This document shows positions 1 through 64,000 of a stretch of 64,000 bases of DNA, one piece after another (positions within the stretch are counted from its first letter, which is position 1; each line of letters begins with the position of its first letter). Under the pieces are notes generated by a model, which worked only from the letters and a program-made list of their open reading frames with translations, had not been told where the DNA came from and did no database searches. Location of the stretch: contig CAVXTP010000022.1 in assembly GCA_963764715.1 (NCBI GenBank), positions 275,735 through 339,734 of the forward strand, in the 5' to 3' direction. The stretch is from an uncultured Acidobacteriota bacterium (GTDB lineage: Bacteria > Acidobacteriota > Thermoanaerobaculia > UBA5066 > Gp7-AA6). Position numbers and translations under genes: made by a program.

Positions 1-213
1 GTCCTTCGGGTCGTTGGCGCGCGCCTTCTCGATGTCCTCCTCGTCCGGGTAGTTGCGCACCTCGAGGGTTTCGATGGTGCACTTCTTGTAGACGAGCCCG
101 ACCTTGCTCGGGGCCTCGCCGCGGAAAGGCGATCGTCTTTTCGAGGGGCCCTCTTCGGCGAGCAGGACCGAGGCGGCGAGCAGGGCGGCGGCGGCGATCG
201 ACCGGCGCAACAT
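1..213 (-). CDS. secreted protein, N-terminal part only (gene runs off the left edge); signal peptide MLRRSIAAAALLAASVLLA
   Basis: ATG at complement 211-213 with GGAGG 5 nt upstream; G/C-rich codon position 3 throughout; not in ORF track because no stop lies in the window. Confidence 0.5.
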   Translation of the reverse strand, partial: MLRRSIAAAALLAASVLLAEEGPSKRRSPFRGEAPSKVGLVYKKCTIETLEVRNYPDEEDIEKARANDPKD

Positions 214-248
214 GCGGACCTCCTTGTCGGCGGCGGGAGAGCGTATCA

Positions 249-533
249 TTGCCGGTCATGTCGCTCGAGGAAGACGCGCCGGACCGGCACGTGATCGACA
301 TCTTCATGATGTCGCTGAAGTGCGGAAACTGCGACACGTACCAGACGATCGTGAAGTTCCGGAAGCTTCCGGACAAGAACGTCTACACGTACGAGTGCGA
401 GAACGAGATCTGCGACCCCAACGTGACCCGCACGATCGTCGAGGTGCCCCGCCATCTGGACAATTCGACCCGCCGCGCCGAGGAGCTGCCGTACTACGAA
501 AAAGAGGGTTCCCCGGAGGATCCGGCCGGCTGA
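249..533 (+). CDS. small Cys-rich (zinc-ribbon-like) hypothetical protein; CGNCD...YECENEICD
   Basis: 94-aa ORF, G/C-biased third positions, two CxxC-like pairs; lies just upstream of the thioesterase gene on the same strand. Confidence 0.5.
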   Translation: MPVMSLEEDAPDRHVIDIFMMSLKCGNCDTYQTIVKFRKLPDKNVYTYECENEICDPNVTRTIVEVPRHLDNSTRRAEELPYYEKEGSPEDPAG

Positions 534-573
534 CCCGGGCCCCCGTCCCGGAATCGCATAGAATAGGGGCTTC

Positions 574-1056
574 GTGAGCCTGCACACGGCCACGCGGGAG
601 CCGGCGGGGATCGCCCCCGACCTCCTGCAGCGCCTGCGGAAACGCCTCGCCGATTCGCCCGCCCTGGGTTGGCTGTCCCCGAGCCTCGAGGAGCTCGGTC
701 TGGACCGGTGTGTCCTGGCCCTGCCGCTCCACGAGCAGGCGACCAACGGCTCGGGCACGGTGCACGGCGGGGTCCTGGCGATGCTGGCCGACACGGCCGT
801 GGCGTTCGCCCTCGCGACCAACTTCGACGGCAAGATGGGGTTCGCCACGGCGGACCTGACGATTCACTTTCTGCGGCGGGCCCGGGGCGACGTCCGGGCG
901 CGCGCGCGGATCATCAAGAAAGGACAGCGCGTCAACGTGGGGGAGGTGGAGATCGTGGACGGGCAGGGGCGCGAAGTCGCCCGCGCCCTCGCGACCTTCA
1001 TCCTGACCACCTCCTCCTTCGACTACGCGCCGGAAAGGAAACAGGAAAAAACATGA
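574..1056 (+). CDS. PaaI/hot-dog fold acyl-CoA thioesterase
   Basis: 160 aa; conserved HGG motif (GTVHGGVLAMLADTA) typical of PaaI/4HBT thioesterases; stop overlaps next gene start (ATGA). Confidence 0.75.
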   Translation: MSLHTATREPAGIAPDLLQRLRKRLADSPALGWLSPSLEELGLDRCVLALPLHEQATNGSGTVHGGVLAMLADTAVAFALATNFDGKMGFATADLTIHFLRRARGDVRARARIIKKGQRVNVGEVEIVDGQGREVARALATFILTTSSFDYAPERKQEKT

Positions 1057-1991
1057 TGGACGACACCGTTCCGTTCCCCGCGGCCGAGGCCGTGGAGGCG
1101 GAGAGAAAACCTTCGCGGCGCCGCCGGGGCGGCGCGCGGCGGCACAAGGCCTTCCCCGCGCCGGCCGAGGAGCCGGCCGCGGCGGCCCCGCCGGCGCCCG
1201 CGCCCTCCGTGCCGGCGTCGATGAACGTGAGCGCGGGCCCTCCCGCCCGGGCGAGCGTCGACCAGCGCCTCGCGCTCTTCATCGACTTCGAGAACATCGC
1301 CCTCGGCGTGCGCGACGCCCAGTACAAGAAGTTCGACATCCACCTCGTGCTCCAGCGGCTGATCGAGAAGGGCCGCATCGTGTACAAGAAGGCCTACTCG
1401 GACTGGACCCGCTACTCGGAGTACAAGCGGGAGTTCCACGAGGCCGCGATCGAGCTGATCGACATTCCCCAGCGCAACTACTCGGCCAAGAACTCCGCCG
1501 ACATCCGGATGGTCGTCGACGCGATGGACCTCGTGGCGTCGAAGGGCCACATCACGACGTTCGTGATCTGCTCCGGCGACTCCGACTTCTCGCCGCTCGT
1601 CTCCAAGCTCAAGGAGAACGACAAGAGCGTCATCGGCGTCGGCGTGAAGAACTCGACGTCGAACCTTCTGATCTCCAACTGCGACGAGTTCATCTTCTAC
1701 GAGGACCTCGTCCGGGAGACGCGGGCGCTGCCGTCGATCGACAACCTGCCCAAGAAGAAGCAGGAGGTCTTCCGGCTCGTCATCGACTCGATCCAGGCGC
1801 TCGGGCGCGAGAACTACGACGTCATCTGGGGCTCGATGGTCAAGCAGACGATGCAGCGCAAGCAGCCGTACTTCAACGAGTCCTACTACGGCTACAAGTC
1901 GTTCTCGGAGCTCCTTGAGGACGCCGAGCGCCACGGCATCCTGTCGATGAAGAAGGACGCGAAGAGCGGCGGCTACGTGGTCTCGGCCTGA
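1053..1991 (+). CDS. NYN-domain (LabA-like) ribonuclease-family protein with C-terminal OST-HTH/LOTUS domain
   Basis: Real start at MMDDTV inside ORF 669..1991 (ATG 1053, overlapping thioesterase stop). Region LFIDFENI...VICSGDSDFSPLV matches the NYN/LabA core; the C-terminal part resembles OST-HTH. Confidence 0.75.
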   Translation: MMDDTVPFPAAEAVEAERKPSRRRRGGARRHKAFPAPAEEPAAAAPPAPAPSVPASMNVSAGPPARASVDQRLALFIDFENIALGVRDAQYKKFDIHLVLQRLIEKGRIVYKKAYSDWTRYSEYKREFHEAAIELIDIPQRNYSAKNSADIRMVVDAMDLVASKGHITTFVICSGDSDFSPLVSKLKENDKSVIGVGVKNSTSNLLISNCDEFIFYEDLVRETRALPSIDNLPKKKQEVFRLVIDSIQALGRENYDVIWGSMVKQTMQRKQPYFNESYYGYKSFSELLEDAERHGILSMKKDAKSGGYVVSA

Positions 1992-2009
1992 GGGCGCGCG
2001 GCGCCCGGG

Positions 2010-2927
2010 CTACTTGCGGCGGAGAACGACGCGGTCGCTCGCGCCCGCCGGCTGCGAGATCGTGACGGCGACGTTCAGCCCGACGAAGTCGGCGGCGCCG
2101 GAGAGGTCCCAGACGAGGTTCCGGAACCCGCGCAGCGAGCTGTCGGGCCCGGGGTGGATGACCTTCGACAGGGCGTCCGACCCCCGCGGGGCGGCGTAGG
2201 CCGGCGAGAGGTAGAGGTACGACAGAAAGCCGGTGGCGTTGACGCCGGCCTGGACGAGGTAGTCGGGCTCCCGGGACTCGAGCAGGAGATAGGTCGTCTC
2301 CTCGGGGCTCCGCCGCTGGCCTTCGATGACCTTCCAGGTCCGCTCGCGCCGCGGCATCCACGGCGCGAACGGGATGAAGTCGATCGCGACGCCGGCGCCG
2401 GCCGGGGAGGAAGCCAGCGCGGCGGCGAGCTCACGGACCCGGCGCCCGCCGTCGGGAACCGTCAGGTACCCGGCGCCCGCTCCGCCGCGACCCGGGTCGG
2501 TGAGGGTGACTCCCGCGGAGACCACGTTGCCCGCGCGGTCCGTCTCGACGAAGACCTCGCGGAGGGCCGGCCGCGGAGGCGTCCCGGCGATCGTCGTGGC
2601 GATCTTGCCTTCCCACCGCCCGGTCAGGTCGAGTGCCCAGGGCTCGGGCGAGGTCGAGGGCGGCGGCGCGCCCACGTCCGCGGTGCCCGCGCTCCGGGAT
2701 CCCCAGAGGAGGACGCCCGTGATGACGGCGAGCGCGAGGGCCGCGAGGACCAGGAGGTACTGGCGCGGGATCGCGGCCAGGATGGCCCCCGGCGAGGACG
2801 GCGCGGCGGGCGGCGGCGGGGAGACGGGCTCGGAGGGCGTGGGCCGCTCGAGGCTCTTCTTGCACTTGAGGCATTTCGCCGCGGGGATCTGCGTAAACCC
2901 GCAGTGAGGACACGTCACCCAGGCCAT
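2010..2927 (-). CDS. zinc-ribbon membrane-anchored hypothetical protein
   Basis: N-terminal CPHCG...CLKCKK zinc ribbon, Pro-rich linker, one TM helix (LLVLAALALAVITGVLLW), ~200-aa extracytoplasmic domain. Confidence 0.6.
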   Translation of the reverse strand: MAWVTCPHCGFTQIPAAKCLKCKKSLERPTPSEPVSPPPPAAPSSPGAILAAIPRQYLLVLAALALAVITGVLLWGSRSAGTADVGAPPPSTSPEPWALDLTGRWEGKIATTIAGTPPRPALREVFVETDRAGNVVSAGVTLTDPGRGGAGAGYLTVPDGGRRVRELAAALASSPAGAGVAIDFIPFAPWMPRRERTWKVIEGQRRSPEETTYLLLESREPDYLVQAGVNATGFLSYLYLSPAYAAPRGSDALSKVIHPGPDSSLRGFRNLVWDLSGAADFVGLNVAVTISQPAGASDRVVLRRK

Positions 2928-3038
2928 GGGTGAATGGTAACCGATCGTGCGTAAGTCTTGGTGCAGTCAGTAGTAAGCGGTAAGCCGGGGGATGGCTGTC
3001 GCGACGCTTACTGCTTACCGCCTACGGCTTACTGACTC

Positions 3039-4100
3039 TCAGATCTCCCGGAAGAAAAACCTGTCCAACACCGACATCCGCTCCTGGAGCTGCTTCGGAT
3101 CCGGATCCATGAGCCAGAGCGCGGCGTGGATCGAGGAGGCGAGGGAGTTGCCGTCCTGCGGCGTGAAGCAGAAACCGACGATCTCGTGGCCGCCGGGGAC
3201 CGCGATCGTGGGGGAGGCGATGACGGCCTGGGACAGGATGCGGCCGTAGTACCCGTGGTCGCGCCCGAACGAGAAGATCTGGTTGGCCGAGCGGCGCTCG
3301 GTCACCGCGATCCGGCGGTTGGCCTTGAGCTTCGAGAGCACCTGCTCCTTCGACGTCGGTTCGGACACGTCCATGTCGAACCACAGGGCGTGCATGTACT
3401 GCGTGTTCATCTTCATCGCGGACGAGAAGATCGGCGGCTCCCATCCGATCGTCGAGAGCAGCGCCGACGCGTCGCGGGCGTGGTGCGTGCCGAACTCCGG
3501 GTCGTCGTGCTTGCCGACCGACGGCGCGGGCGCGAAGCCCGAGTCCTGCGACACGTCGTTCGCCCGGCGCATGCAGACGAAGCGGCCGCGCGTCAGGATC
3601 TTGCCGCCCGCGTCGTTGGTCCCGAGCGTCTTGATGAGGCAGGAGATGTTGTGGGTGTTGCAGGAGACGATCTGGAGAAAGCGGTCCTGCCCGGGGATGA
3701 GGGCCTCGTCGTTGATCCCCATGGCGTACATCTTTCCGAACCCGAACTCGCTGCCCTGGGCGAGGAACCCCCGTGGGCCTGAGATCTTCTCGTAGACCTT
3801 CTTGTTCTCGTTGCCGGCCGGGGTGCAGTCGATTACGACGGTCGCCCGCTCGAGGGCCGGGCCGGCCTCGTGCGAGACCTTGTGCCCGAGGGCCTCGAAG
3901 TCGGCGAGCTTGTCGGAATCGACCGCGAGCTTCGCCCCGCGCGCCATGAGGTGATTGACCTTCGCGCGCTCGGTGGTCATCGGCGTCCGCTTGTGGAAGG
4001 TGACCTCGTCGACGCCGAGGTGCTTGCCGAAGTCGGTGAAGAGACCGATCAGCGGCTCTCCGATCGTGCCCGTCCCGACGATGTGGACGATCCGTTTCAT
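3039..4100 (-). CDS. type II (archaeal-type) glyceraldehyde-3-phosphate dehydrogenase family oxidoreductase
   Basis: N-terminal Rossmann GTGTIG; VIDCTPAG; catalytic-Cys block IVSCNTHNISCLIKTL (compare archaeal GAPDH VVSCNTTGLCRTL); RRANDV and HHARD blocks also collinear with archaeal GAPDH. Confidence 0.65.
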   Translation of the reverse strand: MKRIVHIVGTGTIGEPLIGLFTDFGKHLGVDEVTFHKRTPMTTERAKVNHLMARGAKLAVDSDKLADFEALGHKVSHEAGPALERATVVIDCTPAGNENKKVYEKISGPRGFLAQGSEFGFGKMYAMGINDEALIPGQDRFLQIVSCNTHNISCLIKTLGTNDAGGKILTRGRFVCMRRANDVSQDSGFAPAPSVGKHDDPEFGTHHARDASALLSTIGWEPPIFSSAMKMNTQYMHALWFDMDVSEPTSKEQVLSKLKANRRIAVTERRSANQIFSFGRDHGYYGRILSQAVIASPTIAVPGGHEIVGFCFTPQDGNSLASSIHAALWLMDPDPKQLQERMSVLDRFFFREI

Positions 4101-4186
4101 CGCGTTCTCCTGTCGATCGAAGGCGTTTGGGACCCGGAACGGCGGGAAGGATACGATGAGACGGGCGATTCGCCAACCGGAGGGCG

Positions 4187-4840
4187 ATGGTGGCGGGCAG
4201 GCTTCGTTCCGTGACGTTTCGCGGTCCCGCCGGGGCCCTCGAGGGCCTCTGGAAGGAGGCGTCGCAACCGCGCCGGGGCTCGGCGGTCTTCGCGCACCCC
4301 CATCCCATGCACGGCGGCACGCTTCACAACAAGGTCGTCTACCGCGCGGCGCAGGCCCTGGCGCGGTCCGGGTGGGAGACGCTCCGGTTCAACTTCCGGG
4401 GCGTCGGGGTGTCGGAGGGCCGGTACGACGCGGGCCGCGGCGAGGTCGAAGACTTCCGGGCGGCCCTCGACGAGGCCGAGCGCGCGGCCGGCCGGCCGAT
4501 CGTCGCGGGAGGCTTCTCGTTCGGCTCGGCCGTCGGCCTGAAAGCGGCGGCGGGGGATCCGCGGGTCGCGGCGTTCGTCGCGCTCGGCGTGCCGCTCGCG
4601 ACCGAGTCCGGGCGCATGGTGCCGGTGCCCTCGGTCCCGTCGCTCTTCGTCGTCGGCGAGAACGACCGCTTCGGGCCGCCCGAGGACCTCGCCCGGTTCC
4701 TGGCCGGGCGTCAACGGATGGTCGTCATCCCCGGAGCCGACCACTTCTTCGAAAGCCAGCTCGAGCTGCTCGGCGAGACGATCCTGGAGTTTCTCGCGTC
4801 GCTTCCGGCGGCGACGCCGGCGGCGGAAGCACCGGCGTGA
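4187..4840 (+). CDS. alpha/beta-fold hydrolase (COG2945-like)
   Basis: 217 aa; HPHPMHGGT and GFSFGS (nucleophile elbow G-x-S-x-G) motifs. Confidence 0.75.
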   Translation: MVAGRLRSVTFRGPAGALEGLWKEASQPRRGSAVFAHPHPMHGGTLHNKVVYRAAQALARSGWETLRFNFRGVGVSEGRYDAGRGEVEDFRAALDEAERAAGRPIVAGGFSFGSAVGLKAAAGDPRVAAFVALGVPLATESGRMVPVPSVPSLFVVGENDRFGPPEDLARFLAGRQRMVVIPGADHFFESQLELLGETILEFLASLPAATPAAEAPA

Positions 4841-5397
4841 GCGCGGGAGCCCGGACGCTCTCGGAGGAGGCACGGCGGGACCTGCTGCGGCTGGCCCGCA
4901 CGAGCCTCGAGGCGCACTTCCTCGGCGAGCCCTCTCCGCGGCTCGCGTCGGACCGCGCGGAGGCCTTCGGGGAGCCCCGGGGCCTCTTCGTCACGCTGTG
5001 GAAGGACGGGGACCTGCGCGGCTGCATCGGGACGCTCGCTCCGCACGGCGACCTGACGCGGGTCGTCGCCGAATACGCGCGACGCGCGGCCTTCGAGGAT
5101 CCGAGGTTTGCGCCCCTCGACGCCGTCGAGCTTCCCGCCTGCCGCCTCGAGATCTCGGTCCTGACGGCGCCCCAGCCGATCGCGGGCCTCCACGACATCG
5201 AGATCGGGCGGGACGGCCTGATCCTCGAGAGCCGCGGGCGGCGCGGGCTGCTCCTGCCCCAGGTCGCGACGGAGTGGGGCTTCGACCGCGAACGGTTCGT
5301 CCAGGAGGTCTCGCGCAAGGCCGGGCTGCCCCCGGATGCGTGGAAGGACCCGGGCTCCCGGGTCTGGGTCTTTCAGGCGGAGGTGTTCTCGGAATGA
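4837..5397 (+). CDS. AMMECR1 domain protein
   Basis: GTG start overlapping upstream stop (GTGA); conserved AMMECR1 block LRGCIGTL and C-terminal LLPQVATEWGFDRE. Confidence 0.75.
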   Translation: MSAGARTLSEEARRDLLRLARTSLEAHFLGEPSPRLASDRAEAFGEPRGLFVTLWKDGDLRGCIGTLAPHGDLTRVVAEYARRAAFEDPRFAPLDAVELPACRLEISVLTAPQPIAGLHDIEIGRDGLILESRGRRGLLLPQVATEWGFDRERFVQEVSRKAGLPPDAWKDPGSRVWVFQAEVFSE

Positions 5398-5466
5398 AGG
5401 GCATCGGCAACCGGCAGAAAAAGACCGTCCGACCCCGGAAGGCCTGGGTCGCGCCGAAGCCCGCCC

Positions 5467-6225
5467 CTAGAGCCGGCGAAGCGAAGGCGAGTAGAGGAGC
5501 AGCGCCGTGGCCACGGCCGCGTTCAAAGAATCGACCGGGGCCCGCATCGGGATCGTGAGCCGGCGGTCGAGATACCGGTAGGCTCCGGCCGGCAGCCCCG
5601 TGCCCTCGGCGCCGACCACGACGACCGAGCGCGGGTCGAGCGGCGCCTCGAACACGTTCTCTCCTCCGACGGCCGTGGCCCCGCAGACGGGCCGGCCGGC
5701 GGCCTTCGCGTCGGCGGCGAAGGGCTCGAACGAGACGCGGCCCGAGACCGGCAGGCGCAGGACGCTGCCGGCGCTTCCGCGCACGGCGCGAGGATGGAAG
5801 AAGTCGGCCGTTCCGGGCGCGGCCACGACCCCGGCGCCCCCGGCGGCCTCGGCCACGCGGACGATGGCCCCCAGGTTGCCCGGGTCCTGGACGCCGAACG
5901 CGAAGACGATGGGCCCTTCCCGCGCCAGGATCTCCGCGACCGGGACGTCCCGTCGCTTCGCGACGGCGAGCAGGTGCTGCGGCGTGCGGGCGTCGGCGAG
6001 ACGCTCGAGCACGGCGCGGGAGACGAGGCGCGGGTGCGACGCGGTCAGCGCCGAGAGACGGCCGGGCCGGATGCTTTCGTCGTGAAGGACGTGCTCGAGC
6101 GCGATTCCCGCGGCGACGGCGTCGAGAATCGCCTTTTCGCCCTCGAGCAGGAGATAGGTGCGCTCCTCGAGGTGGCGCGCGATGTCGCGGATCAGAGGGT
6201 TGGACGGAGACTCGATCGCGGGCAC
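5467..6225 (-). CDS. TrmH/SpoU-family RNA 2'-O-methyltransferase
   Basis: 252 aa; SPOUT motifs QDPGNLGAIVR and LGAEGTGL, C-terminal IPM...SLNAAVA. Confidence 0.75.
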   Translation of the reverse strand: MPAIESPSNPLIRDIARHLEERTYLLLEGEKAILDAVAAGIALEHVLHDESIRPGRLSALTASHPRLVSRAVLERLADARTPQHLLAVAKRRDVPVAEILAREGPIVFAFGVQDPGNLGAIVRVAEAAGGAGVVAAPGTADFFHPRAVRGSAGSVLRLPVSGRVSFEPFAADAKAAGRPVCGATAVGGENVFEAPLDPRSVVVVGAEGTGLPAGAYRYLDRRLTIPMRAPVDSLNAAVATALLLYSPSLRRL

Positions 6226-6251
6226 GACGGCCCATGCTATAACCGCGCGCC

Positions 6252-7448
6252 ATGAAGTGGCTCCGCGGCGAAAAGCTCCTCGCGGCCGCGGCGGAGCACG
6301 GGCCGCCCGGGTCGGCGCTGTCGGCGCTCTGGACCTTCCCGGCGATGATCGGGGCGGCCTTCGTCGTGGCCTGGGGAGCGGAGGCCGCCGAGTTCCTCAT
6401 CTCGCAGGGCCTCGCCCTCGCGATCCTCGCCCTCATCCAGACGATGCCCGAGTTCGCGGTCGAGGCCGTCATCGCCTGGAAGGCCGGCAAGAACCCGGAC
6501 ATGGTGCACCTGGCGATCGCCAACTTCACCGGCAGCCTGCGCCTCCTGACCGGCTTCGGCTGGCCCATGATCTACGCGGTCGCCGCCTACTTCTCGCGCC
6601 GCCGCCGCGGCCGCAAGCTGGGCGCCCTCCACCTCCACGACGAGCATGCCGTCGAGGTCATCGGCCTCCTGCCGCCCCTCGCCTACTTCGTCCTGGTCTG
6701 GGCGAAGGGCAACCTCTCCCTCGTCGACGCGGCCGTGCTGACGGTGACCTACGTGGTCTACCTCTTCGTCCTGCTCCGGATGCCTCCTCGCGAGGACTCG
6801 GAGGAGGAGGACGAGGAAGTCCCGCGGGTGTCGCGCTGGGCCCTGTCCTTCTCGGGCTGGAAGCGGTGGGCCGCGGTGCTCGGGCTGTTCGTCCTCGGGG
6901 GCGCCGTGATCTTCGTCGTCGCCGAGCCCTTCCTCAACTCGATGCTCGCCGTCGCGGTCAGCCTCGGCATCTCGCAGTTCACCTTCATCCAGTGGGTCGC
7001 GCCCTTCATCTCGGAGTTCCCGGAGAAGACCTCCGCCTTCGTGTGGGCCCGCCGGATCACCCGGGCCCCCGTGGCCCTGATGAACATGGTGTCGTCGAAC
7101 ATCAACCAGTGGGGGGTCCTCTCGGGGCTTCTCGCCGTCGTTTACTGCTGGAGCCACGGGAGCACGGAGCCGCTGCCGTTCGACGATTTCCAGCGGCTCG
7201 AGATCCTGCTGACGATCCTCCAGGCCTTCCTGGGGTGGATCTTCCTCGCGTCGATGACCCTCGAGTGGTACGAGGCGGCCGGGCTCTTCGTGCTCTGGAT
7301 CGTCCAGTTCTTCTTCCCGTCGCTCCGCCATACGATGATCTGGGTCTACGGAGGCTGGATCGGCGTGGAGCTCCTCCTCGTGGCGCTGGGCCGAAAACAG
7401 TTCCGGGCTTTCGGCGCGTTCGCCCGCTCCTGGAAGGGGAGGCGTTGA
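6252..7448 (+). CDS. CaCA-family cation/Ca2+ exchanger-like integral membrane protein
   Basis: 398 aa, about 10 TM helices in two halves separated by an acidic loop (EDSEEEDEE). Confidence 0.65.
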   Translation: MKWLRGEKLLAAAAEHGPPGSALSALWTFPAMIGAAFVVAWGAEAAEFLISQGLALAILALIQTMPEFAVEAVIAWKAGKNPDMVHLAIANFTGSLRLLTGFGWPMIYAVAAYFSRRRRGRKLGALHLHDEHAVEVIGLLPPLAYFVLVWAKGNLSLVDAAVLTVTYVVYLFVLLRMPPREDSEEEDEEVPRVSRWALSFSGWKRWAAVLGLFVLGGAVIFVVAEPFLNSMLAVAVSLGISQFTFIQWVAPFISEFPEKTSAFVWARRITRAPVALMNMVSSNINQWGVLSGLLAVVYCWSHGSTEPLPFDDFQRLEILLTILQAFLGWIFLASMTLEWYEAAGLFVLWIVQFFFPSLRHTMIWVYGGWIGVELLLVALGRKQFRAFGAFARSWKGRR

Positions 7449-8636
7449 TGGATCTGCGTCTCTCGCGCCGGATCGCGGCCCTCGCCCCGTCGTCCACGAC
7501 CTCGGCCGGCCGCAAGGCCAAGGCGCTGGCCGCCTCGGGGGTCGACGTCGTGGACCTCTCGATCGGCGAGCCCGACTTCGCGACCCCCGCCCACGTCGGC
7601 CGCGCCGGAGTCCGAGCGATCGAGAACGGCCGCACGAAGTACACCGACGTCGCGGGGGAGGCGGCCCTCCGGGACGCGATCGCCGCCAAGTACGCCCGGG
7701 AGCAGAACGCGAAGGTCGGCCGCGACAGCATCATCGTGACGGCCGGGGCCAAGCAGGCCGTGTTCAACGTCTGCATGGCCCTCTTCGACGAGGGCGACGA
7801 CGTGGCGCTCTTCTCGCCCTACTGGGTCTCGTTTCCCGAGATGGTCCGGCTGACCGGGGCGCGGCCCCTGTTCGTCGAAACGTCCCTCGAGGACGGCTGG
7901 CACGCGCGGGCGAGGTTGCTCGAGGGGGCCGGCGTGGAGCGGGTGCGGGGAGTCATCCTCAACTCGCCCAACAACCCGACCGGGGCGGTCGTCGACGCCG
8001 CGGAGCTCTCGCGGATCGTCGAGTGGTGCGCCGCCCGCCAGGCGTGGCTCATCTACGACGAGACCTACGACCGCTTTCTCTACGACGGCCGGTCGCACGC
8101 GTCGGCGGCGGCCCGGCGCCCGGACTACGAGCGGGTCGTCGTGACCGGGGCGGCGTCGAAAACCTTCGCGATGACGGGCTGGCGCCTCGGGTGGGCCATC
8201 GGGCCGCCCGAATTGATCACGGCGCTCGCTTCGTTCCAGAGCCACACGACCTCGAACGCCTCGTCGATCTCCCAGGCGGCGGCGCTCGAGGCCCTGACGG
8301 ATCTCGATGGCTCCGCGGCCTCGGTCGACGACATGCTGTCCCACTACGAGACCCGCCGGACAGGCGATGGTCGAGGGCCTCGCGTCGATCCCGAACGTCC
8401 AGTGTCCGATGCCCGAGGGCGCGTTTTACGCTTTCGCCGACGTTTCGCGCCTCTACGAGCGCAAGGGCGTCCGGGGCTCGGCCGACTTCTGCGACCGGCT
8501 CCTCCAGGAGGCGCACGTGGCGGCCGTGCCGGGCGACGCCTTCGGCGACGACCGCTGCGTCCGGTTCTCCTTCGCGACGAAGACGGACCGAATCCGCGAG
8601 GGCGTGCGCCGGATCGCGGAGTGGACGGGGCGCTAG
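7448..8636 (+). pseudogene. class I PLP aminotransferase (aspartate aminotransferase-like) with a +1 indel near 8360 splitting it into two frames
   Basis: N-terminal 300 aa (SIGEPDF, NSPNNPTG, SKTFAMTGWRLGW with PLP-Lys) in the frame of ORF 6158..8755; C-terminal 90 aa (QAMVEGL...VRFSFA) in ORF 8307..8636. The junction YETRR / QAMVEGL is restored by removing one A at cggAcaggcg. Confidence 0.55.
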
Positions 8637-8652
8637 CCTCGACGGCCCGCGC

Positions 8653-9585
8653 TCAGGGAATCGGGGTGGCCGGGGCGGCGCCGACGGGCGCCCGACGGAT
8701 CGGAGCCGGGGCGGAGAGGGCGCGCTCCGCCCGCTGGTCCAGGAACTCGAGGTAGGAGCCCCACGCGGCGACGCGCACCGCCGAGCGCACCCAGAGGACC
8801 AAGAACTGGAGGAGGAAGAGCCCCGCGATCGCGATCGGCGACGCGGCCGACACCGACCAGGCCAGGGCGAAGAGACCGAACCATACGGCACCGCCCGCGA
8901 CGAGCCAGAAGGCAAAGAGCCCGAGGGCCTCCCCCCGGGAGCCGCGCAGCGCCCGTCCGGCGAACCTCCAGGCGCGCCAGGCTCCGATCGCGGGCACGTA
9001 ACGCCGCGCGGCGCGCGCGAAATCGTAGTGGAGCGAGAGGACTCCCCACAGGAACACCGCGAGGACGCCGAGCCCCCAGTGCCAGGCCGTGCGGCTCGCG
9101 GCGTCGGGCGGAACGTTCTCGAAGATCTTCTTCGCGGCCGCGAACGCCCCGCCGAAGAGCGCGCCGAAGACCACGACGAGGAAGACCGCGAAGAGAAAGA
9201 AGCACTTGACGTTGTGCCAGAAGTTCCGCCGGGCGGGCTCGAAGAACTGCCCGAATGCGAACGGCCCCCGCCCGAGGACACCGATGATTCCGCCGGCGAA
9301 GAACATCTGGAGAACGACCGTGAGCAGGAGGCCGTACCGGGAGCCCGACAGGACGCCGGTCACCGCTGCCGCCTCGAACCGGAGGAAGTCGAAGAAGTCG
9401 GTCGGCGCCGCCGTCGGGTGGTTCCTCAGGAAATGATCGCCCGCGAGCGTTCCGCCCAGCTCCTTCACGAATACGCCGTGGAGGGGCGCGGCCGTCCCGG
9501 CGGCGACGACCGCCGTCGTCACCGCCAGCAGGAGGATGAGCTTGCCGTGACCGAGCGCGCGGAATCCGGCCGCGAGACTTCTCAT
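8653..9585 (-). CDS. polytopic membrane protein, unknown function
   Basis: Start MRSLAAGF (ATG 9585) overlaps the stop of the M1 peptidase gene (ATGA); 8-9 hydrophobic helices. Confidence 0.55.
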   Translation of the reverse strand: MRSLAAGFRALGHGKLILLLAVTTAVVAAGTAAPLHGVFVKELGGTLAGDHFLRNHPTAAPTDFFDFLRFEAAAVTGVLSGSRYGLLLTVVLQMFFAGGIIGVLGRGPFAFGQFFEPARRNFWHNVKCFFLFAVFLVVVFGALFGGAFAAAKKIFENVPPDAASRTAWHWGLGVLAVFLWGVLSLHYDFARAARRYVPAIGAWRAWRFAGRALRGSRGEALGLFAFWLVAGGAVWFGLFALAWSVSAASPIAIAGLFLLQFLVLWVRSAVRVAAWGSYLEFLDQRAERALSAPAPIRRAPVGAAPATPIP

Positions 9586-11717
9586 GCCAGGACCCACGCG
9601 AGCTGGTCCCAGATCCCGAGGAGGAAGGCCGCCAGGCCCGTGTACCTGGCCGGAGCGTGGGGGGAGAGAACCGCCGCCGCCCCCCGGCCGCTCGCGAGGA
9701 CCTTCGAATCGTTGAGTCGGTTCCAGTCCCACGCGTTGCGGCGGTCGGGATCGACGACCGCCCAGGCCAGTTTCGACTTGTAGCGGATTTCGTAGCGCAC
9801 CCATTTCGCCGCGGCCGGCAGGTCGCGCTCGAGGATGGTCCCGTCTTCGAAGGCGATGCGGGCGTGGGCCGCGTGCTCCCAGCCTCCGGTGTTGCCGAAG
9901 AGGACGCGGATCGCGTAAACCTTGCGCTTCTTGCCCTTCGCCGGAGGCTGCTTGTCCTTCTCGGGAAGAACGATGCGGCCGTCGTCGAGCGTCACGCGGC
10001 CGGCGGAACGATCGAAGACTCCCTCGTCGGGGTTGGCCTCGCGGCACCGGGCGGTGACGACCTCCCAGTCGAGGCGCGCCGTGCCCTCGACGAGGTTACG
10101 GCGGTAGGTCGAGAGGTCCTTTCCCGAGACGCGCTCGAACGTGCGGAAGAAGTCCGTGGTCGTCGGATGGCGGAAGGACCACTCCTGGAAGTACGCCCGC
10201 TGCGCGCGCGCGAAGACCGTGGCCCCGAGGTCGTTCTTGAGCTGGGCCATGAAGAGGCCGACCTTCGGGTAGGAGTTGACGCCGTAGGAGGCGCCCGAGG
10301 CGTAGCACCAGGCGCAGCGCCGGATCGGGTCGAGGTTGGGAAGGAAGTTGTATTGGGAATGCGCGACCGAGATCGAGTCCGTTCCGATGCCCCCCGGGAG
10401 GTTGACCTCGTCGCGCTCCCCGTAGGCGAGCGCCATCGCGCGGTGCTCGGAGTCGTCGTTCAGGCCCTCGTCGAGCCACGACTCCTCGAACTCGTTGGAT
10501 CCGACCATGCCGTACCAGTACTGGTGGCCGAATTCGTGGATCGTGACGACCTCGACGATCCGGACGCGCTGGAACGGCCACCGCATCAGGAAACTCTTGA
10601 TGACGCCGCCCGTGATGAACGTCGGGTACTCCATTCCGGCCGAGCCCATGCCGTCGTCCGGGGGATCGACGACCGTCAGGGTCTCGTACGGGTAGGCGCC
10701 GTACCAGAGGCCGTAGAAGGACAGGGCTTCCTTCGTGCAGCGCAGGTAGCGGTCGCGAACCGCCTCGTGGCCGGGCTGGAGGAGGAGCCGGACCTGCACG
10801 GGCTTGAGCGCGATCTCGGCTTCCGTCATGCCGAGCTCCTGCGCCGCCTTGGCGCTCCAGCCCGCGGGGACGTCGCGGGCCGGGTCGAAGGTGAACTCGG
10901 TGACGAGCCAGCGCGGGTCGGCCGTCCAGGCGAAGTCGTGGACGTCGTTCTGCACGTAGCGATACGTCGTCTTGTCGCCCGACTTCGTCTCCGAGACGCG
11001 CTTTCCCGTCGCTCCGACGATGAACTTCGACGGGACCGTCATGGAGACGTCGAAGCGGCCGTAGTCGGCGTAGAACTCGGAGTTGCCGTGGAACGCGTGG
11101 CAGTTCCAGCCGCCGGTCCTGCGCTCCCGCATCCCGGCCGGCTCGTAGACGCCGATCTTCGGAAACCACTGGCCGACGAGGAAGTAGTCGCGCACGAAGC
11201 CCGTTCGGGCGAAGATGCGCGGAAGCTTGGCGTCGAAGACGACGTCGAGGACGATCTCCCCGCGCGGGGGAACGGGGGAGGAGAGCGGGACGGCGAGCAC
11301 CGTCTGGTCGTCCGGGTCGTTGCCGTCGGGCTGGATGAAGCGGGCCCGGGGCCGAAGCTCCTCGCCGGCGGCCGTCTTCATCGAGGAGACGTCGATCCAG
11401 CCCCAGTCGGCTGGCTTGTCGCCCGCCTCGTCGCCCCGCAGCTGTCCCCCGGATTCGCGCATGAAGGTCGTGCGGTTGTTCTTGAAGCCGTTCAGGTACA
11501 GGTGGAACCGCAGCTCGGAGACCGTGTCGGTCGAGGGGTTGCGCCAGGTCAGGCGCTCGCGGCCGTGGAGCATCTTCGTCGCCGGGTCGAGCGAGACCTC
11601 GATCCGGTACTCGACGACCGGCGGGGACGGCGGCGCGGCCGCCGCGGCCGGCCGGGCGGGCGCGGCGAGGGCCAGGGCCGCGAGCGGCGCTCCAAGGACT
11701 TTCCCGGAGATTCGCAT
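9582..11717 (-). CDS. M1-family zinc metallopeptidase (aminopeptidase N-like), secreted
   Basis: Start MRISGKVLGAPLAALALA (signal peptide) 269 codons into ORF 9582..12524; HEFGHQYWYG ... WLDEG zinc-binding motif HExxH-x18-E. Confidence 0.8.
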   Translation of the reverse strand: MRISGKVLGAPLAALALAAPARPAAAAAPPSPPVVEYRIEVSLDPATKMLHGRERLTWRNPSTDTVSELRFHLYLNGFKNNRTTFMRESGGQLRGDEAGDKPADWGWIDVSSMKTAAGEELRPRARFIQPDGNDPDDQTVLAVPLSSPVPPRGEIVLDVVFDAKLPRIFARTGFVRDYFLVGQWFPKIGVYEPAGMRERRTGGWNCHAFHGNSEFYADYGRFDVSMTVPSKFIVGATGKRVSETKSGDKTTYRYVQNDVHDFAWTADPRWLVTEFTFDPARDVPAGWSAKAAQELGMTEAEIALKPVQVRLLLQPGHEAVRDRYLRCTKEALSFYGLWYGAYPYETLTVVDPPDDGMGSAGMEYPTFITGGVIKSFLMRWPFQRVRIVEVVTIHEFGHQYWYGMVGSNEFEESWLDEGLNDDSEHRAMALAYGERDEVNLPGGIGTDSISVAHSQYNFLPNLDPIRRCAWCYASGASYGVNSYPKVGLFMAQLKNDLGATVFARAQRAYFQEWSFRHPTTTDFFRTFERVSGKDLSTYRRNLVEGTARLDWEVVTARCREANPDEGVFDRSAGRVTLDDGRIVLPEKDKQPPAKGKKRKVYAIRVLFGNTGGWEHAAHARIAFEDGTILERDLPAAAKWVRYEIRYKSKLAWAVVDPDRRNAWDWNRLNDSKVLASGRGAAAVLSPHAPARYTGLAAFLLGIWDQLAWVLA

Positions 11718-11771
11718 GAACGGGCCGAATGCTGTCCCGTGCCCCCCCGGGGAGTCAATACAATTCCCCGG

Positions 11772-12779
11772 ATGCGGACCGCGCTTCTCACGGGAGGAAC
11801 GGGCTTCGTGGGCAGCCACGTCGCGCGCGCGCTCGTCCGGGAAGGCTGGTCGGTCCGCCTTCTCGCGCGGGACCCGGGGCGGGTCGATCCCGCCCTCGTC
11901 TCGGGTCAGCCGATCGAAGTCCTCGCCGGCAGCCTCGACGATCGTCCGTCCCTCGCGCGGGCCGTCGCGGGAGTCGGCGCGATCGTCCACGTGGCCGGCC
12001 TGACCAAGGCGCGCACGCTCTCGGAATATCGGGACGTCAACGTCGGCGGAACCGAGCGCCTGATCGAAGCGGCGCGGCAGGCGTCGCCCGAAGCGCACTT
12101 CGTCCTGGTGTCGAGCCAGGCGGCGGCCGGCCCCTCGACGGGTGGTCGGCCGATCGGACACGCGGACCCGGCACGGCCGATCTCGTGGTACGGGGTCTCC
12201 AAGCGGGAGGGCGAGAAGGCGGTGGAGCGTGCCTGGCCGGGGCCGTGGACCGTCCTGCGTCCGGGAGTGGTTTACGGGCCCGGCGACCGCGGTCTTTTCG
12301 TCTATTTCAAGATGGCCTCGACCGGGTGGATCCCGGTCCCCGCCGGCAGGACGCGGATCCAGCTGATCGGCGCCGAGCGCGCCGCCGTCGCGATCGCGCG
12401 GGCCGCCGCGGCGCCCCAGCTCGCCCGCCAGGTCCGGTTCCTGAGCGACCCCGGCGCCGTTTCGGTCGGCGCGCTGGCCTCCGCGATCGCGGGGGCCTCG
12501 GGCCGCCGGGGACGGATGATTCACGTTCCCGACGTCGTCGTGCGGGCCCTCGGGCGGGCGGAAACCCTCGTGGAGACCGTCACCCGGCGGTCCCGCCCGT
12601 TCAACGCCGACAAGGCCCGGGAGCTCCTGGCGGGCGACTGGATCTGCGACGCCGGCCCGGTCGAGCGGGAGCTCTCCCTGCCGCCCCCCGTGCCCCTGCC
12701 GGAGGGCCTCGCCGCCGCCTGGGCCTGGTACCGGGGGGCCGGCTGGCTCCCGGAAGGCCCCCGGGGCGCGGCTTTGTAA
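11772..12779 (+). CDS. NAD(P)-dependent epimerase/dehydratase-family SDR (NDUFA9-like); candidate ceramide/3-ketosphinganine reductase
   Basis: Start MRTALLTGGTGFVGSHV at the tail of the antisense artefact ORF 9657..12779; Rossmann GxxGxxG; YxxxK-type SDR. Confidence 0.7.
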   Translation: MRTALLTGGTGFVGSHVARALVREGWSVRLLARDPGRVDPALVSGQPIEVLAGSLDDRPSLARAVAGVGAIVHVAGLTKARTLSEYRDVNVGGTERLIEAARQASPEAHFVLVSSQAAAGPSTGGRPIGHADPARPISWYGVSKREGEKAVERAWPGPWTVLRPGVVYGPGDRGLFVYFKMASTGWIPVPAGRTRIQLIGAERAAVAIARAAAAPQLARQVRFLSDPGAVSVGALASAIAGASGRRGRMIHVPDVVVRALGRAETLVETVTRRSRPFNADKARELLAGDWICDAGPVERELSLPPPVPLPEGLAAAWAWYRGAGWLPEGPRGAAL

Positions 12780-12836
12780 AATTTGCTAAGATCCGGGGCG
12801 CTGATTCGTCAGACGCTCACAAGGCAGGGGGAAGCA

Positions 12837-14078
12837 ATGAGCAAGGTCGCCCGGGCGATCCGACCGGAGACGGTGGGGACAGCTCCGGTTTTCGAGAAGT
12901 GCTACCGGTACGAAGATGCGACGCGGGTCCGTCAGACCGGCTATTACTCCTTCTTCCGCGTGATCGAGTCCGCCCAGGACCCGGAGGTCGTCCTGGACGG
13001 GCGGCGCCTCGTCATGATGGGCTCGAACAACTACCTCGGGCTCACCAACGATCCCCGCGTCAAGGAAGCCGCGATCGACGCGATCCGGAAGTACGGATCC
13101 GGATGCGCGGGAAGCCGTTTCCTGAACGGAACCCTGGATCTGCACGTCCGTCTCGAGGAGCGCCTCGCCCAGTTCATGCGGCAGGAATCGGCCGTGACGT
13201 TCTCGACCGGCTTCCAGGTCAACCTCGGCGCGATCGCGTGCCTCGTCGGCAAAGGAGACACGGTCTACCTCGACAAGCAGGACCATGCCTGCATCATCGA
13301 CGGCGCCCGGCTGTCCTTCGGCGACGTCAAGAAGTTCAAGCACAGCGACCCGGCCGACCTTCGCCGCCAGATGCGCAACGACGGGGAAGCCAAGGGGCGC
13401 CTCGTCGTGGTCGACGGGGTCTTCTCGATGGAGGGCGACATCGCGCCGCTGCCCGAGATCGTGGCCGTGGCGCGGGAGTTCGCGGCGGGCGTGATGGTCG
13501 ACGACGCCCACGGCATCGGGGTCCTCGGGCCCACCGGCCGGGGCACGGCCGAACATTTCGGCCTCGAGCACGAGGTCGACCTCATCATGGGGACCTTCTC
13601 GAAGTCGATGGCCTCGGTCGGCGGCTTCATCGCGGGCAACGCGACCGTCATCGACTACGTCAAGCACCGCGCCCGGACGCTGATCTTCTCGGCGGCCCCG
13701 CCGCCGGCCTCGGCCGCGGCCGCGCTCGCGACGGTCGAGATCATGGAACGGGAGCCCGAGCGGCGCGAGCGGCTCTGGGAGAACACCCGCTTCTTCGCCG
13801 AGGGCCTCCGCTCGCTCGGCTTCGACACCGGCGAGTCCCGGACCCCCGTCGTTCCCATCGTGGTCGGCGAGGACCTGACGGCGCTCCGGATGGTCCACCG
13901 GCTGCAGGAAGAGGGCGTGTTCGTCAACTGCGTCCTCTCGCCCGCGACGCCGCCGGGCCGGGCCCTGATCCGCACCTCGCTGATGGCGACGCATTCGCGC
14001 GCCCAGCTCGTCCGGGCGCTCGAGGCCTTCGAAAAAGTCGGACGCGAGGTCGGCCTCGTTCGGGTCGCCAGCGTCTGA
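12837..14078 (+). CDS. alpha-oxoamine synthase family (serine palmitoyltransferase / BioF / Kbl-like), PLP-dependent
   Basis: Start MSKVARA with GGGGA RBS; MGSNNYLGL, DDAHGIGVLG, PLP-lysine context GTFSKSMASVGGF. Confidence 0.8.
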   Translation: MSKVARAIRPETVGTAPVFEKCYRYEDATRVRQTGYYSFFRVIESAQDPEVVLDGRRLVMMGSNNYLGLTNDPRVKEAAIDAIRKYGSGCAGSRFLNGTLDLHVRLEERLAQFMRQESAVTFSTGFQVNLGAIACLVGKGDTVYLDKQDHACIIDGARLSFGDVKKFKHSDPADLRRQMRNDGEAKGRLVVVDGVFSMEGDIAPLPEIVAVAREFAAGVMVDDAHGIGVLGPTGRGTAEHFGLEHEVDLIMGTFSKSMASVGGFIAGNATVIDYVKHRARTLIFSAAPPPASAAAALATVEIMEREPERRERLWENTRFFAEGLRSLGFDTGESRTPVVPIVVGEDLTALRMVHRLQEEGVFVNCVLSPATPPGRALIRTSLMATHSRAQLVRALEAFEKVGREVGLVRVASV

Positions 14079-14094
14079 CGGCGCCGCGTCTCCC

Positions 14095-15246
14095 TTGAGC
14101 CCGACTTCCTCCACCGACGTCGTCATCCAGCGGATCGGCCGAACGCGGGCCGACTTGGAGCGGTTCTTCGACGTCGCCGACCGCATCTACGCGGCGGATC
14201 CCAATTTCGTGGCGCCGCTGCGCTCGGACGTCGCCAAGGTCTTCCAGGACGAGAACCCGTTCTTCCGGCACGGCGAGATCCAGCTCTTCGTCGCCCGGCG
14301 GGGCGAGAAGGACGTGGGCCGCGTCGCGGCGATCCTCGACCGCAATCACAACTCCTTCCACGGGGAGAAGGCGGCCTTCTTCGGGTTCTTCGAGACGATC
14401 GACGACCCGGAGGTCGCGGGACGGCTCCTCGACGCGGCCGCGCTCTGGGGGCGCGAGCGCAAGATGACCGTCTTGCGCGGCCCGACGAACCCCACCTTGA
14501 ACGACGAGGCGGGACTCCTCGTCGACGGCTTCGATTCGCCTCCCGTGCTGATGATGACCTACAACCCCCGGTCCTACGCGGCCCTCATCGAGGGCCAGGG
14601 GTTCCACAAGGCCAAGGACCTGCTGGCTTACTGGTTCCCCCTCGAGGAGAAGCCGCTCGAGCGGCTTTCCCGGGTCGCCGACCGGTTCCGGAAGCGGGCG
14701 CCGGACATCGTCGTCCGCAACGTGACGAAGTCCGGCCTGGCGCGGGACCTCGCGAAGATCCGGGAGGTCTACAACGAGGCCTGGGAGAAGAACTGGGGCT
14801 TCGTCCCGATGACCCCCGAGGAGATGGACTTCATGGCCGCGCGGTTGAAGCCCCTCCTCGTCGCCGAGCTGCTCTGGATCGCGGAGGCAAAGAAGCCGGA
14901 CGGCGGGCTCGAGCCGATCGCCTTCATGCTGATGCTGCCGGATTACAACGTCGCGATCGCCCCGACCCGGGGGAGGCTGCTGCCCTTCGGCTGGCTGAAG
15001 TTCCTGCTCGCGCAGCGCAAGATCAAGACCGTGCGCGTCCTGATCCTCGGCGTCAAGCGGCCCTGGCGGATGTCGGGCGTCCAGTCGATCATGATGGCCG
15101 ACTCGCTGCGCTTCCTGCTCGGGAAGGGCTACACCGGGGCGGAAGTCTCGTGGCTCCTCGAGGACAACGAGCTCGTGATCGGGGCCGTCCGCCTCTGGGG
15201 CGGCAGGCTCTACAAGACCTACCGGATCTACGAGAAGCCGCTGTAG
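14095..15246 (+). CDS. GNAT/BioF2-like N-acyltransferase (candidate bacterial ceramide synthase or N-acyl amino acid synthase)
   Basis: 383 aa, 17 nt downstream of the Spt-like gene; architecture and size of the acyltransferases recurrently linked to alpha-oxoamine synthases. Confidence 0.55.
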   Translation: MSPTSSTDVVIQRIGRTRADLERFFDVADRIYAADPNFVAPLRSDVAKVFQDENPFFRHGEIQLFVARRGEKDVGRVAAILDRNHNSFHGEKAAFFGFFETIDDPEVAGRLLDAAALWGRERKMTVLRGPTNPTLNDEAGLLVDGFDSPPVLMMTYNPRSYAALIEGQGFHKAKDLLAYWFPLEEKPLERLSRVADRFRKRAPDIVVRNVTKSGLARDLAKIREVYNEAWEKNWGFVPMTPEEMDFMAARLKPLLVAELLWIAEAKKPDGGLEPIAFMLMLPDYNVAIAPTRGRLLPFGWLKFLLAQRKIKTVRVLILGVKRPWRMSGVQSIMMADSLRFLLGKGYTGAEVSWLLEDNELVIGAVRLWGGRLYKTYRIYEKPL

Positions 15247-15301
15247 GGGCGGGGCTCGTCCCCGCCCTCAGGCGCCGAAGGACAGGCACAAGGCCCGCCC
15301 C

Positions 15302-16195
15302 CTACGCTGTGCTTGGCGCGGAGGCTGAGGCTCGGGCCCGACCGGCCATGATCCGGTCGTAGATCCAGTCCCCGATGGGCACGCTGACGAACGCCAGCGT
15401 CGTCCCCGCGATCAGGTCGATGACGTAGTGGAACCGGCAGAAGACCGTCGAGATGATCAGGCCGGTCGCGATCGGGAGAAGGATCCAGAACACGTCCCGC
15501 GCCCGCTTCCACGCGACGAGCAGCACGGCCACCGAGATCATCGTGTGTCCCGAGGGGAAGACGTCGAGCTTGGTCTTCTCGAGGTGGTTGATGCTGTCGT
15601 TGATGACCCGCGCGACCGGGGACTCGGTCAGCGACTTCGTGTAGAGCGAGGCCTGGGCGAAGCGCGGCCCGAGCGCCGGGATCGTGAAGTAGCCGGCGTA
15701 GGAGACGTAGTAGACGACCATGAGCGTGAACACGTAGCGGCGGGCGGTCGCGCGGTCGCGGGCCCAGAGGACGAGACCGAGCGACAGGGCGATGAAGTAA
15801 TAGGTCGCGTAGAATACGTAGAGGACGTCGTTGACCCCGGGCCGCGCGAACCGCTCCAGCCAGACCGTCACGTCGACGCCGAAGATCGCCCGGTCCGCGG
15901 CGATCAGGAGGTCGTCGCGGGCGCCGCCGCGGGTCGCCATGATGAGGGGCGAGAGGGTGTTGAACAGGATCGGAAGGAAGATGGCGGGGTAGAAGTCGAG
16001 GAAAATAGTCACCGGGGCCGGCAGGTCGTCCTCGCGCTTGGCGAGGGGGACGATCACGCCGATGGCCGCGGCGAGTGCGCCGTAGGCGAGCAGGTTGCCG
16101 TTGGGGTTGCCGAGGCGGTCGTAGAAGATGACCGTCAGGACCGCGAGGATGGCGATCGCACCCAGGTGGATGGCCTCGGTTGGTCGGATGCGCAC
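15302..16195 (-). CDS. PAP2-superfamily lipid phosphatase/phosphotransferase, integral membrane
   Basis: PAP2 signature blocks PSGHT and CRFHYVIDLIAG; 6 TM helices. Confidence 0.75.
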   Translation of the reverse strand: MRIRPTEAIHLGAIAILAVLTVIFYDRLGNPNGNLLAYGALAAAIGVIVPLAKREDDLPAPVTIFLDFYPAIFLPILFNTLSPLIMATRGGARDDLLIAADRAIFGVDVTVWLERFARPGVNDVLYVFYATYYFIALSLGLVLWARDRATARRYVFTLMVVYYVSYAGYFTIPALGPRFAQASLYTKSLTESPVARVINDSINHLEKTKLDVFPSGHTMISVAVLLVAWKRARDVFWILLPIATGLIISTVFCRFHYVIDLIAGTTLAFVSVPIGDWIYDRIMAGRARASASAPSTA

Positions 16196-16243
16196 GCGCC
16201 TTTATAACCGACCCGGGGCGGGTGCGATAGACTCGAGGCTCCC

Positions 16244-17548
16244 ATGAAAGCGCGCGCGTGGCTCGCCGCCGCGGCGTTCGCGGCCGCCGCCGCCTCGCCC
16301 TCGGCGCCGACCGGCCCCCTGGTGGTGACCGGCCGGATCGACACCATCGTCCATCCCGCCGCCGCCGACTATCTCCGGAGGCTCCTCGAGGACGCGCAGT
16401 CGGACGGCGCGGCGCTCGTCGTGCTGATGCTCTCGACGCCGGGCGGCCTTCTCGCGTCGACGCGCGACATGAGCTCGGCGATCCTCGCCTCGAAGGTCCC
16501 CGTCGCGACGTTCGTGGCGCCTTCGGGCGCCCAGGCGGCCTCCGCCGGCTTCTTTCTCCTCCTCTCGGGCGACGTCGCGGCGATGGCGCCGGGAACTAAC
16601 ACCGGCGCGGCGCACCCCGTCGGCGGCGAAGGGCAGGAGCTGCCCAAGACAATGAACGAGAAGGCCGAGCAGGACGCCCGCGCGTTCGTCCGGACGCTCG
16701 CGCGGGAACGGGGCCGCAACGTCGCGAAGGCGGAGGCGGCCGTCGAGAAGAGCGTCTCCTACACGGACACGGAAGCGCGGGAGGCGGGCCTCATCGAGGT
16801 CATCGCGCGGGACGTCCCCGACCTCGTGGCGCAGCTCGACGGCCGGACCCTCCGGCGGGTCGGCGGAACGGAGACGAAGCTCGCGCTCGCGGGGGCCCGG
16901 ATCGAGAGCCGCGACATGGGGCGCCTGGAGAAGCTTCTCGGCGTCGTGTCCCACCCCAACGTCGCCTACGTCCTCTTCCTCCTGGGCCTCGTGGGCCTCT
17001 ACTTCGAGCTCTCGACGCCGGGCGCCATCCTGCCGGGGGTCGTCGGCGGGATCTCGCTCCTGCTGGCGCTCTACGCGTTCTCGGTCCTGCCGGTCAACAT
17101 CGCGGGCCTCGCCCTGATCCTCTTCGCGATCCTGCTCTTCGTGGCCGAGATCAAGGTCGTCAGCCACGGCCTGCTCTCGCTCGGCGGAGCGATCGCCCTG
17201 ATCGCCGGCTCGCTCCTGCTCTTCACCGGCAAGGGGGACGCCGCCGGCTACCGCGTCGATCTCGGGATCATCGTTCCCGGCCTCGTCCTGACGCTCGCGA
17301 TCGTCGGGCTCCTGACCTGGAAGACCCTCCAGCTGCGGCGGACCGTTCCGCGCACGGGACTGGAGGCCATGGTCGGCACCGACGGGCGGGTCGTCGACGG
17401 CTTCGGCCCGGGCGCCGCGCGGGGGCGCATCCAGGTCGTTGGCGAGTACTGGGAGGCGGCCGGACCGGAGGGGCTCGTCCCCGGCGACGCGGTCCGCGTC
17501 GTGCAGGTCGACGGGAACACGCTGCGCGTGGAACGGAGGAACCCATGA
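16244..17548 (+). CDS. NfeD-family membrane-bound serine protease (ClpP-class)
   Basis: 434 aa; signal peptide, ClpP-like domain, TM bundle, C-terminal OB domain; precedes and overlaps the stomatin gene. Confidence 0.8.
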
Positions 17549-18303
17549 GTCTTTTCTCGCTGCCCGGGCTCGCGGTCGCCGGCTTCGTCGGCCTGCTCTT
17601 TCTCTTCAAGTGGATCAACGTCCTGAACGAGTACGAGCGCGCCGTCACGTTCTGGCTGGGTCGCCTCGGAAAGGTCCCGAAGGGGCCGGGTCTCGTCCTG
17701 ATCTTCTGGCCGTTCGAGCGGATGGTGCGGATCTCGCTGCGCACCGTCGTCCACGACGTGCCGCCCCAGGACATCATCACCAAGGACAACGTCTCGGTGA
17801 AGGTCAACGCCGTCGTCTATTTCCGCGTCGTCGCCCCCGAGAAGGCGGTCGTCCAGGTGGAGAACTACCTCTACGCGACCTCGCAGCTGGCCCAGACGAC
17901 GCTGCGCAGCGTGCTCGGTCAGGCGCTCCTCGACGAGCTCCTGTCGGAGCGCGAAAAGCTCAACCTCGACCTCCAGAAGGTCATCGACGAGCACACGCAG
18001 CCGTGGGGCATCAAGGTCTCCCTGGTCGAGGTCAAGCAGGTCGACCTGCCGCCGGAGATGCAGCGCGCGATGGCCAAGCAGGCCGAGGCCGAGCGCGAGA
18101 AGCGGGCGAAGATCATCCACGCCCAGGGAGAGCTCGAGGCCGCGACCGCGTTGTCCAAGGCGGCCGAGATCATCGACCGCCAGCCGGCGACGCTGCAGCT
18201 GCGATATCTCCAGACCCTGACCGAGATCGCCAACGAGAAGAATTCGACGATCGTTTTTCCGCTGCCGATCGACCTGATCTCGATGTTCCTGAAACGGGGC
18301 TAG
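17545..18303 (+). CDS. SPFH/band-7 (stomatin-like) protein
   Basis: 252 aa; N-terminal TM then SPFH core ...[17 protein letters not shown]...; classical nfeD-stomatin operon. Confidence 0.85.
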
Positions 18304-18346
18304 GAGTCTCTTTCCCAAGCCGGCGGCGGCACGCTAAACTGCCTCC

Positions 18347-19036
18347 GTGCCCGAGCCCCGCACGCACTATCTGATCTCGCTGACGGCCCGGCAGGCCGTC
18401 GGCGCGTTTCTCGGCCTCGTGCTGTCGCTTGCCGTGGCCTTCTTTTTCGGGCTGATGGCGGGCTCCTCCGGCCGGGGGCGGGACGCTTCCGCGCCCGTCG
18501 AGGTCGCCGCCGCGGCGCCGGTCGCGGCCGGAGACGCGGCCGAGGCCATGCCGCCCGTCGAGACCGCCGTGCCGACGGCCGTCGTTCCGGCCGGGCCGCT
18601 CGGCTCGCGGACGGAGCTCGCGGGGGGCATCGTCGCCGCCACTCCACCCGCCGCGGAGCCGACGGTACCGGCGACGCTCCACCCGTTCGAGGACGGGACG
18701 GCCGAGGAGTCTTCGCCGGTCGCCTCGGCCTCCGGCGGTCGCGGGCCCTCGGCACCGAAACCCGCGGAGCCAACGTCCGCGAAGGCCTCCGGAAAATTCT
18801 GGGTCCAGGTCGCCTCGCTTTCGTCCCACGACGAGGCCGGGGCGCTCTCGAGCCGGCTCGCCAGGCGAGGATTCAAGTCCCAGATCCTGACGGCCGCCGG
18901 CCCGAAGGGAAAAGGCAAGGTCTACCGGGTCCGCGTCGGGCCCTACCGCACCGAGGACGACGCGAACCGCGCGGCCGGCAAGCTCACGAAGCAGGAGAAC
19001 GTCAAGTCTCCCTGGGTCGTGCCGGACGGACAATGA
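18347..19036 (+). CDS. SPOR-domain (peptidoglycan-binding) membrane-anchored protein
   Basis: N-terminal TM, Ala/Pro-rich linker, C-terminal SPOR fold FWVQVASLSSHDEAGALSSRLARRGF...YRVRVGPY. Confidence 0.65.
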   Translation: MPEPRTHYLISLTARQAVGAFLGLVLSLAVAFFFGLMAGSSGRGRDASAPVEVAAAAPVAAGDAAEAMPPVETAVPTAVVPAGPLGSRTELAGGIVAATPPAAEPTVPATLHPFEDGTAEESSPVASASGGRGPSAPKPAEPTSAKASGKFWVQVASLSSHDEAGALSSRLARRGFKSQILTAAGPKGKGKVYRVRVGPYRTEDDANRAAGKLTKQENVKSPWVVPDGQ

Positions 19037-19941
19037 AGACCGGGACCGCGCCGTTGCCCGTCCGCGCCCCCGAGTGGATCCGGGCGCGCAAGCTCAGGCT
19101 CTCCGACCTCCACGCGGTCCGCTCCGTCATGCGGGACAACGCGCTCCATACGGTGTGCGAGGAGGCGCGCTGCCCGAACCGGGGCGAGTGCTTCGCCCAG
19201 GGCACCGCGACGTTCCTCCTGCTCGGCGACGTCTGCACCCGGGCCTGCGGTTTCTGCCACATCGCCAACGGGAGACCCCGGCCGGTCGATCCCCTCGAGC
19301 CCGCCCGCGTTCGGGCGGCGGCGGAGCGGATGAAGCTCCGCTTCGTGGTCCTGACGTCGGTCGATCGCGACGACCTTCCCGACGGCGGGGCCTCGCACTT
19401 CGCCGCGGCGATCCGGGCGGTGCGCGCGATCGACCCCGCGCCCGGAGTCGAGGTCCTGACGCCCGACTTCCTCGGGCGCCGGGACTCGCTCGCCGCCGTC
19501 CTCGCGGAGAAGCCCGACGTCTTCAACCACAACGTCGAGACGGTGCCCCGGCTGTACCGCGACGTCCGCCGGGGCGCCAGGCTCGAGCGCTCGCTCGGCC
19601 TGCTCGCCGCGGCCCGTGAGATGGAGCCGGGTCTGACGACCAAGTCCGGCTTCATGCTGGGGCTCGGCGAGCGCGAGGACGAGGTCGAGGATCTCCTCGC
19701 CCGGATGCGCGACGCCGGTGTCGACATCGTGACGATCGGTCAGTACCTGCAGCCCTCGCGCGAGAACCTGCCGGTCGTGGAGTACGTTCGGCCCGAAGTT
19801 TTCGATCGCTACCGCGAGAGGGGCGAGGCCCTCGGCTTCCGGCACGTCTTCGCGGGTCCGTTCGTGCGCTCGTCCTACCACGCCGAGGAGGCGCTCCACG
19901 CCGCCGGAACGGCCTCCGGCGACGCGGCCCGCCCCGTCTAG
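19033..19941 (+). CDS. lipA: lipoyl synthase
   Basis: CxxxxCxxxxxC, radical-SAM cluster CTRACGFC, conserved LipA C-terminus. Confidence 0.9.
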   Translation: MKTGTAPLPVRAPEWIRARKLRLSDLHAVRSVMRDNALHTVCEEARCPNRGECFAQGTATFLLLGDVCTRACGFCHIANGRPRPVDPLEPARVRAAAERMKLRFVVLTSVDRDDLPDGGASHFAAAIRAVRAIDPAPGVEVLTPDFLGRRDSLAAVLAEKPDVFNHNVETVPRLYRDVRRGARLERSLGLLAAAREMEPGLTTKSGFMLGLGEREDEVEDLLARMRDAGVDIVTIGQYLQPSRENLPVVEYVRPEVFDRYRERGEALGFRHVFAGPFVRSSYHAEEALHAAGTASGDAARPV

Positions 19942-19945
19942 CCGC

Positions 19946-21475
19946 GTGGCGGTCGGGACCGGTCGCTGGCGCACCCTCGGGGCGGGCGCCGTTTCGGGGA
20001 TCCTCTTCGCCCTGGCCTTTCCGCCGTTCGGCTGGGTCGTCCTCCTCCCGCTCGCCTTGATCCCCTGGATCGTCGCGCTCTCCGTCGAAGAGAGCCGCAC
20101 GCGGGCGCTCTTCTCCGGCGTCGTCTTCGCCTTCGCCTACTGGTGCCTCTCGATCCGGTGGATCGCCTACGTCGTGACCGTGTACGGGGGACAGAGCGGG
20201 GTCATGGGGATCGTGAGCCTCGGGCTGACCGCGGCGATCCTGTCGCCGCCCTTCGCGCTGGTGGGCTGGGGCATGGTCGCCGTCGCCCGTCCGGGGCGGG
20301 GCGCGCGTCTCGCGGTCTTCCCGCTGCTGTGGGTCGCGGGAGAGCACCTGCGCACGATCTTCGCCGCTGGATTTCCGTGGAACCTGACGGCGCACGCGCT
20401 CTACCGGCACCCCGTCTGGCTCCAGTCGGCGTCCGTCTGGGGGGTCTACGGCGTCGGGGCCGCCGTCGCGGCCGTCTCGGCGCTGCTCGCCCGGGCCGCC
20501 CGGACGCGCCGGCTTCGGCCCGCCGTCATCGCGGCCGGCCTCGTCCTGGCGTTCGGCGTCTTCGGAGCGATGCGGCTCGGCCGCCCCGGGGAGGCGGGGC
20601 CGGAGCTCCCGGTGGCGCTGCTCCAGCCCAACCTGACGGAGGAGGACCGGTCGACGTCCCGCTCCCGGGTCGACGGCTACCTCGCCGTCCTCGCCCAGCT
20701 CGACGAGGCCGCGCGCCGCGGCGCGGAGCTTCTCGTCGTCCCCGAGTCCACGCTGCCGATCACCTGGCAGGGAAGCGAACGCCTGCGAAGCGATCTCGGC
20801 GCGATCGCCGCGCGCGGCCCGATGATCCTCTTCAACGACTTCGAGGAGGAGAGCGAGGAGCGCTACTTCAACGTCGCGCGGCTCCTGGACCGGAACGGCC
20901 TCGCCGGGCCGCCGTACCGCAAGGTGCACCTGGTGCCCTTCGGCGAGTACGTGCCGCTGCCGCGGCTCTTCTTCTTCGTCCGGAGGATCTCGCGGGCCAT
21001 CGGCGAGTTCACCCCGGCGCCGGGCCCGGTGCTCCTGAGGAGCGGGCCGGTCGCGATCGGCGTCGGCGTCTGCTACGAGATCATCTATCCGTCGCTCGCG
21101 CGCCGCGAGGTCGCCGACGGCGCCAACCTGCTGGCGACGGTCTCGAACGATTCCTGGTACGGGCGGGGCGGCGCGCAGCAGCAGCACTTCGCCGGCGCCC
21201 TCCTGCGCTCGGTCGAGACGGAGCGCTACCTCGTGCGGGCCGCGATCACGGGGATCTCGGGGATCGTCGATTCCCGGGGCCGGATCCTCGCCGAATCCCG
21301 GCCGGACGAGAAGGCCATCGTGTTCGGACGGGTGCGGCTCGAAACGGCGATGACGCCGTGGACGCGCTGGGGCCATCGGCTTCCGGCCGTCGCCGACGCC
21401 GCCGCGCTCGCCGTGCTAATCTTCGGCCTCGCGCGCGCCGGACGCGGCCGCCCGCGACCCATGACCTCCGCATGA
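19946..21475 (+). CDS. lnt: apolipoprotein N-acyltransferase
   Basis: 509 aa; N-terminal multi-TM domain plus C-terminal CN-hydrolase domain (E-K-C triad region VGVCYE); GTG start. Confidence 0.85.
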   Translation: MAVGTGRWRTLGAGAVSGILFALAFPPFGWVVLLPLALIPWIVALSVEESRTRALFSGVVFAFAYWCLSIRWIAYVVTVYGGQSGVMGIVSLGLTAAILSPPFALVGWGMVAVARPGRGARLAVFPLLWVAGEHLRTIFAAGFPWNLTAHALYRHPVWLQSASVWGVYGVGAAVAAVSALLARAARTRRLRPAVIAAGLVLAFGVFGAMRLGRPGEAGPELPVALLQPNLTEEDRSTSRSRVDGYLAVLAQLDEAARRGAELLVVPESTLPITWQGSERLRSDLGAIAARGPMILFNDFEEESEERYFNVARLLDRNGLAGPPYRKVHLVPFGEYVPLPRLFFFVRRISRAIGEFTPAPGPVLLRSGPVAIGVGVCYEIIYPSLARREVADGANLLATVSNDSWYGRGGAQQQHFAGALLRSVETERYLVRAAITGISGIVDSRGRILAESRPDEKAIVFGRVRLETAMTPWTRWGHRLPAVADAAALAVLIFGLARAGRGRPRPMTSA

Positions 21476-22594
21476 CCGAACGCGACGATCTCGTCTCCGC
21501 TCTCGGGGCCGCCTCGGAGCGCCTGCTGGCGCTTCGCGGCTATCTTTGATCAGGACGCCGCGCGGAGCGCGCTCGACGCCCTGAGGGAGAAGGCCGCCGC
21601 GCCCGACTTCTGGTCGCGGCCGGAGGAGGCCCAGGAGAACCAGCGTCAGACCCGGGGGCTCGAAAAGAAGATCGAGAGCGTGAAGCGTCTCGACGATCTT
21701 CGGAGCGAGCTCGAGGCCTTCGCCGAGCTCCTCGGCGAAGGCGAGCCGGCCGACAAGGAGGCCCGGGAATCGCTCGCGGCGGCGACGTCGTTCGCCGACG
21801 AGCTCGAGCTCGCGGTCAAGATGGGCGCGCCCGAGGACGCGAAGAACGCGTGGATGTCGATCCACGCCGGCGCCGGCGGGACGGAGTCCCAGGACTGGGC
21901 CGAGATGCTCCTCCGGATGTACATGCGCTTCGCCGAGTCGCGCGGCTGGAAGGCCGAGCTCATCGACCGGCAGGACGGCGAGGAGGCGGGCATCAAGAGC
22001 GCCACGCTCCACATCGTCGGCGACCACGCCTACGGGTACCTCCGGGGCGAGATGGGCGTCCACCGCCTCGTCCGGATCTCGCCCTTCGACGCGGCGCAGC
22101 GCCGGCACACCTCGTTCGCGTCCGTCTACATGGCCCCCGAGATCGACGACGACATCGAGATCGAGGTCGCCGACAAGGACATCCGCGTGGACACCTATCG
22201 CTCGAGCGGCGCCGGCGGACAGCACGTCAACGTCACGGACTCGGCCGTGCGCATCACCCACCTGCCGACGGGGATCGTCGTGACCTGCCAGAACGAGCGC
22301 AGCCAGGGCCGCAACCGCGAGATGGCGATGCGGGTCCTCAAGGCCCGCCTCTACCAGAAGGCCCTCGACGAGCGCCGCGCCGACGAGGAGAAGCGCGCCG
22401 GAGAAAAGAAGGCGATCGAGTGGGGAAGCCAGATCCGTTCGTACGTCCTCCACCCCTACCGCATGGTCAAGGACCACCGCACGGGCTTCGAGAGCGGCGA
22501 CACGGACCGCGTGCTCGACGGGGGCCTGACGCCCTTCGTGGAGGCCTACCTGAAGTCGGCGGCGGACGGCAGCCGCGCCCGTGCCTCCTCCTGA
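21472..22594 (+). CDS. prfB: peptide chain release factor 2, programmed +1 frameshift: join(21472..21546,21548..22594)
   Basis: Frame 1 MTERDDLVSALGAASERLLALRGYL then in-frame TGA within CTT TGA; +1 frame continues DQDAARSALD... through SPF and GGQ (SGAGGQHVNVTDSAVRITH) motifs; ATG overlaps lnt stop (ATGA). Confidence 0.9.
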
Positions 22595-23177
22595 CCTGGG
22601 TCCGGGCGAGTCGCCGGGCGTTCCTCCCTGGATGGCCGAGGTCCGGGCGCGCCTGGCGGGACGCGAGCGCGTCGGCCTCGAGCCGTCCGAGGGCCAGCGC
22701 CGGGCGGGCGTGCTCGTGCCCCTCTACGTCCGCGACGGCTCGCTCTGGGTCCTTCTGACCAAGCGCACCGAGAGCGTCGAGCGGCACCGCGGCCAGATCG
22801 CGTTCCCCGGCGGCGCCGAGGAGGAGGACGACGGGACCCTGTACCGGACGGCCCTGCGCGAGACCGAGGAAGAGGTCGGCGTCTCTCCGGCCGACGTGAG
22901 GTACCTCGGGGCCCTCTCGGCGCTCGCGACCGTCACCGACTACTACGTCGAGCCCTACGTCGCGGCGATCCCGCACCCCTACCCGTTCCGGCTGCAGGAA
23001 ACCGAGATCGCCGGGCTCGTCGAGGTCCCGCTGCCGGCCGTGCTCGATCCGAAGGCGCTCGAGACGCGCCCGTTTCCGGGGCGCGAGGAGCCGGTCCTTT
23101 TCTACCACTACGGCGACCACGTGATCTGGGGCGCGACGGCGCGGATGCTGAAGGAGCTGCTCGACGCGCTGCGCTGA
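22581..23177 (+). CDS. NUDIX hydrolase, CoA pyrophosphatase (NudL-like)
   Basis: Nudix box GQIAFPGGAEEEDDGTLYRTALRETEEEVG. Confidence 0.75.
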   Translation: MPPPDLGPGESPGVPPWMAEVRARLAGRERVGLEPSEGQRRAGVLVPLYVRDGSLWVLLTKRTESVERHRGQIAFPGGAEEEDDGTLYRTALRETEEEVGVSPADVRYLGALSALATVTDYYVEPYVAAIPHPYPFRLQETEIAGLVEVPLPAVLDPKALETRPFPGREEPVLFYHYGDHVIWGATARMLKELLDALR

Positions 23178-23186
23178 CGGGACCGG

Positions 23187-23945
23187 TCAGTGCGGCCGGG
23201 CGGCGGCTCTCTGGGGAACGAGGGCGATGCAAGCCACGATGAAGGCGAGCAGGGCGGCCGTCGCCGAATAGCGGCTCAACGCGAGGCCCCCGGCCTCGGC
23301 CGGCTTGTCGAGGAAATCGCCGACGACCGCGCCGAGCGGCCGCGTGAGGATGAAGGCCGCCCAGAAGAGCGCCGTGTGCGAGGCGGAGGTCCACCGGTAG
23401 GCGGCGGCGACGAGGGCGAGGGCCGCCCCGAAGAGGACAGCGCTTCCGAGGTATCCGAGCCCGGCGGAGTCCGCCGTCCAGTCGCCGAGAGCCGTGCCGA
23501 GCGTCTGCGAGAACATGATCGTGAGCCAGTAGAAGATCTCGGCCTTCGGAGAGCGCACGGTGTCGATCGCCACGGTGCCGAGGGACCGGTGCCAGAGGAA
23601 GAGGGTCCCCAGGAGGAGCGCCAGCAGCAGCGACGACCCGCCGGCATACCCGATTCCCAGGGAACGGTCGGTCCAGTCCGCGAGCGTCGTGCCGAGGGTC
23701 GTCGTGGCGACGATCGTCGTCCAGTAGAGCCAGGGGTTGAACCGCCGGGCGGAGATCTGCGCGGCGACCGCGACGGCAAAGACGGCCGCGAAGATCGCCG
23801 TGCCGACGAGGTAGCCGAGGTCCATCGACATCGACACCGCATCGCCGCCGGTCTCGCCGAGCGTCGTGGCGGCGATCTTGACGAGCCAGAACGTGAGCGT
23901 GACCGCGGGAACCTTGCTCGGGCTCTCCGGACGGGTCGGCGTCAC
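23187..23945 (-). CDS. membrane protein with four tandem TTLG-x-x-(L/G)-x-D(W) repeat helices (COG4705-like)
   Basis: Repeats ATTLGETGGD, TTTLGTTLADW, QTLGTALGDW, RPLGAVVGDF, each inside a hydrophobic segment; start at GTG 23945 (alternative ATG 23831). Confidence 0.5.
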   Translation of the reverse strand: MTPTRPESPSKVPAVTLTFWLVKIAATTLGETGGDAVSMSMDLGYLVGTAIFAAVFAVAVAAQISARRFNPWLYWTTIVATTTLGTTLADWTDRSLGIGYAGGSSLLLALLLGTLFLWHRSLGTVAIDTVRSPKAEIFYWLTIMFSQTLGTALGDWTADSAGLGYLGSAVLFGAALALVAAAYRWTSASHTALFWAAFILTRPLGAVVGDFLDKPAEAGGLALSRYSATAALLAFIVACIALVPQRAAARPH

Positions 23946-24838
23946 TTCGCCGGGAGTGAGGTGTGCGCGTATTCCTTTTCCCCGGCCTCGACCGCGATCG
24001 GCAGGCGGTTCTGCGGCGGGGGCAGGGGGCAGGTCGCGTAGTCGGTGAAGACGCAGGGCGGGTTGTACGCCTTGTTGAAGTCGATCACGGTCCTTCCGTC
24101 GACGGGCGGGGCGACGTACAGGAACCGGCCGGCCCCGTAGGTCGACGTTCCGTTGGTGCGGTCCCCGAAGATCACAAAGTAGTCCGTCTCGCCGCGTTCG
24201 AGGACGGGGTCCAGCCGGTACGTCTTCCCGCGATGCTCGAAGACGATCGCGCCGGGGGATTTCTCGGCATTGTCCTGGCCGAGGACGTTCGGGACGGAAA
24301 TCGAGCGCGGCGGGTCGTAGGGCTCGAACCGGGCCTCGATTCGCCAGGACGGGTCGATCGGGAAGTAGTCGAGGCCGTGGAAGCCGCGGCGGGCCTCGCT
24401 CTGGCCGTCCTTGACGCGCACGCCGACCTTGTCGCCGCGCCGGATGAGGTAGAAGAGGAGGCTCCCGCGGCGGAGCATGGTCGTCTCCTCGTCGGCGTCC
24501 GAGGCGAGGACGACGGGCCCGGTGACGGGGCCCCCGTTGGCCGTCAGGTCGGCGCCGGGGGCCGGGCGGAGCGTCGCGCGGCCCGCCGCGAGGTCGATCG
24601 AGCCGAGGCGGGCCGGCGACGCGGGCGCTGGAAGGCGGACCCGGCTGCCGGGCGCGCTGCCGACCGCATTCTCGCCCTCCTCCAGCCAGAAGAGCCCGAC
24701 GACCGACAGCCATCCGTCCTCGGCGCGGAGCTTCGCGACCCGCCGGTCGCGCCACGCCTCGATGTCGGCGCGGTAGGCCGCGCTCGGAGGGTCGACCGTC
24801 GGGGCGAGCATCAGCAGGACGAGGGGGAGAATCCCCAC
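23942..24838 (-). CDS. DUF1684-family protein
   Basis: 298 aa from a GTG immediately after the TPR gene stop; C-terminal FLYVAPPVDG...YNPPCVFTDYATCPLPP is characteristic of DUF1684. Confidence 0.65.
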   Translation of the reverse strand: MGILPLVLLMLAPTVDPPSAAYRADIEAWRDRRVAKLRAEDGWLSVVGLFWLEEGENAVGSAPGSRVRLPAPASPARLGSIDLAAGRATLRPAPGADLTANGGPVTGPVVLASDADEETTMLRRGSLLFYLIRRGDKVGVRVKDGQSEARRGFHGLDYFPIDPSWRIEARFEPYDPPRSISVPNVLGQDNAEKSPGAIVFEHRGKTYRLDPVLERGETDYFVIFGDRTNGTSTYGAGRFLYVAPPVDGRTVIDFNKAYNPPCVFTDYATCPLPPPQNRLPIAVEAGEKEYAHTSLPAK

Positions 24839-24839
24839 G

Positions 24840-26462
24840 CTAGGAGGCGGCCTTCTCCAGCGCCGCGAGCTCGTTGGAGCGGGCGAGATTCGTCTTCGCC
24901 GCCTCGAAGCTGCCGTCGAGGGAGATCGCCTTCTCGAAGGCCTCCGCGGCCCCGGCGTAGTTGCCCCGGGAGGCCCGCGCGACCCCGAGGTTGTTCCAGA
25001 GCGCCGGGGACTTCGTGTTGCTCTCGATCGCCTTCGCGAGGGCGTCCTCCGCTTCGGCGAGCTTTCCGGCGGAGGTGAGCACGGCGCCGAGCGACGCGGC
25101 GGCCTCCTCGTTGAGCGGCTCGAGGGTGAGGGCGGTGGCGTAGGCGGTGGCCGCGGCGTCGAGGTCGTTCTGCGCGGCGCGGACCTGCCCGAGCGCCGTC
25201 CAGACGCCGGCGTCGTTGGGGGCGAGGCGCGCGGCCTCGGCGAGCTCGCGCTCGGACTCCTTCCACATGCTCTTCTTGCGGTAGGCGCGCCCGAGGTTCT
25301 CGTGGTACACGGGGCGCGTTCCGTCGAGGCGGACGGCCTCGATGAGCTCCTCGATCGACCGGTCCATCTCGTCGGACCGGAAGAGGAACACGCCGAAGTC
25401 GTTCCGGGCCGCGGCCGAGGCGGGATCGATCTCGATCGCGCGGCCGAACGCGATGCGCGCCGCGCTCTTGTCGCCGAGCTCGCCCATGGCCCGGCCGAGC
25501 CCGCGGGCCGCCGCGACGTCCTTCGGATCGAGGTCGAGGGCCCGGCGGTAGAGGCTCGCGGCGGTGTTCCATTTCTTCTGCTGCTCGGCGAGCGCGGCCA
25601 GGCCGAAGACGGCCCGGGCGTTGCCCGGCTCGAGCACGATGGCGGCGGTGAACTCGCGCTCGGCCTCGGCCGGCTGGCCCCCGAGGAGCGCGGCGTCGCC
25701 GAGGAGCCGGTGGGCCTCGGCGTTCTTGGGGTCGGCGTCGGAGGCGAGGCGGGCGAAGGAGGCGGCCGCCCGGTAGTCACCGGCGGAGAGCGCCTTCTCG
25801 GCGCTGTCGATCATGGGCGCGATGGCGGGGACGGGGCCGCCGGGCGCGGCGACGCCGGCGTCGAGGGGAGCGCCGATCGGCGCCGAGCTGACGAGCGCCT
25901 TCTCGAGGTCCGCGGCATGCTGCCGGGCCGCGTCGGCTTCCGTCGTGCGCCCGAGCTTGTCGTTGGCCTCGGCCTGGATGCGGGCGACCTCCGGGTCCTT
26001 GGAGCCCGCGGCGCGCTTGAGGTCGAAGAGCGCCTCCTCGGCCTTGCCGTCGGCGATCTTGGCGCGGGCGGAGCGCTTGAGCTCCTCGACGTCGATCGCG
26101 GGGACGTGTTGGCCCGAAAGCTCGGCGCGCACGGCCGCGGCGAGGTTGGCGAAGTCCGGACTGTAGAAGTCCGGGATGACCTGGAGGTCGGGGCGGGCCT
26201 GGAGCGCGGCCTTGAGCTGCTCGCGCGCGCTCTTCGAGTTGCCCGCGATGTAGTAGGCCCAGCCGCTCTGGAGCGCGAGCTCCGCCTTGCGCTCGTTGGA
26301 GAGCCCGGCCGCCTCCGCGGCGCGCGCGTATTTCTCGGCGGCCTCCTTGAAGCGGCCCGAGTCGAACGCCTTCTTGGCGTCGGCTTCGAGCTTCGGATCC
26401 TGCGCGAGGGCGGCCCCGGACAGGAGGCCGAGGGCGAGAGCGAGGGCGGCCAATCGTCGCAT
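24840..26462 (-). CDS. TPR-repeat protein, secreted
   Basis: Start MRRLAALALALGLLSGAALA with GGAGG RBS; more than 8 TPR units. Confidence 0.7.
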   Translation of the reverse strand: MRRLAALALALGLLSGAALAQDPKLEADAKKAFDSGRFKEAAEKYARAAEAAGLSNERKAELALQSGWAYYIAGNSKSAREQLKAALQARPDLQVIPDFYSPDFANLAAAVRAELSGQHVPAIDVEELKRSARAKIADGKAEEALFDLKRAAGSKDPEVARIQAEANDKLGRTTEADAARQHAADLEKALVSSAPIGAPLDAGVAAPGGPVPAIAPMIDSAEKALSAGDYRAAASFARLASDADPKNAEAHRLLGDAALLGGQPAEAEREFTAAIVLEPGNARAVFGLAALAEQQKKWNTAASLYRRALDLDPKDVAAARGLGRAMGELGDKSAARIAFGRAIEIDPASAAARNDFGVFLFRSDEMDRSIEELIEAVRLDGTRPVYHENLGRAYRKKSMWKESERELAEAARLAPNDAGVWTALGQVRAAQNDLDAAATAYATALTLEPLNEEAAASLGAVLTSAGKLAEAEDALAKAIESNTKSPALWNNLGVARASRGNYAGAAEAFEKAISLDGSFEAAKTNLARSNELAALEKAAS

Positions 26463-28303
26463 CAATTGCCTCCGGGGGCCGCCGGCGAGGGCGGCGCCGC
26501 GTTCCACGTCTTCGGCGAGCCTTCCGGAACGTCGATCTTCTCGGTCAGGGGGTTGGCGCCCTCGCGCGACAGCGTGACGCTGTAGGAGCCCGGCGGCAGC
26601 TTGAGGCGCGCCGCGTCGGGCAGCGTGCCGCGGAACTTGCCGTCGACGAGCACGCGCGCCCCGGCCCAGCCCGGCGCCTGGATCACGAGCATCGAGATCG
26701 GGAACTGGTAGTGCACGCGGTTCTCGGACTTCGGGCCGACGTGGAACTTCTTCTCGTAGGGCGGGAAGTCCCTGGCCACCAGGCGGACCGTGTGCTCGCC
26801 CTCGTCGAGCGTGAGCGTCCGGGCCGGAATGGACGGACCGATCGTCTTCCCGTCGACCGAGAGCGTCGCGACCGGGATCGAGGAGAACTGGACCTTGAAC
26901 TGCTGCGGTGCGGCCGGCTTCGCCGTCGGCTGCGCTTCCGGGGCCGCGGTCGCCGCCGGTGCGGCGGCCGCGGGAGGCGGGACCGGGGCCGGGACGGCGG
27001 GCGCCTCGCCGGCGCCGAGCTTCGGCTCCGGGAAATCGAGGGCCGGCGTCGGCGCGGCGGGGGCCGGCGTGGGGGCCGCGGGCGCCGGGGCGGGCGCGAC
27101 GCCCGGCCGGGTCACGACGTAGGCGACGGCGACGGCGACGATGATCGCGAACACCGTGCCGCCGATCACCATGCGCGTTGTTCCGACGCCCGGCGCGGGC
27201 GCGATGGCCGCGTCGATCGCGCGCCGCGAGGTCTCGTCGACGAGCGACTCGGCGGAGGGGTCGCGGAAGTTGACGAGCTCGAGGTTCGGCCGGGCGCCCG
27301 ACATCGCCCCGGAGATGGGCGTCCGGTCGGACGGCGACGGCGCCCGCGCGAGGGCGCCGGACGGGGGAGTGATGTTAACCCGGTTCGCGACGACGCCGCT
27401 CGACGGAGTCGCCAGCGTCGTGTCGAGATCTTCGTCCTTCCGGACGGTGCGGACCGTGTCGCCCTGGACGGCGGGGTACATCCCGGAGCCGCCGACGAGC
27501 TCGCGGTGGATGGCGTGGAGGTCTTTCCGGAACGCCTCCATCGTCGGGTACCGCTCCGCCGGGACCTTGTCCATCGCGCGGCTGACGGCCGCGATCAGGG
27601 AGGGCGGCGCGTCCTGCACCAGCGCGTCGATCGGCTCGGGCGTTTCGTTGAGGATCTTGTAGAGCACCGTCGAGAGGTGCTCGCCCCGGAACGGCTTGCG
27701 GTAGGTCAGCAGCTCGTAGGCGAGGACGCCGAGCGCGAAGATGTCGGTGCGGCCGTCGATCGGCTCGCCGCGGATCTGCTCGGGGGCGAGGTACGCGGAG
27801 GTGCCGAGGGTGATCCCCGTCTGCGTCAGGTTCGACTCGGTCTGCAGCGACTTGGCGATCCCGAAGTCCATGACCTTGACCGTGCCGTCGTCGAGGACCC
27901 GCACGTTGGCGGGTTTGACGTCCCGGTGGACGATCGAGGCGCCGTGGGCGTACCCCAGGCCGTCGGCGATCGCCATCAGGATCTCGACCTTGCGCGACAT
28001 GGGGATCGGATCGCCGCGTTTGATCTTCTTGTCGAGGTCCTCGCCGGTCAGGAACTCCTGGACGATGTAGGGGATCCCGTTCTCGACGCCGAAGTCGTAG
28101 ATCGTCGTGATGTGGCGGTGGTGGAGGTTGCCGGCGAGCTCCGCCTCGCGAAAGAACCGGTGCTTGATCTCGTCGTCGTTGACCTGGCAGGTCTTGATCG
28201 CGACGGTGCGCTTGATGAACGGATCCCGGCCCCGGTAGACGGCGCCGAAGCCGCCGACGCCGATCTGCTCCGAGACCTCGTATTTTCCGATTTTGTCGAG
28301 CAT
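26462..28303 (-). CDS. Hanks-type Ser/Thr protein kinase with TM segment and C-terminal PEGA domain
   Basis: GVGGFGAVYRG, AIK, HRDVKPAN, DFG, APE kinase subdomains; Pro/Ala-rich linker; C-terminal PEGA-like beta domain; start MLDKIGKYEV. Confidence 0.85.
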   Translation of the reverse strand: MLDKIGKYEVSEQIGVGGFGAVYRGRDPFIKRTVAIKTCQVNDDEIKHRFFREAELAGNLHHRHITTIYDFGVENGIPYIVQEFLTGEDLDKKIKRGDPIPMSRKVEILMAIADGLGYAHGASIVHRDVKPANVRVLDDGTVKVMDFGIAKSLQTESNLTQTGITLGTSAYLAPEQIRGEPIDGRTDIFALGVLAYELLTYRKPFRGEHLSTVLYKILNETPEPIDALVQDAPPSLIAAVSRAMDKVPAERYPTMEAFRKDLHAIHRELVGGSGMYPAVQGDTVRTVRKDEDLDTTLATPSSGVVANRVNITPPSGALARAPSPSDRTPISGAMSGARPNLELVNFRDPSAESLVDETSRRAIDAAIAPAPGVGTTRMVIGGTVFAIIVAVAVAYVVTRPGVAPAPAPAAPTPAPAAPTPALDFPEPKLGAGEAPAVPAPVPPPAAAAPAATAAPEAQPTAKPAAPQQFKVQFSSIPVATLSVDGKTIGPSIPARTLTLDEGEHTVRLVARDFPPYEKKFHVGPKSENRVHYQFPISMLVIQAPGWAGARVLVDGKFRGTLPDAARLKLPPGSYSVTLSREGANPLTEKIDVPEGSPKTWNAAPPSPAAPGGN

Positions 28304-28377
28304 CCGTCCGCCGCGAACCCCGTTAGTGTAAACGAACGCCGAGCGGGCGGAAACCATTCGCGCAAAAGGGGCTAGCG

Positions 28378-28932
28378 ATGGGTAGACTGGGTCTCGTGCG
28401 GCGAGCCTGGTCGGCCATTCCCGCGATCGTCCTGGCGGCGGGCGCAGCCGCGTGCCGGAAGAACGAGCCCGGGCGACTCGATCCCGTTCAGGCGATCCGC
28501 AGCCGCGTCGAGCCGGCTTTCCGTGCGCCGGCGGACGGGCGCCTGACCCAGGCCCAGCTCGACAAGTACTTCAAGGTCCGACGCGCGGCCCGAGGCGCCA
28601 CCTCCGACGCCGACGCGGCGCGGGGCGTCGGCGTCGATCCGGCCGAGTTCGACTGGATCCGGGGGCGGATCATCGAGGCCCTCGCGGTGCTCGACGCGCG
28701 GCGGGTCGCCGAAGGGGGCCTCGAGAGCTACGCGCGGGCGATCGCGTCGCTGCGGGCGGCCCGCGAGTCGGCCGCCGATTCGAAGACGGCGGCCCGCATC
28801 GACGCGGAGATCGCGGCGCTCGAGCGCGAGCGCGCGACGCTCCGCCGCCCCGACCTCGCGGCCCCGGCGGCCGTCGCGAACGCCGCGCGCGTCGAGGCGA
28901 GGCGAGCGGAGATCGAGGCGCTGGGTCCGTGA
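28378..28932 (+). CDS. putative lipoprotein (lipobox LAAGAAAC)
   Basis: 184 aa, signal peptide followed by Cys; Ala/Arg-rich helical body. Confidence 0.5.
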   Translation: MGRLGLVRRAWSAIPAIVLAAGAAACRKNEPGRLDPVQAIRSRVEPAFRAPADGRLTQAQLDKYFKVRRAARGATSDADAARGVGVDPAEFDWIRGRIIEALAVLDARRVAEGGLESYARAIASLRAARESAADSKTAARIDAEIAALERERATLRRPDLAAPAAVANAARVEARRAEIEALGP

Positions 28933-29975
28933 CGCCCGTCGAGCGTTACCTCGCCGTGGAGATCGAGGCGGGCTCGTTTCCCGGGGCTTGCGCGCTCGTG
29001 GGCTCGGGCGAGCGCGTGCTCGCGGAGGCGGCCGCGGGGCGGGCCGCGGTCGAGCCCGAGCCCGTCGCGGCGACTCCCGCCACGCTCTTCGATCTCGCGA
29101 GCCTGACGAAGCCGCTGTGCGCCGCGGCGCTCGCGGCGGCGGCGGGGCGCGCGCTCCCGCTCGACGCTCCGCCGGGACGGTTCCTCCCGGAGTGGAAGTC
29201 CCTGCGGTTCGACGGCATCACGATCGAGCGGCTGCTCACCCACACGTCGGGGTTGGCGGCCTGGCTCCCGCTCTACGTCTTCGGCGAAGGTGCGGCCGCC
29301 TACCGCCGCACGCTCGCCGGCATCGAGCCAGAGGCCGCTCCCGGGGAGCGGGTCATCTACAGCGACCTGAACATCCTGCTGCTGACCGAGATCCTCGAGA
29401 GGATCTTTGCCGCCCCGATCGACCGGGCCTTCGAGGATCTCGTCGCCCGGCCGGCGGCGTCGGCCGCCGTCTTCCGCCCTTCGGACCCGGCCGCAACCGC
29501 CGCGACGGAACGCGCCGACCAATTCGAGCGGGCGATGGTCGCGTCCCGCGGCCTCGCGTACCCGCGATTCCGGGAGGGCGTCGTGCGGGGCGAGGTCCAC
29601 GACGGCAACGCGTTTCGCCGGGGCGGCGTCTCGGGACACGCCGGGCTCTTCGCGACGGCGCGGGACGTCTGGGCGCTCGCCCGTCCGTGGCTCGACCCGG
29701 CGCGGCGGGAGCTCACGCGCGACCGGACCCCCGAGCTCGCCGAGGCGAGGGGCCTCGGCTGGCAGGGGCGGCGGGGAGCGGGCTCGGCGATCCCCGCGAT
29801 GTCGGAGCAGAGCTTCGGCCACACCGGCTTCACCGGGACGTCGGTCTGGATCGATCCCGAGCGGGACCTCGTCGCGGTCCTGCTGACGAACCGGATCCAC
29901 CCGGAGGTCCGGGAGATCCCGTTCAACGAGGTCCGGCAGCGCTTTCACGAAGCCGTCTGGGAGGCGTTCGCCTGA
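28929..29975 (+). CDS. serine hydrolase, beta-lactamase/PBP4-like family (class C type)
   Basis: GTG start overlapping upstream stop (GTGA); S-x-x-K active site SLTKP; C-terminal HTGFTGTSVWIDPERDLVAVLLTN block. Confidence 0.75.
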   Translation: MTPVERYLAVEIEAGSFPGACALVGSGERVLAEAAAGRAAVEPEPVAATPATLFDLASLTKPLCAAALAAAAGRALPLDAPPGRFLPEWKSLRFDGITIERLLTHTSGLAAWLPLYVFGEGAAAYRRTLAGIEPEAAPGERVIYSDLNILLLTEILERIFAAPIDRAFEDLVARPAASAAVFRPSDPAATAATERADQFERAMVASRGLAYPRFREGVVRGEVHDGNAFRRGGVSGHAGLFATARDVWALARPWLDPARRELTRDRTPELAEARGLGWQGRRGAGSAIPAMSEQSFGHTGFTGTSVWIDPERDLVAVLLTNRIHPEVREIPFNEVRQRFHEAVWEAFA

Positions 29976-30016
29976 GGCCGGGGCCCCGCCGGCGCTGAGG
30001 TAAACTCGCCGGCTCT

Positions 30017-31201
30017 ATGGCGCAATCCAACGGCGTTTTCATCCTCGACGGGGCGCGGACCGCGATGGCGGAGTACAACGGCGCTTTCGCCGACGTCACG
30101 GCGATCGACCTCGGCGTCCACGCCGCCCGGGAGGCCCTGCGCCGCAGCGGCGTCGAGCCCGGGCAGATCGACCACGCGATCTTCGGCAACGCCCTGCAGA
30201 CCTCGGGCGACGCGATCTACGGCGCCCGGCACGTGGCGCTCAAGGCGGGCGTGCCGAAGGAGGTCCCGGCGCTGACCGTCAACCGCCTGTGCGGGTCCGG
30301 CTTCGAATCGATCGTGCAGGGGGCGCACCGCATTCTCCTCGGGGAGGCGAAGACGGTGCTCGCGGGCGGGATGGAGAACATGTCCCAGGCGCCGCACGTC
30401 ATCCGGGGCGCCCGCAAGGGCTTTCGGCTCGGCCAGGGGCAGCTCGAGGACTCGCTGATGGTCGCCCTGCTCGACTCCTACTGCGGCCTCTACATGGCCC
30501 AGACGTCCGACCGCGTGGCCGGCAAGTACGGCATCACCCGGGCCGCGCAGGACGCCTATGCGCTTTCCTCGCAGCAGCGGGCGGCCGCGGCCTGGGACTC
30601 CGGGCGCCTCGCCGAGGAGGTCGTCCCCGTCGAGGTCAAGGCCGGGCGCAAGACCGTCCGCGTCGAGCGGGACGATCACCTGCGTCCGGACTCGACGCTC
30701 GAGGGCCTCGCCGGATTGCCCCCGTCGTTCGGGAAGGACGGGTCGGTGACCGCGGGGAACGCCTCGGGCATCGTGGACGGCGCCGCGGCGGTGGTCGTCG
30801 CCTCGGAGGATGCGGCGCGCGGCCGGAAGCCGCTCGGCCGCCTCGTGTCCTGGGCGGTCGTCGGCGTGGAGCCGGAGCTGATGGGTCTCGGTCCGGCGCC
30901 GGCGGCGCGCGCGGCGATCCAGAGAGCGGGGCTGTCCCAGAACGACATCGGCCTCTGGGAGATCAACGAGGCCTTCGCCGGCCAGATCCTCGGCGTGGTC
31001 AAGGAGCTCGGGCTCGACCTCGAGAAGTTGAACGTCAACGGCGGAGCGATCGCGCTCGGCCATCCCCTGGCCGCGACGGGCACGCGCTGCACGCTGACCC
31101 TGCTGAAGGAGATGCGGCGCCGCGGCGTGCGTTACGGGCTGGCCGGCGCCTGCATCGGCGGCGGGCAGGGCATCGCCGTCGTCGTGGAGTCGGCCGCGTA
31201 G
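30017..31201 (+). CDS. acetyl-CoA C-acetyltransferase (thiolase II)
   Basis: 394 aa; catalytic Cys block VNRLCGSGFESI, C-terminal NVNGGAIALGHPLAATG and GLAGACIGGGQG. Confidence 0.9.
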   Translation: MAQSNGVFILDGARTAMAEYNGAFADVTAIDLGVHAAREALRRSGVEPGQIDHAIFGNALQTSGDAIYGARHVALKAGVPKEVPALTVNRLCGSGFESIVQGAHRILLGEAKTVLAGGMENMSQAPHVIRGARKGFRLGQGQLEDSLMVALLDSYCGLYMAQTSDRVAGKYGITRAAQDAYALSSQQRAAAAWDSGRLAEEVVPVEVKAGRKTVRVERDDHLRPDSTLEGLAGLPPSFGKDGSVTAGNASGIVDGAAAVVVASEDAARGRKPLGRLVSWAVVGVEPELMGLGPAPAARAAIQRAGLSQNDIGLWEINEAFAGQILGVVKELGLDLEKLNVNGGAIALGHPLAATGTRCTLTLLKEMRRRGVRYGLAGACIGGGQGIAVVVESAA

Positions 31202-31222
31202 TCGGCGAGCGGGGATCGGGCG

Positions 31223-31561
31223 ATGAACTGGACCGAGCGGATCCTCGAGTTCCCGGTGCGGGCGGCGGCGGTCGACGACTTCCTGCGGGACCTGCGGGCC
31301 CGGGGAGCCGGGGACCTGAACGCCGTCCTGACGACGTTGAACGAGGGCGGCCTGTGCCGGGAAGTCGTGCGCCGCTGGACCGAGAGCGGCTGGATTGTCG
31401 TCGCGCCGAACACGCCGCTGCTGGCCCTGACCGGCCCGGCCTTCGAGCCGGAGCTGACGCTCTCGGACTTCTGCAGCGACATCGAGATCCTGGAGACGCC
31501 GGCCCTCGCGGGCCCGGAGGCGTCGACGGGGGAGGGGACGGAGGACCATGGCGATTCGTAA
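31223..31561 (+). CDS. hypothetical protein (112 aa) inside thiolase/hbd operon
   Basis: G/C-biased third positions; 3' end overlaps hbd start. Confidence 0.45.
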   Translation: MNWTERILEFPVRAAAVDDFLRDLRARGAGDLNAVLTTLNEGGLCREVVRRWTESGWIVVAPNTPLLALTGPAFEPELTLSDFCSDIEILETPALAGPEASTGEGTEDHGDS

Positions 31562-32402
31562 GGTCGGTGTTCTCGGCGCGGGCCTCATGGGCTCGGGCAT
31601 CGCCGAGGTGTGCGTGAAAGCGGGCTACGACACGGTGGTCCGCGAGGTCAGCGACGAGCTCGTCAAGAAGGGGCTCTCGCGCATCGAGGGCTCGCTCGGA
31701 AAAGCCGTCGAGAAGGGCAAGCTTCCGGCGGCCGACCGCGACGCCGCCTGGAAGCGGCTCCACTCGACGACGAAGCTCGAGGACCTCGCCGATTGCGACC
31801 TCCTGATCGAGGCGATCGTCGAAAACCTCGACGTCAAGAAGGAGACGTACCGCGCGCTCGACGCGGCGTGCAAGCCGGAGACGATCTTCTGCTCCAACAC
31901 CTCGTCGCTGACGATCACCGAGATGTCCGCGGCGACCAAGCGACCGGACCGGTTCGCGGGACTCCACTTCTTCAACCCGGTCCCCGTGATGAAGCTCGTG
32001 GAGGTCGTCCGCACGATCGCGACGTCCGAGGAGACCTTCGCGACGGTCTTCGAGTTCGCGAAGTCGCTCGGCAAGGAGCCGATCCGTACGCACGACAACT
32101 CCGGCTTCATCGTCAACCGTCTCCTCGTCCCGTACCTGCTGGACGCGGTCCGGGCCCTCGAGGAGGGCGTCGGCTCGCGCGAGGACATCGACAAGGGCAT
32201 GGAGCTCGGCTGCGGCCACCCGATGGGGCCGCTGAAGCTCCTCGACTTCGTCGGTCTCGACACGACCTACGCGATCGCCGAGATCATGTTTGCCGAGTAC
32301 CGGGAGAAGCGCTTCGCGCCGCCCCCGCTGCTGAAGCGCATGGTCCTCGCCGGGCGCTACGGGAAGAAATCCGGGCGAGGCTTCTACGAGTACGGAGGGT
32401 AA
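31548..32402 (+). CDS. hbd: 3-hydroxybutyryl-CoA dehydrogenase (3-hydroxyacyl-CoA dehydrogenase, NAD-binding)
   Basis: VGVLGAGLMGSGIAEV Rossmann; HFFNPVPVMKLVEVV; GFIVNRLL. Confidence 0.9.
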   Translation: MAIRKVGVLGAGLMGSGIAEVCVKAGYDTVVREVSDELVKKGLSRIEGSLGKAVEKGKLPAADRDAAWKRLHSTTKLEDLADCDLLIEAIVENLDVKKETYRALDAACKPETIFCSNTSSLTITEMSAATKRPDRFAGLHFFNPVPVMKLVEVVRTIATSEETFATVFEFAKSLGKEPIRTHDNSGFIVNRLLVPYLLDAVRALEEGVGSREDIDKGMELGCGHPMGPLKLLDFVGLDTTYAIAEIMFAEYREKRFAPPPLLKRMVLAGRYGKKSGRGFYEYGG

Positions 32403-32403
32403 C

Positions 32404-33183
32404 GTGAGCGACTTCGTTCTCGTCGAGACTTCGGACCGCGTCCGCACGCTGACCATCAACCGGCCGGACAAACTGAACGCGCTGAACGCGGAGGTCATGG
32501 CGGCCCTCGACGGCGCGCTCGACGCGGCCCGGGACGACACCTCGGTCGGCGTGGTGATCATCACGGGCTCGGGCGAGAAGTCCTTCATCGCGGGCGCCGA
32601 CATCGGCGAGCTCTCGAAGCTCACGCCCGTGGAGGGCCGGGAGCACGCGCGCCGGGGCCAGGCCGTCCTCGCGAAAATCGAGGCGCTCGGCAAGCCCGTC
32701 ATCGCCGCCGTCAACGGCTACGCGCTCGGCGGGGGATGCGAGCTCGCGCTCGCCTGCACGATCCGGATCGCCTCCGAGAACGCGCGCTTCGGACAGCCCG
32801 AGGTGAAGCTCGGAATCCTGCCGGGCTACGGCGGCTCGCAGCGGCTGGCCCGCATCGTCGGCGAGGGCCGGGCGATGCAGCTCTGCCTGACGGCCGAGCC
32901 GATCGACGCGGCGGAGGCCTGGCGGATCGGGCTCGTCAACAAGGTCGTCCCCCCGGGCGAGGCGGTCGCGGCCGCCCGCGCCATGGCCGCGCAGATCCTC
33001 GCGAACGGCCCGGTCGCCTGCCGGTACGTTCTCGAGGCGGTCCACCGCGGCCTCGACCTGCCCCTTCCCGACGGCCTCCTGCTCGAGGCCACGCTCTTCG
33101 GGCTCTGCGCCGCCACCTCCGACATGAGGGAGGGGATGACCGCGTTCCTCGAGAAGCGGCCGGCGCGGTTCACGGGGAAGTAG
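32404..33183 (+). CDS. enoyl-CoA hydratase (crotonase)
   Basis: GTG start; oxyanion-hole and catalytic blocks FIAGADI and NGYALGGGCELALACTIRIAS. Confidence 0.85.
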   Translation: MSDFVLVETSDRVRTLTINRPDKLNALNAEVMAALDGALDAARDDTSVGVVIITGSGEKSFIAGADIGELSKLTPVEGREHARRGQAVLAKIEALGKPVIAAVNGYALGGGCELALACTIRIASENARFGQPEVKLGILPGYGGSQRLARIVGEGRAMQLCLTAEPIDAAEAWRIGLVNKVVPPGEAVAAARAMAAQILANGPVACRYVLEAVHRGLDLPLPDGLLLEATLFGLCAATSDMREGMTAFLEKRPARFTGK

Positions 33184-33192
33184 GAGCGCGGC

Positions 33193-34365
33193 ATGGGCAT
33201 CGAGCTCGTCAGCGCCTGTGTGTTCTGCGCCGGGATGCTCCTCGGGATGGACCTGTCGCCCCGCCCTGGCCTCGGGGGGGAGCTCGGCTTCTCCTACTCG
33301 ACGCTCGCCCGGCGCTACGACATCGGAACCACCGTCGACACCTCGGACGTCACGCCGAAATTCGTCCTCGCCGGCATGGGCTTCGCGCGCTTCGCGCCGG
33401 ACGGACTCGGCGCCGGGACGCCGGAGTTCGAGTGGAGGGCCCGGGTGGCGTTCGGAACGTCCCACGACGAGCAGCAGCGGCTGGAGCAGCCGCAGCTCGG
33501 CCTCCCGCAGGTGCTCTCCAACGGGACCGGGCGCGCCGAGAACTTCGCCCTGCTCCTGCGGCTCCCGGTGACGAAGGCGGACTCGGTGGAGCTCGCCGGC
33601 GAGGGCCGGAACAACCGGTCGACCGACGTCATCAACATCGGCGGCGAGAACCAGGAGCTCACCGAGGCCCGGGACCTCTCGTCCCAGCGGATCGACGTCG
33701 CGGCCGGCTGGCGTCATCGCTGGCCGGGCCTCGAGGCCGCGGCGGCCTTCCGCTGGACGAAGCCGTCGGGCTACAACGCGACGGCCGGATCCTTCCAGGA
33801 CGCCTCCGGACCGATCTACGGCGGCGAGGGCGAGGTCCGCTGGAAGCCCGGTCCGTGGACCTTCGTCGCCCACGCGGAGTACATGAGCGGGAACATCGAC
33901 GTCCACCGGGAGAGCCTGCCCGACTTCCATGACCGCGACTCCGAGCTCAAGGCCGCGCTCCAGGCCTACCGGCTCTCGGCCGGCTACTCCTGGACGTGCT
34001 CGGACCTGATGCTTTCGGCGACGTACGAACGGCAGCAGCTCCCGTACGTCTCGCTCGCCGTTCTCGGGACGGAGACGGTGGCGTTCGACGGAGGCTACGA
34101 TCCTTACTCCGACAACGAGGAGGTCTACTGGGACCTCGCCTTCCGGTACGCCTTCAGCCCGGCGATCCGGGCGCGCATCGGCGCCCGACTGGCCTGGGGC
34201 GACGAGACCGTGACCCTGACCGACTCGGGCGGCGTGCGGCCGACCCGGATCCTCGACGTGGCGCGCCGCGGCATCTTCGGCGGGAGCCTCTCCGATCCCC
34301 TCGGATCGCCCGAGTTCGCCTTCTTCATCGGCGCGGACTTCTCGATCGGCGCGCCGAAGCCGTGA
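33193..34365 (+). CDS. hypothetical protein, possibly outer-membrane beta-barrel
   Basis: 390 aa; Gly/Tyr/Ser-rich alternating pattern; function not recognised. Confidence 0.45.
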   Translation: MGIELVSACVFCAGMLLGMDLSPRPGLGGELGFSYSTLARRYDIGTTVDTSDVTPKFVLAGMGFARFAPDGLGAGTPEFEWRARVAFGTSHDEQQRLEQPQLGLPQVLSNGTGRAENFALLLRLPVTKADSVELAGEGRNNRSTDVINIGGENQELTEARDLSSQRIDVAAGWRHRWPGLEAAAAFRWTKPSGYNATAGSFQDASGPIYGGEGEVRWKPGPWTFVAHAEYMSGNIDVHRESLPDFHDRDSELKAALQAYRLSAGYSWTCSDLMLSATYERQQLPYVSLAVLGTETVAFDGGYDPYSDNEEVYWDLAFRYAFSPAIRARIGARLAWGDETVTLTDSGGVRPTRILDVARRGIFGGSLSDPLGSPEFAFFIGADFSIGAPKP

Positions 34366-34403
34366 GCCCTCCCGGTGCTAAACTCGGTGCGGGAGAAGAC
34401 CTC

Positions 34404-35657
34404 TTGAACCCGCCGGACTCCGACCTCATCTACGACTGGAACCGCGCCGGCGGCGCGGTTTCCCCGAAGCGCGGCCGGGTCGAGATCGACGACGAGACAC
34501 TCCGGGACGGCCTCCAGTCCCCCTCGGTCAAGAGCCCCTCGATCGACCAGAAGATCCGGATCCTGCACCTGATGGAGTCGCTCGGGATCGACTCCGCGGA
34601 CATCGGTTTGCCGGGGGCCGGCCCCCACGTCGTCGACACGGTGACGCGCCTCGCCCAGGAGATCGTCATCGGCAAGATGAAGATCCGGCCCAACTGCGCG
34701 GCACGGACCGTGGCGGCGGACATCCTGCCGATCATCGAAATCTCGCAGAAGGTCGGGATCCCGATCGAGGTCTCGTGCTTCATCGGGTCTTCGCCGATCC
34801 GCCAGTACGCCGAGGACTGGGACTTCGAGCGGATGCTCCGCCTGTCCGAGGACGCGGTGGCCCTCGCCGTGCGGGAGGGCCTACCGGTCATGTACGTCAC
34901 CGAGGACACGACGCGCGCGCACCCCGACCACGTCCGCGCGATGTACACGACGGCCATGCGGGCCGGCGCCGGACGGATCTGCGTCTGCGACACCGTCGGG
35001 CACGCGACGCCGAACGGGGTCCGCAACCTCGTCGCCTTCGTCTGCCAGCTCGTCGAGGAAGTGAGCCCGTCCGTCAAGGTCGACTGGCACGGCCACCAGG
35101 ACCGGGGCCTCGGCGTCACGAACGCCCTCTGGGCCCTGGAGGCCGGAGCGCACCGCGTCCACGCCTGCGCTCTCGGGATCGGGGAGCGCGTCGGGAACAC
35201 GCCGATGGACCAGCTGCTCGTCAACCTGCAGCTGCTCGGCTGGATCGACCGCGACCTGACCCGGCTCAACGACTACTGCGCGGCGGTCTCCGAAGCGACC
35301 GGCGTGCCGATCCCCGACAACTACCCGGTCGTCGGCCGGGACGCATTTCGCACCGGGACCGGCGTCCACGCCGCGGCCATCATCAAGGCCCGCAAGAAGG
35401 GCGACGAGTGGCTGGCGGACCGCGTCTACTCGGGCGTCCCCGCCTCGATGGTCGGACGCCACCAGGTGATCGAGGTCGGGCCCATGAGCGGCCTCTCGAA
35501 CGTCCAGTGCTGGCTGGAGAGCCGGGGAATCGAGGCCCGGCCGGACCTCGTCGACGCGATCTTCCGCCTCGCCAAGGAGAGCGACCACATCCTCGGCGAC
35601 GCCGAGATCCTCGACGTCGTGCAGCGGCTGACTCCGGAAACCGCGCCGCTGCGGTAG
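34404..35657 (+). CDS. DRE-TIM metallolyase, 2-isopropylmalate/homocitrate/citramalate synthase family (catalytic domain only)
   Basis: LRDGLQS and HGHQDRGLGVTNALWALEAGA blocks; proposed TTG start with GGGAG RBS. Confidence 0.7.
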   Translation: MNPPDSDLIYDWNRAGGAVSPKRGRVEIDDETLRDGLQSPSVKSPSIDQKIRILHLMESLGIDSADIGLPGAGPHVVDTVTRLAQEIVIGKMKIRPNCAARTVAADILPIIEISQKVGIPIEVSCFIGSSPIRQYAEDWDFERMLRLSEDAVALAVREGLPVMYVTEDTTRAHPDHVRAMYTTAMRAGAGRICVCDTVGHATPNGVRNLVAFVCQLVEEVSPSVKVDWHGHQDRGLGVTNALWALEAGAHRVHACALGIGERVGNTPMDQLLVNLQLLGWIDRDLTRLNDYCAAVSEATGVPIPDNYPVVGRDAFRTGTGVHAAAIIKARKKGDEWLADRVYSGVPASMVGRHQVIEVGPMSGLSNVQCWLESRGIEARPDLVDAIFRLAKESDHILGDAEILDVVQRLTPETAPLR

Positions 35658-35666
35658 GGGCGCCGC

Positions 35667-36644
35667 CTGCGCCGCGCGAACCGGAAGGGAAAGTCGGACG
35701 AGCCGGCGGCGGCGGCCCGCTCGTCGCGCTTTCTCGAACGCGACCTCCCGACCTACCTCGACCACCTGTCCGTCGAGAGGGGCCTTTCGCCCGCGAGCGT
35801 CGCGGCGTACCGCGGCGACCTGACGGCCTTCGGCGAGTTCCTCGCGGGGCGGCGGGTCGAGGCCGCGCGGGCTTCGCGCGCCGACCTGGGGCGTTACCTG
35901 GCGCACCTGCGGGCCCGCGACCTTTCGTCGCGCTCGACCTCGCGCGCGCTGTCCGCGATCCGCGGCTTCTTCGCGTTCGCCGCCGCGCACCTCGGCTTTC
36001 CGGAGGACCCGACGGCCGACCTCGCCAATCCGCGCATCGGGCGGGCGCTTCCGAAGAGCATCGGGGAAAGTGAGGTCGAGGCGCTGCTCGCGGCGCCCGA
36101 CGTGCGGGGCCCCCTCGGCCTGCGCGACCGCGCGATGCTCGAGCTCCTCTACGCCTCGGGGCTCCGCGTGTCGGAGATCGTGAACCTGCCGCGCGAGGCC
36201 ATCGACCTCGAGGCCGGGATCCTTCGGGTGACGGGCAAGGGCGGCAAGGAGCGGCTCGTCCCCTTCGGCCGCTCGGCCGCGCGCTGGCTCGCGCGGTACC
36301 TCGAGGCCGCGCGGCCGCCGCTCGACCGGCGCCGCTCCGCGCACCTCTTCCTTTCGTCGCGGGGCGCGGCGATGACCCGCCAGCGCTTCTGGCAGCTCAT
36401 CGAGGCCTACGGCCGCAAGGCCGGGATCCGCACGCGCCTGACGCCCCACGTTCTCCGCCATGCCTTTGCCACGCACCTGCTGGAGCACGGCGCGGACCTC
36501 CGCGCCCTCCAGATGATGCTGGGCCACGCCGACATCGCCACGACCCAGATCTACACGAGCGTCTCCCGCGGCCGGCTCCGCCGGGTTTACGACGAGTTCC
36601 ACCCCCGGGCGAAGGGCCGGGGTCGTGCGAAGATGGGGCGGTGA
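35667..36644 (+). CDS. xerD: site-specific tyrosine recombinase XerD/XerC family; N-terminal core-binding domain lacks a canonical in-frame start (CTG at 35667 proposed)
   Basis: C-terminal catalytic R..HxxR..Y (LRHAFATHLLEHGADLRALQMMLGHADIATTQIYT); N-terminal FLERDLPTYLDHLSVERGLSPASVAAYRGDL is in the same frame straight after the upstream TAG, with no ATG/GTG/TTG before 36102. Confidence 0.7.
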   Translation: MRRANRKGKSDEPAAAARSSRFLERDLPTYLDHLSVERGLSPASVAAYRGDLTAFGEFLAGRRVEAARASRADLGRYLAHLRARDLSSRSTSRALSAIRGFFAFAAAHLGFPEDPTADLANPRIGRALPKSIGESEVEALLAAPDVRGPLGLRDRAMLELLYASGLRVSEIVNLPREAIDLEAGILRVTGKGGKERLVPFGRSAARWLARYLEAARPPLDRRRSAHLFLSSRGAAMTRQRFWQLIEAYGRKAGIRTRLTPHVLRHAFATHLLEHGADLRALQMMLGHADIATTQIYTSVSRGRLRRVYDEFHPRAKGRGRAKMGR

Positions 36645-36700
36645 CGACCCGGTCCAGAACGGCGGAATGTAGCGGCCCGAGGGCCTGTTCTGCGTGGGGC

Positions 36701-37471
36701 ATGCCCTCCCTTCGCCTCCGCTGGGTCGCCGTGTGTCTCGGCGGCCTCCTCGGGGCGGGGTCGGCCGCACGGGCCGAGCTCATCGTCTTCGAGGACGGGC
36801 GGGTCGTGAAGGCCGCGGGTTTCGAGCTCCATTCGGACGAGCTCGAGATCCGGCTCCCCGGCGGCGGGAGCTACCGCGTCGACCTCGCGCGGGTGGACCG
36901 CATCGTCGATGACGAGGTCGTCGTGGATGCGGTCGTGGTCGAGCCGAGCGCCCTCGAGGCCGGCGGAGCCTTCGACATCTCGTACCGGCCCGAGCGCAAG
37001 CCCCTCTTCTCGACGCCCTACGACGCGCTCATCGAGCGGGAGGCGAAGGCCTTCGACATCGACGCGGCCCTCGTCTCCGCGCTCATCCGGGCCGAGTCCA
37101 ACTACGAGCCGCGCGCCGTCTCGCGCAAGGGCGCGCGCGGCCTGATGCAGCTGATGCCGGCGACCGCGCGGAGACTCTCGGTGCAGAAGCCCTTCGACCC
37201 CTCCGCGAACGTGAAGGGCGGCGTCCGCTACCTCCGGGAGCTCGTCGACCGTTTCGGTCCGCGTCCCGACCTGGTGCTGGCGGCGTACAACGCGGGCGAG
37301 GGGGCCGTCGTGGCGTATGGCGGCGTGCCGCCGTACCGGGAGACGGTGGCCTACGTCAACCGCATCCTCCGCTGGGCCCAGCCGGTGCCGAACGCCGGCG
37401 CGACGCGCCCCGGGAATTCCCCCGCCGCCCCGGCTTCGAGCGCCGGAACGACCCTCGAGACGCGCAACTAG
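36701..37471 (+). CDS. lytic transglycosylase (SLT domain), secreted
   Basis: Signal peptide; ES..E catalytic block AESNYEPRAVSRKGARGLMQLMP and AYNAG. Confidence 0.8.
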   Translation: MPSLRLRWVAVCLGGLLGAGSAARAELIVFEDGRVVKAAGFELHSDELEIRLPGGGSYRVDLARVDRIVDDEVVVDAVVVEPSALEAGGAFDISYRPERKPLFSTPYDALIEREAKAFDIDAALVSALIRAESNYEPRAVSRKGARGLMQLMPATARRLSVQKPFDPSANVKGGVRYLRELVDRFGPRPDLVLAAYNAGEGAVVAYGGVPPYRETVAYVNRILRWAQPVPNAGATRPGNSPAAPASSAGTTLETRN

Positions 37472-37480
37472 AGCGGCGGC

Positions 37481-37831
37481 TCAGTCCGCGGGGGCGATCG
37501 ACTCGACGAAGATCGTGTCGCCCTCGACCCGTCCCTCGATCCGCACGCGCCGGGCGGCGAACTCCGCGGGCGCGTCCTGATCGTCGAGCTGGTAGAACTT
37601 CGTCGTGGCGACGTCGATGAAGCCGTAGGGCGCGCCCTTCGCGACGCACTTGAGCGTGCACTCGCGGTCGTCCCGCCCCATCCCGCCCCGGGCGATCATC
37701 GGAGCGTGGTACGGGCCGCACTCCGCGTCGGTGATCCAGCCGAGGAAGGTCTCGGCGGCGGCCGGCGCGGCGGTGGCCAGGGCCAGGGCCAGGGCGACGG
37801 CGGCGAGGAGGATCGAGCGCTTCATCGACAT
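37481..37831 (-). CDS. small secreted Cys-containing hypothetical protein
   Basis: Signal peptide MKRSILLAAVALALALATAAPAAA; 4 Cys. Confidence 0.5.
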   Translation of the reverse strand: MSMKRSILLAAVALALALATAAPAAAETFLGWITDAECGPYHAPMIARGGMGRDDRECTLKCVAKGAPYGFIDVATTKFYQLDDQDAPAEFAARRVRIEGRVEGDTIFVESIAPAD

Positions 37832-37879
37832 TCGTTGGATGCCGCCGGGTGGCGGACGATACATGGCCGATCGCCGTCG

Positions 37880-40021
37880 TTACGGCCGGACGGTCGGCCG
37901 GGGGACCGGCGCCGGCTCGCCGGCCGCGCGTTTGGCGGCCGCGATGGCCGCGCGGAGCTTCTCGGAGAGACGCTGGATCTGCAGGTCGGCGAATTCTCCC
38001 CGGCCGCCGACGAGGGCCTCGCGGATCGCCGGCAGCGTTTCGGCCTCGTACGTCGGCAGCGGGGCATAAACCAGGTGGCGGAACCAGGGCCGGCCGGGGA
38101 TCCCCGGCGGATCGAGGAGCGCCCGTTCGAGCGAGAGGAGCCAGGCGTTGGCGTCGCGCAGCGCCGTGAATCCCATCCGGTCGGCCCCGACCCGCGCGGC
38201 GATCGCCTTCTGCGCGGCGCCGGCGCTCTCGCTCCAGGCCCGGCCGAGGGAGGCGAGCTCCGAGAGGCCGCGGGCATGGGTGGCGGCGGCGTCGAGGTCC
38301 TTGAGCTCTTCGGCGTACCGCGCGATCTCGCGGCCGTAGGCGGCCGCGTCGAAGGGAAGAGTGTCGGCGTTGGCGAAGCGCAGCGCCAGCATGCCCGCGT
38401 ACTTCGCCATCGCCGCGTGGTAGACGAAGCCCGGATCGCCCTGGGTCGCCATCCAGCGGTGCGTGTCGTAGACGGAGTGATAGACGCCGTAGGGGCCGTC
38501 GAAGACGAGGTCGGTGGAGGCGATGCCGAGGTGATTGAAGAACACGGTGTAGTCGGAGCCGCTTCCCAGGACCGCCACGGGCAGCTTCTCGGACGCGTCG
38601 GCCGATTCCCGCCGTTCGGTCCAGGCGTCGGCGAGGGTCTTGCCCGGGGTCTCGGGGTCCGGAAAGTCCCGGGCGAGCTCGCGCAGGGCCGTGAACAGGA
38701 GCGGCGAGGCCGAGGCCGCGAAGCGCTTCCCGAGGGCCGAGGCGTCGACGTTGATGCAGACCACCGCGTTCTGCTTGAGGTCGCGCTCGTACTGCTCGCC
38801 CCACTCGGTCGAGCCGGTCAGCGTGTACTCCTCGGCGTCCCATTCCCCGATGACGATCGTCCGCCGGGGCCGGAAGCCCTCGGCCGCGAGCTTTCCGAGG
38901 GCCCGCCCGAGGGCGAGCATGGAGGCCGTTCCCGACGAAGGATCGACGCCCCCGTAGACCCAGGCGTCGAAATGGTTCGAGAGCAGGACCTTGCGTCCCG
39001 GCTCGTCGGTGCCCCGGAGAGTCGCGACGACGTTCCGGATGGTCCTCTTCTCGCGCGTGTTCTCGATCTTGAGGGCGACGCGCACCGGGCCGGGGCCGAC
39101 GTTGTAGGTCCGGGTCACGGCGAGACCCTGCCAGGTCGAGCCCGGGACCGCCGGTCCGCGAAGCCGCTCGAGGATCTCGGCCGCGTCGCGGGCCGAGAGG
39201 GGCATCATGGGGATCTTCGGCAGGATCTCCGACTCGGACGCGGGGATGCGCCGCGCCTCGGGCGTCGACGCCCAGCCGGGCGTCAGCGGATCGCCGGGCA
39301 CGATGAAGTCGTAGACGTTGGAGCCGCGCTGGACGTGGGAAAGCGGTCCCCAGGGCCCGTCGGGATAGGCGGGGCCCTGGAACCACCCGTCGTCGACTGG
39401 GTCCGAGTAGACCAGGATCGCCAGCACGCCGCGCTTCTCGGCCTCGAGCGACTTTCCTCCGCGGTAGCCCCCGAAATACCGGGCGAGCGCGATCTTTCCG
39501 CGCACGTCGATGCCCATCCTGGCGAGCCGGTCGTAGTCTTCGGCGCTTCCGCGGTTGACGTAGACGACCTCGCCGACGACCTCGGCCGACGGCGAGTACG
39601 CGTTCCACGGAGGGGCGGCCTCGGGCACGTCGGTGTCGGGGTCCTCGGGGATCGGCAGCTCGCCCCGGGCGAGGGCCACGCCGGGCTCGCCGACGATCTC
39701 GAGCCGCGCACTGCGCGGATAGGACAGGAGGACCTCGTAGGACGGCATCTCCACCGACCAGCCGGCCTTCCGGTACTCGGCAGCCAGGTACTCGGCGACG
39801 CGGGCGTTGCCGTCGGTCCCGGCGACGTGCGGCGTCCGGGTCACCTCGCGGTGGATTTCCTCGCAGTCCTGCGGCCGCGCGAGCTCGAGGAGGCGCCGTT
39901 CGTATTCGCGCTGCCAGGCGGAGCGCTTCGGCGCGAACCCGGTCAGCTTCGGCGAAGGCGCCGGCCCCGCCGACAGCGCCAGGACGGCCGCGAGGGGAAG
40001 AAACGCCCGGGCGCGCTTCAC
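37880..40021 (-). CDS. M28-family peptidase of the transferrin-receptor/PSMA (glutamate carboxypeptidase II-like) type, secreted
   Basis: GTG start with GGAGG RBS, overlapping the permease stop (GTGA); PA domain, M28 Zn ligands (HFDAW, GEWDAEEY), C-terminal TfR dimerisation domain. Confidence 0.8.
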   Translation of the reverse strand: MKRARAFLPLAAVLALSAGPAPSPKLTGFAPKRSAWQREYERRLLELARPQDCEEIHREVTRTPHVAGTDGNARVAEYLAAEYRKAGWSVEMPSYEVLLSYPRSARLEIVGEPGVALARGELPIPEDPDTDVPEAAPPWNAYSPSAEVVGEVVYVNRGSAEDYDRLARMGIDVRGKIALARYFGGYRGGKSLEAEKRGVLAILVYSDPVDDGWFQGPAYPDGPWGPLSHVQRGSNVYDFIVPGDPLTPGWASTPEARRIPASESEILPKIPMMPLSARDAAEILERLRGPAVPGSTWQGLAVTRTYNVGPGPVRVALKIENTREKRTIRNVVATLRGTDEPGRKVLLSNHFDAWVYGGVDPSSGTASMLALGRALGKLAAEGFRPRRTIVIGEWDAEEYTLTGSTEWGEQYERDLKQNAVVCINVDASALGKRFAASASPLLFTALRELARDFPDPETPGKTLADAWTERRESADASEKLPVAVLGSGSDYTVFFNHLGIASTDLVFDGPYGVYHSVYDTHRWMATQGDPGFVYHAAMAKYAGMLALRFANADTLPFDAAAYGREIARYAEELKDLDAAATHARGLSELASLGRAWSESAGAAQKAIAARVGADRMGFTALRDANAWLLSLERALLDPPGIPGRPWFRHLVYAPLPTYEAETLPAIREALVGGRGEFADLQIQRLSEKLRAAIAAAKRAAGEPAPVPRPTVRP

Positions 40022-41391
40022 GCCGTCCTCCGCGGGCCGCGGCGCATCCGGTAGTAGACGGGCAGGCCGATGAGCAGGATCCCGATGCCCGCGAGTGTCT
40101 CCCGCGGCTGCGTGCGCACGGTATTGACCGCGAGCGCCACCGTGCTCGCGACGAAGACGAGCGGAACGACGGGATAGCCCCAGCAGCGGTAGGGACGGGA
40201 AAGGTCCGGTCGCTTGCGCCGAAGCACGAAGAGGGCGATTCCCGTGGCTGCGTAGGCGAGGATCACGAAGAAGGTGGCGTAGGTGTAGAGCTGGTCGTAG
40301 CGCCCCGAAAGACAGAGCAGGGACATCCACACGGCCTGGACGACGATCCCGAAGGACGGCGTCTTGAAGCGGGGATGAATTCGGGCGAACGGCTTCGGAA
40401 AGAGCCCATCCTCGGCGAGAGCGTAAACGACGCGTGGCGCCGGAACCAGGCCGGCCGACGTGCATCCGGCCGCGGCGGCCGTCACGGCCAGGGCGATGAC
40501 GAAGGCGGCGCCGCCCCCGAAGAGGCGGGTCGCGGCGAGGGCGGCGGGCTCCCCGACGTTCGCCATCTCGGCCGGCGGGATCGCCTTGAGGAAGACGGCG
40601 TTGGCAGCGACGTAGAGAAGTGTCAGGAGGCCCGTCCCGAGGATGAGGGCGAGCGGGAGGTTCCGGCGCGGGTTGGCGACTTCGCCCGCGACCGCCACGA
40701 TCTCGTTCCAGCCGTAGTAGGTCCAGAAGATCGCGACGAGGGCGGTGCCGATGCCCGCGAAGGTCAGCGCCGCAACCGGCCCCGGGGCCCCCGCGGCCGC
40801 CTCCGGCCGGGGCGCGAACGCGCCGCCGACCGCGATCCACAGCAGGGCGAGGAGGATCATCGAGGTGAAGACGCCCTGGATGCGGGCCCCCTCCTTGACC
40901 CCGACGTAATGCGTCGCCGAGAGCACCAGGGTCAGCGCGATCGCGACGAGCTGCGCCGCGTTGATCGGGACCGGCCCCACCGTGAAGAGCACGTTCGCGC
41001 TCGAAAGCGACGGGAAGAAGACCGAGAGGTACTGGGCGAAGCCGATGGCCACGGCCGCGTCGGACCCGATGATGATCACCCAGAAGGCGACCCAGGCGTA
41101 GAGGAACGCCGGGAGCTCGCCGAAGGCCTCCCGGAAGAACACGTACATTCCGCCGGCCTGCGGCATCATGGCGCCCATCTCCGCATAGACGAGCCCTCCG
41201 GCGATCGCGAGCAGCCCGCCCACGATCCAGAGGCCGAGGATCCAGTGCCCGTCGGGAACGGCCTTCGCGATCCCCGCGGGCGTCAGGAAGATGCCCCCAC
41301 CGACCGCGAGCCCGATGACGAGGAGGCTCGTGTCCCAGAGTCCGAGGCCCCGGGCGAGCTTGCCCCGGCTCTCGCCGGTCGACTCGCTCAC
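40018..41391 (-). CDS. APC-superfamily amino-acid permease
   Basis: 457 aa from GTG 41391 ([21 protein letters not shown]...); 12 TM; overlaps kce stop. Confidence 0.8.
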   Translation of the reverse strand: MSESTGESRGKLARGLGLWDTSLLVIGLAVGGGIFLTPAGIAKAVPDGHWILGLWIVGGLLAIAGGLVYAEMGAMMPQAGGMYVFFREAFGELPAFLYAWVAFWVIIIGSDAAVAIGFAQYLSVFFPSLSSANVLFTVGPVPINAAQLVAIALTLVLSATHYVGVKEGARIQGVFTSMILLALLWIAVGGAFAPRPEAAAGAPGPVAALTFAGIGTALVAIFWTYYGWNEIVAVAGEVANPRRNLPLALILGTGLLTLLYVAANAVFLKAIPPAEMANVGEPAALAATRLFGGGAAFVIALAVTAAAAGCTSAGLVPAPRVVYALAEDGLFPKPFARIHPRFKTPSFGIVVQAVWMSLLCLSGRYDQLYTYATFFVILAYAATGIALFVLRRKRPDLSRPYRCWGYPVVPLVFVASTVALAVNTVRTQPRETLAGIGILLIGLPVYYRMRRGPRRTA

Positions 41392-42212
41392 GCGGCGGCG
41401 GGGATGCGCAGGATCTGCCGCGCCTCCTCGACCGAGGCCGGCTCGCGGCCCACCTCCCGGGCGATCCGGACGATCCGCTCGACGAACCGGGCGTTGGAGT
41501 CGGCGAGCTCGCCCTTGCGGTAGTAGATGTTGTCCTCGAACCCGACGCGCACGTGGCCTCCCATCGCGATCGCCATCGTGGCCATCGCGGTCTGCCGCCG
41601 CCCGATTCCGGCGACGGTCCAGGTGCATCCCGCCGGAATCGAGCGGGCGAAGTGCGCCAGGTTCTCGGCGGTGGCCGCGGCGGCCCCCGGAACGCCGAGG
41701 ACGAAGTCGAAGTGGGCGGGCGGCTGGAGCTGCCCCTTCGAAAAGAGCATGTCGGCCGTGGCGAGCATGCCGACGTCGAAGATCTCGAGCTCGGGCGTGA
41801 TGCCGAACTTGCGGATGCGGGCGAGGATCGTGCGGATCGTCGGGAGCGAGTTCTCGAAGATCTCGTCGCCGAAGTTGCAGGTCCCGAGCGTCAGGGTCGC
41901 CATCTCGGGCTTGAGCTCGAGCGCCGCGATGCGCTCCTCGACGCCCATCCCGACGGCCCCGCCGGTCGAGAACTGCTGGAGGATGGGGCAGCGGGCGCGG
42001 ATCGCGGACGAGTAGGCGCGGAACGTCTCGAGGTCCTGCGTCGGCGTGCCGTCCGGGCGCCGGCCGTGGACGTGGCCGATCGTCGCCCCCGCGGCGTGGG
42101 CCCGGGCGTACTCCTCGCCGACCTCGTCGGGCAGGAGGGGAAGATGCGGCTGCTGCTCCCGCATCACTTCGGCGCCGACCCCGGCGACCGTGATCAGGAG
42201 GGCGTCGCTCAC
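41388..42212 (-). CDS. kce: 3-keto-5-aminohexanoate cleavage enzyme (BKACE/DUF849 family)
   Basis: 274 aa TIM-barrel BKACE family; adjacent to kamDE. Confidence 0.75.
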
Positions 42213-42592
42213 CGCGGGGCCCGCTGCTTGTCGAGTGGAACGACGCAGGTTCCGGTGGCGCGGGCGACGACCAGGGGCGGGTCGAGGACCTGCGCGGCCG
42301 ATCCCCCGGAGGGCGCGATGACCTTGCGCGCCTCGAACCGAATCTGGCGGGACGTCCGGCCCGCGCCCGTCAGCTCGGCCTCGATTTCGAGGTAGTCGCC
42401 GCCGTGGACGGGAGCCAGGAACTCGACCGACGCATAGGCCCGAAAGAGGCCTTCGTCGCCGTCGCGCCGCACGAGGAGCTCCGTCGCGGCGTCGCCGAAG
42501 AGCTTGAGGACGAAGGCGCCGTCGACGAGGCCGCCGCCGTAGTGCGCCTGCTCGGCCCCGACCCGGAGGCGGAGCAGCACCCGGTCGCTCAC
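42209..42592 (-). CDS. kal: hot-dog fold protein, candidate 3-aminobutyryl-CoA ammonia-lyase
   Basis: 127 aa from a GTG overlapping kamE stop; size, fold and position between kamE and kce match Kal of lysine fermentation operons. Confidence 0.5.
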
Positions 42593-43347
42593 GCTCCCGC
42601 CTCCGCGGGCCTCTGGCGGCGGGTGATCTCTTCGAGGAGGAAGCCGGCGACGCGGGAGGCCGTCGTGCCCGGGCCGAAGCCGGCGTCGTAGCCGAGCTCC
42701 TTGGCGAGCGCGTGGTCGATCCTCGCCCCGCCGGCGACGAGCACGACCCGGTCGCGCAGCCGTTCGGCCTCGAGCATGTCGACGAGGTCGGTCATGTGGC
42801 GGACGTGGATGTCGTTCTGCGTCACGGTCGCGGAGACGAGGACGGCGTCCGCCTTCGTCTCCCGGATCTTCCGGGCGAGCTCGGCGACCGGGACCTGCGC
42901 CCCGAGGTTGCGAGCGTCGAAGCCGTGGTAACGCTCGAGGCCGTAATCGCCGGCGAAGCCCTTCATGTTGAAGATGGCGTCGAGGCCCACGGTGTGGGCG
43001 TCGGACTCGAGGGCGCACCCGAGCACGACGAGCCGGCGGCCGAAACGGCGGGCGATCTCGGCGTCGATCTCGTCGCGGGTCAGCGCGGCGGCGGGAGCCT
43101 CCTCGGCGGTGATCGACGCCACGTCGATGTCCTGCGTCGCGCGCCCGTAGACCACGAAATAGGTGAAGTCGGGCGCGATCGCCTCGGCGAGCGTGACGTA
43201 GGGCTCCCGCAGGCCCATCCGGGCGACGTAGCGCTTGGCGGCCTCGGTCGCGACCGCCGAGCGGGGGATCGGGAGCGTGAAGGAGACCTGCACGGCGCCG
43301 TCGCCCTTCTTGTCGCCGTACGGCCGGACGAGCCGCGGCGGGCTCAC
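42589..43347 (-). CDS. kamE: lysine 5,6-aminomutase beta subunit (B12-binding)
   Basis: N-terminal [21 protein letters not shown]; B12-binding DxHxxG ([10 protein letters not shown]); GTG start overlapping kamD stop. Confidence 0.8.
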
Positions 43348-44903
43348 GCGCGGGCTCCGGCCGGCGCCGGCGTCCAGGCCTCCATGAAGGGATTGGCGTA
43401 GCCGGCGTCCTTGCGCAGCACGCCGTCGTAGCCCCGGCCGCCGTCGCGGCGCCGGCGCGTGTCGGCGAAGACGCCTTCGGCCAGCGCCCCGAAGAGGCCG
43501 CGGCGGGCGACGTCCTGGAGGATCGCCTGCGCCCCGGCGAGGACGGCGCGGGCCCGGGCCACGATCCGGCCGTCGGGATCGAAGCGCAGCTCGTCGCGCA
43601 GGTGCCGGGCGTTCGACCGGATCGTCTTCATCTGGTCGATCGCGAGCCACCGGTCGTGGAGGAAGGGCGTGTGGAGGGCCTCGGTCAGCATCCCGAGCAG
43701 GTGGATCGACTGTCCCGTGGCGACCGACGTCAGCGCGAAGAGCGTGTTCTGCTGGTAACCCCGGAAAATGTTGCCGGTCATGTGCTTGGTCGGCGGCATG
43801 TACTTCAGGGGCGCGTCCGGGAAGATCTCGCGGGCGGCCTCGGCCTGGGCGATCTCGTAGAGCAGCCCGTCCTCGAGCGCCGGGTCGATCTCGAAGGCGT
43901 GGCCGAGGCCGATCTGCCAGTCTTCGAGTCCCGCGTCCTTCGCGAGACGCTCGTTGATGAACTGCGACGCGAGGACGGCCGGGGCCTGCTCGACCGCGTC
44001 GGCCGTCGTGAGGTAGTTGTCCTCGCCCGTGTTGATCACGACGCCGGCGACCGCGTTGATGCGGCGCGAGAAGCTCTGGTCGATCAGGGTCCGCAGCGGG
44101 TTGATGTCGCGGAAGATGATGCCGTACAGCGCGTCGTTCAGCATCATGTCGAGGCGCTCGAGGGCGCCCATCGCCGCGATCTCCGGCATGCAGAGGCCCG
44201 AGCAGTAGTTGACGAGGCGGACGTACCGGCCGAGCTCGGGCTCGAGTGCGTCGAGGGCGGCGCGCATGAGGCGGAAGTTCTCCTGCGTGGCGTAGGTCCC
44301 GCCGAAGCCCGAAGTCGTCGCGCCGTAGGGCACGTGGTCGAGGAGCGACTGCGCCGTCGAGCGGATGACGGCGATGCACTGCGCGCCGGCCCGCGCCGCG
44401 GCCTCGGCCTGGACCACGTCCTCGTGGATGTTGCCGGTCGCGACGATCGCGTAGAGGAGAGGGAGCTCCTCCGGCGGATGGCTCGCCTGCCGGCGCTCCC
44501 GCTCGGCGCGGTTGGCGCGCACGCGGGCGAGCGTCGACTCGACGTGGCGGGCGACGGCGTCCCGCCAACGGGGGTGCTCCGCCTGGGCCTCGGCCCGGCG
44601 GGGGTCCGAGAGCCGGGCCGCGGCTTCCGCGACCGTCGAAGCGTCCGAGGCGAGTGCGCTTCCCATCCACACGGCGGCGCCGCGTCCGAGCTTGCCGCAC
44701 TCCTGGAGGGCCTCGACGACGCGGTTGGGAACCGGGACCTCCTCGGCGTCGACGCCGTCGACTCCGAGCAGGCGCAGGACCGTCCGTTCGGTCGCGACGG
44801 TGGTGAAGGGCTCGGTCTCGAGGCGGACGCCGTCGGCGACCTGCCGGCCGAGACGCCGGCAGTCCTCGATCGTTTCTCGAGAGAGGCCCAGTTTCGAGGC
44901 CAT
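43344..44903 (-). CDS. kamD: lysine 5,6-aminomutase alpha subunit (PLP/TIM-barrel)
   Basis: 519 aa, collinear with the KamD family. Confidence 0.8.
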
Positions 44904-44931
44904 CGGCGGCGAAAGTATAGCCGCCCCGATT

Positions 44932-45837
44932 CTATGACCGGAGGTCAGCGACGAGATCGAAGATCGGCGGCCCGGGGATCTCGCGGGCGACGGCCTCGAG
45001 GAACTTCGCGGCCGGCAAGGGCGGACGCGCCGGCGCCGTGGGGTTGACGGTCACGGCCAGGAGACGCGCGGGACGCCGCACCGCGAGCGCGACGCCGGTC
45101 TCCGCGAGCCGGCGGCGAAACCCGGGGGAGAGGAAGTACGCCGTGAAGTCCTCGCCGACGAGGGTGTCGCCGGGCGCCGGGGGGTCTTCGCCGAGCGCGA
45201 GCTCGGTGATCGCGCCCGGCCGCTCCCGGACCCGGGCGCCGGGCGCCGGAGGCCCGAGGCCGATGAGCTCGGCGGCCGACCGCGCCGCCGCGAGGACCGA
45301 CGGGAGCGAGTCGCCGGCCGACATGCCGACCGAAAGAACGATGCCGTCGCAGACCCGCCCGGCCGCGAAGGCCCGGCGGCCGACGGCGCCGTCGAGAAGA
45401 ACGACGGCCGCGCCCGCGGCCTCGAGCTCCGCCGCGGTGCGCGCGAGCTCCGAGGCGGTGGACGGACCGATGACCTCGAGCTCGCCTTCGCCCTCGGCCC
45501 GGCGAAGCTCCACCGGACCGAACCGCGTCGCGAAGGGGAGGGTCGCGATCGGCGCCAGGGGAAACGCGGCCGCCTCGAACGTCGTTCGGGCCGAGGCGAC
45601 GAGCTGCCCGGGAAAGACGCGGAACCGGGGCTTGGGCTCTCCCGTGATCGCGTCGAACTCCTCGCCGTCCCGTCCCGCCGAGGTCGTGGCCGCGGGAACG
45701 CCCGCGCGATGAAGCTCGGCGAGAACGGCCGTGAGGGCGGTCGTCTTGCCGGCGTTCTTGGCGAGACCGAGAAAGGCGATGCGCCGCGCGCCGGACTCGC
45801 GCAGGAGCGAGGCCAGGGCCTGCGCGGCGACGCTCAC
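44932..45837 (-). CDS. P-loop NTPase of unknown function embedded between kdd and kamD
   Basis: 301 aa from a GTG; Walker A GLAKNAGKTT; hydrophobic DGAVG and SVG blocks. Confidence 0.5.
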   Translation of the reverse strand: MSVAAQALASLLRESGARRIAFLGLAKNAGKTTALTAVLAELHRAGVPAATTSAGRDGEEFDAITGEPKPRFRVFPGQLVASARTTFEAAAFPLAPIATLPFATRFGPVELRRAEGEGELEVIGPSTASELARTAAELEAAGAAVVLLDGAVGRRAFAAGRVCDGIVLSVGMSAGDSLPSVLAAARSAAELIGLGPPAPGARVRERPGAITELALGEDPPAPGDTLVGEDFTAYFLSPGFRRRLAETGVALAVRRPARLLAVTVNPTAPARPPLPAAKFLEAVAREIPGPPIFDLVADLRS

Positions 45838-45841
45838 GCGC

Positions 45842-46888
45842 TCACGCGCCCGGCCGGCCCGCGAGGTCCGCGAAGGCCCGGGCGAGCGCGGGATGGCGGC
45901 GAAGGAGGTCGAGAGCGAGGCCGTCGTGGCCGGGAACGAAGCCGTTCCCGATCGCGAGCCGCGTGGGCTTCGCGAGGCCCTCGGCGCCGAGGGCGGCGGC
46001 CGAGAACGACGTCGCCATGCCGAAGAACACGACGGTGCCGTCGTCCCGGGCGCAGAGGACGCTCGCGGCCTCGGTCCCCGAGGCGTTGGCGACGTTGACG
46101 ACGAGGTCCGCCAGCCCGCCGGAGGTCGCAGTCTCGATCGCCGAGAGCATGGCCACCGGATCGCGGGCGTCGACCGAGAAGACCTCGTCGGCGAAGCCGA
46201 GGCCCCGGGCGCGGTCGGCGGCCGCCCGGCCCGGCTCGACCGCGAGGACACGCCCGTTTCCGCCGACGGCCTCGCGCGCCGCCGCCAGGCACAGGAGACC
46301 CGCCTTGCCCGTCCCGATGACGAGGATGGTCTGCCCGGCCTTCGCGTCGCGCCGGACCGCGGCGGGCGCGCCGGCGACGTCGAAGGCGGCGAGCGCGACC
46401 TCCTCCGGGAAATCGTCGGGAAGGCGGGCGAAGAGCGTGCGCGCGAAGAGGATCGCCGTGCCGCGGGCCTCCACGCGCTCGGTCTCGACGTGCACCGCGC
46501 CGATCGAGTCCAGGGACAGGGGCGTCAGGGTCAGGGAGACGAGGGTCGCGATCGGCGTGCCGGGGAGGAGGTTGCCGGCGGCGGGGTGGCGGGGACCGAC
46601 CGTCGCGACCTCGCCGAGAAGCATGCCGCCCGAGCCCGTGACCGGGTTCTGCATCTTGCCGCGCTCGCGCACGATGCGGACGATCTGGTCGCGCACGGTC
46701 TCGCCCGTCGAGGCCTCCGCCTCGCGGAGCTGCCGGAACGAGGCGGAGTCGATCGAGAGCGCGCGCACCGAAACGGCGATCTCGTTCTCGAGCGCGCGCG
46801 GCGTCGCGTCGAGGCGCCGCGCCAGCTGCGGAAGGACGCCCGGGGGATCGAGCGAGCGGTGGAGCCCGAAGGGATGGGGCGCCGTCAT
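45842..46888 (-). CDS. kdd: candidate L-erythro-3,5-diaminohexanoate dehydrogenase (MDR-like, Rossmann VIGTGKAGLL)
   Basis: 348 aa; GroES-like N-terminal domain plus NAD(P) Rossmann; context immediately upstream of kamDE. Confidence 0.6.
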   Translation of the reverse strand: MTAPHPFGLHRSLDPPGVLPQLARRLDATPRALENEIAVSVRALSIDSASFRQLREAEASTGETVRDQIVRIVRERGKMQNPVTGSGGMLLGEVATVGPRHPAAGNLLPGTPIATLVSLTLTPLSLDSIGAVHVETERVEARGTAILFARTLFARLPDDFPEEVALAAFDVAGAPAAVRRDAKAGQTILVIGTGKAGLLCLAAAREAVGGNGRVLAVEPGRAAADRARGLGFADEVFSVDARDPVAMLSAIETATSGGLADLVVNVANASGTEAASVLCARDDGTVVFFGMATSFSAAALGAEGLAKPTRLAIGNGFVPGHDGLALDLLRRHPALARAFADLAGRPGA

Positions 46889-46898
46889 CGGGCCCGCG

Positions 46899-47702
46899 TC
46901 ACGGCACGAGGCCGACGATCCGCAGGGGCCCGCCCGAGCCCCCGGCGATCTTCATCGGAAGGGCGATGACCCAGGCGCCCCATTCCGGAAGGTCCTCGAG
47001 GTGGGCGACGTTCTCGAGGCCGAAGACGTCGGCCCCGTTCGCGATGACGTGGACGACGAAGTCCCTGGACGCGCCGTAGTCGATCGAGGCCGTGTCGACC
47101 CCGAGCGCTCCGACCTTGCGCTCCGACACGAGATAGCGGGCCGCCTCCTCGCCGTAGGACGGGAAGTGGAGCTTCGAGGCGTCGCCCGGCGTGTCGTCGC
47201 CGAGGTAGGCCTTGCGGTCGGGCCAGCGGGCGCTCCACCCGGTCCGCAGGAGGACGATGGCGCCGGCGGGCACCGGGCCGTGGGCCTTCTCCCAGGCCTT
47301 CACGTCCTCGAGTCGAAGGCGGTAGTCCGGATTCTTCGCGGCCGCGTCGCGGACGTCGATCACGGCGGCCGGCGCGATGAGGCGCCGGACGGGGATCTTG
47401 TCGGCCGTCTGGCCGGCCTCGGCGAAGTGGCTCGGCGCGTCGAGGTGCGTCCCGCCGTGCTCGGGCGTGCAGAAGGTGTTCGACCGGTAGAACCAGCCGC
47501 CCGGCGTTTTCCCGTCCGCGAGCGACTTGAGCTCGAAGGCCGAGGGCGAGGTCGGCCAGTAGAGCGTCTTGTCGTCGAAGGGATGCGTCAGGTCGACGAC
47601 CTTCGCCGTCGCGAGGTCGGGCGGCTTCGGCGAGCCGGCGGCCGACGCGGAGGCGGCGGCGGCGAGAATCGCGGCGATCGCGAGGGCGCGGCGCATGATC
47701 AC
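46899..47702 (-). CDS. cyclase-family protein (kynurenine formamidase-like), secreted
   Basis: Signal peptide; HGGTHLDAPSHF metal-binding motif. Confidence 0.7.
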   Translation of the reverse strand: MIMRRALAIAAILAAAASASAAGSPKPPDLATAKVVDLTHPFDDKTLYWPTSPSAFELKSLADGKTPGGWFYRSNTFCTPEHGGTHLDAPSHFAEAGQTADKIPVRRLIAPAAVIDVRDAAAKNPDYRLRLEDVKAWEKAHGPVPAGAIVLLRTGWSARWPDRKAYLGDDTPGDASKLHFPSYGEEAARYLVSERKVGALGVDTASIDYGASRDFVVHVIANGADVFGLENVAHLEDLPEWGAWVIALPMKIAGGSGGPLRIVGLVP

Positions 47703-48652
47703 TCCTCGGCGGCGCCGCCCGCCCGGGCGAGCTGCTCGGGCTTGACGGACTCCGCCTTGAACTTCCTGGCCGAGGCCAGCATCTTGTCGAGCGTCTCGTC
47801 GAAGTCGGCCTTCGCGCCCCGCTGGAACCGGAGCGGGTTGATGCGCGCGACGACGAAGGTCCGCAGGTACGGGCTGTCGAAGCCCTTCTCCTTGAGCGCC
47901 TTCATCGCGGCCGCGACGGCCTCCTCGAGCTCCATGAGCCTCGCCGCGCGTTCGGCCCGGACCTCGAGCGACTTCGCGAGCGGCTTGGCGAGAAACGCGT
48001 CGACGCGCTTCAGGAGCGGATGGTAGGCGCCGCCGGCGAAGCGGCCGTTCTTCTCGTAACAGACGCCGAGCGTCAGGAACGCGGCCTCCTCGAACTCGAG
48101 CGCGTAGTCCTTCTCGGCGAGATCGCCGGCGGCGAGGTCGCGCGCCATGCGGATGACCTCGAGCGACTTCTCCCGGAGGTTGTGGGCCTTCTCGGTGTTC
48201 AAGGCCAGGATTTTGTAGGCGATCTCGGGCTCGGGGAGGACGAGCGCGGTGATGGAGCGGGCGCCGAGGTTGCGTAGCGCCGCGAGGCGGTGGTGCCCGT
48301 TGGGCGTCCGGTACACGCCGTCGCTTCCGCGCACCGCGATGATCGGGTCGAGGAAACGGCCGAGGGCGTCGATCACGCCCGTGAGGCGCTTGACGTGCGA
48401 CTCCGAGAGGTCACGCTGGAAGGCCGTCGGCTCGACCTTCTCGATGGGGAGCGAGGCGAGGAGCTGCCAGTGCCCGCCGAGAGGATCGCGGTAGAGCGCC
48501 AGGGCCGCGCCGCCGTCCCCGCGGACCGCGTCGGCGAGCGCCGCCGCCGCCGGGGGTGGCGTTCCCGCCGCCGCTTCGGCGGCTTCGAGGCCGCGGGACT
48601 TCGAGTCGGCCTTCTTGCGTCGCTTGCCGGCCATGCGAGCGGATGCTTTCAC
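47699..48652 (-). CDS. ParB/sulfiredoxin-like nuclease-domain protein
   Basis: ParB N-terminal-domain motifs RLTGVIDALGRFLDPIIAV and GHHRLAAL. Confidence 0.6.
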   Translation of the reverse strand: MKASARMAGKRRKKADSKSRGLEAAEAAAGTPPPAAAALADAVRGDGGAALALYRDPLGGHWQLLASLPIEKVEPTAFQRDLSESHVKRLTGVIDALGRFLDPIIAVRGSDGVYRTPNGHHRLAALRNLGARSITALVLPEPEIAYKILALNTEKAHNLREKSLEVIRMARDLAAGDLAEKDYALEFEEAAFLTLGVCYEKNGRFAGGAYHPLLKRVDAFLAKPLAKSLEVRAERAARLMELEEAVAAAMKALKEKGFDSPYLRTFVVARINPLRFQRGAKADFDETLDKMLASARKFKAESVKPEQLARAGGAAEE

Positions 48653-48688
48653 GGGTCGGCGGCCCGCGTCGAGGCCTCGTCGGAGCTT

Positions 48689-50896
48689 CTACCAGGCGAT
48701 CAGGCCGTCGGCCGCCTGCTCCTGCAGGTACCGTTCGACCATCGCCGGCGTCGTCTCCCCGTAGTACCACCAGCCGGCAGCGAGCGCCTCGGCGCAGACG
48801 CGTCGGGCGATCTCCGCGGCGTTCGTCCTGCCGTCGATCCAGGCCATGGCGGCCGTGCCCATGAGGGCCGAGAGCTTCGGGGAATCGTCGCCGGTCGGGA
48901 CGGGAGCGGTCTTCGCGCCGGCTTTCGGGTTCCGCCGCGCGGCCTCGGCGGCCTCCCGGCGCTCGCGCTCGGCGCGCTTGTCGGCGGCGCGTTTGTCGGC
49001 CACGCGCTTCTCGAGGGCCATCCACGCGTCGAGCGTCGTCACGGCGAAGCGGGGCGTCCGGGTCGCGAGGCGCGCGAGCACCGGGTCCTCCGCCGACGGG
49101 CGGGCCGGAAGGCGCGCGGCGAGGGCGGTTCCCGTCGCCCGGACGGCCTCGGCGCTCGCGGTGACCGCGGACCCGGAATCGGCCCCGATCGACCGGGCGG
49201 ACTCGACGGCCGCCGCCTCGATCCCGGCCGCGACCGCGAGGAGGTCCGCGGCCGCCCGCCGGCGCTCGTCGTCGGTGCCTTTTCCGTCGCGCAGCCAGGT
49301 CTGGGCGGCGGCGAGGTTCGCCGCCAGGCGCCCGCTTGCCCGCGCGGAGACGAAGGCCGCGAGGAACGGGACGTCCTTCGCGTCGGCGTTGGCGAGCCAC
49401 CAGGCCGTCGCCGCGACCACGAAGGCGTTGCGCTTCAACTGCGTCGGGTCGATCTGCCACAGGTCGTCCCCGGAGGAGTGGATGTACTCGTCCGGCCAGT
49501 TGGTCAGCGTCGTGCCGGGCACCTTCACCCATGGATCGTTGAACACGAGGTGGTCGGTCGAGTCGAAGTAGGGGACCGCCTTCGCGCGGTAGGGCTCCCG
49601 CGTTCCGAGGCGCGAAAGGATCGGCTTCGAGAAGGGCGAACCGGCCGGCGGCGTCTGCGCCTGCCAGGCGGCCAGGTACGCGTTGTTCCCCTCGACGACG
49701 GCTTCGAGGATGCTCTGCTGGACGTCGGAGAGGAAGGACGGCCGAGACCACGGCGTGCGGGCCATGTACTCCGTGCGGTGCCCGTCGGACTGCTTCGCGC
49801 CGACCATGTCCTGGTTGAGGTTGGCGAGGAACGTCTTCTCCTCGCCGGGATGGTCGGCAAAGTACCGGTACTCGGAATAGATCTCGTCGGCCCACCAGAA
49901 GCGGATCCCGCGGCGGGGGCGGGGGAGCTTGCCGTCGGCGATCAGCCGCGTCAGCGCGCGGCCGATCTCGAGCACGTTCGCGACGCCGGACTGGTCGTCG
50001 TTGGCCGAGAACTTCTCCTCCTGGAGGTGCGCCGTCAGGACGATCTCCGGGAGCGAGGGATCGGTGCCCGGGATGCGCGCCTCGACCATCGCGGTCTTGC
50101 GCTCGGGCAGGACGACCGAGTCGATCGCGACGCGGACGTTCATGGGCTGCGGGGGCTTCGCCTCGCCCGCGCCCCAGCGACGCGCTTCCTCGCCCCGCAT
50201 CCGGTCGGACAGGGCCTTGCCCTGGCGGGCCGAAATCACGATCGCGAAGGTCGTCTTCTCGCCCTTCGGGCCGTCGTGGTCGGGGACCGAGGTCCATCCG
50301 ACCTGGTCGGCCGAGTCGGCGAGGGCGTTGAGGCGCGAAGAGGACCACGAGAGGATCCCCGCCGCCCCGCGCTTCCAGACGGCCTGCTCCATGACGAGCC
50401 CGACGCTGCCGTAGGCCAGGACGATCCTGCCGCGCACGTCCTTGCCGGTGTAGTCGGCCGGGGTCTCGCCCGCGCCCACGTCGACGAGCTCGGCCGTGAC
50501 GGACGCCGGTCGGGAGTTGTCGGCGATCGACGTCGCGACCTCGGCATAGGACGCGATCTTCGTTTCGACCTGGCTCCCGGAAGGGCCCTCGAGAAGCCAG
50601 GCCTCGGCGCTCCGGCAGGTCCAGTTGGGCTCCTGTGCGACCTGGTCGATCCAGCGGACGTTCTGGAGCCCCGCCGCCTTCGCCCGGGCTTCGACCTCGC
50701 GGGCGACCGCGAAGAACCCCTCCGAGCCGGAGGGCTTGTGCCACTGCGTCGTGATGCGGAGGGTCTCGAAGGCGAGGTCGCCCGAGAGCTCGTTGACGAG
50801 CGCCCGTTCGGTCTTCGCGTCGACGAAGGGCGAGCTCTGGGCGAGACCGACGACGGGCAGGAGGATGGCGAGGATACCGAGGACCGTCTTACGCAT
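48689..50896 (-). CDS. M28-family metallopeptidase with PA domain, secreted
   Basis: 735 aa, signal peptide MRKTVLGILAILLPVVGLA. Confidence 0.7.
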   Translation of the reverse strand: MRKTVLGILAILLPVVGLAQSSPFVDAKTERALVNELSGDLAFETLRITTQWHKPSGSEGFFAVAREVEARAKAAGLQNVRWIDQVAQEPNWTCRSAEAWLLEGPSGSQVETKIASYAEVATSIADNSRPASVTAELVDVGAGETPADYTGKDVRGRIVLAYGSVGLVMEQAVWKRGAAGILSWSSSRLNALADSADQVGWTSVPDHDGPKGEKTTFAIVISARQGKALSDRMRGEEARRWGAGEAKPPQPMNVRVAIDSVVLPERKTAMVEARIPGTDPSLPEIVLTAHLQEEKFSANDDQSGVANVLEIGRALTRLIADGKLPRPRRGIRFWWADEIYSEYRYFADHPGEEKTFLANLNQDMVGAKQSDGHRTEYMARTPWSRPSFLSDVQQSILEAVVEGNNAYLAAWQAQTPPAGSPFSKPILSRLGTREPYRAKAVPYFDSTDHLVFNDPWVKVPGTTLTNWPDEYIHSSGDDLWQIDPTQLKRNAFVVAATAWWLANADAKDVPFLAAFVSARASGRLAANLAAAQTWLRDGKGTDDERRRAAADLLAVAAGIEAAAVESARSIGADSGSAVTASAEAVRATGTALAARLPARPSAEDPVLARLATRTPRFAVTTLDAWMALEKRVADKRAADKRAERERREAAEAARRNPKAGAKTAPVPTGDDSPKLSALMGTAAMAWIDGRTNAAEIARRVCAEALAAGWWYYGETTPAMVERYLQEQAADGLIAW

Positions 50897-50965
50897 GTTC
50901 GCTCCGCTTCAAGATTGTCTGGGCGCGAACTCTACCCCACGTCCCCGGCGGGCGGACGGTGTGCG

Positions 50966-52024
50966 TCAGCGCATCTTGATCTGCGCGTAGGCGCCCTTGA
51001 CGACCCCGTCGAAGGTGCCGTCGAAGGCCTCGCCCTCCTCGACGCTCGTGCCGGCGAACCGCGTGCGCCAGGCCTCGACGTCGAAGCTCTTCGGGAAACC
51101 GTCCTGCACTTCCTCGAGCGTCCTGCCGGCGTCGACTTCCTTCTCCATGGCGGCGTCGACGGCCTCGAGAAACTCGGCGACCTGGAAGACGTACGCCTTG
51201 TCCCGCAGGATCTCGCCGTGGCCAGGCACGATCGTCTGCGCGTCGAGCTCGGCCATCGCCCGGAGCGTCTTCGGATGGTCGACCGGGAATCCGCCGAAGA
51301 GGTACGGAACCGGGTGCACCAGGAGGTCGCCCGTGATCAGGATCTTCTCCTTCGGAAGGTACGCGATGGCGTCGCCCGCCGTGTTGCCGCGGCCGAGGAA
51401 CCGGAGCTCGACCAGGCGGTTTCCGAGGTCGATCGCGAGCTCCTTGTCGAACGCGACGTTCGGCGGGACCTGGACCGCGTCGCGGAACTCGGCCACGACC
51501 GGAGCGAGGCCGGCGAGCGAGCGCTCGTAGTCCTTGCGGTCGCCCTCCGAGAGGGGCCGGCCGTCGGGCCCCTTTCCCGAATCGAGGATCTTGCGGAAGC
51601 GCTCGGCGCGCGACGGATAGCGCACCAGGACGCCCGGGTTATAGCCGGCGATCGTCCGCTGGGTCGGCCGCGTCGCGACGATCTGGACGGCCGGGAAGGC
51701 CGCCCGGTAGGTCGCGTTTCCGAGCGTGTGGTCGAAGTGCCAGTGGGTGTTGAGGAGCCAGGTCACGGGCTTGTCGGTCCACTCGTGGATCTGCGCGACG
51801 TCCTCCCGCGCGGTCGAGGGCAGGAGGGCCGAGTCGACGACGAGGACGCCGCGGTCCCCGATCACGACCGTCGTGTTGCTCTGGGGGAAGGTGTCGGGAG
51901 CGTCCGGGTGGCGGATCTCGTAGACGCCGTCGGCGAGCTTCGTGACGGTCCGGGTCTTCGTCGCGGTCGTGTCGGCCCGCAGAACGGCCGCGGCGGACAG
52001 GAGCAGCAGGAAAGCGCGTTTCAT
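50966..52024 (-). CDS. MBL-fold metallo-hydrolase, secreted
   Basis: HWHFDH motif; start MKRAFLLLLSAAAV. Confidence 0.75.
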   Translation of the reverse strand: MKRAFLLLLSAAAVLRADTTATKTRTVTKLADGVYEIRHPDAPDTFPQSNTTVVIGDRGVLVVDSALLPSTAREDVAQIHEWTDKPVTWLLNTHWHFDHTLGNATYRAAFPAVQIVATRPTQRTIAGYNPGVLVRYPSRAERFRKILDSGKGPDGRPLSEGDRKDYERSLAGLAPVVAEFRDAVQVPPNVAFDKELAIDLGNRLVELRFLGRGNTAGDAIAYLPKEKILITGDLLVHPVPYLFGGFPVDHPKTLRAMAELDAQTIVPGHGEILRDKAYVFQVAEFLEAVDAAMEKEVDAGRTLEEVQDGFPKSFDVEAWRTRFAGTSVEEGEAFDGTFDGVVKGAYAQIKMR

Positions 52025-52124
52025 CTTTCGTCCCCTCTCGAACGGCATCGGCCGCCCGAATCCTGGACGAGTCACCGCCCCTGCGCGCCGTCTTCGGGAC
52101 GAACCCTCCGTTCGGAGCGTCGAG

Positions 52125-53999
52125 TCAGTCGAGCGTCAGGATGAGGAGGGTGCGGTCGTCGTCGGCCGGCCGGTCCCCGGTGTGGGCGCGGAGCGCCGCG
52201 AGCAGGGCGTCGCGCATCGCCGCGGCTCCGTCGGCGGCGTGCCGGGCGAGCAGCGCTTCGAGCCGTTCGAAGCCGAAGGCTTCGTCGTCTCCGTCCACGG
52301 CCTCGACGAAGCCGTCGGTGAGGAATACGACGAGGTCGCCGGCGCTGAACGGGTACTCCTGCGTCGGGAACGTTCGGTCGGGAAATAGGCCGAGGGGCAG
52401 CCCCGGGAGCGAAAGCGATGCGACGCGCCCGTTCGATATCCGGTAGGGAGCCAGCTGCCCGGCGTTCGTCAGTCGGCCGCGTCGGGTCGCAGGATCGTAG
52501 GCGAGCAGGGCCAGGGTCATGAAATGCCGGGGGTCCGTCGAGCGGTGGATGAGCTCGTTCATCCGGCCGAAGAGCTCGCCGTCCCGATGCCCGGCTTCGA
52601 GCAGCGTCGACAGGCCGGCTTTCGCCATGGCCACCAGGAGTCCGGTGGGGAGGCCGTGCCCCGAAACGTCGCCGAGGGCGATCGCGGTGCGGCCGTCGCC
52701 CATCGGGAGATAGTCGTAATAGTCCCCGCCGATCTCGGCGACCGGCTCGAAATGCGCGAGGACCTGGAATCCCGGCAGCGCGGCCTCAGGGGGAGGCAGG
52801 AGATTGTGCTGGATCGTCCGCGCGATGGCGATCTCGCTCTGGAGTCGCTCCTTCTCGGCGGTCTCCACGAGCAGCTTCTGGATCGATTCCGCCATCCCGT
52901 CGAACGAGCGGGCCAGGTCGCCGATCTGGTCCCGGGACTTCGACTGGATCCGAATGGAGAAGTCGCCGCGGGCGATCGCGCCGGCGGCGCGGGTGAGGCG
53001 GTTGACGTTCCGCACGAGCGAGCCGACGAGCACGAAGGCGATCGCCAGGGCGGCGAGGTAAACGACGAGGAGGATCCCCGAGACCGACACGAACGCGATC
53101 CGGAAGGCGCGGTGGATTTCGGCGACGCCCTGCGAGAAGAGCTGCGAGAAGAGCAGGCGGGGCGAGGTCTTCGCCGTCAGGATCGCGACGTCGTAACGGG
53201 GTCCCTCCGGGGCGTCGAGCACCGTCTCGAGGTAGAAGGCGTGGATCCACTCGCGATTCCAGAGGCCCTCGCCGGGCGGAGGGGCTGCCTGGGGCCGGCG
53301 GTCCGCGATTTCCTGGACCCGGGACTCCTTCGGCGGCGGCGTCCTGGTCCGGACCTCGAATCCCTGGTTGTCCTCGGAGGCCTGCTCCGCCTCGGCGCCG
53401 ACCTCGTACCCGGTCCGGTCGGCCAGCTCCTGGAGCCACGGAGCGGCCGGATCGGACAGCTCGAGGAGCCGCGCCTCTCCCCGGCGGTCCGACGGCACCG
53501 CGAGCCACAACCGGTCGCCGGACACGAGGAACCCGGGCCGGGCGAGGGCTTCGACCCACGGCGCCGGATCGCCCTTCTTGAGCCAGGGCACTCCCGAGGC
53601 GGTCACGTGGCCCGACGGGGCGCTCACCGCCGGAAGGTCGGCGCGCCGCGCCGCGGCGGCCTCGCCGACGGCGGTGATCTCGCGCCGCAGCCGGTTCGCC
53701 ATGTACTGGTGGGCGACGATGTACGAGGCCAGCGAGAGGAGGACCGCGACGAGCGGGATCGGCACGACGCCGATGAGAAAGTAGGAGAAGGCCAGCCGCA
53801 GCGCCGTCCGGCGCACGACCACGCGGAAGAGGGCGACCGCGCCCCGCCCGAGCAGCACGAGGCACGCCACGCCGGCGGCGACCGTGAGGAGGGCCGGCGC
53901 GCACCCGGCATCGGGGCTCACGCGATGCAGAATCGCCGCGCCGGCCGCGGAGACGGCGAAGACGCCGAGCCAGACGCGCGTCGATTTCTTGAGGGACAC
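52125..53999 (-). CDS. membrane sensor phosphatase: 2 TM + HAMP + PP2C/SpoIIE domain
   Basis: 624 aa; HAMP (RLTRAAGAIARGDFSIRI); PP2C blocks GGDYYDY, GDVSGHGL, FLTDG. Confidence 0.8.
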   Translation of the reverse strand: MSLKKSTRVWLGVFAVSAAGAAILHRVSPDAGCAPALLTVAAGVACLVLLGRGAVALFRVVVRRTALRLAFSYFLIGVVPIPLVAVLLSLASYIVAHQYMANRLRREITAVGEAAAARRADLPAVSAPSGHVTASGVPWLKKGDPAPWVEALARPGFLVSGDRLWLAVPSDRRGEARLLELSDPAAPWLQELADRTGYEVGAEAEQASEDNQGFEVRTRTPPPKESRVQEIADRRPQAAPPPGEGLWNREWIHAFYLETVLDAPEGPRYDVAILTAKTSPRLLFSQLFSQGVAEIHRAFRIAFVSVSGILLVVYLAALAIAFVLVGSLVRNVNRLTRAAGAIARGDFSIRIQSKSRDQIGDLARSFDGMAESIQKLLVETAEKERLQSEIAIARTIQHNLLPPPEAALPGFQVLAHFEPVAEIGGDYYDYLPMGDGRTAIALGDVSGHGLPTGLLVAMAKAGLSTLLEAGHRDGELFGRMNELIHRSTDPRHFMTLALLAYDPATRRGRLTNAGQLAPYRISNGRVASLSLPGLPLGLFPDRTFPTQEYPFSAGDLVVFLTDGFVEAVDGDDEAFGFERLEALLARHAADGAAAMRDALLAALRAHTGDRPADDDRTLLILTLD

Positions 54000-54043
54000 C
54001 GCGGGCGCATTGTAGCGAGGAGCGGTTTCCGCCTTCGGCTACA

Positions 54044-54565
54044 ATGGGACGGGTAGTGAGGTTTCTTCGGCAAGCCGCCCTGCTCCTCCCCTCGGCTTTC
54101 CTCCTCGACGTGCTCGTTTTCCTGCTGACCCACGGCCGCAAGGACCCGGGCTTCGGCACGTATCCCTTCTTCCAGGAGTGGCTGGGAGACCGGGTCGCCG
54201 GCGCCGCCCCGGAGCTGCGCTTCCTCGAGCAGGCGGCCGTCTTCTTCGTGCCGGCGTACGTCCTGTCGCTCCTCTTCATCCTCGCGATCGCCGTGGCGGA
54301 GCGCGCGCTGTTCGGTCCCCGGAAGGTCCGCCCGAGCGGCGGCTTCGGACGGGCGTTCGCGACGACCTACCCGGCCTTCTTTCTCGTGGGCAGCGCCGTC
54401 GTCATGTGGATGGCCGAGCGCGCGGCGCTCCGGCAGGCCCCGGGGGCGCTCGTCGCGCCCCTCATCGCGGCCGCAGCGCCCTTCGCCGGCGCGGCCCTCG
54501 CCATCGCGCCGGCCGCGGTCCTCGCCGGACCGGTCGCGCTTCTTTCGAAAGTGAGCCCGGCATGA
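54044..54565 (+). CDS. hypothetical membrane protein
   Basis: 173 aa, 4 hydrophobic helices; stop overlaps guaA ATG. Confidence 0.5.
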   Translation: MGRVVRFLRQAALLLPSAFLLDVLVFLLTHGRKDPGFGTYPFFQEWLGDRVAGAAPELRFLEQAAVFFVPAYVLSLLFILAIAVAERALFGPRKVRPSGGFGRAFATTYPAFFLVGSAVVMWMAERAALRQAPGALVAPLIAAAAPFAGAALAIAPAAVLAGPVALLSKVSPA

Positions 54566-56097
54566 GCTCCCCGCGGTCCATCGTCATCCTCGACTTCGGC
54601 GGCCAGTACACGCAGCTGATCGCCCGGCGTGTTCGCGACGCCCGCGTCTTCTCGGTCGTCCTGCCGCCGGGCGCCTCGGCCGAGGAGATCCGGCGCTGGA
54701 ACCCCGCGGGCATCATCCTGTCGGGCGGGCCGCAGAGCGTGTACGAGCCCGACGCGCCGAGGCCCTCGGGCGACCCGACGAGCCTCGGCGTTCCGGTCCT
54801 GGGCCTCTGCTACGGCATGCAGTGGCTGGCGCAGGCGGCGGGGGGAGAGGTCGCCAACGAGGGCCGCGAGTACGGGCGCGCCGTGGCGCGGCTGGCGGTC
54901 GATTCGGATCTCTTCGCCGGCCTCGAGCCCGAGCAGACCGTGTGGATGAACCACGGGGACTCGGTCGTCGCTCCGCCGTCGGGATTCCGCGTCATCGCGT
55001 CGACGCCGACGACGCCGCTCGCGGGCTTCGAGAACCCGGCGCGGCGCGTCTGGGCCATCCAGTTCCATCCCGAGGTCCGGCACACGGTCCACGGGACCGA
55101 GGTCCTCGAGAACTTCCTCTTCCGGATCTGCAAGGTCGAGCCGAGCTGGACCATGGAGGGCTTCCGCCACGAGAAGGTGGAGGCGATCCGCCGCCAGGCG
55201 CCGACGGGAGCGGTCATCTGCGCCCTCTCGGGGGGAGTCGATTCGTCGGTGACGGCGATCCTGCTCCGCGAGGCGCTCGGGGACCGCGTCCACCCGATCC
55301 TCGTCGACCACGGCCTGATGCGCGCCCACGAGCGCCGGCAGGTCGTCGAGGCGTTCGCGCGCCTCGGGATCCGCGTGCACGCGGTCGATGCCGGGGACCT
55401 CTTCCTGTCGCGCCTTTCCGGCGTGACCGATCCCGAGGAGAAGCGCAAGATCATCGGACGGACCTTCATCGACGTCTTCGAGAAGGAAGCGAAGTCGATC
55501 CCCGACGCCCGATACCTGGCGCAGGGCACGCTCTATCCCGACGTCATCGAGTCGGTGTCGATCAAGGGGCCGTCGGCCGTCATCAAGACCCATCACAACG
55601 TCGGCGGTCTTCCCGAGCGGCTCGGCTTCGAGCTGATCGAGCCCGTCCGCGAGCTCTTCAAGGACGAGGTCCGACTGCTCGGCGCGGAGCTCGGGCTGCC
55701 GCGGGAGTTCCTCGCGCGCCATCCTTTCCCGGGGCCGGGCCTGGCGGTGCGGATACCGGGCGAGGTCACGCGCGAGAAGGTCGCGATCCTTCAGAAGGCG
55801 GACGAGATCGTCCTCGACGAGATCCGGCGAGCCGGCCTCTACGACGCGATCTCGCAGGCCTTCGCCGTTCTCCTGCCGGTCAAGTCCGTGGGCGTGATGG
55901 GCGACGGCCGGACCCACGAGTTCGTTCTGGCGGTGCGCGCCGTCCAGACGAGCGACTTCATGACGGCCGACTGGTTCCGGATGCCCCACGAAGTGCTCGA
56001 CGCGATCGCGAGCCGGGTCGTGTCGAGCGTGCGCGGCATCAACCGCGTCGTCTACGACATCACGTCGAAGCCCCCGGCCACGATCGAGTGGGAGTAG
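54562..56097 (+). CDS. guaA: GMP synthase (glutamine-hydrolysing)
   Basis: GATase catalytic Cys (LGLCYGMQ), ATP-PPase SGGVDSS, conserved C-terminal dimerisation domain ...KPPATIEWE. Confidence 0.9.
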   Translation: MSSPRSIVILDFGGQYTQLIARRVRDARVFSVVLPPGASAEEIRRWNPAGIILSGGPQSVYEPDAPRPSGDPTSLGVPVLGLCYGMQWLAQAAGGEVANEGREYGRAVARLAVDSDLFAGLEPEQTVWMNHGDSVVAPPSGFRVIASTPTTPLAGFENPARRVWAIQFHPEVRHTVHGTEVLENFLFRICKVEPSWTMEGFRHEKVEAIRRQAPTGAVICALSGGVDSSVTAILLREALGDRVHPILVDHGLMRAHERRQVVEAFARLGIRVHAVDAGDLFLSRLSGVTDPEEKRKIIGRTFIDVFEKEAKSIPDARYLAQGTLYPDVIESVSIKGPSAVIKTHHNVGGLPERLGFELIEPVRELFKDEVRLLGAELGLPREFLARHPFPGPGLAVRIPGEVTREKVAILQKADEIVLDEIRRAGLYDAISQAFAVLLPVKSVGVMGDGRTHEFVLAVRAVQTSDFMTADWFRMPHEVLDAIASRVVSSVRGINRVVYDITSKPPATIEWE

Positions 56098-56198
56098 CAA
56101 CAGTGGGGTCTGACGTGCATTTCGCGAACCCCCGGAGGACGTCTTCGAAGCCCCGAAATGCAGGTCTGACCCCAGGCGCCCTTTGACTCAAAGAGAAA

Positions 56199-56220
56199 AG
56201 GGCCCGCGAAAGCGGGCCCT
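56199..56220. terminator. GC-rich hairpin GGGCCCGC-GAAA-GCGGGCCC flanked by A/T runs; intrinsic terminator between convergent guaA and lipoprotein gene
   Basis: Perfect 8-bp stem and GNRA-like loop read directly; aaagagaaaa on the plus strand gives a U-tract for the minus-strand transcript. Confidence 0.5.
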
Positions 56221-56244
56221 TCGAGCTTCCAAAGCGAAACCCCG

Positions 56245-56844
56245 CTACTTCGCCGCGGGGGCGGCGCCTCCCGAGGCGTTCATTCCGAGCTGACCCATGG
56301 CATCCGTCGCCTTGGCCTTGGCCGCGCTCGCCTTGGCGATCGCGTCGGTCCAGTTGCCCGCGGCCTGCGCCGTCTGCGCCTCGGCCCAGCCCGTCGTGGC
56401 CGCCGCGAGACCGTCCTTGGCGGCCGTCAGCTTCGCCGCGTCGAGGCCCTTCGGGAGCTTCTTCGACTGGGAGAGGATGTCGACCCGGCTCTTGAGCGCC
56501 TCGATCATCTTCGGCACGTCGGCGAGGGCGTTCCACTGGGCCGCGAGCTCGTCCTTCTTCGCCTTGGCCTTGGCGAGCACGTCGTTGGCCTTCTGCTGGA
56601 CCGAGGTTGCCCCGGCGAGCGCGCCCTTGTAGTCGCCCTTCGCGAAGGCGTCCTTGGCGGCGGCCAGGTCGTCCGAGAGCGACTTGAAGTCGTCGGGCAC
56701 GAGGCGCTCGGCCTCGGCGCGGGCGCCGTTGACGGCCTCGTCGGCGAGCTTGAGCGCCGCCTCGGCGGGCGCCTTGCCGCTGTTGCAGGCGACCGCCAGG
56801 ACGCAGGCGGCGACGGCGAGATACTTCCAGGACCGTTTGAGCAT
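56245..56844 (-). CDS. Ala/Lys-rich lipoprotein (lipobox LAVAC)
   Basis: Start MLKRSWKYLAVAACVLAVAC with GGAGA RBS. Confidence 0.55.
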   Translation of the reverse strand: MLKRSWKYLAVAACVLAVACNSGKAPAEAALKLADEAVNGARAEAERLVPDDFKSLSDDLAAAKDAFAKGDYKGALAGATSVQQKANDVLAKAKAKKDELAAQWNALADVPKMIEALKSRVDILSQSKKLPKGLDAAKLTAAKDGLAAATTGWAEAQTAQAAGNWTDAIAKASAAKAKATDAMGQLGMNASGGAAPAAK

Positions 56845-56879
56845 GGTGTCTCCTTTTTCTTCTTGCACGCTGAATGCGC

Positions 56880-57113
56880 TCAGACCTTCTTCGAAAGATC
56901 GGGTGGACGGACGTTTCCAACGCTTTCGCGGGGAGCCCGGCGATCCTTCCACAGCCCGAAGATCGCGGTCAGGGACGCGAGGACGATCTCGTCGACGAAC
57001 GGGATCACGTCCGGGACGAGGAAGTCCGCCAGGGTCACCGTGAGCAGAATGAGAAAGAGCGCGGGATATCGCAGGCCGAGCCGGCGAAATGCGCGGACGA
57101 GCGCGCCCGGCAT
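56880..57113 (-). CDS. small membrane protein, DUF1232/YkvA-like
   Basis: 77 aa MPGALVRAF...; motif FLVPDVIPFVDEIV resembles the D-x-IPD-x-IP-x-xG-xxDD core of DUF1232. Confidence 0.45.
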   Translation of the reverse strand: MPGALVRAFRRLGLRYPALFLILLTVTLADFLVPDVIPFVDEIVLASLTAIFGLWKDRRAPRESVGNVRPPDLSKKV

Positions 57114-57121
57114 CCGTCGGC

Positions 57122-57325
57122 CTAGGGAATCCGGAGCTTCTGCCCGACGCGGATCAGGTTCGGGTCCTTCAGGACGTCCTTGTTGGCTTCGAAGATCTTC
57201 GGGTAGAGGCTCGCGTCGCCGTAGTAGTGCTGGGCGATCTTGGAGAGCGTTTCGCCGCTCTTGACCTCGTGCCACTGGGTGTAATCGGTCGAACCGCCCT
57301 GGGTGCCCTTGGGTTCGTTCGGCAT
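57122..57325 (-). CDS. LysM-domain peptidoglycan-binding protein
   Basis: 67 aa; LysM consensus HEVKSGETLSKIAQHYYGD...IFEAN...IRVGQKLRIP. Confidence 0.75.
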   Translation of the reverse strand: MPNEPKGTQGGSTDYTQWHEVKSGETLSKIAQHYYGDASLYPKIFEANKDVLKDPNLIRVGQKLRIP

Positions 57326-57394
57326 GGGGACCTCCTGTGGGGCCGCGCTGCGGCTGGATTCGAGCCGCGAACGTAAGTCGCGGTGGCCCGGTTG

Positions 57395-58464
57395 TCAAGC
57401 GGGGCCGAGCGCGCGGCCGAGCGCCTGGAGGCCCTCGCGCACCGCCCCGGGCTCGCCGCCGAACGCGATCCGGAAGTGGGCGGGGGCGCCGAAAAAGCGT
57501 CCCGGCGCGACCGCGGTCCCGGTCTCCCGGAAGAGCCGATCGACGAATGGGCCGGCGTCGGCGACCCCGGCGAGGCGGGGGAAGGCGAGAGTCGAGCGCG
57601 GCGGCACGCACGCGAGCTCCGGCCGCGACCCGAGAAACGCGGACACGGCCGCGAGGTTCGTTTCGACGATGGCGCGGGCCCGGGCTTCCAGCCGGTCGAG
57701 GTGCGAGAACGCGACGACCGAAAGCCGGTCGGCCGGCATCGGCGCCCAGACGTCCACGATATCCCGCGCGCGGCGGATCGTCTCGGCGACGGCGGGGGAG
57801 GCGAGGGCCCACCCGCAGCGCAGGGAGGCGAGCCCGAAGGACTTCGTGAGGGACGAGGTCGAGACGAAATGGTCGGACAGGAGCGCCGCGGGAGCGGGGC
57901 GGCCGTCGAGCACGGTGTCCCGGTAGACCTCGTCGAAGAGGACGTGGAGGCCGCGCTCCTCGGCGAGCCGGGCGAGGGCGCGGACGCTCGCCTCCGAGAT
58001 CAACGCCCCCGAGGGGTTGTGCGGGTTCGTCAGGATGACGAGGCGGGTCCGGGGCGTCAGCGCCGCGGCGACGGTTTCGGGATCGACGTCGAATCCGTCC
58101 TCGAAGCGGCGGGGAAAGAATGCGACGTCGGCGCCGAGCATGCGGGCGGCCGCCGGGATCGGGTCGTAGTGCGGGGTCTCGACGAGGACGGCGTCCCCCG
58201 TCCCGAGGAGCGCGGCGCAGGCCAGGAAATTGGCGCCCGAGCAGCCGCCGGCCGTCGCGACGCGCTCGACGGGCACGGCGTGGCGCGCCGCGATCGCTTC
58301 GCGCAGCGGCACGTAGCCCTCGGGGCTCTCGCCGGCGATGTCGAGCGCCTCGCGCGCTCCGGGCAGGTCCTCGAGCCGGCACGGCAGGAGGTTCGAGCCC
58401 GCCAGGTCGATGCGCGGGCGCGGCCGCGACTTGGCCCACTCCATGTAAGGCGCGCGGGCGAGCG

Positions 58465-58468
<4 letters not shown>
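57395..58468 (-). CDS. PLP-dependent aminotransferase, class I/II
   Basis: 357-aa tail of the 2159-aa artefact ORF; NPHNPSG and SLTKSFGLASLRCGW (PLP-Lys) blocks; ATG overlaps permease stop. Confidence 0.75.
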
Positions 58469-59787
<1,319 letters not shown>

Positions 59788-59799
59788 CGGGCCGGCGTC

Positions 59800-60468
59800 C
59801 TAGCGGTAGCGCGGCTGGACGCGGACGATCGTGAGCGTCTCGAGCTTGCCGCGCGCGTCGAAGTCGAAGCCCACGTAGGCGTCGCCGAAGACCTTGCAGG
59901 CATGGCAGCCGTCCGTCAGCTCGTAGGGGACGACGAGGCTCTGGCCGCCGCCCTGCCGGGGCAGGACGCGCGGGAACTGGTCCGAGCTCCGGTCGCCCGG
60001 GAAGATCGCCAGTTTCGACGTCCCCCGCTTCAGCGCGGCGTACACGCGGTTGCCCTCGAAGATCCCGGGTTTGATGAGGGCGGGATCGTCGACGTCGATC
60101 AGGGGCGGCTGGCCGTTGACGAGGAAGACGACGCGGTTCTCGTTCGCCCGGAACGGGTACTCGGCGTAGGCCACGCCGACGGGGCCGGCCTCGCGGAAAC
60201 GGAGGAGATAGCCCTGCCCGCCGGTGCGCCGGGCGAAGTCGAGCGCGGCCGCCGGGGCGCCCGCCTTCTCCATCGTGCGGACGAAACACGCGCCCATGTC
60301 CTGTCCCGCCCCGTCGCACGCGGCGTGAAACGCGTCGCGAAAATCGGGGGGCGGCGTCCAGACCGCACCGGGTCCGACCGGCGGCGGCGCGGCGGGCGTG
60401 GCCTTCGGCGCGGGCGGAGCCGCCGACGCCAGCCAGACCGCGGCCGCGAGGTACGTCAGGTTCTTCAT
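59800..60468 (-). CDS. secreted hypothetical protein
   Basis: Signal peptide MKNLTYLAAAVWLASA; 6 Cys. Confidence 0.5.
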   Translation of the reverse strand: MKNLTYLAAAVWLASAAPPAPKATPAAPPPVGPGAVWTPPPDFRDAFHAACDGAGQDMGACFVRTMEKAGAPAAALDFARRTGGQGYLLRFREAGPVGVAYAEYPFRANENRVVFLVNGQPPLIDVDDPALIKPGIFEGNRVYAALKRGTSKLAIFPGDRSSDQFPRVLPRQGGGQSLVVPYELTDGCHACKVFGDAYVGFDFDARGKLETLTIVRVQPRYR

Positions 60469-60544
60469 CGCGCGATCGTCGCACAATCATACGCGGGACG
60501 AGATCGTCGCCGGCTTGGCCGCGATCGCTTATGATCGAGTCTCG

Positions 60545-63500
60545 ATGCCCGGCGACTTCGTCCACCTCCACCTCCACAGCCAGTACTCCCTCCTCGACGG
60601 CGCCAACAAGCTCCCGGAGCTCTGCAAGCGCGTGGCCGAGCTCGGGATGCCGGCCGTGGCGGTCACCGATCACGGCAACATGTTCGGCGCGTTTCATTTC
60701 TTCCACGAGGCGCTCCAGAACGGCATCCGGCCGATCATCGGCGTCGAGGCGTACATCGCGCCGGGCGACCGCCGGGACCGCGAGGAGAAGGCGGCGAGCG
60801 AGTCGGGCGAGGGATACGCGTACCACCTGACCCTGCTCGCCGCGACGCAGAAGGGCTATCGCAACCTCGTCCGCCTCGTGTCCGAGGCGTACACCTCGGG
60901 CTTCTACCACCGGCCCCGCATGGACAAGGCCCTCCTGCGGGAGCACGCCGAGGGCCTCATCGGCCTCTCGGGCTGCCTCAAGGGCGAGGTCGCGGGGGCC
61001 CTGTCGCGAGGCAACTTCGGGGCGGCGAAGCGGGCGTTCCTCGAGTACGAGGAGATCTTCGGGAAGGGCAACTTCTACGTCGAGCTCATGGATCACGGCC
61101 TGCCCCAGCAGACGGCGATCGTGCCGGACCTCCTGCGGCTCGCGTCGGAGACCGGGGCGCCGGCCGTCGCGACCAACGACAGCCACTACCTGCGGCGCGA
61201 CGACGCCTTCCCCCACGAGGTCCTGCTCTGCATCGGCATGGGCAAGACGCTCGAGGACGAGCGCCGGATGCGCTTCTACAACGACGAGTTCTACGTGAAG
61301 AGCCCGGACGAGATGCTCTCGCGCTTCAAGCCGTGGAGCGTCGAGGCCGTCACGAACACGGTCGCGATCGCCGAGCGCTGCGCGGTCTCGTTCGACACCG
61401 ACGGCCTCCACCTGCCGACCTTCACGGCCCCGGACGGCCGGCCGCCCGCCGACTACTTCCGGGACCTCGCCCGCGAGGGCCTGGAGCGCCGCCTGTCGGA
61501 GCTCGACGCCGAGGCGGGCGCCGGCGTCGCGCGGATCCCGACGGCAAAATACCGGGAGCGGCTCGAGTACGAGATCACCGTCATCGAAAAGATGGGGTTC
61601 CCGTCGTACTTCCTGATCGTTTCCGACTTCATCCGCCACGCCCGCGAGAAGGGGATCGCGGTCGGTCCCGGGCGCGGCAGCGCCGCCGGCTCGATCGTGT
61701 CGTGGGCGCTGCGCATCACCGAGATCGATCCGCTCCGCTACGACCTCCTCTTCGAGCGCTTCCTGAACCCCGAGCGGATCTCGATGCCGGACATCGACAT
61801 CGATTTCTGCCAGGCGCGGCGCGGCGAGGTCATCGAGTACGTGACCAAGAAGTACGGGCGGGAGAACGTCGCGCAGATCGTGACCTTCTCCCAGTTGAAG
61901 CCCAAGCTCGCCGTGCGCGACGTCGCCCGGGTGCTCTCGCTGCCCGTGGCGCTCGGGGACCGGATCGCCAAGCTCGTTCCGGACGGGCCCGACGTCAACT
62001 TCGAGCGGGCCTTCCGGGACTCGCCGGGCCTCAAGGAGGCGATGGCGGCGGACGAGTCGATCGCCAAGGTCGTGCGGATCGCCGAGCGGCTCGAGGGCCT
62101 GTCGCGCCATGCCGGCATGCACGCGGCCGGCGTCGTCATCGCGCCGCGCCCCATCACCGAGTACCTGCCGCTCTACCGGACGAACAAGGACGAAATCACG
62201 ACGCAGTTCGACATGAACGCGGTCGAGAAGATGGGCCTCCTCAAGATCGATTTCCTGGGCCTCATCACCCTCGACGTGCTCGAGGCGACCGTCGCGGCCG
62301 TGAAGGAGCGCCTCGGGGTCACGCTCGACCTCGACCACCTGCCGCTCGACGACGAGCCGACCTACGAGCTCTTCCGGTCGGGCAAGACGGCCTGCGTCTT
62401 CCAGTTCGATTCGGGCGGGATGCGGGACCTGCTGCGCCGCGCCAAGCCCCGCGTCTTCCCGGACCTCGCGGCCCTCAACGCGCTCTACCGGCCGGGGGCC
62501 CTCGACGCCGGCACGGTCGAGGACTACGTCCGGCGGCGCGGCGGGACGCGCGTGACCTACCCGCTGCCGGAGCTCGAGCCGATCCTCTCGGAGACCCTCG
62601 GGATCCTGGTCTACCAGGAGCAGGTCATGCGCATCGCCCAGACCGTCGCGGGCTACTCGCTCGCCGAGGCCGACCTGCTGCGCAAGGCGATCGGGAAGAA
62701 GAAGCGCGAGATCATGGAGGCCGAGGCCGAGAAGTTCCTGCGGCGAGCCGTCGAGCACGGGACGCCGAAGAAGAAGGCGCAGGAGCTCTGGTCCCTGATC
62801 GAGCCGTTCGCGCGGTACGGCTTCAACAAGTCGCACGCCGTGGCCTACGCCCTGGTGGCCTACAAGACGGCGTACCTCAAGGCCCACTACCCGGTCGACT
62901 TCTTCGCGGCCAACCTCTCGGCCGAGATCGGCTCGACCGACGGCATCGTCAAGGTCCTCGGCGACTGCCAGGAGTCCGGGATCCCGGTCCTGCCGCCCGA
63001 CATCAACGAGTCGGCGGAGAGCTTCGCCGCGGTGGGCGGCTCGATCCGCTTCGGGCTCGCGGCGATCAAGGGCGTCGGCGAGGCCGCGGCCCACGCCATC
63101 CTCGACGAGCGGAGCAAGAAGCCCTTCGTCTCGTTCACCGACTTCACCGAGCGGATGGATTCGCGCCTCGTCAACAAGCGCACCCTCGACGCCCTGATCT
63201 GCGCCGGCGCCTTCGATTCGCTCGGGAAAAACCGCGCGACCCTCGCCGCGGCGTCCGAGCGCGCGCTCGCCCGGGCCGCGCGCCGCCGCGAGGAGGCCGA
63301 GCTCGGCCAGTCGAACCTCTTCGGCGGCGGCGTCGTCGAGGAGGGCTCGGCCGGCGACGACTTCCCGGACCTCCCGGAGTGGCCGCTCGACCAGAAGCTC
63401 AAGGGCGAGAAGGACACGCTCGGCTTCTACGTGACGGGGCATCCGCTCACCCGCTTCGCCGACGAGATCGGGCGCTTCGCCGAGGCCCGGATCGCGGACC

Positions 63501-64000
63501 TCGCGGGCCGCGTCGAGCAGACCGTCAAGATCGCGGGCGTGCTCGGGAGCCTCAAGAAGCAGAAGATCAAGAAGGGCGTCAACGAGGGCAAGACGATGCT
63601 CAAGGCCTCGCTCGAGGACACGAGCGGGACGGTGCCGGTCGCCATCTTCGCGAGCCTCTACGAGAAGGTCCAGGGCTGGGTCCGGGACGACCTGCCGGTG
63701 CTCGCCACGGCCAACGTGCGGGAGTCGGGCGGGGCGCTCGAGCTGACGATCCAGGAGATCACGCCGCTCGAGGGAATCCGGGAGCGGCGGGCGCGGGAGC
63801 TCGCGATCCGCGTCAACCTCGCGTACGCCGACGAGAGCGTGCTCGCGCGGCTCCAGGAGCGGCTGCGCCGACACCCGGGCACGACCCCCGTCTCCATCCG
63901 CCTCATCCGGCCGGGGGAGTTCGAGGCCACCCTCAAGGCCGCCGACTCGATGCGCATCGCGCCCTCGCCGCGTCTGACGAGCGAGATCCAGGCCCTGGCG
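60545..64000 (+). CDS. dnaE: DNA polymerase III alpha subunit, 3'-truncated at window edge
   Basis: PHP-domain start MPGDFVHLHLHSQYSLLDG; polIIIalpha core FYVELMDHG...; not in ORF track because it has no stop; runs antisense to the 2159-aa artefact ORF. Confidence 0.9.
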   Translation, partial: MPGDFVHLHLHSQYSLLDGANKLPELCKRVAELGMPAVAVTDHGNMFGAFHFFHEALQNGIRPIIGVEAYIAPGDRRDREEKAASESGEGYAYHLTLLAATQKGYRNLVRLVSEAYTSGFYHRPRMDKALLREHAEGLIGLSGCLKGEVAGALSRGNFGAAKRAFLEYEEIFGKGNFYVELMDHGLPQQTAIVPDLLRLASETGAPAVATNDSHYLRRDDAFPHEVLLCIGMGKTLEDERRMRFYNDEFYVKSPDEMLSRFKPWSVEAVTNTVAIAERCAVSFDTDGLHLPTFTAPDGRPPADYFRDLAREGLERRLSELDAEAGAGVARIPTAKYRERLEYEITVIEKMGFPSYFLIVSDFIRHAREKGIAVGPGRGSAAGSIVSWALRITEIDPLRYDLLFERFLNPERISMPDIDIDFCQARRGEVIEYVTKKYGRENVAQIVTFSQLKPKLAVRDVARVLSLPVALGDRIAKLVPDGPDVNFERAFRDSPGLKEAMAADESIAKVVRIAERLEGLSRHAGMHAAGVVIAPRPITEYLPLYRTNKDEITTQFDMNAVEKMGLLKIDFLGLITLDVLEATVAAVKERLGVTLDLDHLPLDDEPTYELFRSGKTACVFQFDSGGMRDLLRRAKPRVFPDLAALNALYRPGALDAGTVEDYVRRRGGTRVTYPLPELEPILSETLGILVYQEQVMRIAQTVAGYSLAEADLLRKAIGKKKREIMEAEAEKFLRRAVEHGTPKKKAQELWSLIEPFARYGFNKSHAVAYALVAYKTAYLKAHYPVDFFAANLSAEIGSTDGIVKVLGDCQESGIPVLPPDINESAESFAAVGGSIRFGLAAIKGVGEAAAHAILDERSKKPFVSFTDFTERMDSRLVNKRTLDALICAGAFDSLGKNRATLAAASERALARAARRREEAELGQSNLFGGGVVEEGSAGDDFPDLPEWPLDQKLKGEKDTLGFYVTGHPLTRFADEIGRFAEARIADLAGRVEQTVKIAGVLGSLKKQKIKKGVNEGKTMLKASLEDTSGTVPVAIFASLYEKVQGWVRDDLPVLATANVRESGGALELTIQEITPLEGIRERRARELAIRVNLAYADESVLARLQERLRRHPGTTPVSIRLIRPGEFEATLKAADSMRIAPSPRLTSEIQALA

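Follow-up and report, generated by a model that had tools for sequence, protein, structure and literature searches.

Glyceraldehyde-3-phosphate dehydrogenases (GAPDH) belong to the most thoroughly studied enzymes, and their diversity is usually summed up as type I in bacteria and eukaryotes and type II in archaea and a few bacteria, and the archaeal type II enzyme runs mainly in the gluconeogenic direction. Archaeal-type GAPDH in bacteria is already known from plasmid-borne examples. As described in a review for the M. fervidus structure (1CF2), the archaeal active site comprises the catalytic Cys140 with Ser139, Asn141 and Thr142, and His219 as the base; one phosphate site is formed by Ser139, Asn141, Arg167, His193 and His194, the site for the phosphate of glyceraldehyde-3-phosphate (GAP) by Arg167 and Arg168, and a Lys determines the use of NADP. 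The 1CF2 numbering used here was reconstructed and agrees with the residues listed in that review. Here we describe a GAPDH-like gene from a 64-kb stretch of DNA (the window, which means the whole stretch analysed) and its relation to these enzymes.

The locus and its host

The gene and the features next to it are as follows.

3039..4100, minus strand: GAPDH-like gene, open reading frame with ATG start, 353 aa
4106..4111, minus strand: Shine-Dalgarno sequence (AGGAGA), from the sequence, 5 nt before the start codon of the GAPDH-like gene
2965..3037, minus strand: long imperfect hairpin with 21 paired bases, from RNA folding, beginning 2 nt past the stop codon of the GAPDH-like gene
2010..2927, same strand as the GAPDH-like gene and downstream of it: gene for a 305-aa protein with N-terminal CxxC...CxxC and a hydrophobic segment, no Pfam match
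4187..4840, divergent, upstream of the GAPDH-like gene: alpha/beta hydrolase gene (PF00561 and others)

The minus-strand position between a gene for a zinc-ribbon protein with a hydrophobic segment and a divergent hydrolase gene is thus as an earlier note on this DNA had described it. The Shine-Dalgarno sequence sits in the 86-bp divergent intergenic region common to the GAPDH-like and hydrolase genes, and the ribosome binding site was graded strong; a consensus scan gave no sigma-70-like promoter for the gene. The hairpin (-36.8 kcal/mol, z = -2.9 against shuffles) lies within the 111-nt spacer to the next gene and was not called by the terminator scan because it has no T run (no U-tract); a role as transcript-end or stabilising structure is probable. 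Rfam and tRNA scans found nothing relevant. The third-position GC content of the gene (GC3 0.95) is as expected for this high-GC genome, and dN/dS values of 0.07-0.18 indicate purifying selection. The GAPDH-like gene stands alone and is probably a monocistronic housekeeping gene.

A protein identical at 100% to the 353-aa GAPDH-like protein is encoded on a contig of 720,664 bp, and the closest named relatives are from Thermoanaerobaculia/Acidobacteriota metagenome-assembled genomes (MAGs). Both observations indicate a bacterial host, in agreement with the earlier placement of the gene in a bacterial chromosome. The host is apparently a peptide and amino-acid fermenter; other genes in the window encode M1 and M28 peptidases, two amino-acid permeases, D-lysine 5,6-aminomutase and thiolase/3HCDH/ECH, a gene set that fits a need for gluconeogenesis.

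Sequence family, fold and active site

The earlier note had described the protein as collinear with archaeal phosphorylating GAPDH and had listed six motif blocks, all of which were found (GTGTIG at residues 9-14, VIDCTPAG at 89-96, SCNT at 146-149, RRAND at 178-182, HHARD at 206-210 and MHALW at 236-240). Collinearity was confirmed, for the whole length of the protein, by a profile of the family, which matched the archaeal enzymes 1B7G, 2YYY, 1CF2 and 2CZC with E-values of 1e-40 to 1e-34, spanning residues 1-348, and the best NCBIfam and PDB matches of the window protein were type II GAPDHs as well. Against type I GAPDH and erythrose-4-phosphate dehydrogenase (E4PDH) the same profile reached ~1e-6 at best, largely in the N-terminal half, and Pfam detected no domain in the window protein at E <= 1, including PF00044 and PF02800. 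These results, together with the structural comparison below, uphold the statement that the protein is not a bacterial type I Gap. Nor does it group with a well-characterised bacterial family of different function: the Semialdhyde_dh, ASADH and ArgC models gave no match to the window protein in Pfam or NCBIfam, and ASADH, ArgC and semialdehyde dehydrogenase were absent among the 60 PDB profile matches listed. A single ASADH trace in the family (E 7e-4) came from the distant member P0121.

The proposed relation to archaeal type II GAPDH holds in terms of homology but not of orthology, as the window protein scored 82.5 bits with NCBIfam NF003251 (cutoff 185) and 54.9 bits with TIGR01546 (cutoff 232.9) and falls into a separate clade of the tree. 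Nine other family members gave 67-124 bits with NF003251, while canonical bacterial type II GAPDHs gave 445-448 bits. Family members are annotated as 'hypothetical protein' by NCBI, but as 'glyceraldehyde-3-phosphate dehydrogenase (NAD(P))' or type II by the JGI pipelines. Given this discrepancy and the gap in Pfam, a step of central metabolism may be missed or over-interpreted when the metabolism of Thermoanaerobaculia, some CPR bacteria and Marinimicrobia is reconstructed. Literature searches found no paper on the GAPDH-like family and no biochemical data for any member. Longer homologues (P0096, P0098 and others) were considered as possible fusions and rejected, since their extra parts come from ORF calls in high-GC DNA that extend too far at the N-terminus.

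The AF2 model of the window protein (pLDDT 97.3, pTM 0.94) was compared with known structures by Foldseek, and the top six matches were chains of the four archaeal GAPDH entries with TM 0.78-0.86 and rmsd ~3 A at a sequence identity of 18-22%. Type I GAPDH and E4PDH followed with TM ~0.6-0.7. The counterparts of the 1CF2 residues are S146, C147, N148, T149, R178, R179, H206, H207 and H237, together with K37 (HKRTP), which aligns with K33 (SKTRP) of 1CF2 in the first beta-alpha-beta unit. The catalytic pair, whose presence the earlier note had asked to be checked, is retained as C147/H237. Across 48 sequences from Thermoanaerobaculia and 71 from viruses, all nine active-site residues and K37 show 100% conservation, save T149 (98% in the viral set). 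In more distant representatives of the family the H207 position is occupied by H or Q, and a few representatives have lost the catalytic Cys. At four further positions all Thermoanaerobaculia and viral members agree with one another and deviate from the four archaeal enzymes, namely at H150 (Thr in the latter), which is three residues past the catalytic Cys, Q234 (Thr), D316 (Glu) and N318 (variable). From the alignment, any one of these could alter specificity.

Distribution, gene neighbourhoods and the viral branch

A neighbour-joining tree with 202 sequences placed the four archaeal enzymes as the outgroup to a family clade of 196 members, with long branches between the two; as this tree includes four archaeal sequences only and no bootstrap, it is provisional. 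Within the family, viral branches surround the Thermoanaerobaculia clade. With the same proviso, the family would form a distinct and unnamed 'type II-like' clade that is deeply divergent from archaeal GAPDH. Its members are spread over at least 591 species genomes of GTDB. Complete or near-complete assemblies with the gene include OY970373.1 (a chromosome of 7.66 Mb), CAWFHK010000001.1, CAWDEF010000001.1 and CAWCPN010000002.1. The best 80 matches in GTDB genomes were mostly Thermoanaerobaculia or unclassified Acidobacteriota MAGs, and members were also found in CPR bacteria, Marinimicrobia and one Thermoplasmatales archaeon; a single-protein metagenome scan with a CPR member gave no matches.

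Gene context was derived from the relative P0111 (78% identical to the window protein) and from the genome scan. Dozens of genomes from Thermoanaerobaculia have the gene at a conserved syntenic position, and phage genes are absent close by. It is better conserved than its syntenic neighbours; at locus L029, for instance, the GAPDH-like protein shows 68% identity compared to 40-59% for them. In the more distant loci of Thermoanaerobaculia, a gene for a TRAM/U5-type RNA methyltransferase follows downstream and the divergent upstream gene is, by eye, von Willebrand factor A-like, and the mid-GC lineage has, again by eye, DUF192-like and TldD-like neighbours; both observations are uninformative. 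The small Zn-ribbon protein encoded at 249-533 of the window (AF2 model poor, pLDDT 61) was dismissed as a partner, as HMM searches find the Zn-ribbon only in Thermoanaerobaculia and not beside distant or viral members.

That the gene has no glycolytic neighbours, as noted before, was confirmed: tblastn with E. coli GapA, Epd, Pgk, TpiA and FbaA gave zero matches in the 64-kb window, and Pfam annotation of 20 further window genes revealed no glycolytic enzyme. Likewise, none of 82 Thermoanaerobaculia loci, of the viral loci or of a further 80 loci from metagenomes has pgk, tpi or fba within 10 kb. When the five E. coli proteins, a CPR fructose-1,6-bisphosphate (FBP) aldolase/phosphatase and an archaeal triose-phosphate isomerase (TIM) were searched against the window and ~250 related loci, matches were obtained in the two source loci only. 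These are a Berkelbacteria member ~260 bp upstream of a PF01950 FBP aldolase/phosphatase gene and the Thermoplasmatales member two genes from a PF00121 TIM gene, each a single instance. Other neighbours are related to sugar nucleotides or glycosyl transfer, with a UDP-glucose/GDP-mannose dehydrogenase gene 9 bp downstream of P0121, a Bac_transf gene overlapping P0225, an NTP_transferase gene close by at locus L168, and glycosyltransferase genes at locus L090 and in the main viral clade. The gene is solitary in nearly all lineages, and no conserved pathway partner was found in any lineage examined. The earlier suggestion that the lack of pgk or tpi nearby might point to a substrate other than GAP is therefore unsupported: solitary occurrence is the rule in this family, both phosphate sites are conserved, and two distant members do lie beside FBP aldolase/phosphatase or near TIM.

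The viral branch comprises homologues with 45-53% identity on 76 IMG/VR contigs, which are catalogued as uncultured marine viruses. Neighbours on these contigs match PHROG families (PIN-PhoH, peptide deformylase, exonuclease, glycosyltransferases), and one locus (L089) carries RNR(intein)/ThyA/ClpP/DnaE. Capsid, portal or terminase genes were not found within the readable flanks. Neither PHROGs nor the GenBank phages yielded a family member, the latter giving one marginal partial match of 26%, and BFVD contained no GAPDH-like match (best TM 0.42).

Proposed function and comparison with known enzymes

From the fold, the end-to-end profile match, the conserved residues, the purifying selection and the conservation above that of neighbouring genes, the wide distribution, the expression signals (ribosome binding site and hairpin), the two pathway links in distant members and the lifestyle of the host, the window protein is on balance probably a functional phosphorylating GAPDH that depends on NAD(P) and can use NADP(H). 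It would belong to a distinct type II-like clade, with a probably gluconeogenic role in an amino-acid fermenter. Homology, fold, conserved residues, purifying selection and distribution are direct results, while we infer substrate, cofactor preference and direction. GAP is most likely still its substrate. Taking the mechanism from the archaeal enzyme, C147 would attack the aldehyde of GAP, with H237 (and N148) as the base, and hydride would be transferred to NAD(P)+, where K37 would read the 2'-phosphate. Inorganic phosphate (Pi) held by S146, N148, R178, H206 and H207 would then cleave the thioester to 1,3-bisphosphoglycerate (1,3-BPG), while R178 and R179 would hold the C3 phosphate. In the host the main direction would most likely be the reverse, gluconeogenic one, from 1,3-BPG and NADPH to GAP. 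Against GAP as the substrate we counted the scores far below the GAPDH-II cutoffs, the four family-specific residues, the absence of pgk, tpi and fba from the surveyed loci, the sugar-nucleotide and polysaccharide neighbours, and the fact that each of the two pathway links is a single instance.

In a rather unlikely alternative, which is in essence what the earlier note had proposed, a neofunctionalised type II paralogue acts by a like mechanism as phosphorylating dehydrogenase or acyl-phosphate reductase on another anionic aldehyde. This could be erythrose-4-phosphate or the aldehyde of some other sugar phosphate, or else an intermediate in the biosynthesis of sugar nucleotides or polysaccharides. 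The alternative would agree with a clade apart from archaeal GAPDH on a long branch, with sub-threshold scores on both equivalog models in all lineages, with H150 near the catalytic Cys and Q234 in the TQxMH block, with the sugar-related genes at P0121, P0225, L168, L090 and the main viral clade, and with a member in an archaeon, where we expect that a canonical type II GAPDH probably also exists. E4PDH-type enzymes are non-phosphorylating and have no intact Pi site, and the substrate-binding residues of ASADH and ArgC differ. In the present family, however, the published residues of the Pi site and the GAP-phosphate site are all 100% conserved, no significant E4PDH, ASADH or ArgC match was obtained apart from the trace in P0121, and the sugar-related neighbours vary from case to case with no pathway partner conserved in any lineage. 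A third, unnamed GAPDH-fold lineage, sister to archaeal type II and exchanged between uncultured marine phages and bacterial or archaeal lineages, is a tentative possibility. Its members would be either phage auxiliary metabolic genes that redirect triose-phosphate and NADPH metabolism during infection, or enzymes with a substrate other than GAP by virtue of H150, Q234, D316 and N318, and Thermoanaerobaculia would have domesticated their copy from an enzyme family associated with viruses.

That the protein is a plain orthologue of archaeal type II GAPDH, acquired by a bacterium in a recent transfer and indistinct from the members of NF003251 and TIGR01546, appears improbable. The best NCBIfam and PDB matches, the JGI labels, and a fold and active site identical in kind to the archaeal enzyme would fit, but the NF003251 score is well below both the cutoff and the values of canonical bacterial type II enzymes, identity to the archaeal structures is low, and the archaeal sequences fall outside the 196-member clade. 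In addition, a recent transfer is contradicted by a GC3 that fits the genome and by the conserved, syntenic occurrence across a bacterial class. Even less credible is that the gene came from a virus as a passenger (moron), or is a decaying relic, and has no metabolic role in the host. The homologues on IMG/VR contigs, the nesting of the Thermoanaerobaculia clade among viral branches and the few representatives lacking the catalytic Cys might be read in this way; low dN/dS, host-like codon usage, an intact frame with a strong ribosome binding site, the conserved position in dozens of genomes with no phage genes near, and a complete set of catalytic residues all argue against it.

Returning to the preferred reading of a phosphorylating GAPDH, the sequences suggest a compact, strongly conserved third GAPDH branch that is missed by Pfam, and the most unusual aspect is that the family extends through a bacterial class and is also carried by viral contigs. 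If GAP activity is true, a curated clade model would correct the annotation of thousands of sequences, and a route of gluconeogenesis would be revealed in Thermoanaerobaculia, an abundant class in soil and sediment. The IMG/VR branch would add an enzyme of glycolysis/gluconeogenesis to the candidate auxiliary metabolic genes of marine phages. If the enzyme acts on something other than GAP, the family would exemplify neofunctionalisation in which the phosphorylating active site stays intact.

Compared to archaeal type II GAPDH (NF003251/TIGR01546; cd18127; 1CF2, 1B7G, 2CZC, 2YYY), the window protein has the same two-domain fold, collinear over the full length, and shares the Ser-Cys-Asn-Thr block, the base His, both phosphate sites and the NADP lysine, as well as Q115, D182, R287 and Q315 (numbering of the window protein). 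The family differs by SCNTH, TQYMH and PQDGN in place of SCNTT, TTLMH and HQES..PEN, and its hosts are bacteria and viruses, whereas archaeal type II GAPDH is found mainly in archaea. Canonical bacterial type II GAPDHs (WP_103174168.1 from Paracoccus sp. AK26 pAK2 and WP_087748522.1 from Acidovorax sp. T1 p1-T1) belong to the same superfamily with 23-28% identity to the window protein, but are plasmid-borne in metal-resistance or pentose-phosphate-like contexts, while the family of the window protein is chromosomal and unnamed. With type I GAPDH and E4PDH (E. coli GapA and Epd) the protein has the superfamily and the covalent Cys chemistry in common, and the Rossmann domain is weakly detectable (E ~1e-6); the type I block, however, reads SCTTNC instead of SCNTHN, and GapA carries H, A, G, A and S in the columns of R178, R179, H206, H207 and H237. 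GapB of Bacillus subtilis is a type I, NADP(H)-using, gluconeogenic GAPDH present alongside a glycolytic NAD enzyme. It may serve as a functional analogue for the proposed role, with a sequence relation to the window protein at the superfamily level only.

The gene and its archaeal relatives

The GAPDH-like ORF lay exactly where the earlier note had placed it, and all six motif blocks listed there were found in its product: GTGTIG (residues 9-14), VIDCTPAG (89-96), SCNT (146-149), RRAND (178-182), HHARD (206-210) and MHALW (236-240). The gene and the structure following it are:

3039..4100, minus strand: GAPDH-like gene, an ORF of 353 aa with ATG start
2965-3037, minus strand: hairpin with 21 paired bases, starting 2 nt past the GAPDH-like stop codon

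The 3' end of a Shine-Dalgarno sequence (AGGAGA) lies 5 nt ahead of the ATG, and a consensus scan found no sigma-70 promoter consensus for the gene. RNA folding gave -36.8 kcal/mol (z = -2.9) for the hairpin, which may act like a terminator or stabilise the mRNA; it is unusually long, fairly AT-rich against the 70% GC genome and without a U-tract. The flanking genes were also as described, with a same-strand gene downstream for a zinc-ribbon-type membrane protein of 305 aa (a hydrophobic segment plus an N-terminal CxxC...CxxC, no Pfam match) and a divergent alpha/beta hydrolase gene upstream. As an identical protein is encoded on a contig of 720,664 bp and MAGs of Thermoanaerobaculia or Acidobacteriota are its nearest named relatives, the host is bacterial.

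Searches of the window protein against Pfam gave no match even at E <= 1, and those against NCBIfam returned two type II GAPDH equivalog models only, both far under cutoff (NF003251, 82.5 bits, cutoff 185; TIGR01546, 54.9 bits, cutoff 232.9). A single-sequence PDB search matched four archaeal GAPDH structures (1CF2 from M. fervidus, 1B7G, 2YYY and 2CZC) at E ~1e-8 to 1e-7, and a profile of 56 members of its family of unnamed type II-like relatives matched the same four end to end (E 1e-40 to 1e-34); type I GAPDH and E4PDH reached at best ~1e-6, mostly in the N-terminal half. An AlphaFold2 model built from the 56-member alignment was very confident (pLDDT 97.3, pTM 0.94), and Foldseek placed chains of the four archaeal entries at the top (TM 0.78-0.86, rmsd ~3 A, identity 18-22%), followed by type I GAPDH and E4PDH (TM ~0.6-0.7). 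Therefore, the homology to archaeal GAPDH, so far seen by eye, is real, and the protein is indeed no bacterial type I Gap.

Active site and separation from canonical type II GAPDH

For 1CF2, a 2025 review of aldehyde dehydrogenase superfamilies (PMC12041015) names Cys140 as the nucleophile, flanked by Ser139 and Thr142, His219 as abstracting the proton, possibly assisted by Asn141, one phosphate site of Ser139, Asn141, Arg167, His193 and His194, and Arg167 and Arg168 as binding the GAP phosphate; NADP-dependent enzymes carry Lys in place of the Asn of NAD-specific enzymes. With the 1CF2 sequence rebuilt from the HMMER alignment, in a numbering that reproduces the published residues exactly, the active-site residues aligned to S146, C147, N148, T149, R178, R179, H206, H207, H237 and K37 of the window protein. 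Across 48 Thermoanaerobaculia and 71 viral sequences all ten showed 100% conservation, the exception being T149 (98% in the viral set); this includes the catalytic Cys/His pair (C147/H237), on whose presence the earlier note had made the assignment depend. Q115, D182, R287 and Q315 are also common to the window protein and the archaeal enzymes. The apparatus that forms the thioester, carries out phosphorolysis and binds a phosphorylated substrate is thus intact, which is the main argument for a phosphorylating dehydrogenase acting on a triose-phosphate-like substrate. Four residues are invariant in Thermoanaerobaculia and viral members and different from the four archaeal enzymes, namely H150 and Q234 (both Thr in archaea), D316 (Glu) and N318 (variable). 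Some full-length representatives (P0166, P0172, P0176, P0233, P0265 and P0192) have lost the catalytic Cys together with several phosphate-site residues, for example with PDV-GTH or GS-GAH replacing SCNTH, and may be pseudoenzymes or neofunctionalised paralogues.

Canonical type II GAPDHs, annotated by PGAP, do occur on bacterial plasmids (Paracoccus, Acidovorax, Corynebacterium, Rhizobium and others), but share just 23-28% identity with the window protein. Two of them scored 445 and 448 bits with NF003251, whereas every tested family member (Thermoanaerobaculia, viral, Berkelbacteria, Marinimicrobia, the Thermoplasmatales archaeon and three more distant representatives) scored only 67-124 bits. 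Judged by these scores, the window protein is no ordinary type II GAPDH. Neighbour-joining analysis of 202 sequences put the four archaeal enzymes on long branches outside the family clade of 196 members, a position that is provisional because the tree is without bootstrap and contains only four archaeal sequences. An exhaustive search at E <= 1e-3 found only 708 representatives among 1.84 billion cluster representatives, and the family is therefore compact. Its members are 'hypothetical protein' at NCBI and 'glyceraldehyde-3-phosphate dehydrogenase (NAD(P)) / type II / erythrose-4-phosphate dehydrogenase' at JGI, and no paper on the family was found in the literature. The family is a sister group of type II GAPDH that has no name of its own, is strongly conserved and typifies the Thermoanaerobaculia.

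The plasmid type II GAPDHs of Paracoccus pAK2 (L166) and Acidovorax p1-T1 (L167) lie near a ribose-phosphate pyrophosphokinase gene, heavy-metal ATPase or multicopper oxidase genes, and a gene of ~800 aa annotated 'xylulose 5-phosphate 3-epimerase', which from its size we suspect to be a phosphoketolase. These surroundings are a recurring accessory module distinct from the window-protein family.

Distribution in bacteria and viruses

Scanning one genome per GTDB species detected relatives in at least 591 genomes, and nearly all of the best 80 carried labels of Thermoanaerobaculia or of unclassified Acidobacteriota MAGs (61-94% identity). The gene is better conserved than its syntenic neighbours (68% identity at locus L029 vs 40-59% for five neighbours), its dN/dS against six orthologues is 0.07-0.18, and its GC3 of 0.95 is the value expected for a 70% GC genome. 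Because of this class-wide occurrence, conservation, selection and codon usage, the gene is native and constrained in Thermoanaerobaculia, not a recent import. Outside the class the family was found in Candidatus Marinimicrobia, Patescibacteria and Berkelbacteria, a Pseudomonadota-labelled MAG and a Thermoplasmatales archaeon. A separate subset of 32 metagenomic loci within L188-L252 (GC 0.43-0.72, mostly 0.50-0.59) carries members ~53-57% identical to the window protein; an example sequence reads GTHQGRDA, with H207 replaced by Gln, and by eye some of these loci share DUF192-like (11 loci) or TldD/PmbA-like (9 loci) flanking genes.

The sister group is also carried by contigs catalogued as uncultured marine viruses. 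An IMG/VR scan yielded 76 viral contigs (L090-L165; 4-285 kb, GC 26-50%) with nearly always full-length relatives of 45-53% identity, and ~40-48 of the 76 share a common gene order with PHROG matches to PIN-PhoH (393 bits), peptide deformylase, exonuclease and glycosyltransferases. In the main viral clade the gene has peptide deformylase on one side and a trypsin-like protease/PIN-PhoH block on the other, with exonuclease and glycosyltransferases coming after the block; the member at locus L089 is flanked by ClpP and DnaE genes, and its module also includes ribonucleotide reductase (with an intein inside), ThyA, GIY-YIG and a MazG-like gene. The PhoH beside the viral homologue is only 34-40% identical to that of cultured phages, no capsid, portal or terminase genes were seen in the readable flanks, and GenBank phages, PHROGs and BFVD contain no member of the family, so that the viral assignment rests on the IMG/VR classification and phage-typical neighbours. 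In the neighbour-joining tree, viral and metagenomic branches enclose the Thermoanaerobaculia clade, with internal branches so short that the tree gives no direction of transfer. The viral relatives would represent an undescribed candidate auxiliary metabolic gene. Upstream of it, many viral contigs encode a large conserved protein of ~740-1320 aa (L100 332-4291, plus strand, with its homologues in cluster c12, 28 viral loci), whose sole PHROG match is weak and cytidyltransferase-like.

Genomic context and probable function

The window's own clade has a syntenic neighbourhood that offers no functional clue, with aminotransferase, Na/Ca exchanger, SpoU methyltransferase, AMMECR1 and hydrolase on one side and membrane protein, NYN protein, 4HBT thioesterase and a small Cys-rich protein on the other. 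The latter is encoded at:

249-533, plus strand: small Cys-rich protein of ~90 aa with an invariant CxxC...CxxxxC, a zinc-ribbon-like arrangement

It is restricted to the window's lineage (homologues in L001-L081, plus L175, L176, L180, L181, L190, L194, L206, L216, L221, L232, L233, L245 and L246), shows genomic linkage to the GAPDH-like gene at 56 of 82 loci, and was not found beside the viral homologues or any other distant member. Within the window's clade the two genes are ~2.5 kb apart and on opposite strands; among the more distant Thermoanaerobaculia loci, most have the small gene 0-415 bp upstream of the GAPDH-like one and in the same orientation, a spacing that suggests an operon there. 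It has only 249 matches in the big protein database, sometimes labelled 'ribosomal protein S27E' by JGI, no Pfam domain and a poor AF2 model (pLDDT 61).

The earlier note had remarked on the missing glycolytic neighbours, and no Gap, Epd, Pgk, TpiA or FbaA homologue was detected in the window, the 81 related loci, the viral loci or 80 further metagenomic loci. As the gene stands alone nearly everywhere, the missing pgk and tpi say little on the substrate; with phosphate sites fully conserved as well, the hint at a substrate other than G3P found no support. A pathway link is supplied by two distant members: in a Berkelbacteria genome the gene lies ~260 bp upstream of a PF01950 gene on the same strand, PF01950 being the bifunctional FBP aldolase/phosphatase, which uses GAP and DHAP in gluconeogenesis, and in the Thermoplasmatales archaeon it is two genes away from a PF00121 triose-phosphate isomerase. 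Other contexts lead away from this pathway or give no clue; elsewhere in the family NUDIX and hydrogenase genes occur nearby, and the Marinimicrobia member is surrounded by housekeeping genes. The window itself contains a putative amino-acid fermentation gene set:

30017-33183, plus strand: listed with the D-lysine 5,6-aminomutase gene in this set
43344-44903, minus strand: D-lysine 5,6-aminomutase alpha subunit (PF09043, 750 bits)
45842-48652, minus strand: ORFs adjoining the aminomutase gene

Together with a thiolase / 3-hydroxyacyl-CoA dehydrogenase / enoyl-CoA hydratase trio, two amino-acid permeases and M1 and M28 peptidases, these genes suggest that this organism ferments lysine or amino acids to butyrate or acetate, and fit an amino-acid fermenter, which must make sugars via gluconeogenesis.

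The main rival explanation, an enzyme that applies the same chemistry to another anionic aldehyde, draws on the separate clade, the family-specific H150, Q234, D316 and N318, and recurring sugar-nucleotide neighbours (a UDP-glucose/GDP-mannose dehydrogenase gene 9 bp downstream of one member, a Bac_transf gene overlapping another); as the phosphate sites are conserved throughout and no pathway partner is, we consider it rather unlikely. Scores, tree, codon usage and selection data contradict both a plain archaeal orthologue, which is improbable, and a functionless viral passenger, which is hardly credible. It is somewhat probable that the window protein, as a member of a distinct type II-like clade, is an NAD(P)-dependent phosphorylating GAPDH, which in this organism would work chiefly in the gluconeogenic direction. 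Archaeal type II GAPDH and B. subtilis GapB have roles comparable to the one proposed here.

Follow-up and report, generated by a model that had tools for sequence, protein, structure and literature searches.

The window, a 64-kb stretch of DNA, comes from a soil Acidobacteriota that is Thermoanaerobaculia-like. The locus under study consists of four genes, which encode an SDR, an AOS, an acyltransferase and a PAP2_3 protein (Table 1). The first three are co-directional, with 57 nt between the SDR and AOS genes and 16 nt between the AOS and acyltransferase genes, and from this orientation and spacing they probably form one operon. The PAP2_3 gene converges on the acyltransferase gene, and the two stop codons lie 55 nt apart. 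The earlier note had described this four-gene layout with its two short gaps, and all ORFs were recovered in that arrangement; their starts and lengths matched gene calls in related contigs.

Table 1. Genes of the locus, with positions counted from the first nucleotide of the window.
Gene	Position	Strand	Product length	Start codon
SDR	11772-12779	+	335 aa	ATG
AOS (Spt)	12837-14078	+	413 aa	ATG
Acyltransferase	14095-15246	+	383 aa	TTG
PAP2 (PAP2_3)	15302-16195	-	297 aa	GTG

Enzymes of the co-directional trio

The AOS matched Pfam Aminotran_1_2 (193.5 bits), and its top NCBIfam model was NF047600 SerpalmtaseCFB (serine palmitoyltransferase, Spt) at 548.8 bits. Scores against other NCBIfam models were 445 bits for gly_Cac_T_rel, 403 for Kbl, 399 for BioF and 330 for the alphaproteobacterial Spt model. 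Among PDB chains, the AOS scored 449 bits to Sphingobacterium multivorum Spt, 341 to Thermus BioF/Kbl, 300 to Sphingomonas Spt, 273 to a SulA-type chain (cysteate acyltransferase), at most 272 to Kbl and at most 228 to BioF. The crystallised S. multivorum enzyme (PDB 3A2B/8GUH) is the closest characterised Spt, with 52% identity over 386 ungapped residues, and AOS residues N64, H150, D222, H225, K256 and R379 were conserved and aligned with residues of this Spt. In a neighbor-joining (NJ) tree with an outgroup of three sequences only (E. coli Kbl, E. coli BioF and Thermus BioF/Kbl), all known Spt sequences and the window AOS were monophyletic, with a bootstrap value of 84/100; the sub-clade of the window AOS and S. 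multivorum Spt received only 53/100.

The fold is common to all AOS enzymes, and scores to the BioF and Kbl models were high in absolute terms (399-403 bits), as would be expected if the AOS belonged to biotin or threonine metabolism. The earlier note had raised the possibility of clustering with BioF or Kbl, and no such clustering was seen in the scores, the NCBIfam comparison or the NJ tree: the margin of Spt models and structures over those of Kbl and BioF exceeded 100 bits, the tree placed the AOS inside Spt, and no tdh or bio genes adjoined it. These results suggest that the AOS is an Spt of the Bacteroidota/delta-proteobacterial subgroup. Its score was below the NF047600 equivalog cut-off of 640 bits, and because this threshold was missed, we infer serine specificity rather than assign it.

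The missed cut-off is also consistent with the same trio acting on a non-serine amino acid (alanine, glycine or cysteate) to give a 1-deoxy-ceramide, an N-acyl aminolipid or a sulfonolipid-like lipid. AOS substrate choice is not reliably readable from sequence, and 1-deoxyceramides are produced from alanine by the same enzyme set (supplement of PMC11334938). We consider such a substrate improbable, as the AOS conserves every active-site residue of the serine-specific crystallised Spt in addition to half of its sequence. SulA, the cysteate acyl-ACP transferase of Alistipes, has the AOS fold and the conserved catalytic residues, but the SulA-type score was far below that of Spt (273 versus 449 bits), and the two differ at the position that separates them, where Lys marks SulA and Ala is found in Spt (PMC9304779). 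Ala286 of the AOS aligns with Ala274 of S. multivorum Spt, and SulA has the diagnostic Lys281 there.

A tblastn search of the 64-kb window for the specialised ACP (queries from E. coli and Sphingomonas) and for AasR, LptF2 and LptG2 (queries from E. coli) detected no homologue. The earlier note had likewise seen neither an ACP nor an acyl-ACP synthetase, and had suggested either that the gene set was partial or that the donor was acyl-CoA. The absence held, but the reading as a partial set did not: the Bacteroidota/delta-proteobacterial Spt subgroup, to which S. multivorum Spt belongs, has no dedicated ACP (PMC9386255), and since the window Spt is placed in this subgroup, both partners are expected to be missing.

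The acyltransferase sequence itself gave no Pfam or NCBIfam match at E≤0.01, so that the proposed label of GNAT/BioF2-like found no backing in the protein's own sequence. Support came instead from its relatives and from a structural model. Relatives at 40-50% identity carry PF00583 and PF13480, and the AlphaFold2 model was a tandem GNAT (pLDDT 92.9, pTM 0.90). Top Foldseek matches of this model were the tandem GNATs 7q3a, 2wpw and MshD, plus FemX. The presence of FemX among the distant structural matches would fit a FemAB-type peptidoglycan enzyme, the other assignment that had been considered; however, its TM-score was only ~0.4, compared with ~0.6 for the tandem GNATs, and the acyltransferase shared 33.7% identity with E. 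coli YghO across 98% of its own length (E 3e-62), which argues for the bCerS/YghO family and not for FemAB.

Other homologues gave a similar picture. Identity was 34.5% over the full length to the Sphingomonas N-acetyltransferase at the Swit_3908 (CerS) position, which sits in a CerR-ACP-Spt...LptF-LptG...NAT cluster, 39% to a Rubrobacter homologue and only 28% to one from Prevotella. In the literature, yghO is listed with Caulobacter CC_1154 (bCerS) (PMC9386255), and both yghO and Swit_3908 are equated with CC_1154 (PMC9386255, PMC11324152). The C-terminal domain contained a CoA-loop-like R325-x-x-G328. The family is large, with 6960 clusters (50% identity level) at E<1e-3. Together the comparisons point to a tandem-GNAT N-acyltransferase of the bCerS/YghO family, a predicted bacterial ceramide synthase; the assignment passes through YghO and the Sphingomonas protein (~34% identity), whose own tie to the tested Caulobacter enzyme is one of orthology and synteny.

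The SDR matched Pfam Epimerase (92.8 bits) and also 3Beta_HSD, and contained a Rossmann GxxGxxG (G8GTGFVG14) and a catalytic YxxxK (Y140GVSK144). With the CerR counterpart, the SDR encoded in the E. coli yghO cluster, it shared 28% identity in a full-length alignment of 317 aa (E 3e-30), and it was the sole match in the window when the E. coli protein was used as query. Identity to the SDR of the Rubrobacter cluster was 40%. Its description as NDUFA9-like received modest support: the best full-length PDB match of both the window SDR and the E. coli reductase was the NDUFA9-type chain 9g83_P (52.8 and 52.3 bits, respectively), but NDUFA9-type subunits scored no higher against the SDR than sugar epimerases. 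Neither a hydrophobic segment nor a signal peptide was evident, and the Rossmann motif began at residue 8. The SDR is most readily read as an extended-SDR, NAD(P)H-dependent, CerR-like reductase that would be soluble and would act on 3-oxo-ceramide or 3-ketosphinganine. The CerR homology signal is weaker than the signals for Spt and bCerS.

Conservation of the gene block

To place the locus in a wider context, we fetched loci around acyltransferase homologues from 80 species-level genomes of many phyla. The acyltransferase locus contained an AOS in 54 genomes, within 600 bp in 47 of them. An SDR homologue lay by the acyltransferase in 47/80, and AOS and SDR were both present in 46/80. The trio was also seen in cultured Rubrobacter, Streptomyces and Aureispira, and in two natural proteins the AOS and the acyltransferase (NAT) were fused in a single polypeptide. 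Bryobacterales MAGs had the same four gene families adjoining in the order SDR-PAP2_3-NAT-AOS. Recurrence in many phyla and the AOS-NAT fusions indicate that the arrangement is more than chance, and the block conservation that the earlier note had looked to was borne out.

The same data bear on the possibility that a BioF/Kbl enzyme and a FemAB-type enzyme adjoin by coincidence. With fusions known and the adjacency kept in 47/80 genomes, in addition to the scores and the tree, this combination was ruled out, and we regard it as having next to no chance of being correct.

The PAP2_3 neighbour

The fourth protein had been labelled PAP2, and its membership of this superfamily was confirmed. More specifically it was of the Aur1/Ipt1-type PAP2_3, with 77.3 bits to PF14378 PAP2_3 (gathering cut-off 27) compared with 38.8 to PF01569 PAP2. 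It had approximately six hydrophobic segments. Across 29 cluster-linked PAP2_3 homologues, P173xxGPR178, PSxH217 and TxxxRxH256YxxD260xxxG were invariant, with the catalytic His of C2 in PSGH217 and the His/Asp of C3 in H256YxxD260. The canonical phosphatase C1 motif KxxxxxxRP was absent and not conserved.

A PAP2_3 homologue (coverage ≥50%, E<1e-8) occurred near the acyltransferase in 28/80 genomes; among these were MAGs of Acidobacteriota, Verrucomicrobiota, delta-proteobacteria and Nitrospiraceae. A genome would be expected to hold only a few PAP2 genes, and linkage at this frequency is therefore far above chance. In a Latescibacteria locus, the genes were arranged as AOS-NAT-SDR-PAP2_3-PAP2_3, all co-directional.

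Bacterial precedent for a head-group role is provided by BT_1522 of Bacteroides thetaiotaomicron, an AUR1 homologue that acts as a PI-dihydroceramide synthase (PMC9246714). The window protein shares with BT_1522 and with yeast AUR1 (inositol phosphoceramide synthase) the PAP2_3 domain, the His/His/Asp set and linkage to sphingolipid genes. The resemblance was at the superfamily level only, as the score to NF052609 (phosphoinositol dihydroceramide synthase) was 21.5 bits, well under the cut-off of 480, and no inositol-synthesis genes were seen near the PAP2_3 gene.

The ceramide trio could also be real while its neighbour PAP2_3 has a separate housekeeping role as a lipid phosphate phosphatase, PgpB-like or undecaprenyl-diphosphate-phosphatase-like, and adjoins it by position only. 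PgpB, a phosphatase, was the top PDB match (E 1.7e-8), the low NF052609 score agrees with such a role, the convergent gene is not in the transcript of the trio, and PAP2_3 was missing from 52/80 related loci. This explanation is possible, but we do not favour it, as it sits poorly with the closeness of homologues to the acyltransferase (a few hundred bases at most) in the 28 linked genomes, the two same-strand genes after the trio in Latescibacteria, the Pfam preference for PAP2_3 and the lack of conservation of the C1 motif. PAP2_3 may thus be put forward as a candidate enzyme for the transfer of a phospho-head group to dihydroceramide, and alternatively as a lipid phosphate phosphatase.

Proposed pathway and relation to known systems

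In the pathway suggested by these homologies, Spt, with PLP on Lys256, would condense L-serine with a long-chain acyl thioester to form 3-ketosphinganine, a step for which homology is strong; the donor would most likely be acyl-CoA, as in the Sphingobacterium subgroup. From its family membership, the fusions and synteny, the bCerS/YghO-family enzyme is predicted to N-acylate the amine, giving 3-oxo-ceramide, and the NDUFA9-like extended SDR would then reduce the C3 ketone with NAD(P)H to yield dihydroceramide. More tentatively, a glycerophospholipid may serve PAP2_3 as the donor of a phospho-head group for the C1 hydroxyl of the ceramide.

The order of the second and third steps is debated even in model organisms, and the sequence decides neither way. 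In a eukaryote-like order, the SDR would reduce 3-ketosphinganine to sphinganine, which the GNAT would then acylate. Olea-Ozuna et al. proposed reduction first in Caulobacter, and some Bacteroides species are reported to follow this order (PMC11324152; bioRxiv 10.1101/2023.05.23.541633), and the window SDR, which looks cytoplasmic, could meet 3-ketosphinganine directly. However, cerR mutants of Caulobacter and B. fragilis accumulate oxidised ceramide, suggesting that acylation precedes reduction (PMC11087976; bioRxiv 10.1101/2023.05.23.541633). We view the eukaryote-like order as rather unlikely, and acylation followed by reduction is kept as the working order.

The earlier note had compared the trio with the pathway of Caulobacter crescentus, which comprises Spt CCNA_01220, bCerS CCNA_01212 (CC_1154) and CerR CCNA_01222 (CC_1164). 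This comparison stood for the enzyme families, an AOS, a YghO-type tandem GNAT and an NDUFA9-like SDR with presumably the same chemistry, homology being traced by way of counterparts from E. coli and Sphingomonas. It did not extend to the origin of Spt, which in the window is of the Bacteroidota/delta-proteobacterial subgroup and not of the Caulobacter (rhodobacterial) one (330 bits to the alphaproteobacterial model versus 549 to the CFB model). The window also differs from Caulobacter in having no AcpR, AasR or LptF2/G2 paralogues, and in having a contiguous trio, whereas that of Caulobacter is spread over ~10 genes. No export feature is evident in its SDR, in contrast to the periplasmic Caulobacter CerR, whose own export signal is undefined (PMC11087976).

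Other known clusters differ in content or in layout. The E. coli BL21-type cluster aasR-epi-acpR-spt...yghO, with identities to the window proteins of 33.7% for YghO, 28% for the SDR and 40% for Spt, includes an ACP, an acyl-AMP ligase and LptF/G paralogues but lacks a PAP2_3 gene; E. coli K-12 reportedly does not carry this cluster. In Bacteroidota (e.g. B. fragilis CerS BF9343_4218 and CerR BF9343_4240), the trio is usually dispersed (PMC11334938), whereas in the window it is adjacent. Within the phylum of the window host, ceramides have been reported in the Acidobacterium Solibacter usitatus, according to the citation of Halamka et al. 2024 in PMC12619533; Solibacter belongs to a different class.

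Grouping of the AOS with Spt, membership of the acyltransferase in the bCerS/YghO family and retention of the block across phyla all favoured the ceramide module proposed in the earlier note. Judged from sequence comparison, the locus of this Thermoanaerobaculia-like Acidobacteriota is likely to be a gene cluster for the biosynthesis of dihydroceramide, a sphingolipid, with the PAP2_3 neighbour as a possible head-group enzyme. The pathway is already known, and the locus is a further example of it. Only the Aur1-like PAP2_3 partner offers something new to follow, as a candidate for a phosphosphingolipid synthase: if it does transfer a head group to the ceramide, the product would be a phosphosphingolipid for the outer membrane.

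Gene order and the oxoamine synthase

The four open reading frames described in the earlier note were recovered at exactly the same coordinates. The reductase (SDR), alpha-oxoamine synthase (AOS) and acyltransferase genes are co-directional and separated by 57 and 16 nt, as it had stated. Its reading of the set as a ceramide module is supported overall by homology, by the AOS tree and by conserved gene linkage. Genes for NfeD, an SPFH protein, a SPOR protein, LipA and Lnt lie downstream, and neither these nor the M1 peptidase gene on the other side have an obvious relation to the cluster. The G+C content of the window is ~71%, and closely related MAGs carry the label Thermoanaerobaculia or Acidobacteriota. 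Neither tRNA genes nor Rfam families at gathering score were found across the entire 64 kb. The prfB gene (release factor 2) shows programmed +1 frameshifting of the classical kind: its N-terminal frame stops after '...RGYL' at CTT TGA (21544-21549), and the +1 frame resumes with 'DQDAARSALD...'.

Genes of the candidate ceramide locus and other features mentioned in the text
Gene	Position	Strand	Remarks
SDR	11772-12779	+	335 aa
AOS	12837-14078	+	413 aa
Acyltransferase	14095-15246	+	383 aa, TTG start
PAP2 (PAP2_3)	15302-16195	-	297 aa
M1 peptidase	start 11717		divergent from cluster
prfB	21473-22594	+	+1 frameshift

Sequence comparison assigns the window AOS as a serine palmitoyltransferase (Spt) of the Bacteroidota/delta-proteobacterial type. 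Its top NCBIfam model was SerpalmtaseCFB (548.8 bits, under the 640 cut-off), followed by the BioF/Kbl subfamily (445), Kbl (403), BioF (399) and alphaproteobacterial Spt (330 bits). The candidate ceramide triad of the earlier note is supported, with the one correction that its Spt is not of the Caulobacter type. Among solved structures, Sphingobacterium multivorum Spt gave 449 bits; scores were 341 bits for Thermus BioF/Kbl, 300 for Sphingomonas Spt, 273 for cysteate acyltransferase and 272 for Kbl. Alignment with S. multivorum Spt (52% identity, 386 residues without gaps) showed that the window AOS keeps N64, H150, D222, H225, R379 and the Schiff-base lysine K256. Sulfonolipid enzymes are separated from Spt by lysine K281 of SulA, where Spt has alanine (Radka et al., PMC9304779). 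The window AOS has Ala286 at this position, and with its lower score against cysteate acyltransferase a SulA function was rejected.

The phylogeny proposed in the earlier note was run as a neighbour-joining tree of E. coli Kbl, E. coli BioF, Thermus BioF/Kbl, three known Spt and the 58 AOS genes that adjoin acyltransferase homologues. The window AOS fell in a clade that takes in all the known Spt, with 84/100 bootstrap support against this small outgroup sample; within that clade it grouped with S. multivorum Spt only weakly (53/100). BioF and Kbl identities were rejected, as Spt models and structures outscore both and the tree places the AOS in Spt.

The earlier note had seen no ACP or acyl-ACP synthetase, and tblastn confirmed that the 64-kb window holds no homologue of the specialised ACP or acyl-ACP synthetase. 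It had concluded that the set was partial or that the donor was acyl-CoA. Of two Spt subgroups described, the rhodobacterial one alone is linked to AcpR and AasR, the specialised ACP and its synthetase, whereas the Bacteroidetes/delta-proteobacterial one has no such link (PMC9386255). Because the window Spt belongs to the latter, the ceramide gene set is probably complete, and a partial Caulobacter-type cluster with a lost ACP was rejected. The acyl donor, we infer, is probably acyl-CoA.

The acyltransferase and the reductase

We assign the 383-aa protein to the YghO/bCerS family of tandem-GNAT acyltransferases. It matched no Pfam or NCBIfam model, although PF00583 and sometimes PF13480 are present in family members at 40-50% identity; an NCBIfam scan of 115 members returned only GNAT models of a generic kind, none of them for bCerS. 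The family is very large, with 6960 clusters at 50% identity (E<1e-3). An AlphaFold2 model from a diverse alignment had pLDDT 92.9 and pTM 0.90; a run on a shallow alignment of sequences 80-100% identical gave pLDDT 66 and was discarded. Foldseek against the PDB returned the tandem GNATs MAB_4324, the clavulanate-pathway tandem GNAT and MshD, with no close solved relative. FemX was a more distant match, and a FemAB identity was rejected.

The family assignment was made because of decisive tblastn matches in annotated plasmid and chromid records, to E. coli YghO (33.7% identity over 98% of length) and to a Sphingomonas parapaucimobilis 'N-acetyltransferase' (NAT; 34.5% identity). The Sphingomonas gene order is CerR-ACP-Spt ... 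LptF-LptG-desaturase-NAT. The same layout is tabulated for Swit_3897 to Swit_3908 of S. wittichii, Swit_3908 being the CC_1154 counterpart (PMC11324152). The acyltransferase genes 'CC_1154, yghO ECD_02850, Swit_3908' are listed together as required for dihydroceramide synthesis (Padilla-Gomez et al., PMC9386255). The window protein is also unusually conserved: the 90%-identity clusters listed for it, 120 in number (relatives P0002-P0120 included) and drawn from soil and other metagenomes, all share 80-100% identity with it, which suggests that the lineage carrying it is abundant and strongly constrained.

The window SDR is CerR-like by sequence. Both a GxxGxxG and a YxxxK motif are present, and the protein is 28% identical over full length to the SDR of the E. 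coli cluster, whose only match in the window it is, and is 40% identical to the Rubrobacter cluster SDR. The NDUFA9-like label given previously is only modestly supported: the best full-length PDB match of both the window and E. coli SDRs was the NDUFA9-type chain 9g83_P (52.8 and 52.3 bits), but sugar epimerases scored about as well against the window SDR. Caulobacter CerR is periplasmic (PMC11087976), whereas no signal peptide is visible in the window SDR.

Linkage of the triad across genomes

The linkage of SDR, AOS and acyltransferase genes is not chance. Among 80 loci from species-representative genomes of many phyla, an AOS homologue was found in 54, within 600 bp of the acyltransferase in 47, and an SDR in 47. 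Both occurred in 46. The block is conserved in many phyla; a lack of such conservation in related genomes would, by the earlier note, have counted against its reading. A PAP2 homologue was present in 28 loci, and 21 had all three. Where at least 3 kb was available on both sides (n=52 loci), the counts were 40 AOS, 39 SDR and 21 PAP2. Full Spt-like AOS and bCerS-like acyltransferase domains are also naturally fused in single polypeptides (P0152, 780 aa; P0217, 777 aa; P0222), the AOS part 48-54% and the acyltransferase part 37-43% identical to the window proteins. Other relatives (P0121, P0271-P0273, P0287), at least one of them named Planctomycetaceae, have tandem double acyltransferase copies.

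Distant relatives repeat the gene set in otherwise unrelated contexts. A KSB1 locus has AOS-NAT with a divergent SDR, and a Latescibacteria locus (L005, 3770-6179) reads MlaEFD ... AOS-NAT-SDR-PAP2_3-PAP2_3. Contig L003 (3786-6688) has MlaEFD-AOS-NAT; contig L006 (9255-13356) has SDR, then AOS-NAT, then genes for a LolA-like (TP_0789-like) protein and a MacB/FtsX-type ABC transporter. These neighbours suggest dedicated lipid trafficking to the outer membrane in the relatives; next to the window cluster we saw no Mla, LolA-like or MacB/FtsX genes.

Cultured organisms with the triad include Rubrobacter radiotolerans, Streptomyces sp. NBC_01001 and Aureispira anguillae. AOS-NAT-SDR is followed by an LTA-synthase-family gene on the Rubrobacter plasmid (L007, 9254-11323) and by a condensation-domain gene on the Streptomyces plasmid (L092, 8018-9265); in Actinomycetota, either gene may provide a different tailoring step in place of PAP2_3. 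One subgroup of acyltransferase homologues (L019-L030, Verrucomicrobiota and other MAGs, 46-51% identity) had neither AOS nor SDR in the fetched flanks, and a few of its loci retain an adjoining PAP2 homologue. The labels of two such MAGs read Akkermansia muciniphila and Bifidobacterium sp. The subgroup may represent contigs assigned to the wrong bin, pathways with dispersed genes or another function.

The PAP2_3 partner and comparison with known pathways

To our knowledge, the step that adds the head group is not known for most bacterial phosphosphingolipids. The product of the convergent gene is integral to the membrane, with about six hydrophobic segments, and its match to the PAP2_3 domain of the Aur1/Ipt1 type is stronger than that to plain PAP2 (77 vs 39 bits, Pfam). 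PxxGPR, PSxH and TxxxRxHYxxDxxxG are invariant in 29 cluster-linked homologues, which do not conserve the canonical C1 motif of phosphatases. The best solved relative is the phosphatase PgpB, and the match to the Bacteroides PI-dihydroceramide synthase model was weak (21.5 bits). The AUR1 homologue BT_1522 shows that such enzymes can put head groups on bacterial dihydroceramide (PMC9246714). PAP2_3 occurs together with the triad in no fewer than 28 of the 80 genomes, from Acidobacteriota, Verrucomicrobiota, Latescibacterota, Nitrospiraceae and delta-proteobacterial MAGs, and we found no report of a PAP2-Spt-bCerS linkage in the literature searched. A phospho-head-group transferase is a plausible candidate role, at somewhat less than an even chance. 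Tentatively, the triad-linked proteins may constitute a bacterial family of phosphosphingolipid synthases that has yet to be characterised; its members could make ceramide phosphoethanolamine or ceramide phosphoglycerol, with PE or PG as donor.

Bacterial sphingolipids were long believed rare, and the Spt-bCerS-CerR pathway was first defined in 2021-2022. The pathway is established in Caulobacter, with reported counterparts in E. coli and B. fragilis (PMC11087976, PMC11324152, bioRxiv 10.1101/2023.05.23.541633, PMC9386255), and metagenomic surveys point to sphingolipid producers in dozens of phyla, up to 40 by prediction (PMC11334938). Ceramides are reported in the acidobacterium Solibacter usitatus (Halamka 2024, cited in PMC12619533). 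In E. coli, yghO adjoins genes for a fatty acyl-AMP ligase, SDR, ACP, AOS and LptG/LptF paralogues. Record NZ_MG591698.1 (L008, 1358-9137) carries this full Caulobacter-type set (LptF/G paralogues, Spt, ACP, SDR, acyl-AMP ligase, YghO) beside glcC, as in some E. coli strains; the same set was already described for BL21(DE3) (PMC9386255). The window locus is a further instance of the established pathway, distinctive in its fully contiguous SDR-Spt-bCerS block and conserved convergent PAP2_3 partner.

For biochemical work, the AOS-acyltransferase fusions would be tractable subjects, as would the triads of the cultured Rubrobacter, Streptomyces and Aureispira. The Aur1-like PAP2_3 is a testable candidate for head-group addition and the part of the locus most worth an experiment. 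If that role is correct, it would fill the head-group step absent from the bacterial pathway in these lineages, and soil Thermoanaerobaculia would carry phosphosphingolipids in their outer membrane. The Thermoanaerobaculia are an uncultured soil lineage, apparently an abundant one, and the compact, contiguous form of the pathway at their locus bears on how ceramides in soil and sediment lipidomes are read.

Follow-up and report, generated by a model that had tools for sequence, protein, structure and literature searches.

A conserved thl-hbd-crt gene array, probably a general C4-acyl-CoA sink, beside a lysine-fermentation gene cluster in Thermoanaerobaculia

In the 64-kb stretch of DNA analysed here (the window), genes for a thiolase (thl), a 3-hydroxybutyryl-CoA dehydrogenase (hbd) and a crotonase (crt) probably belong to a co-directional operon that is conserved throughout the class Thermoanaerobaculia. 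The three enzymes would form a terminal short-chain beta-oxidation trio, serving as a general C4-acyl-CoA sink and not as a component specific to a lysine island; we give this reading a probability of about 0.72. Gene identities, active-site motifs, patterns of synteny and predicted folds are shown directly by the analysis. We infer the co-transcription of the array, the roles of the two accessory proteins u112 and u390, and the direction of flux, the last not being fixed by the sequence. The operon itself is ordinary and its novelties are minor. The analysis corrects an attractive over-interpretation: because long heterogeneous arrays are syntenic across Thermoanaerobaculia, the 8-kb proximity of this block to a lysine-fermentation cluster is weak evidence of shared function.

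The thiolase block and its chemistry

All six plus-strand genes of the region (thl, u112, hbd, crt, u390 and a LeuA-like gene) were confirmed by ORF, GC3/frame-plot and domain analysis. GC3 values of thl, u112, hbd, crt and u390 were 0.93-0.97, and spacing was tight, with intergenic gaps of -14 to 41 nt. The promoter and terminator scan of the window was uninformative: it returned no promoters and a single terminator-like site, which is on the minus strand (none on the plus), fewer than in shuffled sequences.

The thiolase (acetyl-CoA C-acyltransferase; 30017..31201, plus strand) matched Pfam Thiolase_N/C with E-values of 1e-81 and 1e-47, and its score of 456 bits against TIGR01930 lay above the cutoff of 240. 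The catalytic residues Cys92, Asn317, His349 and Cys379 are intact. Its top PDB match was the human mitochondrial 3-ketoacyl-CoA thiolase 4c2j (424 bits), as against about 355 bits for biosynthetic thiolases, and the sequence therefore leans towards the degradative ACAA2 type. ACAA2 is a broad-range thiolase. Hbd (31548..32402, plus strand) matched 3HCDH_N/3HCDH (E-values of 2e-66 and 9e-36) and scored 395 bits against NF005875, the 3-hydroxybutyryl-CoA dehydrogenase subfamily, with a cutoff of 319. Its GxGxxG motif, Ser117 and His140 are intact, and its top PDB matches 6aa8, 6hrd and 4kue were all deposited as 3-hydroxybutyryl-CoA dehydrogenases. Similarly, Crt (32404..33183, plus strand) matched ECH_1 (E-value of 1e-70), retains the catalytic residues Glu113 and Glu133, and found its best NCBIfam model in the short-chain-enoyl-CoA hydratase PRK05809, at 323 bits under a cutoff of 394; its top PDB match, 5z7r, was deposited as a short-chain-enoyl-CoA hydratase. 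Hence all three enzyme families of a short-chain beta-oxidation module were found with their catalytic residues by Pfam, NCBIfam and motif analysis, and the enzyme names given in the initial annotation stand. That annotation had also counted long-chain specificity of the hydratase and dehydrogenase as a point against its own reading; by sequence, both look like short-chain types.

In the oxidative direction, the crotonase would hydrate crotonyl-CoA to (S)-3-hydroxybutyryl-CoA, Hbd would convert this with NAD+ to acetoacetyl-CoA, and the ACAA2-like thiolase would cleave the latter to two acetyl-CoA, which is the chemistry proposed earlier and is sound. Possible sources of the crotonyl-CoA are the oxidation of butyrate or fatty acids, glutarate, and lysine. 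In genomes with the lysine-fermentation genes kce and kal, thl/hbd/crt would be the obvious outlet for the crotonyl-CoA made by Kal, and would regenerate the acetyl-CoA used by Kce.

All three reactions are reversible, and the module might instead run biosynthetically, from acetyl-CoA through acetoacetyl-CoA and 3-hydroxybutyryl-CoA to crotonyl-CoA, for butyrate fermentation or as a reductive sink, as clostridial thl/hbd/crt do. The solved structures closest to Hbd and Crt, which we take to be clostridial butyrogenic enzymes, fit such a role, and one cultured member of Thermoanaerobaculia is an anaerobe. However, neither the window nor the scanned 20-kb loci contained bcd/etfAB, ptb/buk, a butyryl-CoA:acetate CoA-transferase or a PHA synthase, and the thiolase is nearer to degradative ACAA2. 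We therefore consider biosynthetic operation improbable. Compared with known butyryl-CoA systems, the three folds and catalytic residues are those of clostridial Hbd/Crt and mitochondrial thiolase T1 (ACAA2), with 6aa8, 5z7r and 4c2j as best solved relatives, whereas the host is an Acidobacteriota class and the gene order is thl-u112-hbd-crt, with an orphan small protein inside, instead of crt-bcd-etfB-etfA-hbd as in the clostridial BCS operon. No bcd/etfAB separates crt and hbd, and acyl-CoA dehydrogenase or ETF domains were absent from the window genes and the annotated relatives.

Gene order and the neighbouring lysine cluster

The lysine-fermentation cluster kce/kal/kamE/kamD/kamB-like/kdd occupies 41388..46888 on the minus strand, 8.2 kb from the crt stop to kce. 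Scores lay above the NCBIfam equivalog cutoffs for kal (~42209-42586; 164 vs 160), kamE (~42589-43347; 334 vs 280), kamD (43344-44903; 751 vs 600) and kdd (45842-46888; 226 vs 200), and just under for kce (41388-42212; 381.2 vs 382); the kamB-like gene (~44932-45840) scored 186 against a cutoff of 210. Between the two blocks lie, on the plus strand, xerD (~35667-36644; TIGR02225, 358 bits, cutoff 330) and an SLT lytic transglycosylase gene (36641-37471; Pfam SLT), followed on the minus strand by a variable segment (37481..41391) that encodes, according to Pfam, a DUF5818 protein, an M28/PA/TFR-dimer peptidase and an APC amino-acid permease. Upstream of thl on the plus strand are u184 (28378-28932), a gene at a conserved array position with no function assigned, and a beta-lactamase/PBP4B-like serine hydrolase gene (~28929-29975), whose PBP4B-like and class C beta-lactamase matches are under cutoff and whose homologues match Pfam Beta-lactamase.

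The initial annotation had proposed one metabolic island that joins the thiolase block to the lysine cluster, and had asked whether the two are co-conserved. We compared related loci, about 90 of which had flanks that could be read. The order u184-serine hydrolase-thl-u112-hbd-crt-[slot]-LeuA-like-xerD-SLT was kept wherever the contig reached upstream; it was conserved in about 75 genome loci and 10 metagenome loci, and each clade of a five-gene tree showed it. For the upstream part, from u184 to hbd, the order was seen in L001-L079 and in the Thermoanaerobaculia metagenome loci. All Thermoanaerobaculia loci on contigs that extended far enough carried thl-u112-hbd-crt, and in every Thermoanaerobaculia locus the LeuA-like gene was followed by xerD and SLT. 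Downstream of SLT, two states were observed: either M28-permease-kce-kal-kamE-kamD-kamB-kdd, or directly a cyclase gene and u317. The M28 peptidase/permease segment is present or absent together with kce...kdd, and about 60% of species-level genomes have the whole of it at this locus, while the rest cleanly lack it (e.g. L042, L054, L062 and L074); in some cluster-less loci the cyclase gene begins 22-85 bp after SLT. As the cluster is found at about 60% of loci and the thl block at all those whose contig reaches it, the thiolase block is independent of the lysine cluster, and co-conservation does not hold, at least at this locus.

Judged by sequence, the lysine cluster appears to be ancestral here: the identity values of kce and kamD run parallel to those of the genes on either side, and about three gain or loss events suffice. 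Long-standing adjacency could thus still reflect selection. A search for mobile-island marks around the cluster came up empty for tRNA genes, Rfam elements, meaningful repeats at the flanks and a shift in GC.

It is unlikely, in our estimate, that thl/hbd/crt, u390 and kce/kal/kam/kdd nevertheless make up one lysine-catabolic island, with the block dedicated to carrying Kce/Kal products to acetyl-CoA. The pathway logic is sound, step 8 of canonical lysine fermentation is catalysed by a thiolase (PMC3149608), and the adjacency in about 60% of species-level genomes is apparently ancestral. Moreover, u390 varies with the lysine cluster: inside the thl array it occurs together with the cluster in 28 genomes, both are missing in 19, the cluster alone occurs in 4, and u390 is never seen without the cluster. 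This co-variation is a hint that the two blocks may be coupled in some way, although it rests on only about three evolutionary events. Against one island, at least 19-24 genomes that lack the cluster at this locus, clean deletions included, still have the thl block unchanged; xerD and SLT intervene and the strands are opposite; and the syntenic array also holds an unrelated serine hydrolase and xerD, so its synteny is not function-specific. All 10 genes of the array keep their order although their functions are mixed, so that being neighbours here reflects synteny at the level of the class, and the island proposed earlier is not supported.

Compared with the canonical lysine cluster of Fusobacterium nucleatum and Clostridium sticklandii (kamA, kamDE, kdd, kce, kal, atoAD, thl, bcd), the window has kamD, kamE, kdd, kce and kal 8-16 kb downstream, and likewise a thiolase nearby. 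In contrast, kamA (lysine 2,3-aminomutase), an acetoacetate CoA-transferase (acetoacetate:butyrate type in the canonical cluster) and bcd/etf were not found among the GC3-filtered ORFs scanned in the 64-kb window and may lie elsewhere in the genome; this too speaks against a single island. With no acetoacetate-activating CoA-transferase in the window, the thl/hbd/crt block handles crotonyl-CoA only. Two further differences are that the thiolase block is kept whether or not the lysine cluster is there, and that crotonyl-CoA would be drained oxidatively (through crt/hbd/thl), not reductively. Our literature search returned no report on lysine fermentation in Thermoanaerobaculia. The general sink that we prefer gives a picture of uncultured soil Acidobacteriota in which about 60% of the examined species carry kamDE-kdd-kce-kal, peptidase and permease beside a universal crotonyl-CoA-to-acetyl-CoA operon, an arrangement that would imply an oxidative, not butyrogenic, fate for lysine carbon.

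The small protein u112 and the putative channel u390

Three uncharacterised families are flagged by the region: an operon-embedded 112-aa orphan, a FadL-like barrel with no sequence-level family, and an Acidobacteriota-wide LeuA-like clade. The initial annotation had treated all three as non-standard members of such an operon. The orphan lies within the operon, u390 occupies a variable slot, and the LeuA-like gene is counted with a separate unit.

As previously described, the 112-aa ORF (u112; 31223..31561, plus strand) is embedded between thl and hbd, and its 3' end overlaps the hbd start by 14 nt. It encodes an acidic small protein that matched nothing in Pfam or NCBIfam. When remote homologues or fusions were sought by a profile search of 1.84e9 representatives, just 27 relatives were returned, all of them stand-alone. 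The protein is an orphan confined to the Thermoanaerobaculia lineage, and its gene is translationally coupled to hbd. A winged-helix-like core is predicted for residues 1-85, followed by a disordered acidic tail whose C-terminal tip is acidic and conserved. Most likely, u112 binds proteins and serves the thl/hbd/crt module as an accessory or regulatory subunit.

What lies between crt and the LeuA-like gene differs among loci: the slot can be empty, or hold u390, two u390 copies, another signal-peptide protein, or radical-SAM and FAD genes. In the window it holds u390 (33193..34365, plus strand), a 390-aa protein modelled as a 14-stranded outer-membrane beta-barrel of the FadL/CymA/TodX type, in agreement with its earlier description as a putative outer-membrane protein. 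The barrel starts at residue 26 of the model; the preceding 25 residues are unusually conserved and include a CxxC motif. The predicted 14-stranded barrel is shared with FadL, TodX and CymA channels, but u390 matched no Pfam (Toluene_X included) or NCBIfam family, and its model has no evident hatch or plug domain. On the strength of the model, u390 would be an accessory FadL/CymA-type outer-membrane channel.

Two bolder proposals, one for each protein, are unlikely: u112 would be a new small scaffold or regulatory subunit whose winged-helix core and acidic tip dock on the thiolase, Hbd or Crt, and u390 would be an outer-membrane channel for the uptake of lysine, beta-lysine or peptides, co-inherited with the lysine cluster. 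In that capacity, u112 would play the part that the DUF35 protein has in the archaeal thiolase/HMG-CoA-synthase complex, with a different fold. If u390 were such an uptake channel, the two blocks would be physically tied into one nutrient-acquisition system.

The LeuA-like enzyme

The naive ORF list gives this gene as 432 or 553 aa. We corrected it to 34404..35657 on the plus strand, i.e. 417 aa as in its homologues, with a third-position bias in its frame plot that matches the ORFs from thl to u390. The product is a LeuA-family Claisen-condensing DRE-TIM enzyme, made up of the catalytic domain and a C-terminal subdomain. HMGL-like (E-value of 2e-42) was its only Pfam domain and LeuA_dimer was not found, confirming the earlier remark that the regulatory domain is missing. 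Every NCBIfam equivalog cutoff was missed by a factor of at least 2, the best model being NF002085 (209 vs 517); by these measures it does not qualify as a 2-isopropylmalate synthase (LeuA). TIGR02146, for homocitrate synthase (HCS), gave 184 against a cutoff of 414.

Like the short LeuA, homocitrate and citramalate synthases (solved examples 6ktq and 2ztj/3a9i; Leptospira LeuA2 in NCBIfam), the protein has a DRE-TIM barrel with a C-terminal subdomain and shares the metal ligands and the catalytic Glu and His motifs; the Claisen-condensing motifs RD, ED, HxH and GVH are kept. Unlike them, it is only about 30% identical to the HCS and IPMS structures and carries RDGLQ where others have RDGEQ or REGEQ. 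The residues aligned with His72, Arg133 and Ser135 of T. thermophilus HCS are Ala (Asn in an alternative register), Met and Val. The HCS residues, as numbered here, are presumably the ligands of the C5-carboxylate of 2-oxoglutarate. This pocket argues against 2-oxoglutarate or oxaloacetate as substrate, hence homocitrate or Re-citrate synthase activity is unlikely, and both assignments were rejected on these positions. No literature link to either activity was found.

The LeuA-like gene is co-directional with the block, 38 nt past u390 or, where u390 is missing, 30-140 nt past crt. With its condensing motifs kept, it could in principle be a functional operon member that condenses thiolase-derived acetyl-CoA with a 2-oxo acid, as a citramalate, isopropylmalate or Re-citrate synthase. 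We consider this very improbable, given the changing content of the slot before it, the Ala/Met/Val pocket and the context of its orthologues. The enzyme is at least 80% identical across Thermoanaerobaculia, one homologue being 100% identical, and its homologues in lower-GC Acidobacteriota-type contigs are 58-68% identical. The clade is Acidobacteriota-wide. In those lower-GC loci an M20 deacylase gene directly follows the orthologue in 37 of 61 cases, and thl/hbd/crt is adjacent in none. The LeuA-like enzyme belongs with xerD and SLT in a conserved housekeeping unit distinct from the thl block. Its M20 partner in other classes gave only generic ArgE/DapE-family matches under cutoff.

Genes of the thiolase block and the lysine cluster

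Because the GC content of the window is about 71%, genes were called by third-position GC. These calls, together with Pfam and NCBIfam searches, confirmed the plus-strand genes listed in the initial annotation at their places: the thiolase gene thl (30017-31201), a 112-aa ORF termed u112 (31223-31561), the 3-hydroxybutyryl-CoA dehydrogenase gene hbd (31548-32402), the enoyl-CoA hydratase gene crt (32404-33183), a 390-aa ORF termed u390 (33193-34365) and a gene for a LeuA-like enzyme of 417 aa (34404-35657), a length that agrees with its homologues. The thl, hbd and crt products gave unambiguous matches in both databases and kept every catalytic motif, and no Pfam or NCBIfam family was found for u112 and u390. 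As described earlier, the LeuA-like protein lacks a regulatory domain, since Pfam showed the HMGL-like DRE-TIM domain only and LeuA_dimer was absent. Neighbouring genes in this array are -14 to 41 nt apart, and the plus strand had no predicted terminator-like site.

The lysine cluster occupies 40018-46888 on the minus strand, with kce 8.2 kb from crt. Along the window, an APC permease gene and an M28/PA peptidase gene precede kce, kal, kamE, kamD, a kamB-like gene and kdd. Kce scored 381.2 against the NCBIfam cutoff of 382. Neither kamA nor CoA-transferase or bcd/etf genes were found among the ORFs scanned across the 64-kb window, and none of the signs of mobility looked for at the cluster (a tRNA, an Rfam element, a flanking repeat, a GC shift) was present. 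Two large M28-family peptidase genes (37880-40000 and 48689-50896, minus strand) flank the cluster, one of them encoding PA and TFR-dimer domains, and a second APC permease gene lies at 58465-59787. These peptidases and permeases suggest a neighbourhood for peptide and amino-acid scavenging.

Conservation of the locus in Thermoanaerobaculia

The proximity of the thiolase block (thl-u112-hbd-crt) to the lysine cluster had been read as one metabolic island. With the LeuA-like gene as the midpoint, we compared 80 species-level genome loci, onto which the window proteins were mapped by tblastn. Wherever the source was named, homologues of u112, u390 and the LeuA-like protein came from MAGs of Thermoanaerobaculia (Acidobacteriota). 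All Thermoanaerobaculia loci of sufficient length had the same gene order, namely TPR and STK (both minus strand), a 184-aa ORF of unknown family (u184), serine hydrolase, thl, u112, hbd, crt, a variable slot, the LeuA-like gene, xerD and a lytic transglycosylase gene (SLT). After SLT, three states were observed. The first is that of the window, with M28 (in some cases preceded by DUF5818), permease, kce, kal, kamE, kamD, kamB and kdd; in the second, SLT is followed directly by a cyclase gene, which in the window lies just past kdd; in the third, unrelated genes follow. In four loci (L042, L054, L062 and L074), SLT and the cyclase gene are only 22-85 bp apart, and thus the whole 9.4-kb segment is cleanly missing. 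Ten more Thermoanaerobaculia contigs from metagenomes showed identical alternatives after SLT.

On a five-gene neighbour-joining tree, one large clade carried the lysine segment, as did two subclades of the other, and the rest were without it, a distribution that takes about 3 changes by Fitch parsimony. Because the identity of kce and kamD to the window follows that of the flanking genes, the cluster looks ancestral at this locus and lost several times rather than recently imported. The thiolase block was found with or without the lysine cluster in all loci that extend far enough. Hence the two are not co-conserved, at this locus at least, and the island reading is not supported here. As the conserved array combines genes without a common function (serine hydrolase, xerD, lytic transglycosylase), adjacency in Thermoanaerobaculia is not function-specific. 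The observation behind the initial annotation was confirmed, and its interpretation is partly supported.

The sole observation in favour of some coupling came from the slot between crt and the LeuA-like gene, which is either empty (30-140 nt) or contains u390 or two tandem u390 copies. L047, L049 and L061 instead have a different, signal-peptide-bearing protein of about 390-400 aa at this place, and L072, L075 and L078 have radical-SAM and FAD genes. Both u390 and the lysine cluster were present in 28 loci and neither in 19, with the cluster alone in 4 and u390 alone in 0. This covariation is only suggestive, because the pattern involves about 3 changes per trait. The AF2 model of u390 is an all-beta barrel (pLDDT 83, pTM 0.83). 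Tandem duplicates were seen in L012, L027, L053, L064 and L079, where crt and the LeuA-like gene are 2.5-2.9 kb apart and tblastn gave two hits each at 47-61% identity. The first 25 residues of u390 (33193-33270, plus strand) look like a signal peptide and are unusually conserved, with invariant G2, L5, V6, A8, C9 and C12, a CxxC within the hydrophobic stretch, and an acidic residue where a basic n-region is expected, which is unusual among Sec signal peptides.

Predicted roles of the trio and its companions

Hbd scored above the NCBIfam cutoff of the 3-hydroxybutyryl-CoA dehydrogenase subfamily, and its closest solved relatives (6aa8, 6hrd and 4kue) were each deposited under this activity. 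The nearest NCBIfam family of Crt is short-chain enoyl-CoA hydratase, as is its nearest solved structure, 5z7r. Long-chain specificity of these two enzymes, as in general fatty-acid beta-oxidation, had been raised as the opposing case; by their NCBIfam and PDB neighbours, both look short-chain. The thiolase gave 424 bits to human mitochondrial 3-ketoacyl-CoA thiolase, a degradative, broad-range enzyme, versus about 355 to biosynthetic acetoacetyl-CoA thiolases. Domain scans of the window genes and of annotated relatives found no bcd/etf, CoA-transferase, ptb/buk or PHA genes near the trio. Judged from these similarities, a degradative C4 module is the best reading, in which Crt, Hbd and thiolase would convert crotonyl-CoA via 3-hydroxybutyryl-CoA and acetoacetyl-CoA to two acetyl-CoA.

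In the Kce/Kal lysine fermentation pathway, Kce consumes acetyl-CoA (PMC3149608). Where Kal yields crotonyl-CoA, the trio would be the obvious sink, and the acetyl-CoA used by Kce would be restored. The trio does not handle the acetoacetate freed by Kce, for which no activating enzyme was found in the window. The trio operon is of a well-known type, with three uncharacterised companions.

The first companion, u112, separates thl from hbd in almost every locus, and its 14-nt overlap with hbd recurs in both annotated relatives (L001 and L002). It was lost in a few lineages, the thl-hbd gap being 9-56 nt in L054, L061 and L062. Its 220 homologues (105-120 aa) share 39 invariant positions, including two Cys, and consist of a conserved core of about 85 residues and a variable acidic tail ending in a semi-conserved tip, H/D-G/D-D-S/T. 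A profile search against 1.84 billion cluster representatives returned only 27 relatives, all stand-alone. The family pI of 4.1-4.7 would argue against DNA binding; tentatively, u112 could be a protein-binding accessory or regulatory subunit.

Across Thermoanaerobaculia, the LeuA-like enzyme keeps an identity of at least 80%, against 58-68% in lower-GC Acidobacteriota-type contigs; a single genome locus of the latter type is labelled Blastocatellia. Among the lower-GC metagenome contigs (L083-L162), an ArgE/DapE-family M20 deacylase gene lies directly 3' of the orthologue in the same direction in 37 of 61 loci, a conserved pair, and thl, hbd or crt was never seen adjoining the LeuA-like gene in such contigs. 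The adjacency of this gene to beta-oxidation genes is lineage-specific synteny, and we therefore regard it as an independent gene of housekeeping type. The protein keeps the Claisen-condensing motifs, falls below every NCBIfam equivalog cutoff and shares only about 30% identity with solved homocitrate synthases (HCS) and isopropylmalate synthases. Its Ala, Met and Val align with His72, Arg133 and Ser135 of T. thermophilus HCS, whose numbering and roles are those of the HCS structures. These replacements suggest a hydrophobic 2-oxo acid as substrate, not 2-oxoglutarate or oxaloacetate.

Other features of the window

In the xerD frame (35658-36644, plus strand), open from 35658, the match to XerD begins at about residue 26 of the frame, and no ATG, GTG or TTG occurs before 36102. 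A non-canonical start, such as CTG at 35667, would be needed, or the copy would be N-terminally defective. The release factor 2 gene prfB (21472-22594, plus strand) has a classical programmed +1 frameshift: frame 1 reads MTERDDLVSALGAASERLLALRGYL and stops at CTT TGA T (~21545), and the +1 frame (FDQDAARSALD...) runs into a 304-aa ORF (21680-22594) that matches Pfam PCRF from profile position 44. At 12783-16195, a serine-palmitoyltransferase-like alpha-oxoamine synthase (549 bits on NF047600 versus a cutoff of 640) adjoins a PAP2 phosphatase and an unknown protein of 383 aa, the group possibly forming a sphingolipid-type lipid locus.

Follow-up and report, generated by a model that had tools for sequence, protein, structure and literature searches.

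The 64,000-nt window analyzed here, the whole stretch of DNA under study, comes from a member of the class Thermoanaerobaculia (Acidobacteriota) and presents a pathway already known, here in a new phylum and with an organization specific to the lineage. Its core is a variable block of eight to nine minus-strand genes at 37481–46888, running from kdd through a peptidase gene or the DUF5818 gene that follows it, which in related genomes is present-or-absent cargo on a conserved backbone. We lean toward reading it as a single catabolic block of soil and sediment Thermoanaerobaculia that would carry out the 3,5-diaminohexanoate branch of lysine fermentation, with β-lysine provided by an unlinked kamA.

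Thermoanaerobaculia are reported to be ubiquitous in soil, with an occurrence in ~79% of soil metagenomes (PMC11778308). A preliminary description of this DNA had guessed at a Gram-negative soil-type lineage, which was right in kind and can now be narrowed to Acidobacteriota, Thermoanaerobaculia. The canonical lysine fermentation cluster has the order kal-kce-kdd-kamA-kamB-kamC-kamD-kamE and occurs in Fusobacterium, Clostridia, Bacteroidales, and Intestinimonas (pathway of Kreimeyer et al. 2007, cited in PMC3149608; Intestinimonas, PMC4697335).

Organization of the gene string

The preliminary description proposed a ten-gene minus-strand operon, and all ten open reading frames were recovered at their coordinates and in frame, each with a GC3 of 0.91–0.96; the window copy of the block is free of frameshifts. 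Neighboring genes overlap by 4 bp at six junctions (ParB-like/cyclase, KamD/KamE, KamE/Kal, Kal/Kce, Kce/APC, and APC/M28), and by coordinates the remaining three junctions are gaps of 4–28 bp. An eleventh co-directional gene, encoding a DUF5818 protein, begins 15 bp past the peptidase gene and is followed by an SLT gene on the opposite strand, in convergent orientation. Upstream of the ten-gene string lie co-directional genes for a second M28 peptidase, an MBL-fold hydrolase, and a HAMP-SpoIIE phosphatase, separated by gaps of 36–70 bp. In tetranucleotide signature the 40–48 kb chunk resembles the remainder of the window (r = 0.90), and at least five neighboring proteins possess signal-peptide-like N-termini.

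Enzymes assigned to the 3,5-diaminohexanoate branch

Four of the five pathway enzymes (Kdd, KamD, KamE, and Kal) clear the cut-offs of curated equivalog profiles, and Kce falls just under. The block's first gene, kdd (45842..46888, minus strand), encodes an L-erythro-3,5-diaminohexanoate dehydrogenase of 348 aa that scores 226 bits on NF052381 (cut-off 200) and matches both the KDD N-terminal equivalog and the Rossmann dehydrogenase domain (ADH_zinc_N, 33.8 versus 31.8). KamD, the alpha subunit of lysine 5,6-aminomutase (43344..44903, minus strand), scores 750 bits on PF09043 and 751 on NF052384 against a cut-off of 600, with the latter match spanning residues 4–509 of 511, near full length. 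KamE, the beta subunit (42589..43347, minus strand), reaches 335 bits on NF052385 (cut-off 280) and contains OAM_dimer and B12-binding domains. Its DxHxxG motif is present as DAHTVG, and the histidine is followed, at a distance of 11 residues, by the PLP lysine; the motif aligns with that of solved beta subunits, the nearest of which carry the name D-lysine 5,6-aminomutase, and the base-off B12 and PLP-lysine roles are those of structure 1XRS.

D-ornithine 4,5-aminomutase (OraSE) and other B12 mutases resemble KamDE in having the B12-binding Rossmann domain with DxHxxG, OAM_dimer, and a TIM-barrel partner. Ornithine, glutamate, and methylmalonyl-CoA mutases were nonetheless rejected as identities for KamD and KamE, on which the lysine 5,6-aminomutase models score far higher: the ornithine aminomutase model gives KamD only 123 bits, and the methylaspartate and methylmalonyl-CoA mutase models give at most 35. 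The family assignment made in the preliminary description therefore withstood comparison with curated profiles. From its sequence, KamDE is predicted to act on L-β-lysine.

The gene between kdd and kamD (44932..45837, minus strand) had been described only as encoding a P-loop protein. The P-loop is indeed present (Walker A motif GLAKNAGKTT), and a fuller identity can be given: as judged by sequence, this 301-aa protein is a diverged KamB-like subunit of the lysine 5,6-aminomutase reactivase, whose usual partner, KamC, is missing. It scores 188 bits on NF052386, under the cut-off of 210, and shares 28% identity over 179 aa with a bona fide KamB from Alkalithermobacter, which itself scores 421 bits. 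Of the two subunits of the KamDE reactivase, KamB and the MutS-like ATPase KamC, only a KamB-like protein is encoded alongside.

Kce (41388..42212, minus strand) is a BKACE protein, as originally called, matching PF05853 at 326 bits over positions 2–273 of 274; a non-BKACE TIM barrel is ruled out, and Kce is the best match. On NF052387 it scores 381.2 bits against a cut-off of 382, short by 0.8 bit, and the next-best BKACE function reaches 239. It matches the solved Kce structure 2Y7D, from Cloacimonas, with E = 4e-69, and in the phmmer alignment identity extends to the zinc ligands (two His and one Glu, within H-x-H and E-D), to the catalytic Glu, and to the substrate contacts (Ser/Thr/Arg/Asp), with residue roles as in the 2Y7D structure paper. 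The adjacent hot-dog-fold protein (42209..42592, minus strand), with a 4HBT domain, had been termed Kal-like and clears the Kal equivalog cut-off (NF052388, 166.6 bits; cut-off 160).

Curated profiles and catalytic residues uphold the route proposed at the outset, from β-lysine through 3,5-diaminohexanoate, 3-keto-5-aminohexanoate, and 3-aminobutyryl-CoA plus acetoacetate to crotonyl-CoA. In what we take to be the direction of flux, the APC permease would import amino acid, and β-lysine would be made from L-lysine, which we consider its most likely source, through a lysine 2,3-aminomutase whose gene would lie at another place in the genome. KamDE, which depends on AdoCbl and PLP and would be maintained in active form by the KamB-like protein, would then shift the terminal amino group of L-β-lysine to give 3,5-diaminohexanoate; Kdd would oxidize this to 3-keto-5-aminohexanoate; Kce would convert the latter, with acetyl-CoA, to 3-aminobutyryl-CoA and acetoacetate; and Kal would eliminate ammonia from 3-aminobutyryl-CoA to form crotonyl-CoA.

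Nearby backbone genes could take crotonyl-CoA on to acetyl-CoA. A plus-strand group at 30017..33183, identified with Pfam and NCBIfam, encodes a thiolase, a 112-aa protein of unknown function, 3-hydroxybutyryl-CoA dehydrogenase (Hbd), and a crotonase. The crotonase, Hbd, and thiolase genes lie 5–8 kb from the block and are a plausible sink for crotonyl-CoA made by Kal. Since the thiolase-to-crotonase genes are conserved in a relative that lacks the kam genes (L207), they are not dedicated to the block.

Transport and exported proteins

The domains confirmed the original assignment of a permease and a TfR/PSMA-type M28 peptidase to the APC family and to homologs of glutamate carboxypeptidase II (GCPII), respectively. 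The permease (40018..41391, minus strand; 457 aa) matches AA_permease_2 at 204 bits and no NCBIfam equivalog at cut-off in the profile search; it accompanies the block in each of the six genomes that carry it and is presumed to import the pathway substrate. The peptidase (37880..40021, minus strand; 713 aa) has PA, Peptidase_M28, and TFR_dimer domains, all three over their Pfam cut-offs, matches human GCPII/PSMA with E = 1.6e-118 across residues 47–671, and has an N-terminus resembling a signal peptide. Five of the six block-carrying genomes retain it; in L002 it is replaced. The last co-directional gene (37481..37864, minus strand) encodes a small exported DUF5818 protein (PF19135, 127 aa) with a signal-peptide-like N-terminus and is conserved in L001 and L003.

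Genes missing from the cluster

Consistent with the preliminary description, kamA and an acetoacetate CoA-transferase (atoAD) were found nowhere in the 64-kb window, and kamC is likewise missing from it. Pfam and NCBIfam scans took in nearly all GC3-supported open reading frames of the window; among those scanned, we found no CoA_trans, acyl-CoA dehydrogenase, or Etf domains, only thiolase, Hbd, and crotonase. Searching by tblastn with KamA returned nothing in the window, and the same query finds kamA at 61–85% identity in 53 other loci. KamC (NF052383, with the sequence from L014) gave no match at E ≤ 1 in the window or in L001–L003, and no kamA, kamC, or acetoacetate-activating enzyme was found within 10 kb of kamD in L001–L003. 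No radical-SAM gene adjoins the block in the gene calls of L201 and L208, and a hunt for high-GC kamA in metagenomes turned up only actinobacterial genes. Its absence here is unusual, since among 31 clusters with kdd in other lineages, 30 have kamA adjacent. Those lineages also commonly have fragmented clusters, with KamDE on its own or with kdd and kce at another locus, which makes an unlinked kamA plausible.

A variable and divergent block

Five relatives (L001, L002, L003, L201, and L208) display the same gene order. kdd is carried by six of seven related genomes; the exception, L207, keeps the backbone ParB-like, cyclase, SLT, XerD, crotonase, Hbd, and thiolase genes and lacks everything from kdd through the peptidase. 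It follows that the functional unit is the variable block of eight to nine genes rather than the full string. The original grouping of ten genes into one pathway operon thus holds as a gene string, and the ParB-like and cyclase genes drop out as members, both remaining where the block is absent; the description of the pathway as an accessory trait is supported by the same block-free syntenic relative. Only 10 bp separate kdd from the end of the cyclase gene, leaving the block no visible promoter region of its own, so that its transcription probably continues from that of the ParB-like and cyclase genes of the backbone by read-through.

Each of the five enzymes falls on a deep branch that shares 43–60% identity with every other cluster (the others share 62–76% among themselves) and is the most divergent among the 80 closest clusters. 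At columns where conservation across all other clusters is 95% or more, lineage-specific substitutions number 9/180, 8/71, 10/88, 12/84, and 4/53 in the five enzymes, or 5–14% of near-invariant positions, versus 0–3 positions in five control clades that include Asgard archaea. These substitutions leave room for altered specificity. Identity to three species-level relatives is 72–94% for the enzymes and 58–88% for the KamB-like protein, and catalytic motifs are preserved.

Alternative sources and substrates

The block might instead belong to a genome that has no lysine 2,3-aminomutase and use β-lysine, or a conjugate of it, from other organisms, with exported hydrolases (the GCPII-like peptidase and possibly the isatin-hydrolase-like amidase) releasing the substrate and the APC permease importing it. 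Candidate sources include free β-lysine, the methanogen osmolyte N-ε-acetyl-β-lysine, and β-lysine-containing antibiotics. This possibility, which we entertain tentatively, accords with the lack of kamA from the cluster in 6/6 block-carrying genomes versus its adjacency in 30/31 other kdd clusters, with the way permease (6/6) and exported peptidase (5/6) travel with the block, and with the signal-peptide-like N-termini of at least five neighbors. The absence of kamA, however, pertains to loci rather than to whole genomes; the cyclase-family amidase is encoded in the backbone and is retained where the block is gone; the peptidase is replaced in L002; and the permease sequence gives no substrate specificity. 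The fuller proposition, that widespread soil acidobacteria hold a kamA-independent scavenging module for β-lysine or a related β-amino acid, in which a divergent KamDE-Kdd-Kce-Kal set with a single-subunit KamB-like reactivase leads to acetyl-CoA, strikes us as rather unlikely; were it true, "lysine fermentation" enzymes would here constitute a cross-feeding or detoxifying route and not a fermentation.

It is more doubtful that these true homologs act, in this clade, on some other β- or ω-diamino acid, a substrate for which kamA would not be needed. The replacement of near-invariant columns in all five enzymes (0–3 in control clades), the 43–60% identity to other clusters against 62–76% among those clusters, and the scores of Kce and the KamB-like protein below their equivalog cut-offs all point that way. 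Yet four of the five enzymes clear such cut-offs, Kce keeps the catalytic and substrate-contact residues of 2Y7D, the Cloacimonas Kce, which is proven biochemically, also varies at some of the "changed" columns, and the logic of the five enzymes calls specifically for a 3,5-diamino acid with six carbons. Entry by way of imported D-lysine, with KamDE working as a D-lysine 5,6-aminomutase, is very improbable: although the family takes D-lysine as well as L-β-lysine and the closest solved structures are named for the former, the product, 2,5-diaminohexanoate, is no β-keto-acid precursor, and the co-inherited Kdd, Kce, and Kal make sense only for the 3,5-isomer. We give scarcely any credence to the block being an incomplete, non-functional leftover of a complete cluster, as the missing kamA and kamC and the diverged KamB-like protein could be taken to indicate, but against which stand reading frames that are all intact (GC3 0.91–0.96), 72–94% (enzymes) and 58–88% (KamB-like) identity to the three species-level relatives, and retained catalytic motifs.

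Relation to known pathways

The favored reading, lysine fermentation through 3,5-diaminohexanoate fed by an unlinked kamA, invites comparison with the canonical cluster. Kdd, KamD, KamE, Kce, and Kal are all recognized by that pathway's curated models, Kce at 0.8 bit under its cut-off, a KamB-like P-loop gene sits between kdd and kamD, and crotonase and Hbd genes lie nearby, as in several canonical loci. The block differs in lacking kamA and the MutS-like KamC, in the cluster and in the 64-kb window; in its order, kdd-kamB-kamD-kamE-kal-kce versus kal-kce-kdd-kamA-...; in its added permease and exported GCPII-like peptidase; in that no CoA-transferase or butyrate-forming genes were found in the window; and in being a separate deep branch, with KamD at most 60% identical to any other. 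In "Candidatus Cloacimonas" and some Bacteroidetes, an alternative route replaces Kal with the 3-aminobutyryl-CoA aminotransferase Kat (PMC3149608). The kdd, kce, kamD, and kamE core is common to that route and the block, with Kce similar at E = 4e-69, but the block has Kal (NF052388 over cut-off) rather than Kat and contains no class-III aminotransferase.

Enzyme content alone is not new, as the pathway is a textbook one and the proteins are already named by curated models, and full-text literature searches found no paper tying Acidobacteria or Thermoanaerobaculia to lysine fermentation or aminomutase. Added here are the placement of the pathway in Thermoanaerobaculia, its status as present-or-absent cargo, and its standing as the most divergent branch among the 80 closest clusters, consistently without kamA and kamC. 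If kamA is simply unlinked, the block would represent ordinary amino-acid catabolism in a bacterium that degrades peptides; if kamA is truly absent from these genomes, it would be a β-amino-acid scavenging route in soil and a natural test of KamDE maintenance without the KamC ATPase.

Backbone genes upstream of the block

The gene preceding kdd (46899..47702, minus strand) encodes an exported cyclase-family, isatin-hydrolase-like metal amidohydrolase (PF04199, 152 bits) with a Sec-type N-terminus. Among solved structures it lies closest to a "cyclase family protein" and to isatin hydrolases, and with the arylformamidase model TIGR03035 it reaches 52, far short of the 223 cut-off. The gene is kept in L207, which has no kam block, and missing from L201, which has one. 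Overlapping it by 4 bp is a gene (47699..48652, minus strand) for a ParB/Srx-fold protein of 311–317 aa, with weak matches to Noc, the serine kinase SerK, and sulfiredoxin. On present evidence, both are backbone neighbors in the gene string rather than parts of the pathway.

The ParB-like protein resembles the ParB/Srx superfamily (ParB/Noc CTPases, sulfiredoxin, and the free serine kinases SerK and SbnI) in its N-terminal fold, and its NGHHR is similar to the DGHHR of SerK. When its AlphaFold model is superposed on SerK, SbnI, and Srx, a good fit is confined to the N-terminal ~80 residues; the overall TM is ≤0.3, and the helical C-terminal half is without a structural match. It differs from ParB proper in having no Pfam match at threshold, ParB_N included, and no recognizable GERR box or ParB HTH, and with no parA neighbor either, a ParB of the partition/CTPase clamp type was rejected. 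Homologs in WOR-3, Fervidibacterota, Methylomirabilales, and other Acidobacteriota occur in unrelated contexts without kam neighbors, and a context that varies in this way between phyla provides no link to lysine catabolism or to partition. The family comprises 1311 clusters at 50% identity.

Identity and arrangement of the pathway genes

Raw ORF lists are noisy in the window, at ~71% GC, and one frame per locus was chosen by third-position GC (GC3). The chosen frames, with GC3 of 0.91–0.96, reproduce exactly the ten minus-strand genes of the preliminary description; the junctions between them comprise six 4-bp start/stop overlaps and three gaps of 4, 10, and 28 bp. An eleventh co-directional gene, encoding a DUF5818 protein (37481–37864, minus strand), starts 15 bp past the peptidase gene, and beyond it lies a convergent SLT gene on the opposite strand. 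Upstream of the ParB-like gene (47699–48652, minus strand), at gaps of 36–70 bp, are three further co-directional genes for a second M28 peptidase, an MBL-fold hydrolase, and a HAMP-SpoIIE phosphatase (48689–53999, minus strand). Signal-peptide-like N-termini are present in the cyclase, both M28 peptidases, the MBL hydrolase, and the DUF5818 protein.

Family assignments using curated NCBIfam equivalogs and Pfam placed KamD (NF052384, 751 bits, cut-off 600), KamE (NF052385, 335 bits, cut-off 280), Kdd (NF052381, 226 bits, cut-off 200), and Kal (NF052388, 167 bits, cut-off 160) above their thresholds. Kce scored 381.2 bits against a cut-off of 382 for NF052387 and 326 bits against 24.8 for PF05853 (BKACE). 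Competing mutase models matched KamD and KamE far more weakly (ornithine aminomutase, 123–124 bits; methylaspartate and methylmalonyl-CoA mutases, at most 35 bits), so the assignment of the two proteins as lysine 5,6-aminomutase holds against the other mutases. KamE additionally retains DAHTVG and, 11 residues beyond the histidine, a lysine, matching solved lysine 5,6-aminomutase beta subunits. Kce aligns to the solved Cloacimonas enzyme with E = 4e-69, and its H-x-H and E-D motifs, a Glu, and Ser/Thr/Arg contacts are identical to those of that enzyme; from the Cloacimonas structure we take these to be metal ligands, catalytic residue, and contacts, respectively. The core reading of these genes as a beta-lysine catabolic pathway (KamDE, Kdd, Kce, and Kal) thus stands. 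The gene described earlier simply as encoding a P-loop protein can be given a sharper identity: its product is KamB-like, with 28% identity to bona fide KamB over the N-terminal 179 residues and 188 bits for NF052386 (cut-off 210). KamB usually pairs with the MutS-like ATPase KamC (NF052383); KamC was identified in locus L014 and had no match in the window. The peptidase encoded alongside these enzymes is clearly homologous to glutamate carboxypeptidase II (GCPII; E = 1.6e-118), and the cyclase is nearest to isatin hydrolases rather than kynurenine formamidase.

A variable block on a conserved backbone

Searching species-representative genomes with KamD returned three close relatives (94%, 83%, and 80% identity), all MAGs assigned to Acidobacteriota/Thermoanaerobaculia, which sharpens the Gram-negative, soil-type lineage proposed at the outset to Thermoanaerobaculia; the remaining matches, from Clostridia, Bacteroidales, Fusobacteria, aerobic Bacilli, and Asgard archaea, have at most 60% identity. 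Hundreds of relatives of the ParB-like protein at 71% identity or more occur in soil and sediment metagenomes, some labelled Thermoanaerobaculia, a class reported from 78.8% of soil datasets (PMC11778308). Our full-text literature search found no paper tying lysine-fermentation genes to Acidobacteria.

The order ParB-like, cyclase, kdd, kamB-like, kamD, kamE, kal, kce, APC permease, M28 peptidase is kept in five related loci (L001–L003, L201, and L208), except that L201 lacks the cyclase gene. A sixth related locus, L207, lacks the whole stretch from kdd through the peptidase, yet it keeps the flanking genes, with identities to the window of 86% for DnaE, 82% each for GuaA, XerD, the IPMS-like protein, and thiolase, 80% for Hbd, 78% for the ParB-like protein, and 73% for the cyclase; the SLT and crotonase genes are also in place. 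Between its cyclase and SLT genes, where the window has 37481–46888, L207 carries an ABC-2 type transporter pair (12413–13964). The pathway block at 37481–46888 is therefore variable cargo, as expected of the accessory trait first proposed, and the ParB-like, cyclase, and thiolase/Hbd/crotonase genes are conserved backbone. The ten genes thus form a contiguous string, as described, but not one pathway unit: the functional module comprises eight or nine genes, and the ParB-like and cyclase genes, earlier counted in the operon, are neighbors only. Assignment of the cyclase as a dedicated pathway hydrolase is weakened by its retention in L207 and its absence from block-carrying L201. Likewise, we rejected the ParB-like protein as a pathway component or KamC substitute, given its breadth as a family, its unrelated contexts elsewhere, and its presence in L207.

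This exchange, together with other DNA in place of the GCPII-like peptidase gene in L002, suggests that the slot between the cyclase and SLT genes is a local cargo-exchange hotspot, one without recognizable mobile-element marks: a search of the block borders found only GC-rich repeats at chance level and no flanking repeats. The tyrosine recombinase beside the block, considered as a mobility gene, is the housekeeping XerD of the backbone, and recent horizontal transfer is unsupported, GC content and tetranucleotide signature showing no anomaly.

Since kdd starts 10 bp past the cyclase stop codon, expression of the block probably relies on transcripts reading through from the two backbone genes ahead of it, those for the ParB-like protein and the cyclase. 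A promoter and terminator scan gave signals no higher than shuffled expectation. Control by a cobalamin or lysine riboswitch was dropped as a candidate, as an Rfam scan of the entire window matched no family, these two included, at gathering score.

Divergence from canonical clusters

We compared architectures at 39 genome loci in which kamD is flanked on each side by 8 kb or more. kdd is present in 34, and kamA is adjacent in 30 of these; the four without it belong to three Thermoanaerobaculia genomes and one Spirochaetales MAG. The five enzymes of the Thermoanaerobaculia clade share 43–60% identity with all others. Elsewhere (L004–L080, the more distant kam clusters), the canonical enzymes of Asgard archaea, Firmicutes, Bacteroidota, and Fusobacteria share 62–76% with one another, even between bacteria and archaea, a sequence pattern consistent with a canonical cluster that has been widely passed on horizontally; the Thermoanaerobaculia branch, by contrast, stands isolated. 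Among columns at least 95% conserved in all these other clusters, replacements are fixed in the Thermoanaerobaculia clade at 9 of 180 in KamD (including D175Q, E198S, N390A, N424Q, and Y427T/M, window numbering), 8 of 71 in KamE, 10 of 88 in Kdd, 12 of 84 in Kce, and 4 of 53 in Kal; five control clades show 0–3 such replacements, with almost none in clades as distant as Asgard archaea. The pathway family is already known, and the Thermoanaerobaculia block is a new, divergent member of it.

One related locus, L003, has ~1 kb between its kamB-like gene and kamD (8952–10000), where two long ORFs overlap, one on each strand, neither matching any family; the plus-strand ORF, in frame with kamD, could be an N-terminal extension.

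The source of beta-lysine

Pfam scans covered nearly all GC3-supported ORFs in the window, and NCBIfam scans many of them. As first noted, kamA is absent from the window: a KamA query found no match there (of 80 other loci, the same query recovers kamA in 53, at 61–85% identity), and the sole radical-SAM protein is lipoyl-synthase-like. The expected absence of an acetoacetate CoA-transferase was borne out too, the scanned ORFs including no CoA-transferase, acyl-CoA dehydrogenase, or Etf. Opposite to the block, the plus strand at 30017–33183 does encode a short-chain enoyl-CoA hydratase (crotonase), a 3-hydroxybutyryl-CoA dehydrogenase (Hbd), and a thiolase. For a kamA of this lineage, we scanned metagenome contigs for the motif MYCRHCTRRR in GC-rich codons and followed up with a protein search. 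The scan yielded 120 loci, with GC content reaching 69% or more in about a dozen; relatives of the best candidate are from Thermoleophilia and Coriobacteriia, and the GC-biased loci and follow-up search returned actinobacterial kamA genes only. KamD proteins in these loci are at most 74% identical to that of the window (a short fragment) and typically 50–60%. Tetranucleotide similarity flagged two loci only: L129, whose canonical cluster is complete and whose KamD is 56% identical, and L114, with a truncated kamA.

We lean modestly toward a reading in which an unlinked kamA would make beta-lysine from L-lysine, and the 3,5-diaminohexanoate branch encoded by the block, served by its APC permease as substrate importer, would convert beta-lysine to crotonyl-CoA, acetoacetate, and two ammonia; crotonase, Hbd, and thiolase of the backbone would then carry crotonyl-CoA to acetyl-CoA. 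A rather less likely alternative is scavenging, in which external beta-lysine or its conjugates feed the block and no kamA is involved.

The clade-specific replacements raise the prospect of a shifted substrate specificity, which we consider improbable: the Cloacimonas Kce, an enzyme of proven activity, differs at some of the replaced columns too, so the replacements are not proof of altered specificity. Entry of D-lysine into the pathway is very unlikely, because Kdd, Kce, and Kal suit the 3,5-isomer only. That the block is a decaying remnant is harder still to credit, given its intact frames and purifying conservation.

Neighboring genes and the ParB-like family

The ParB/Srx-fold protein, of ~300 aa, represents a conserved family whose NGHHR motif is similar to the one in the serine kinases SerK/SbnI. 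The family comprises 1311 clusters at 50% identity, from Acidobacteriota, WOR-3, Fervidibacterota, Methylomirabilales, and others, and is always encoded by a single gene in varying contexts. Its neighbors are unrelated in WOR-3, Fervidibacterota, Methylomirabilales, Polarisedimenticolia, and another acidobacterial lineage, consistent with the ParB-like gene being backbone and not block. In two other acidobacterial lineages it lies divergent beside an APC permease gene, in one also with an aminotransferase gene.

Of the genes at 48689–53999, whose occurrence differs from relative to relative, the second M28 peptidase is exported, with 735 aa and no PA or TFR domains; the MBL-fold hydrolase is exported and SoxH-like, and the HAMP-SpoIIE protein is a membrane PP2C phosphatase. 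The XerD frame (35658–36644, plus strand) has 329 open codons and aligns over 304 residues to the 328-aa XerD of L207. It contains no in-frame ATG, GTG, or TTG before 36102, leaving the N-terminal domain without a canonical start; translation may begin at a non-canonical codon, the start codon may have mutated, or the sequencing may be in error. Directly past the crotonase, Hbd, and thiolase genes (33193–35657, plus strand), a gene for a 390-aa protein unmatched in Pfam and NCBIfam shows translational coupling to one for a 431-aa isopropylmalate/homocitrate-synthase-like protein that falls under every equivalog cut-off; the pair is kept in L001, L002, and L207. A second APC permease gene overlaps a class I/II aminotransferase gene at 57395–59787 (minus strand), and this pair is kept in L207 and L208 and adjoins the ParB-like gene in Polarisedimenticolia (L205).
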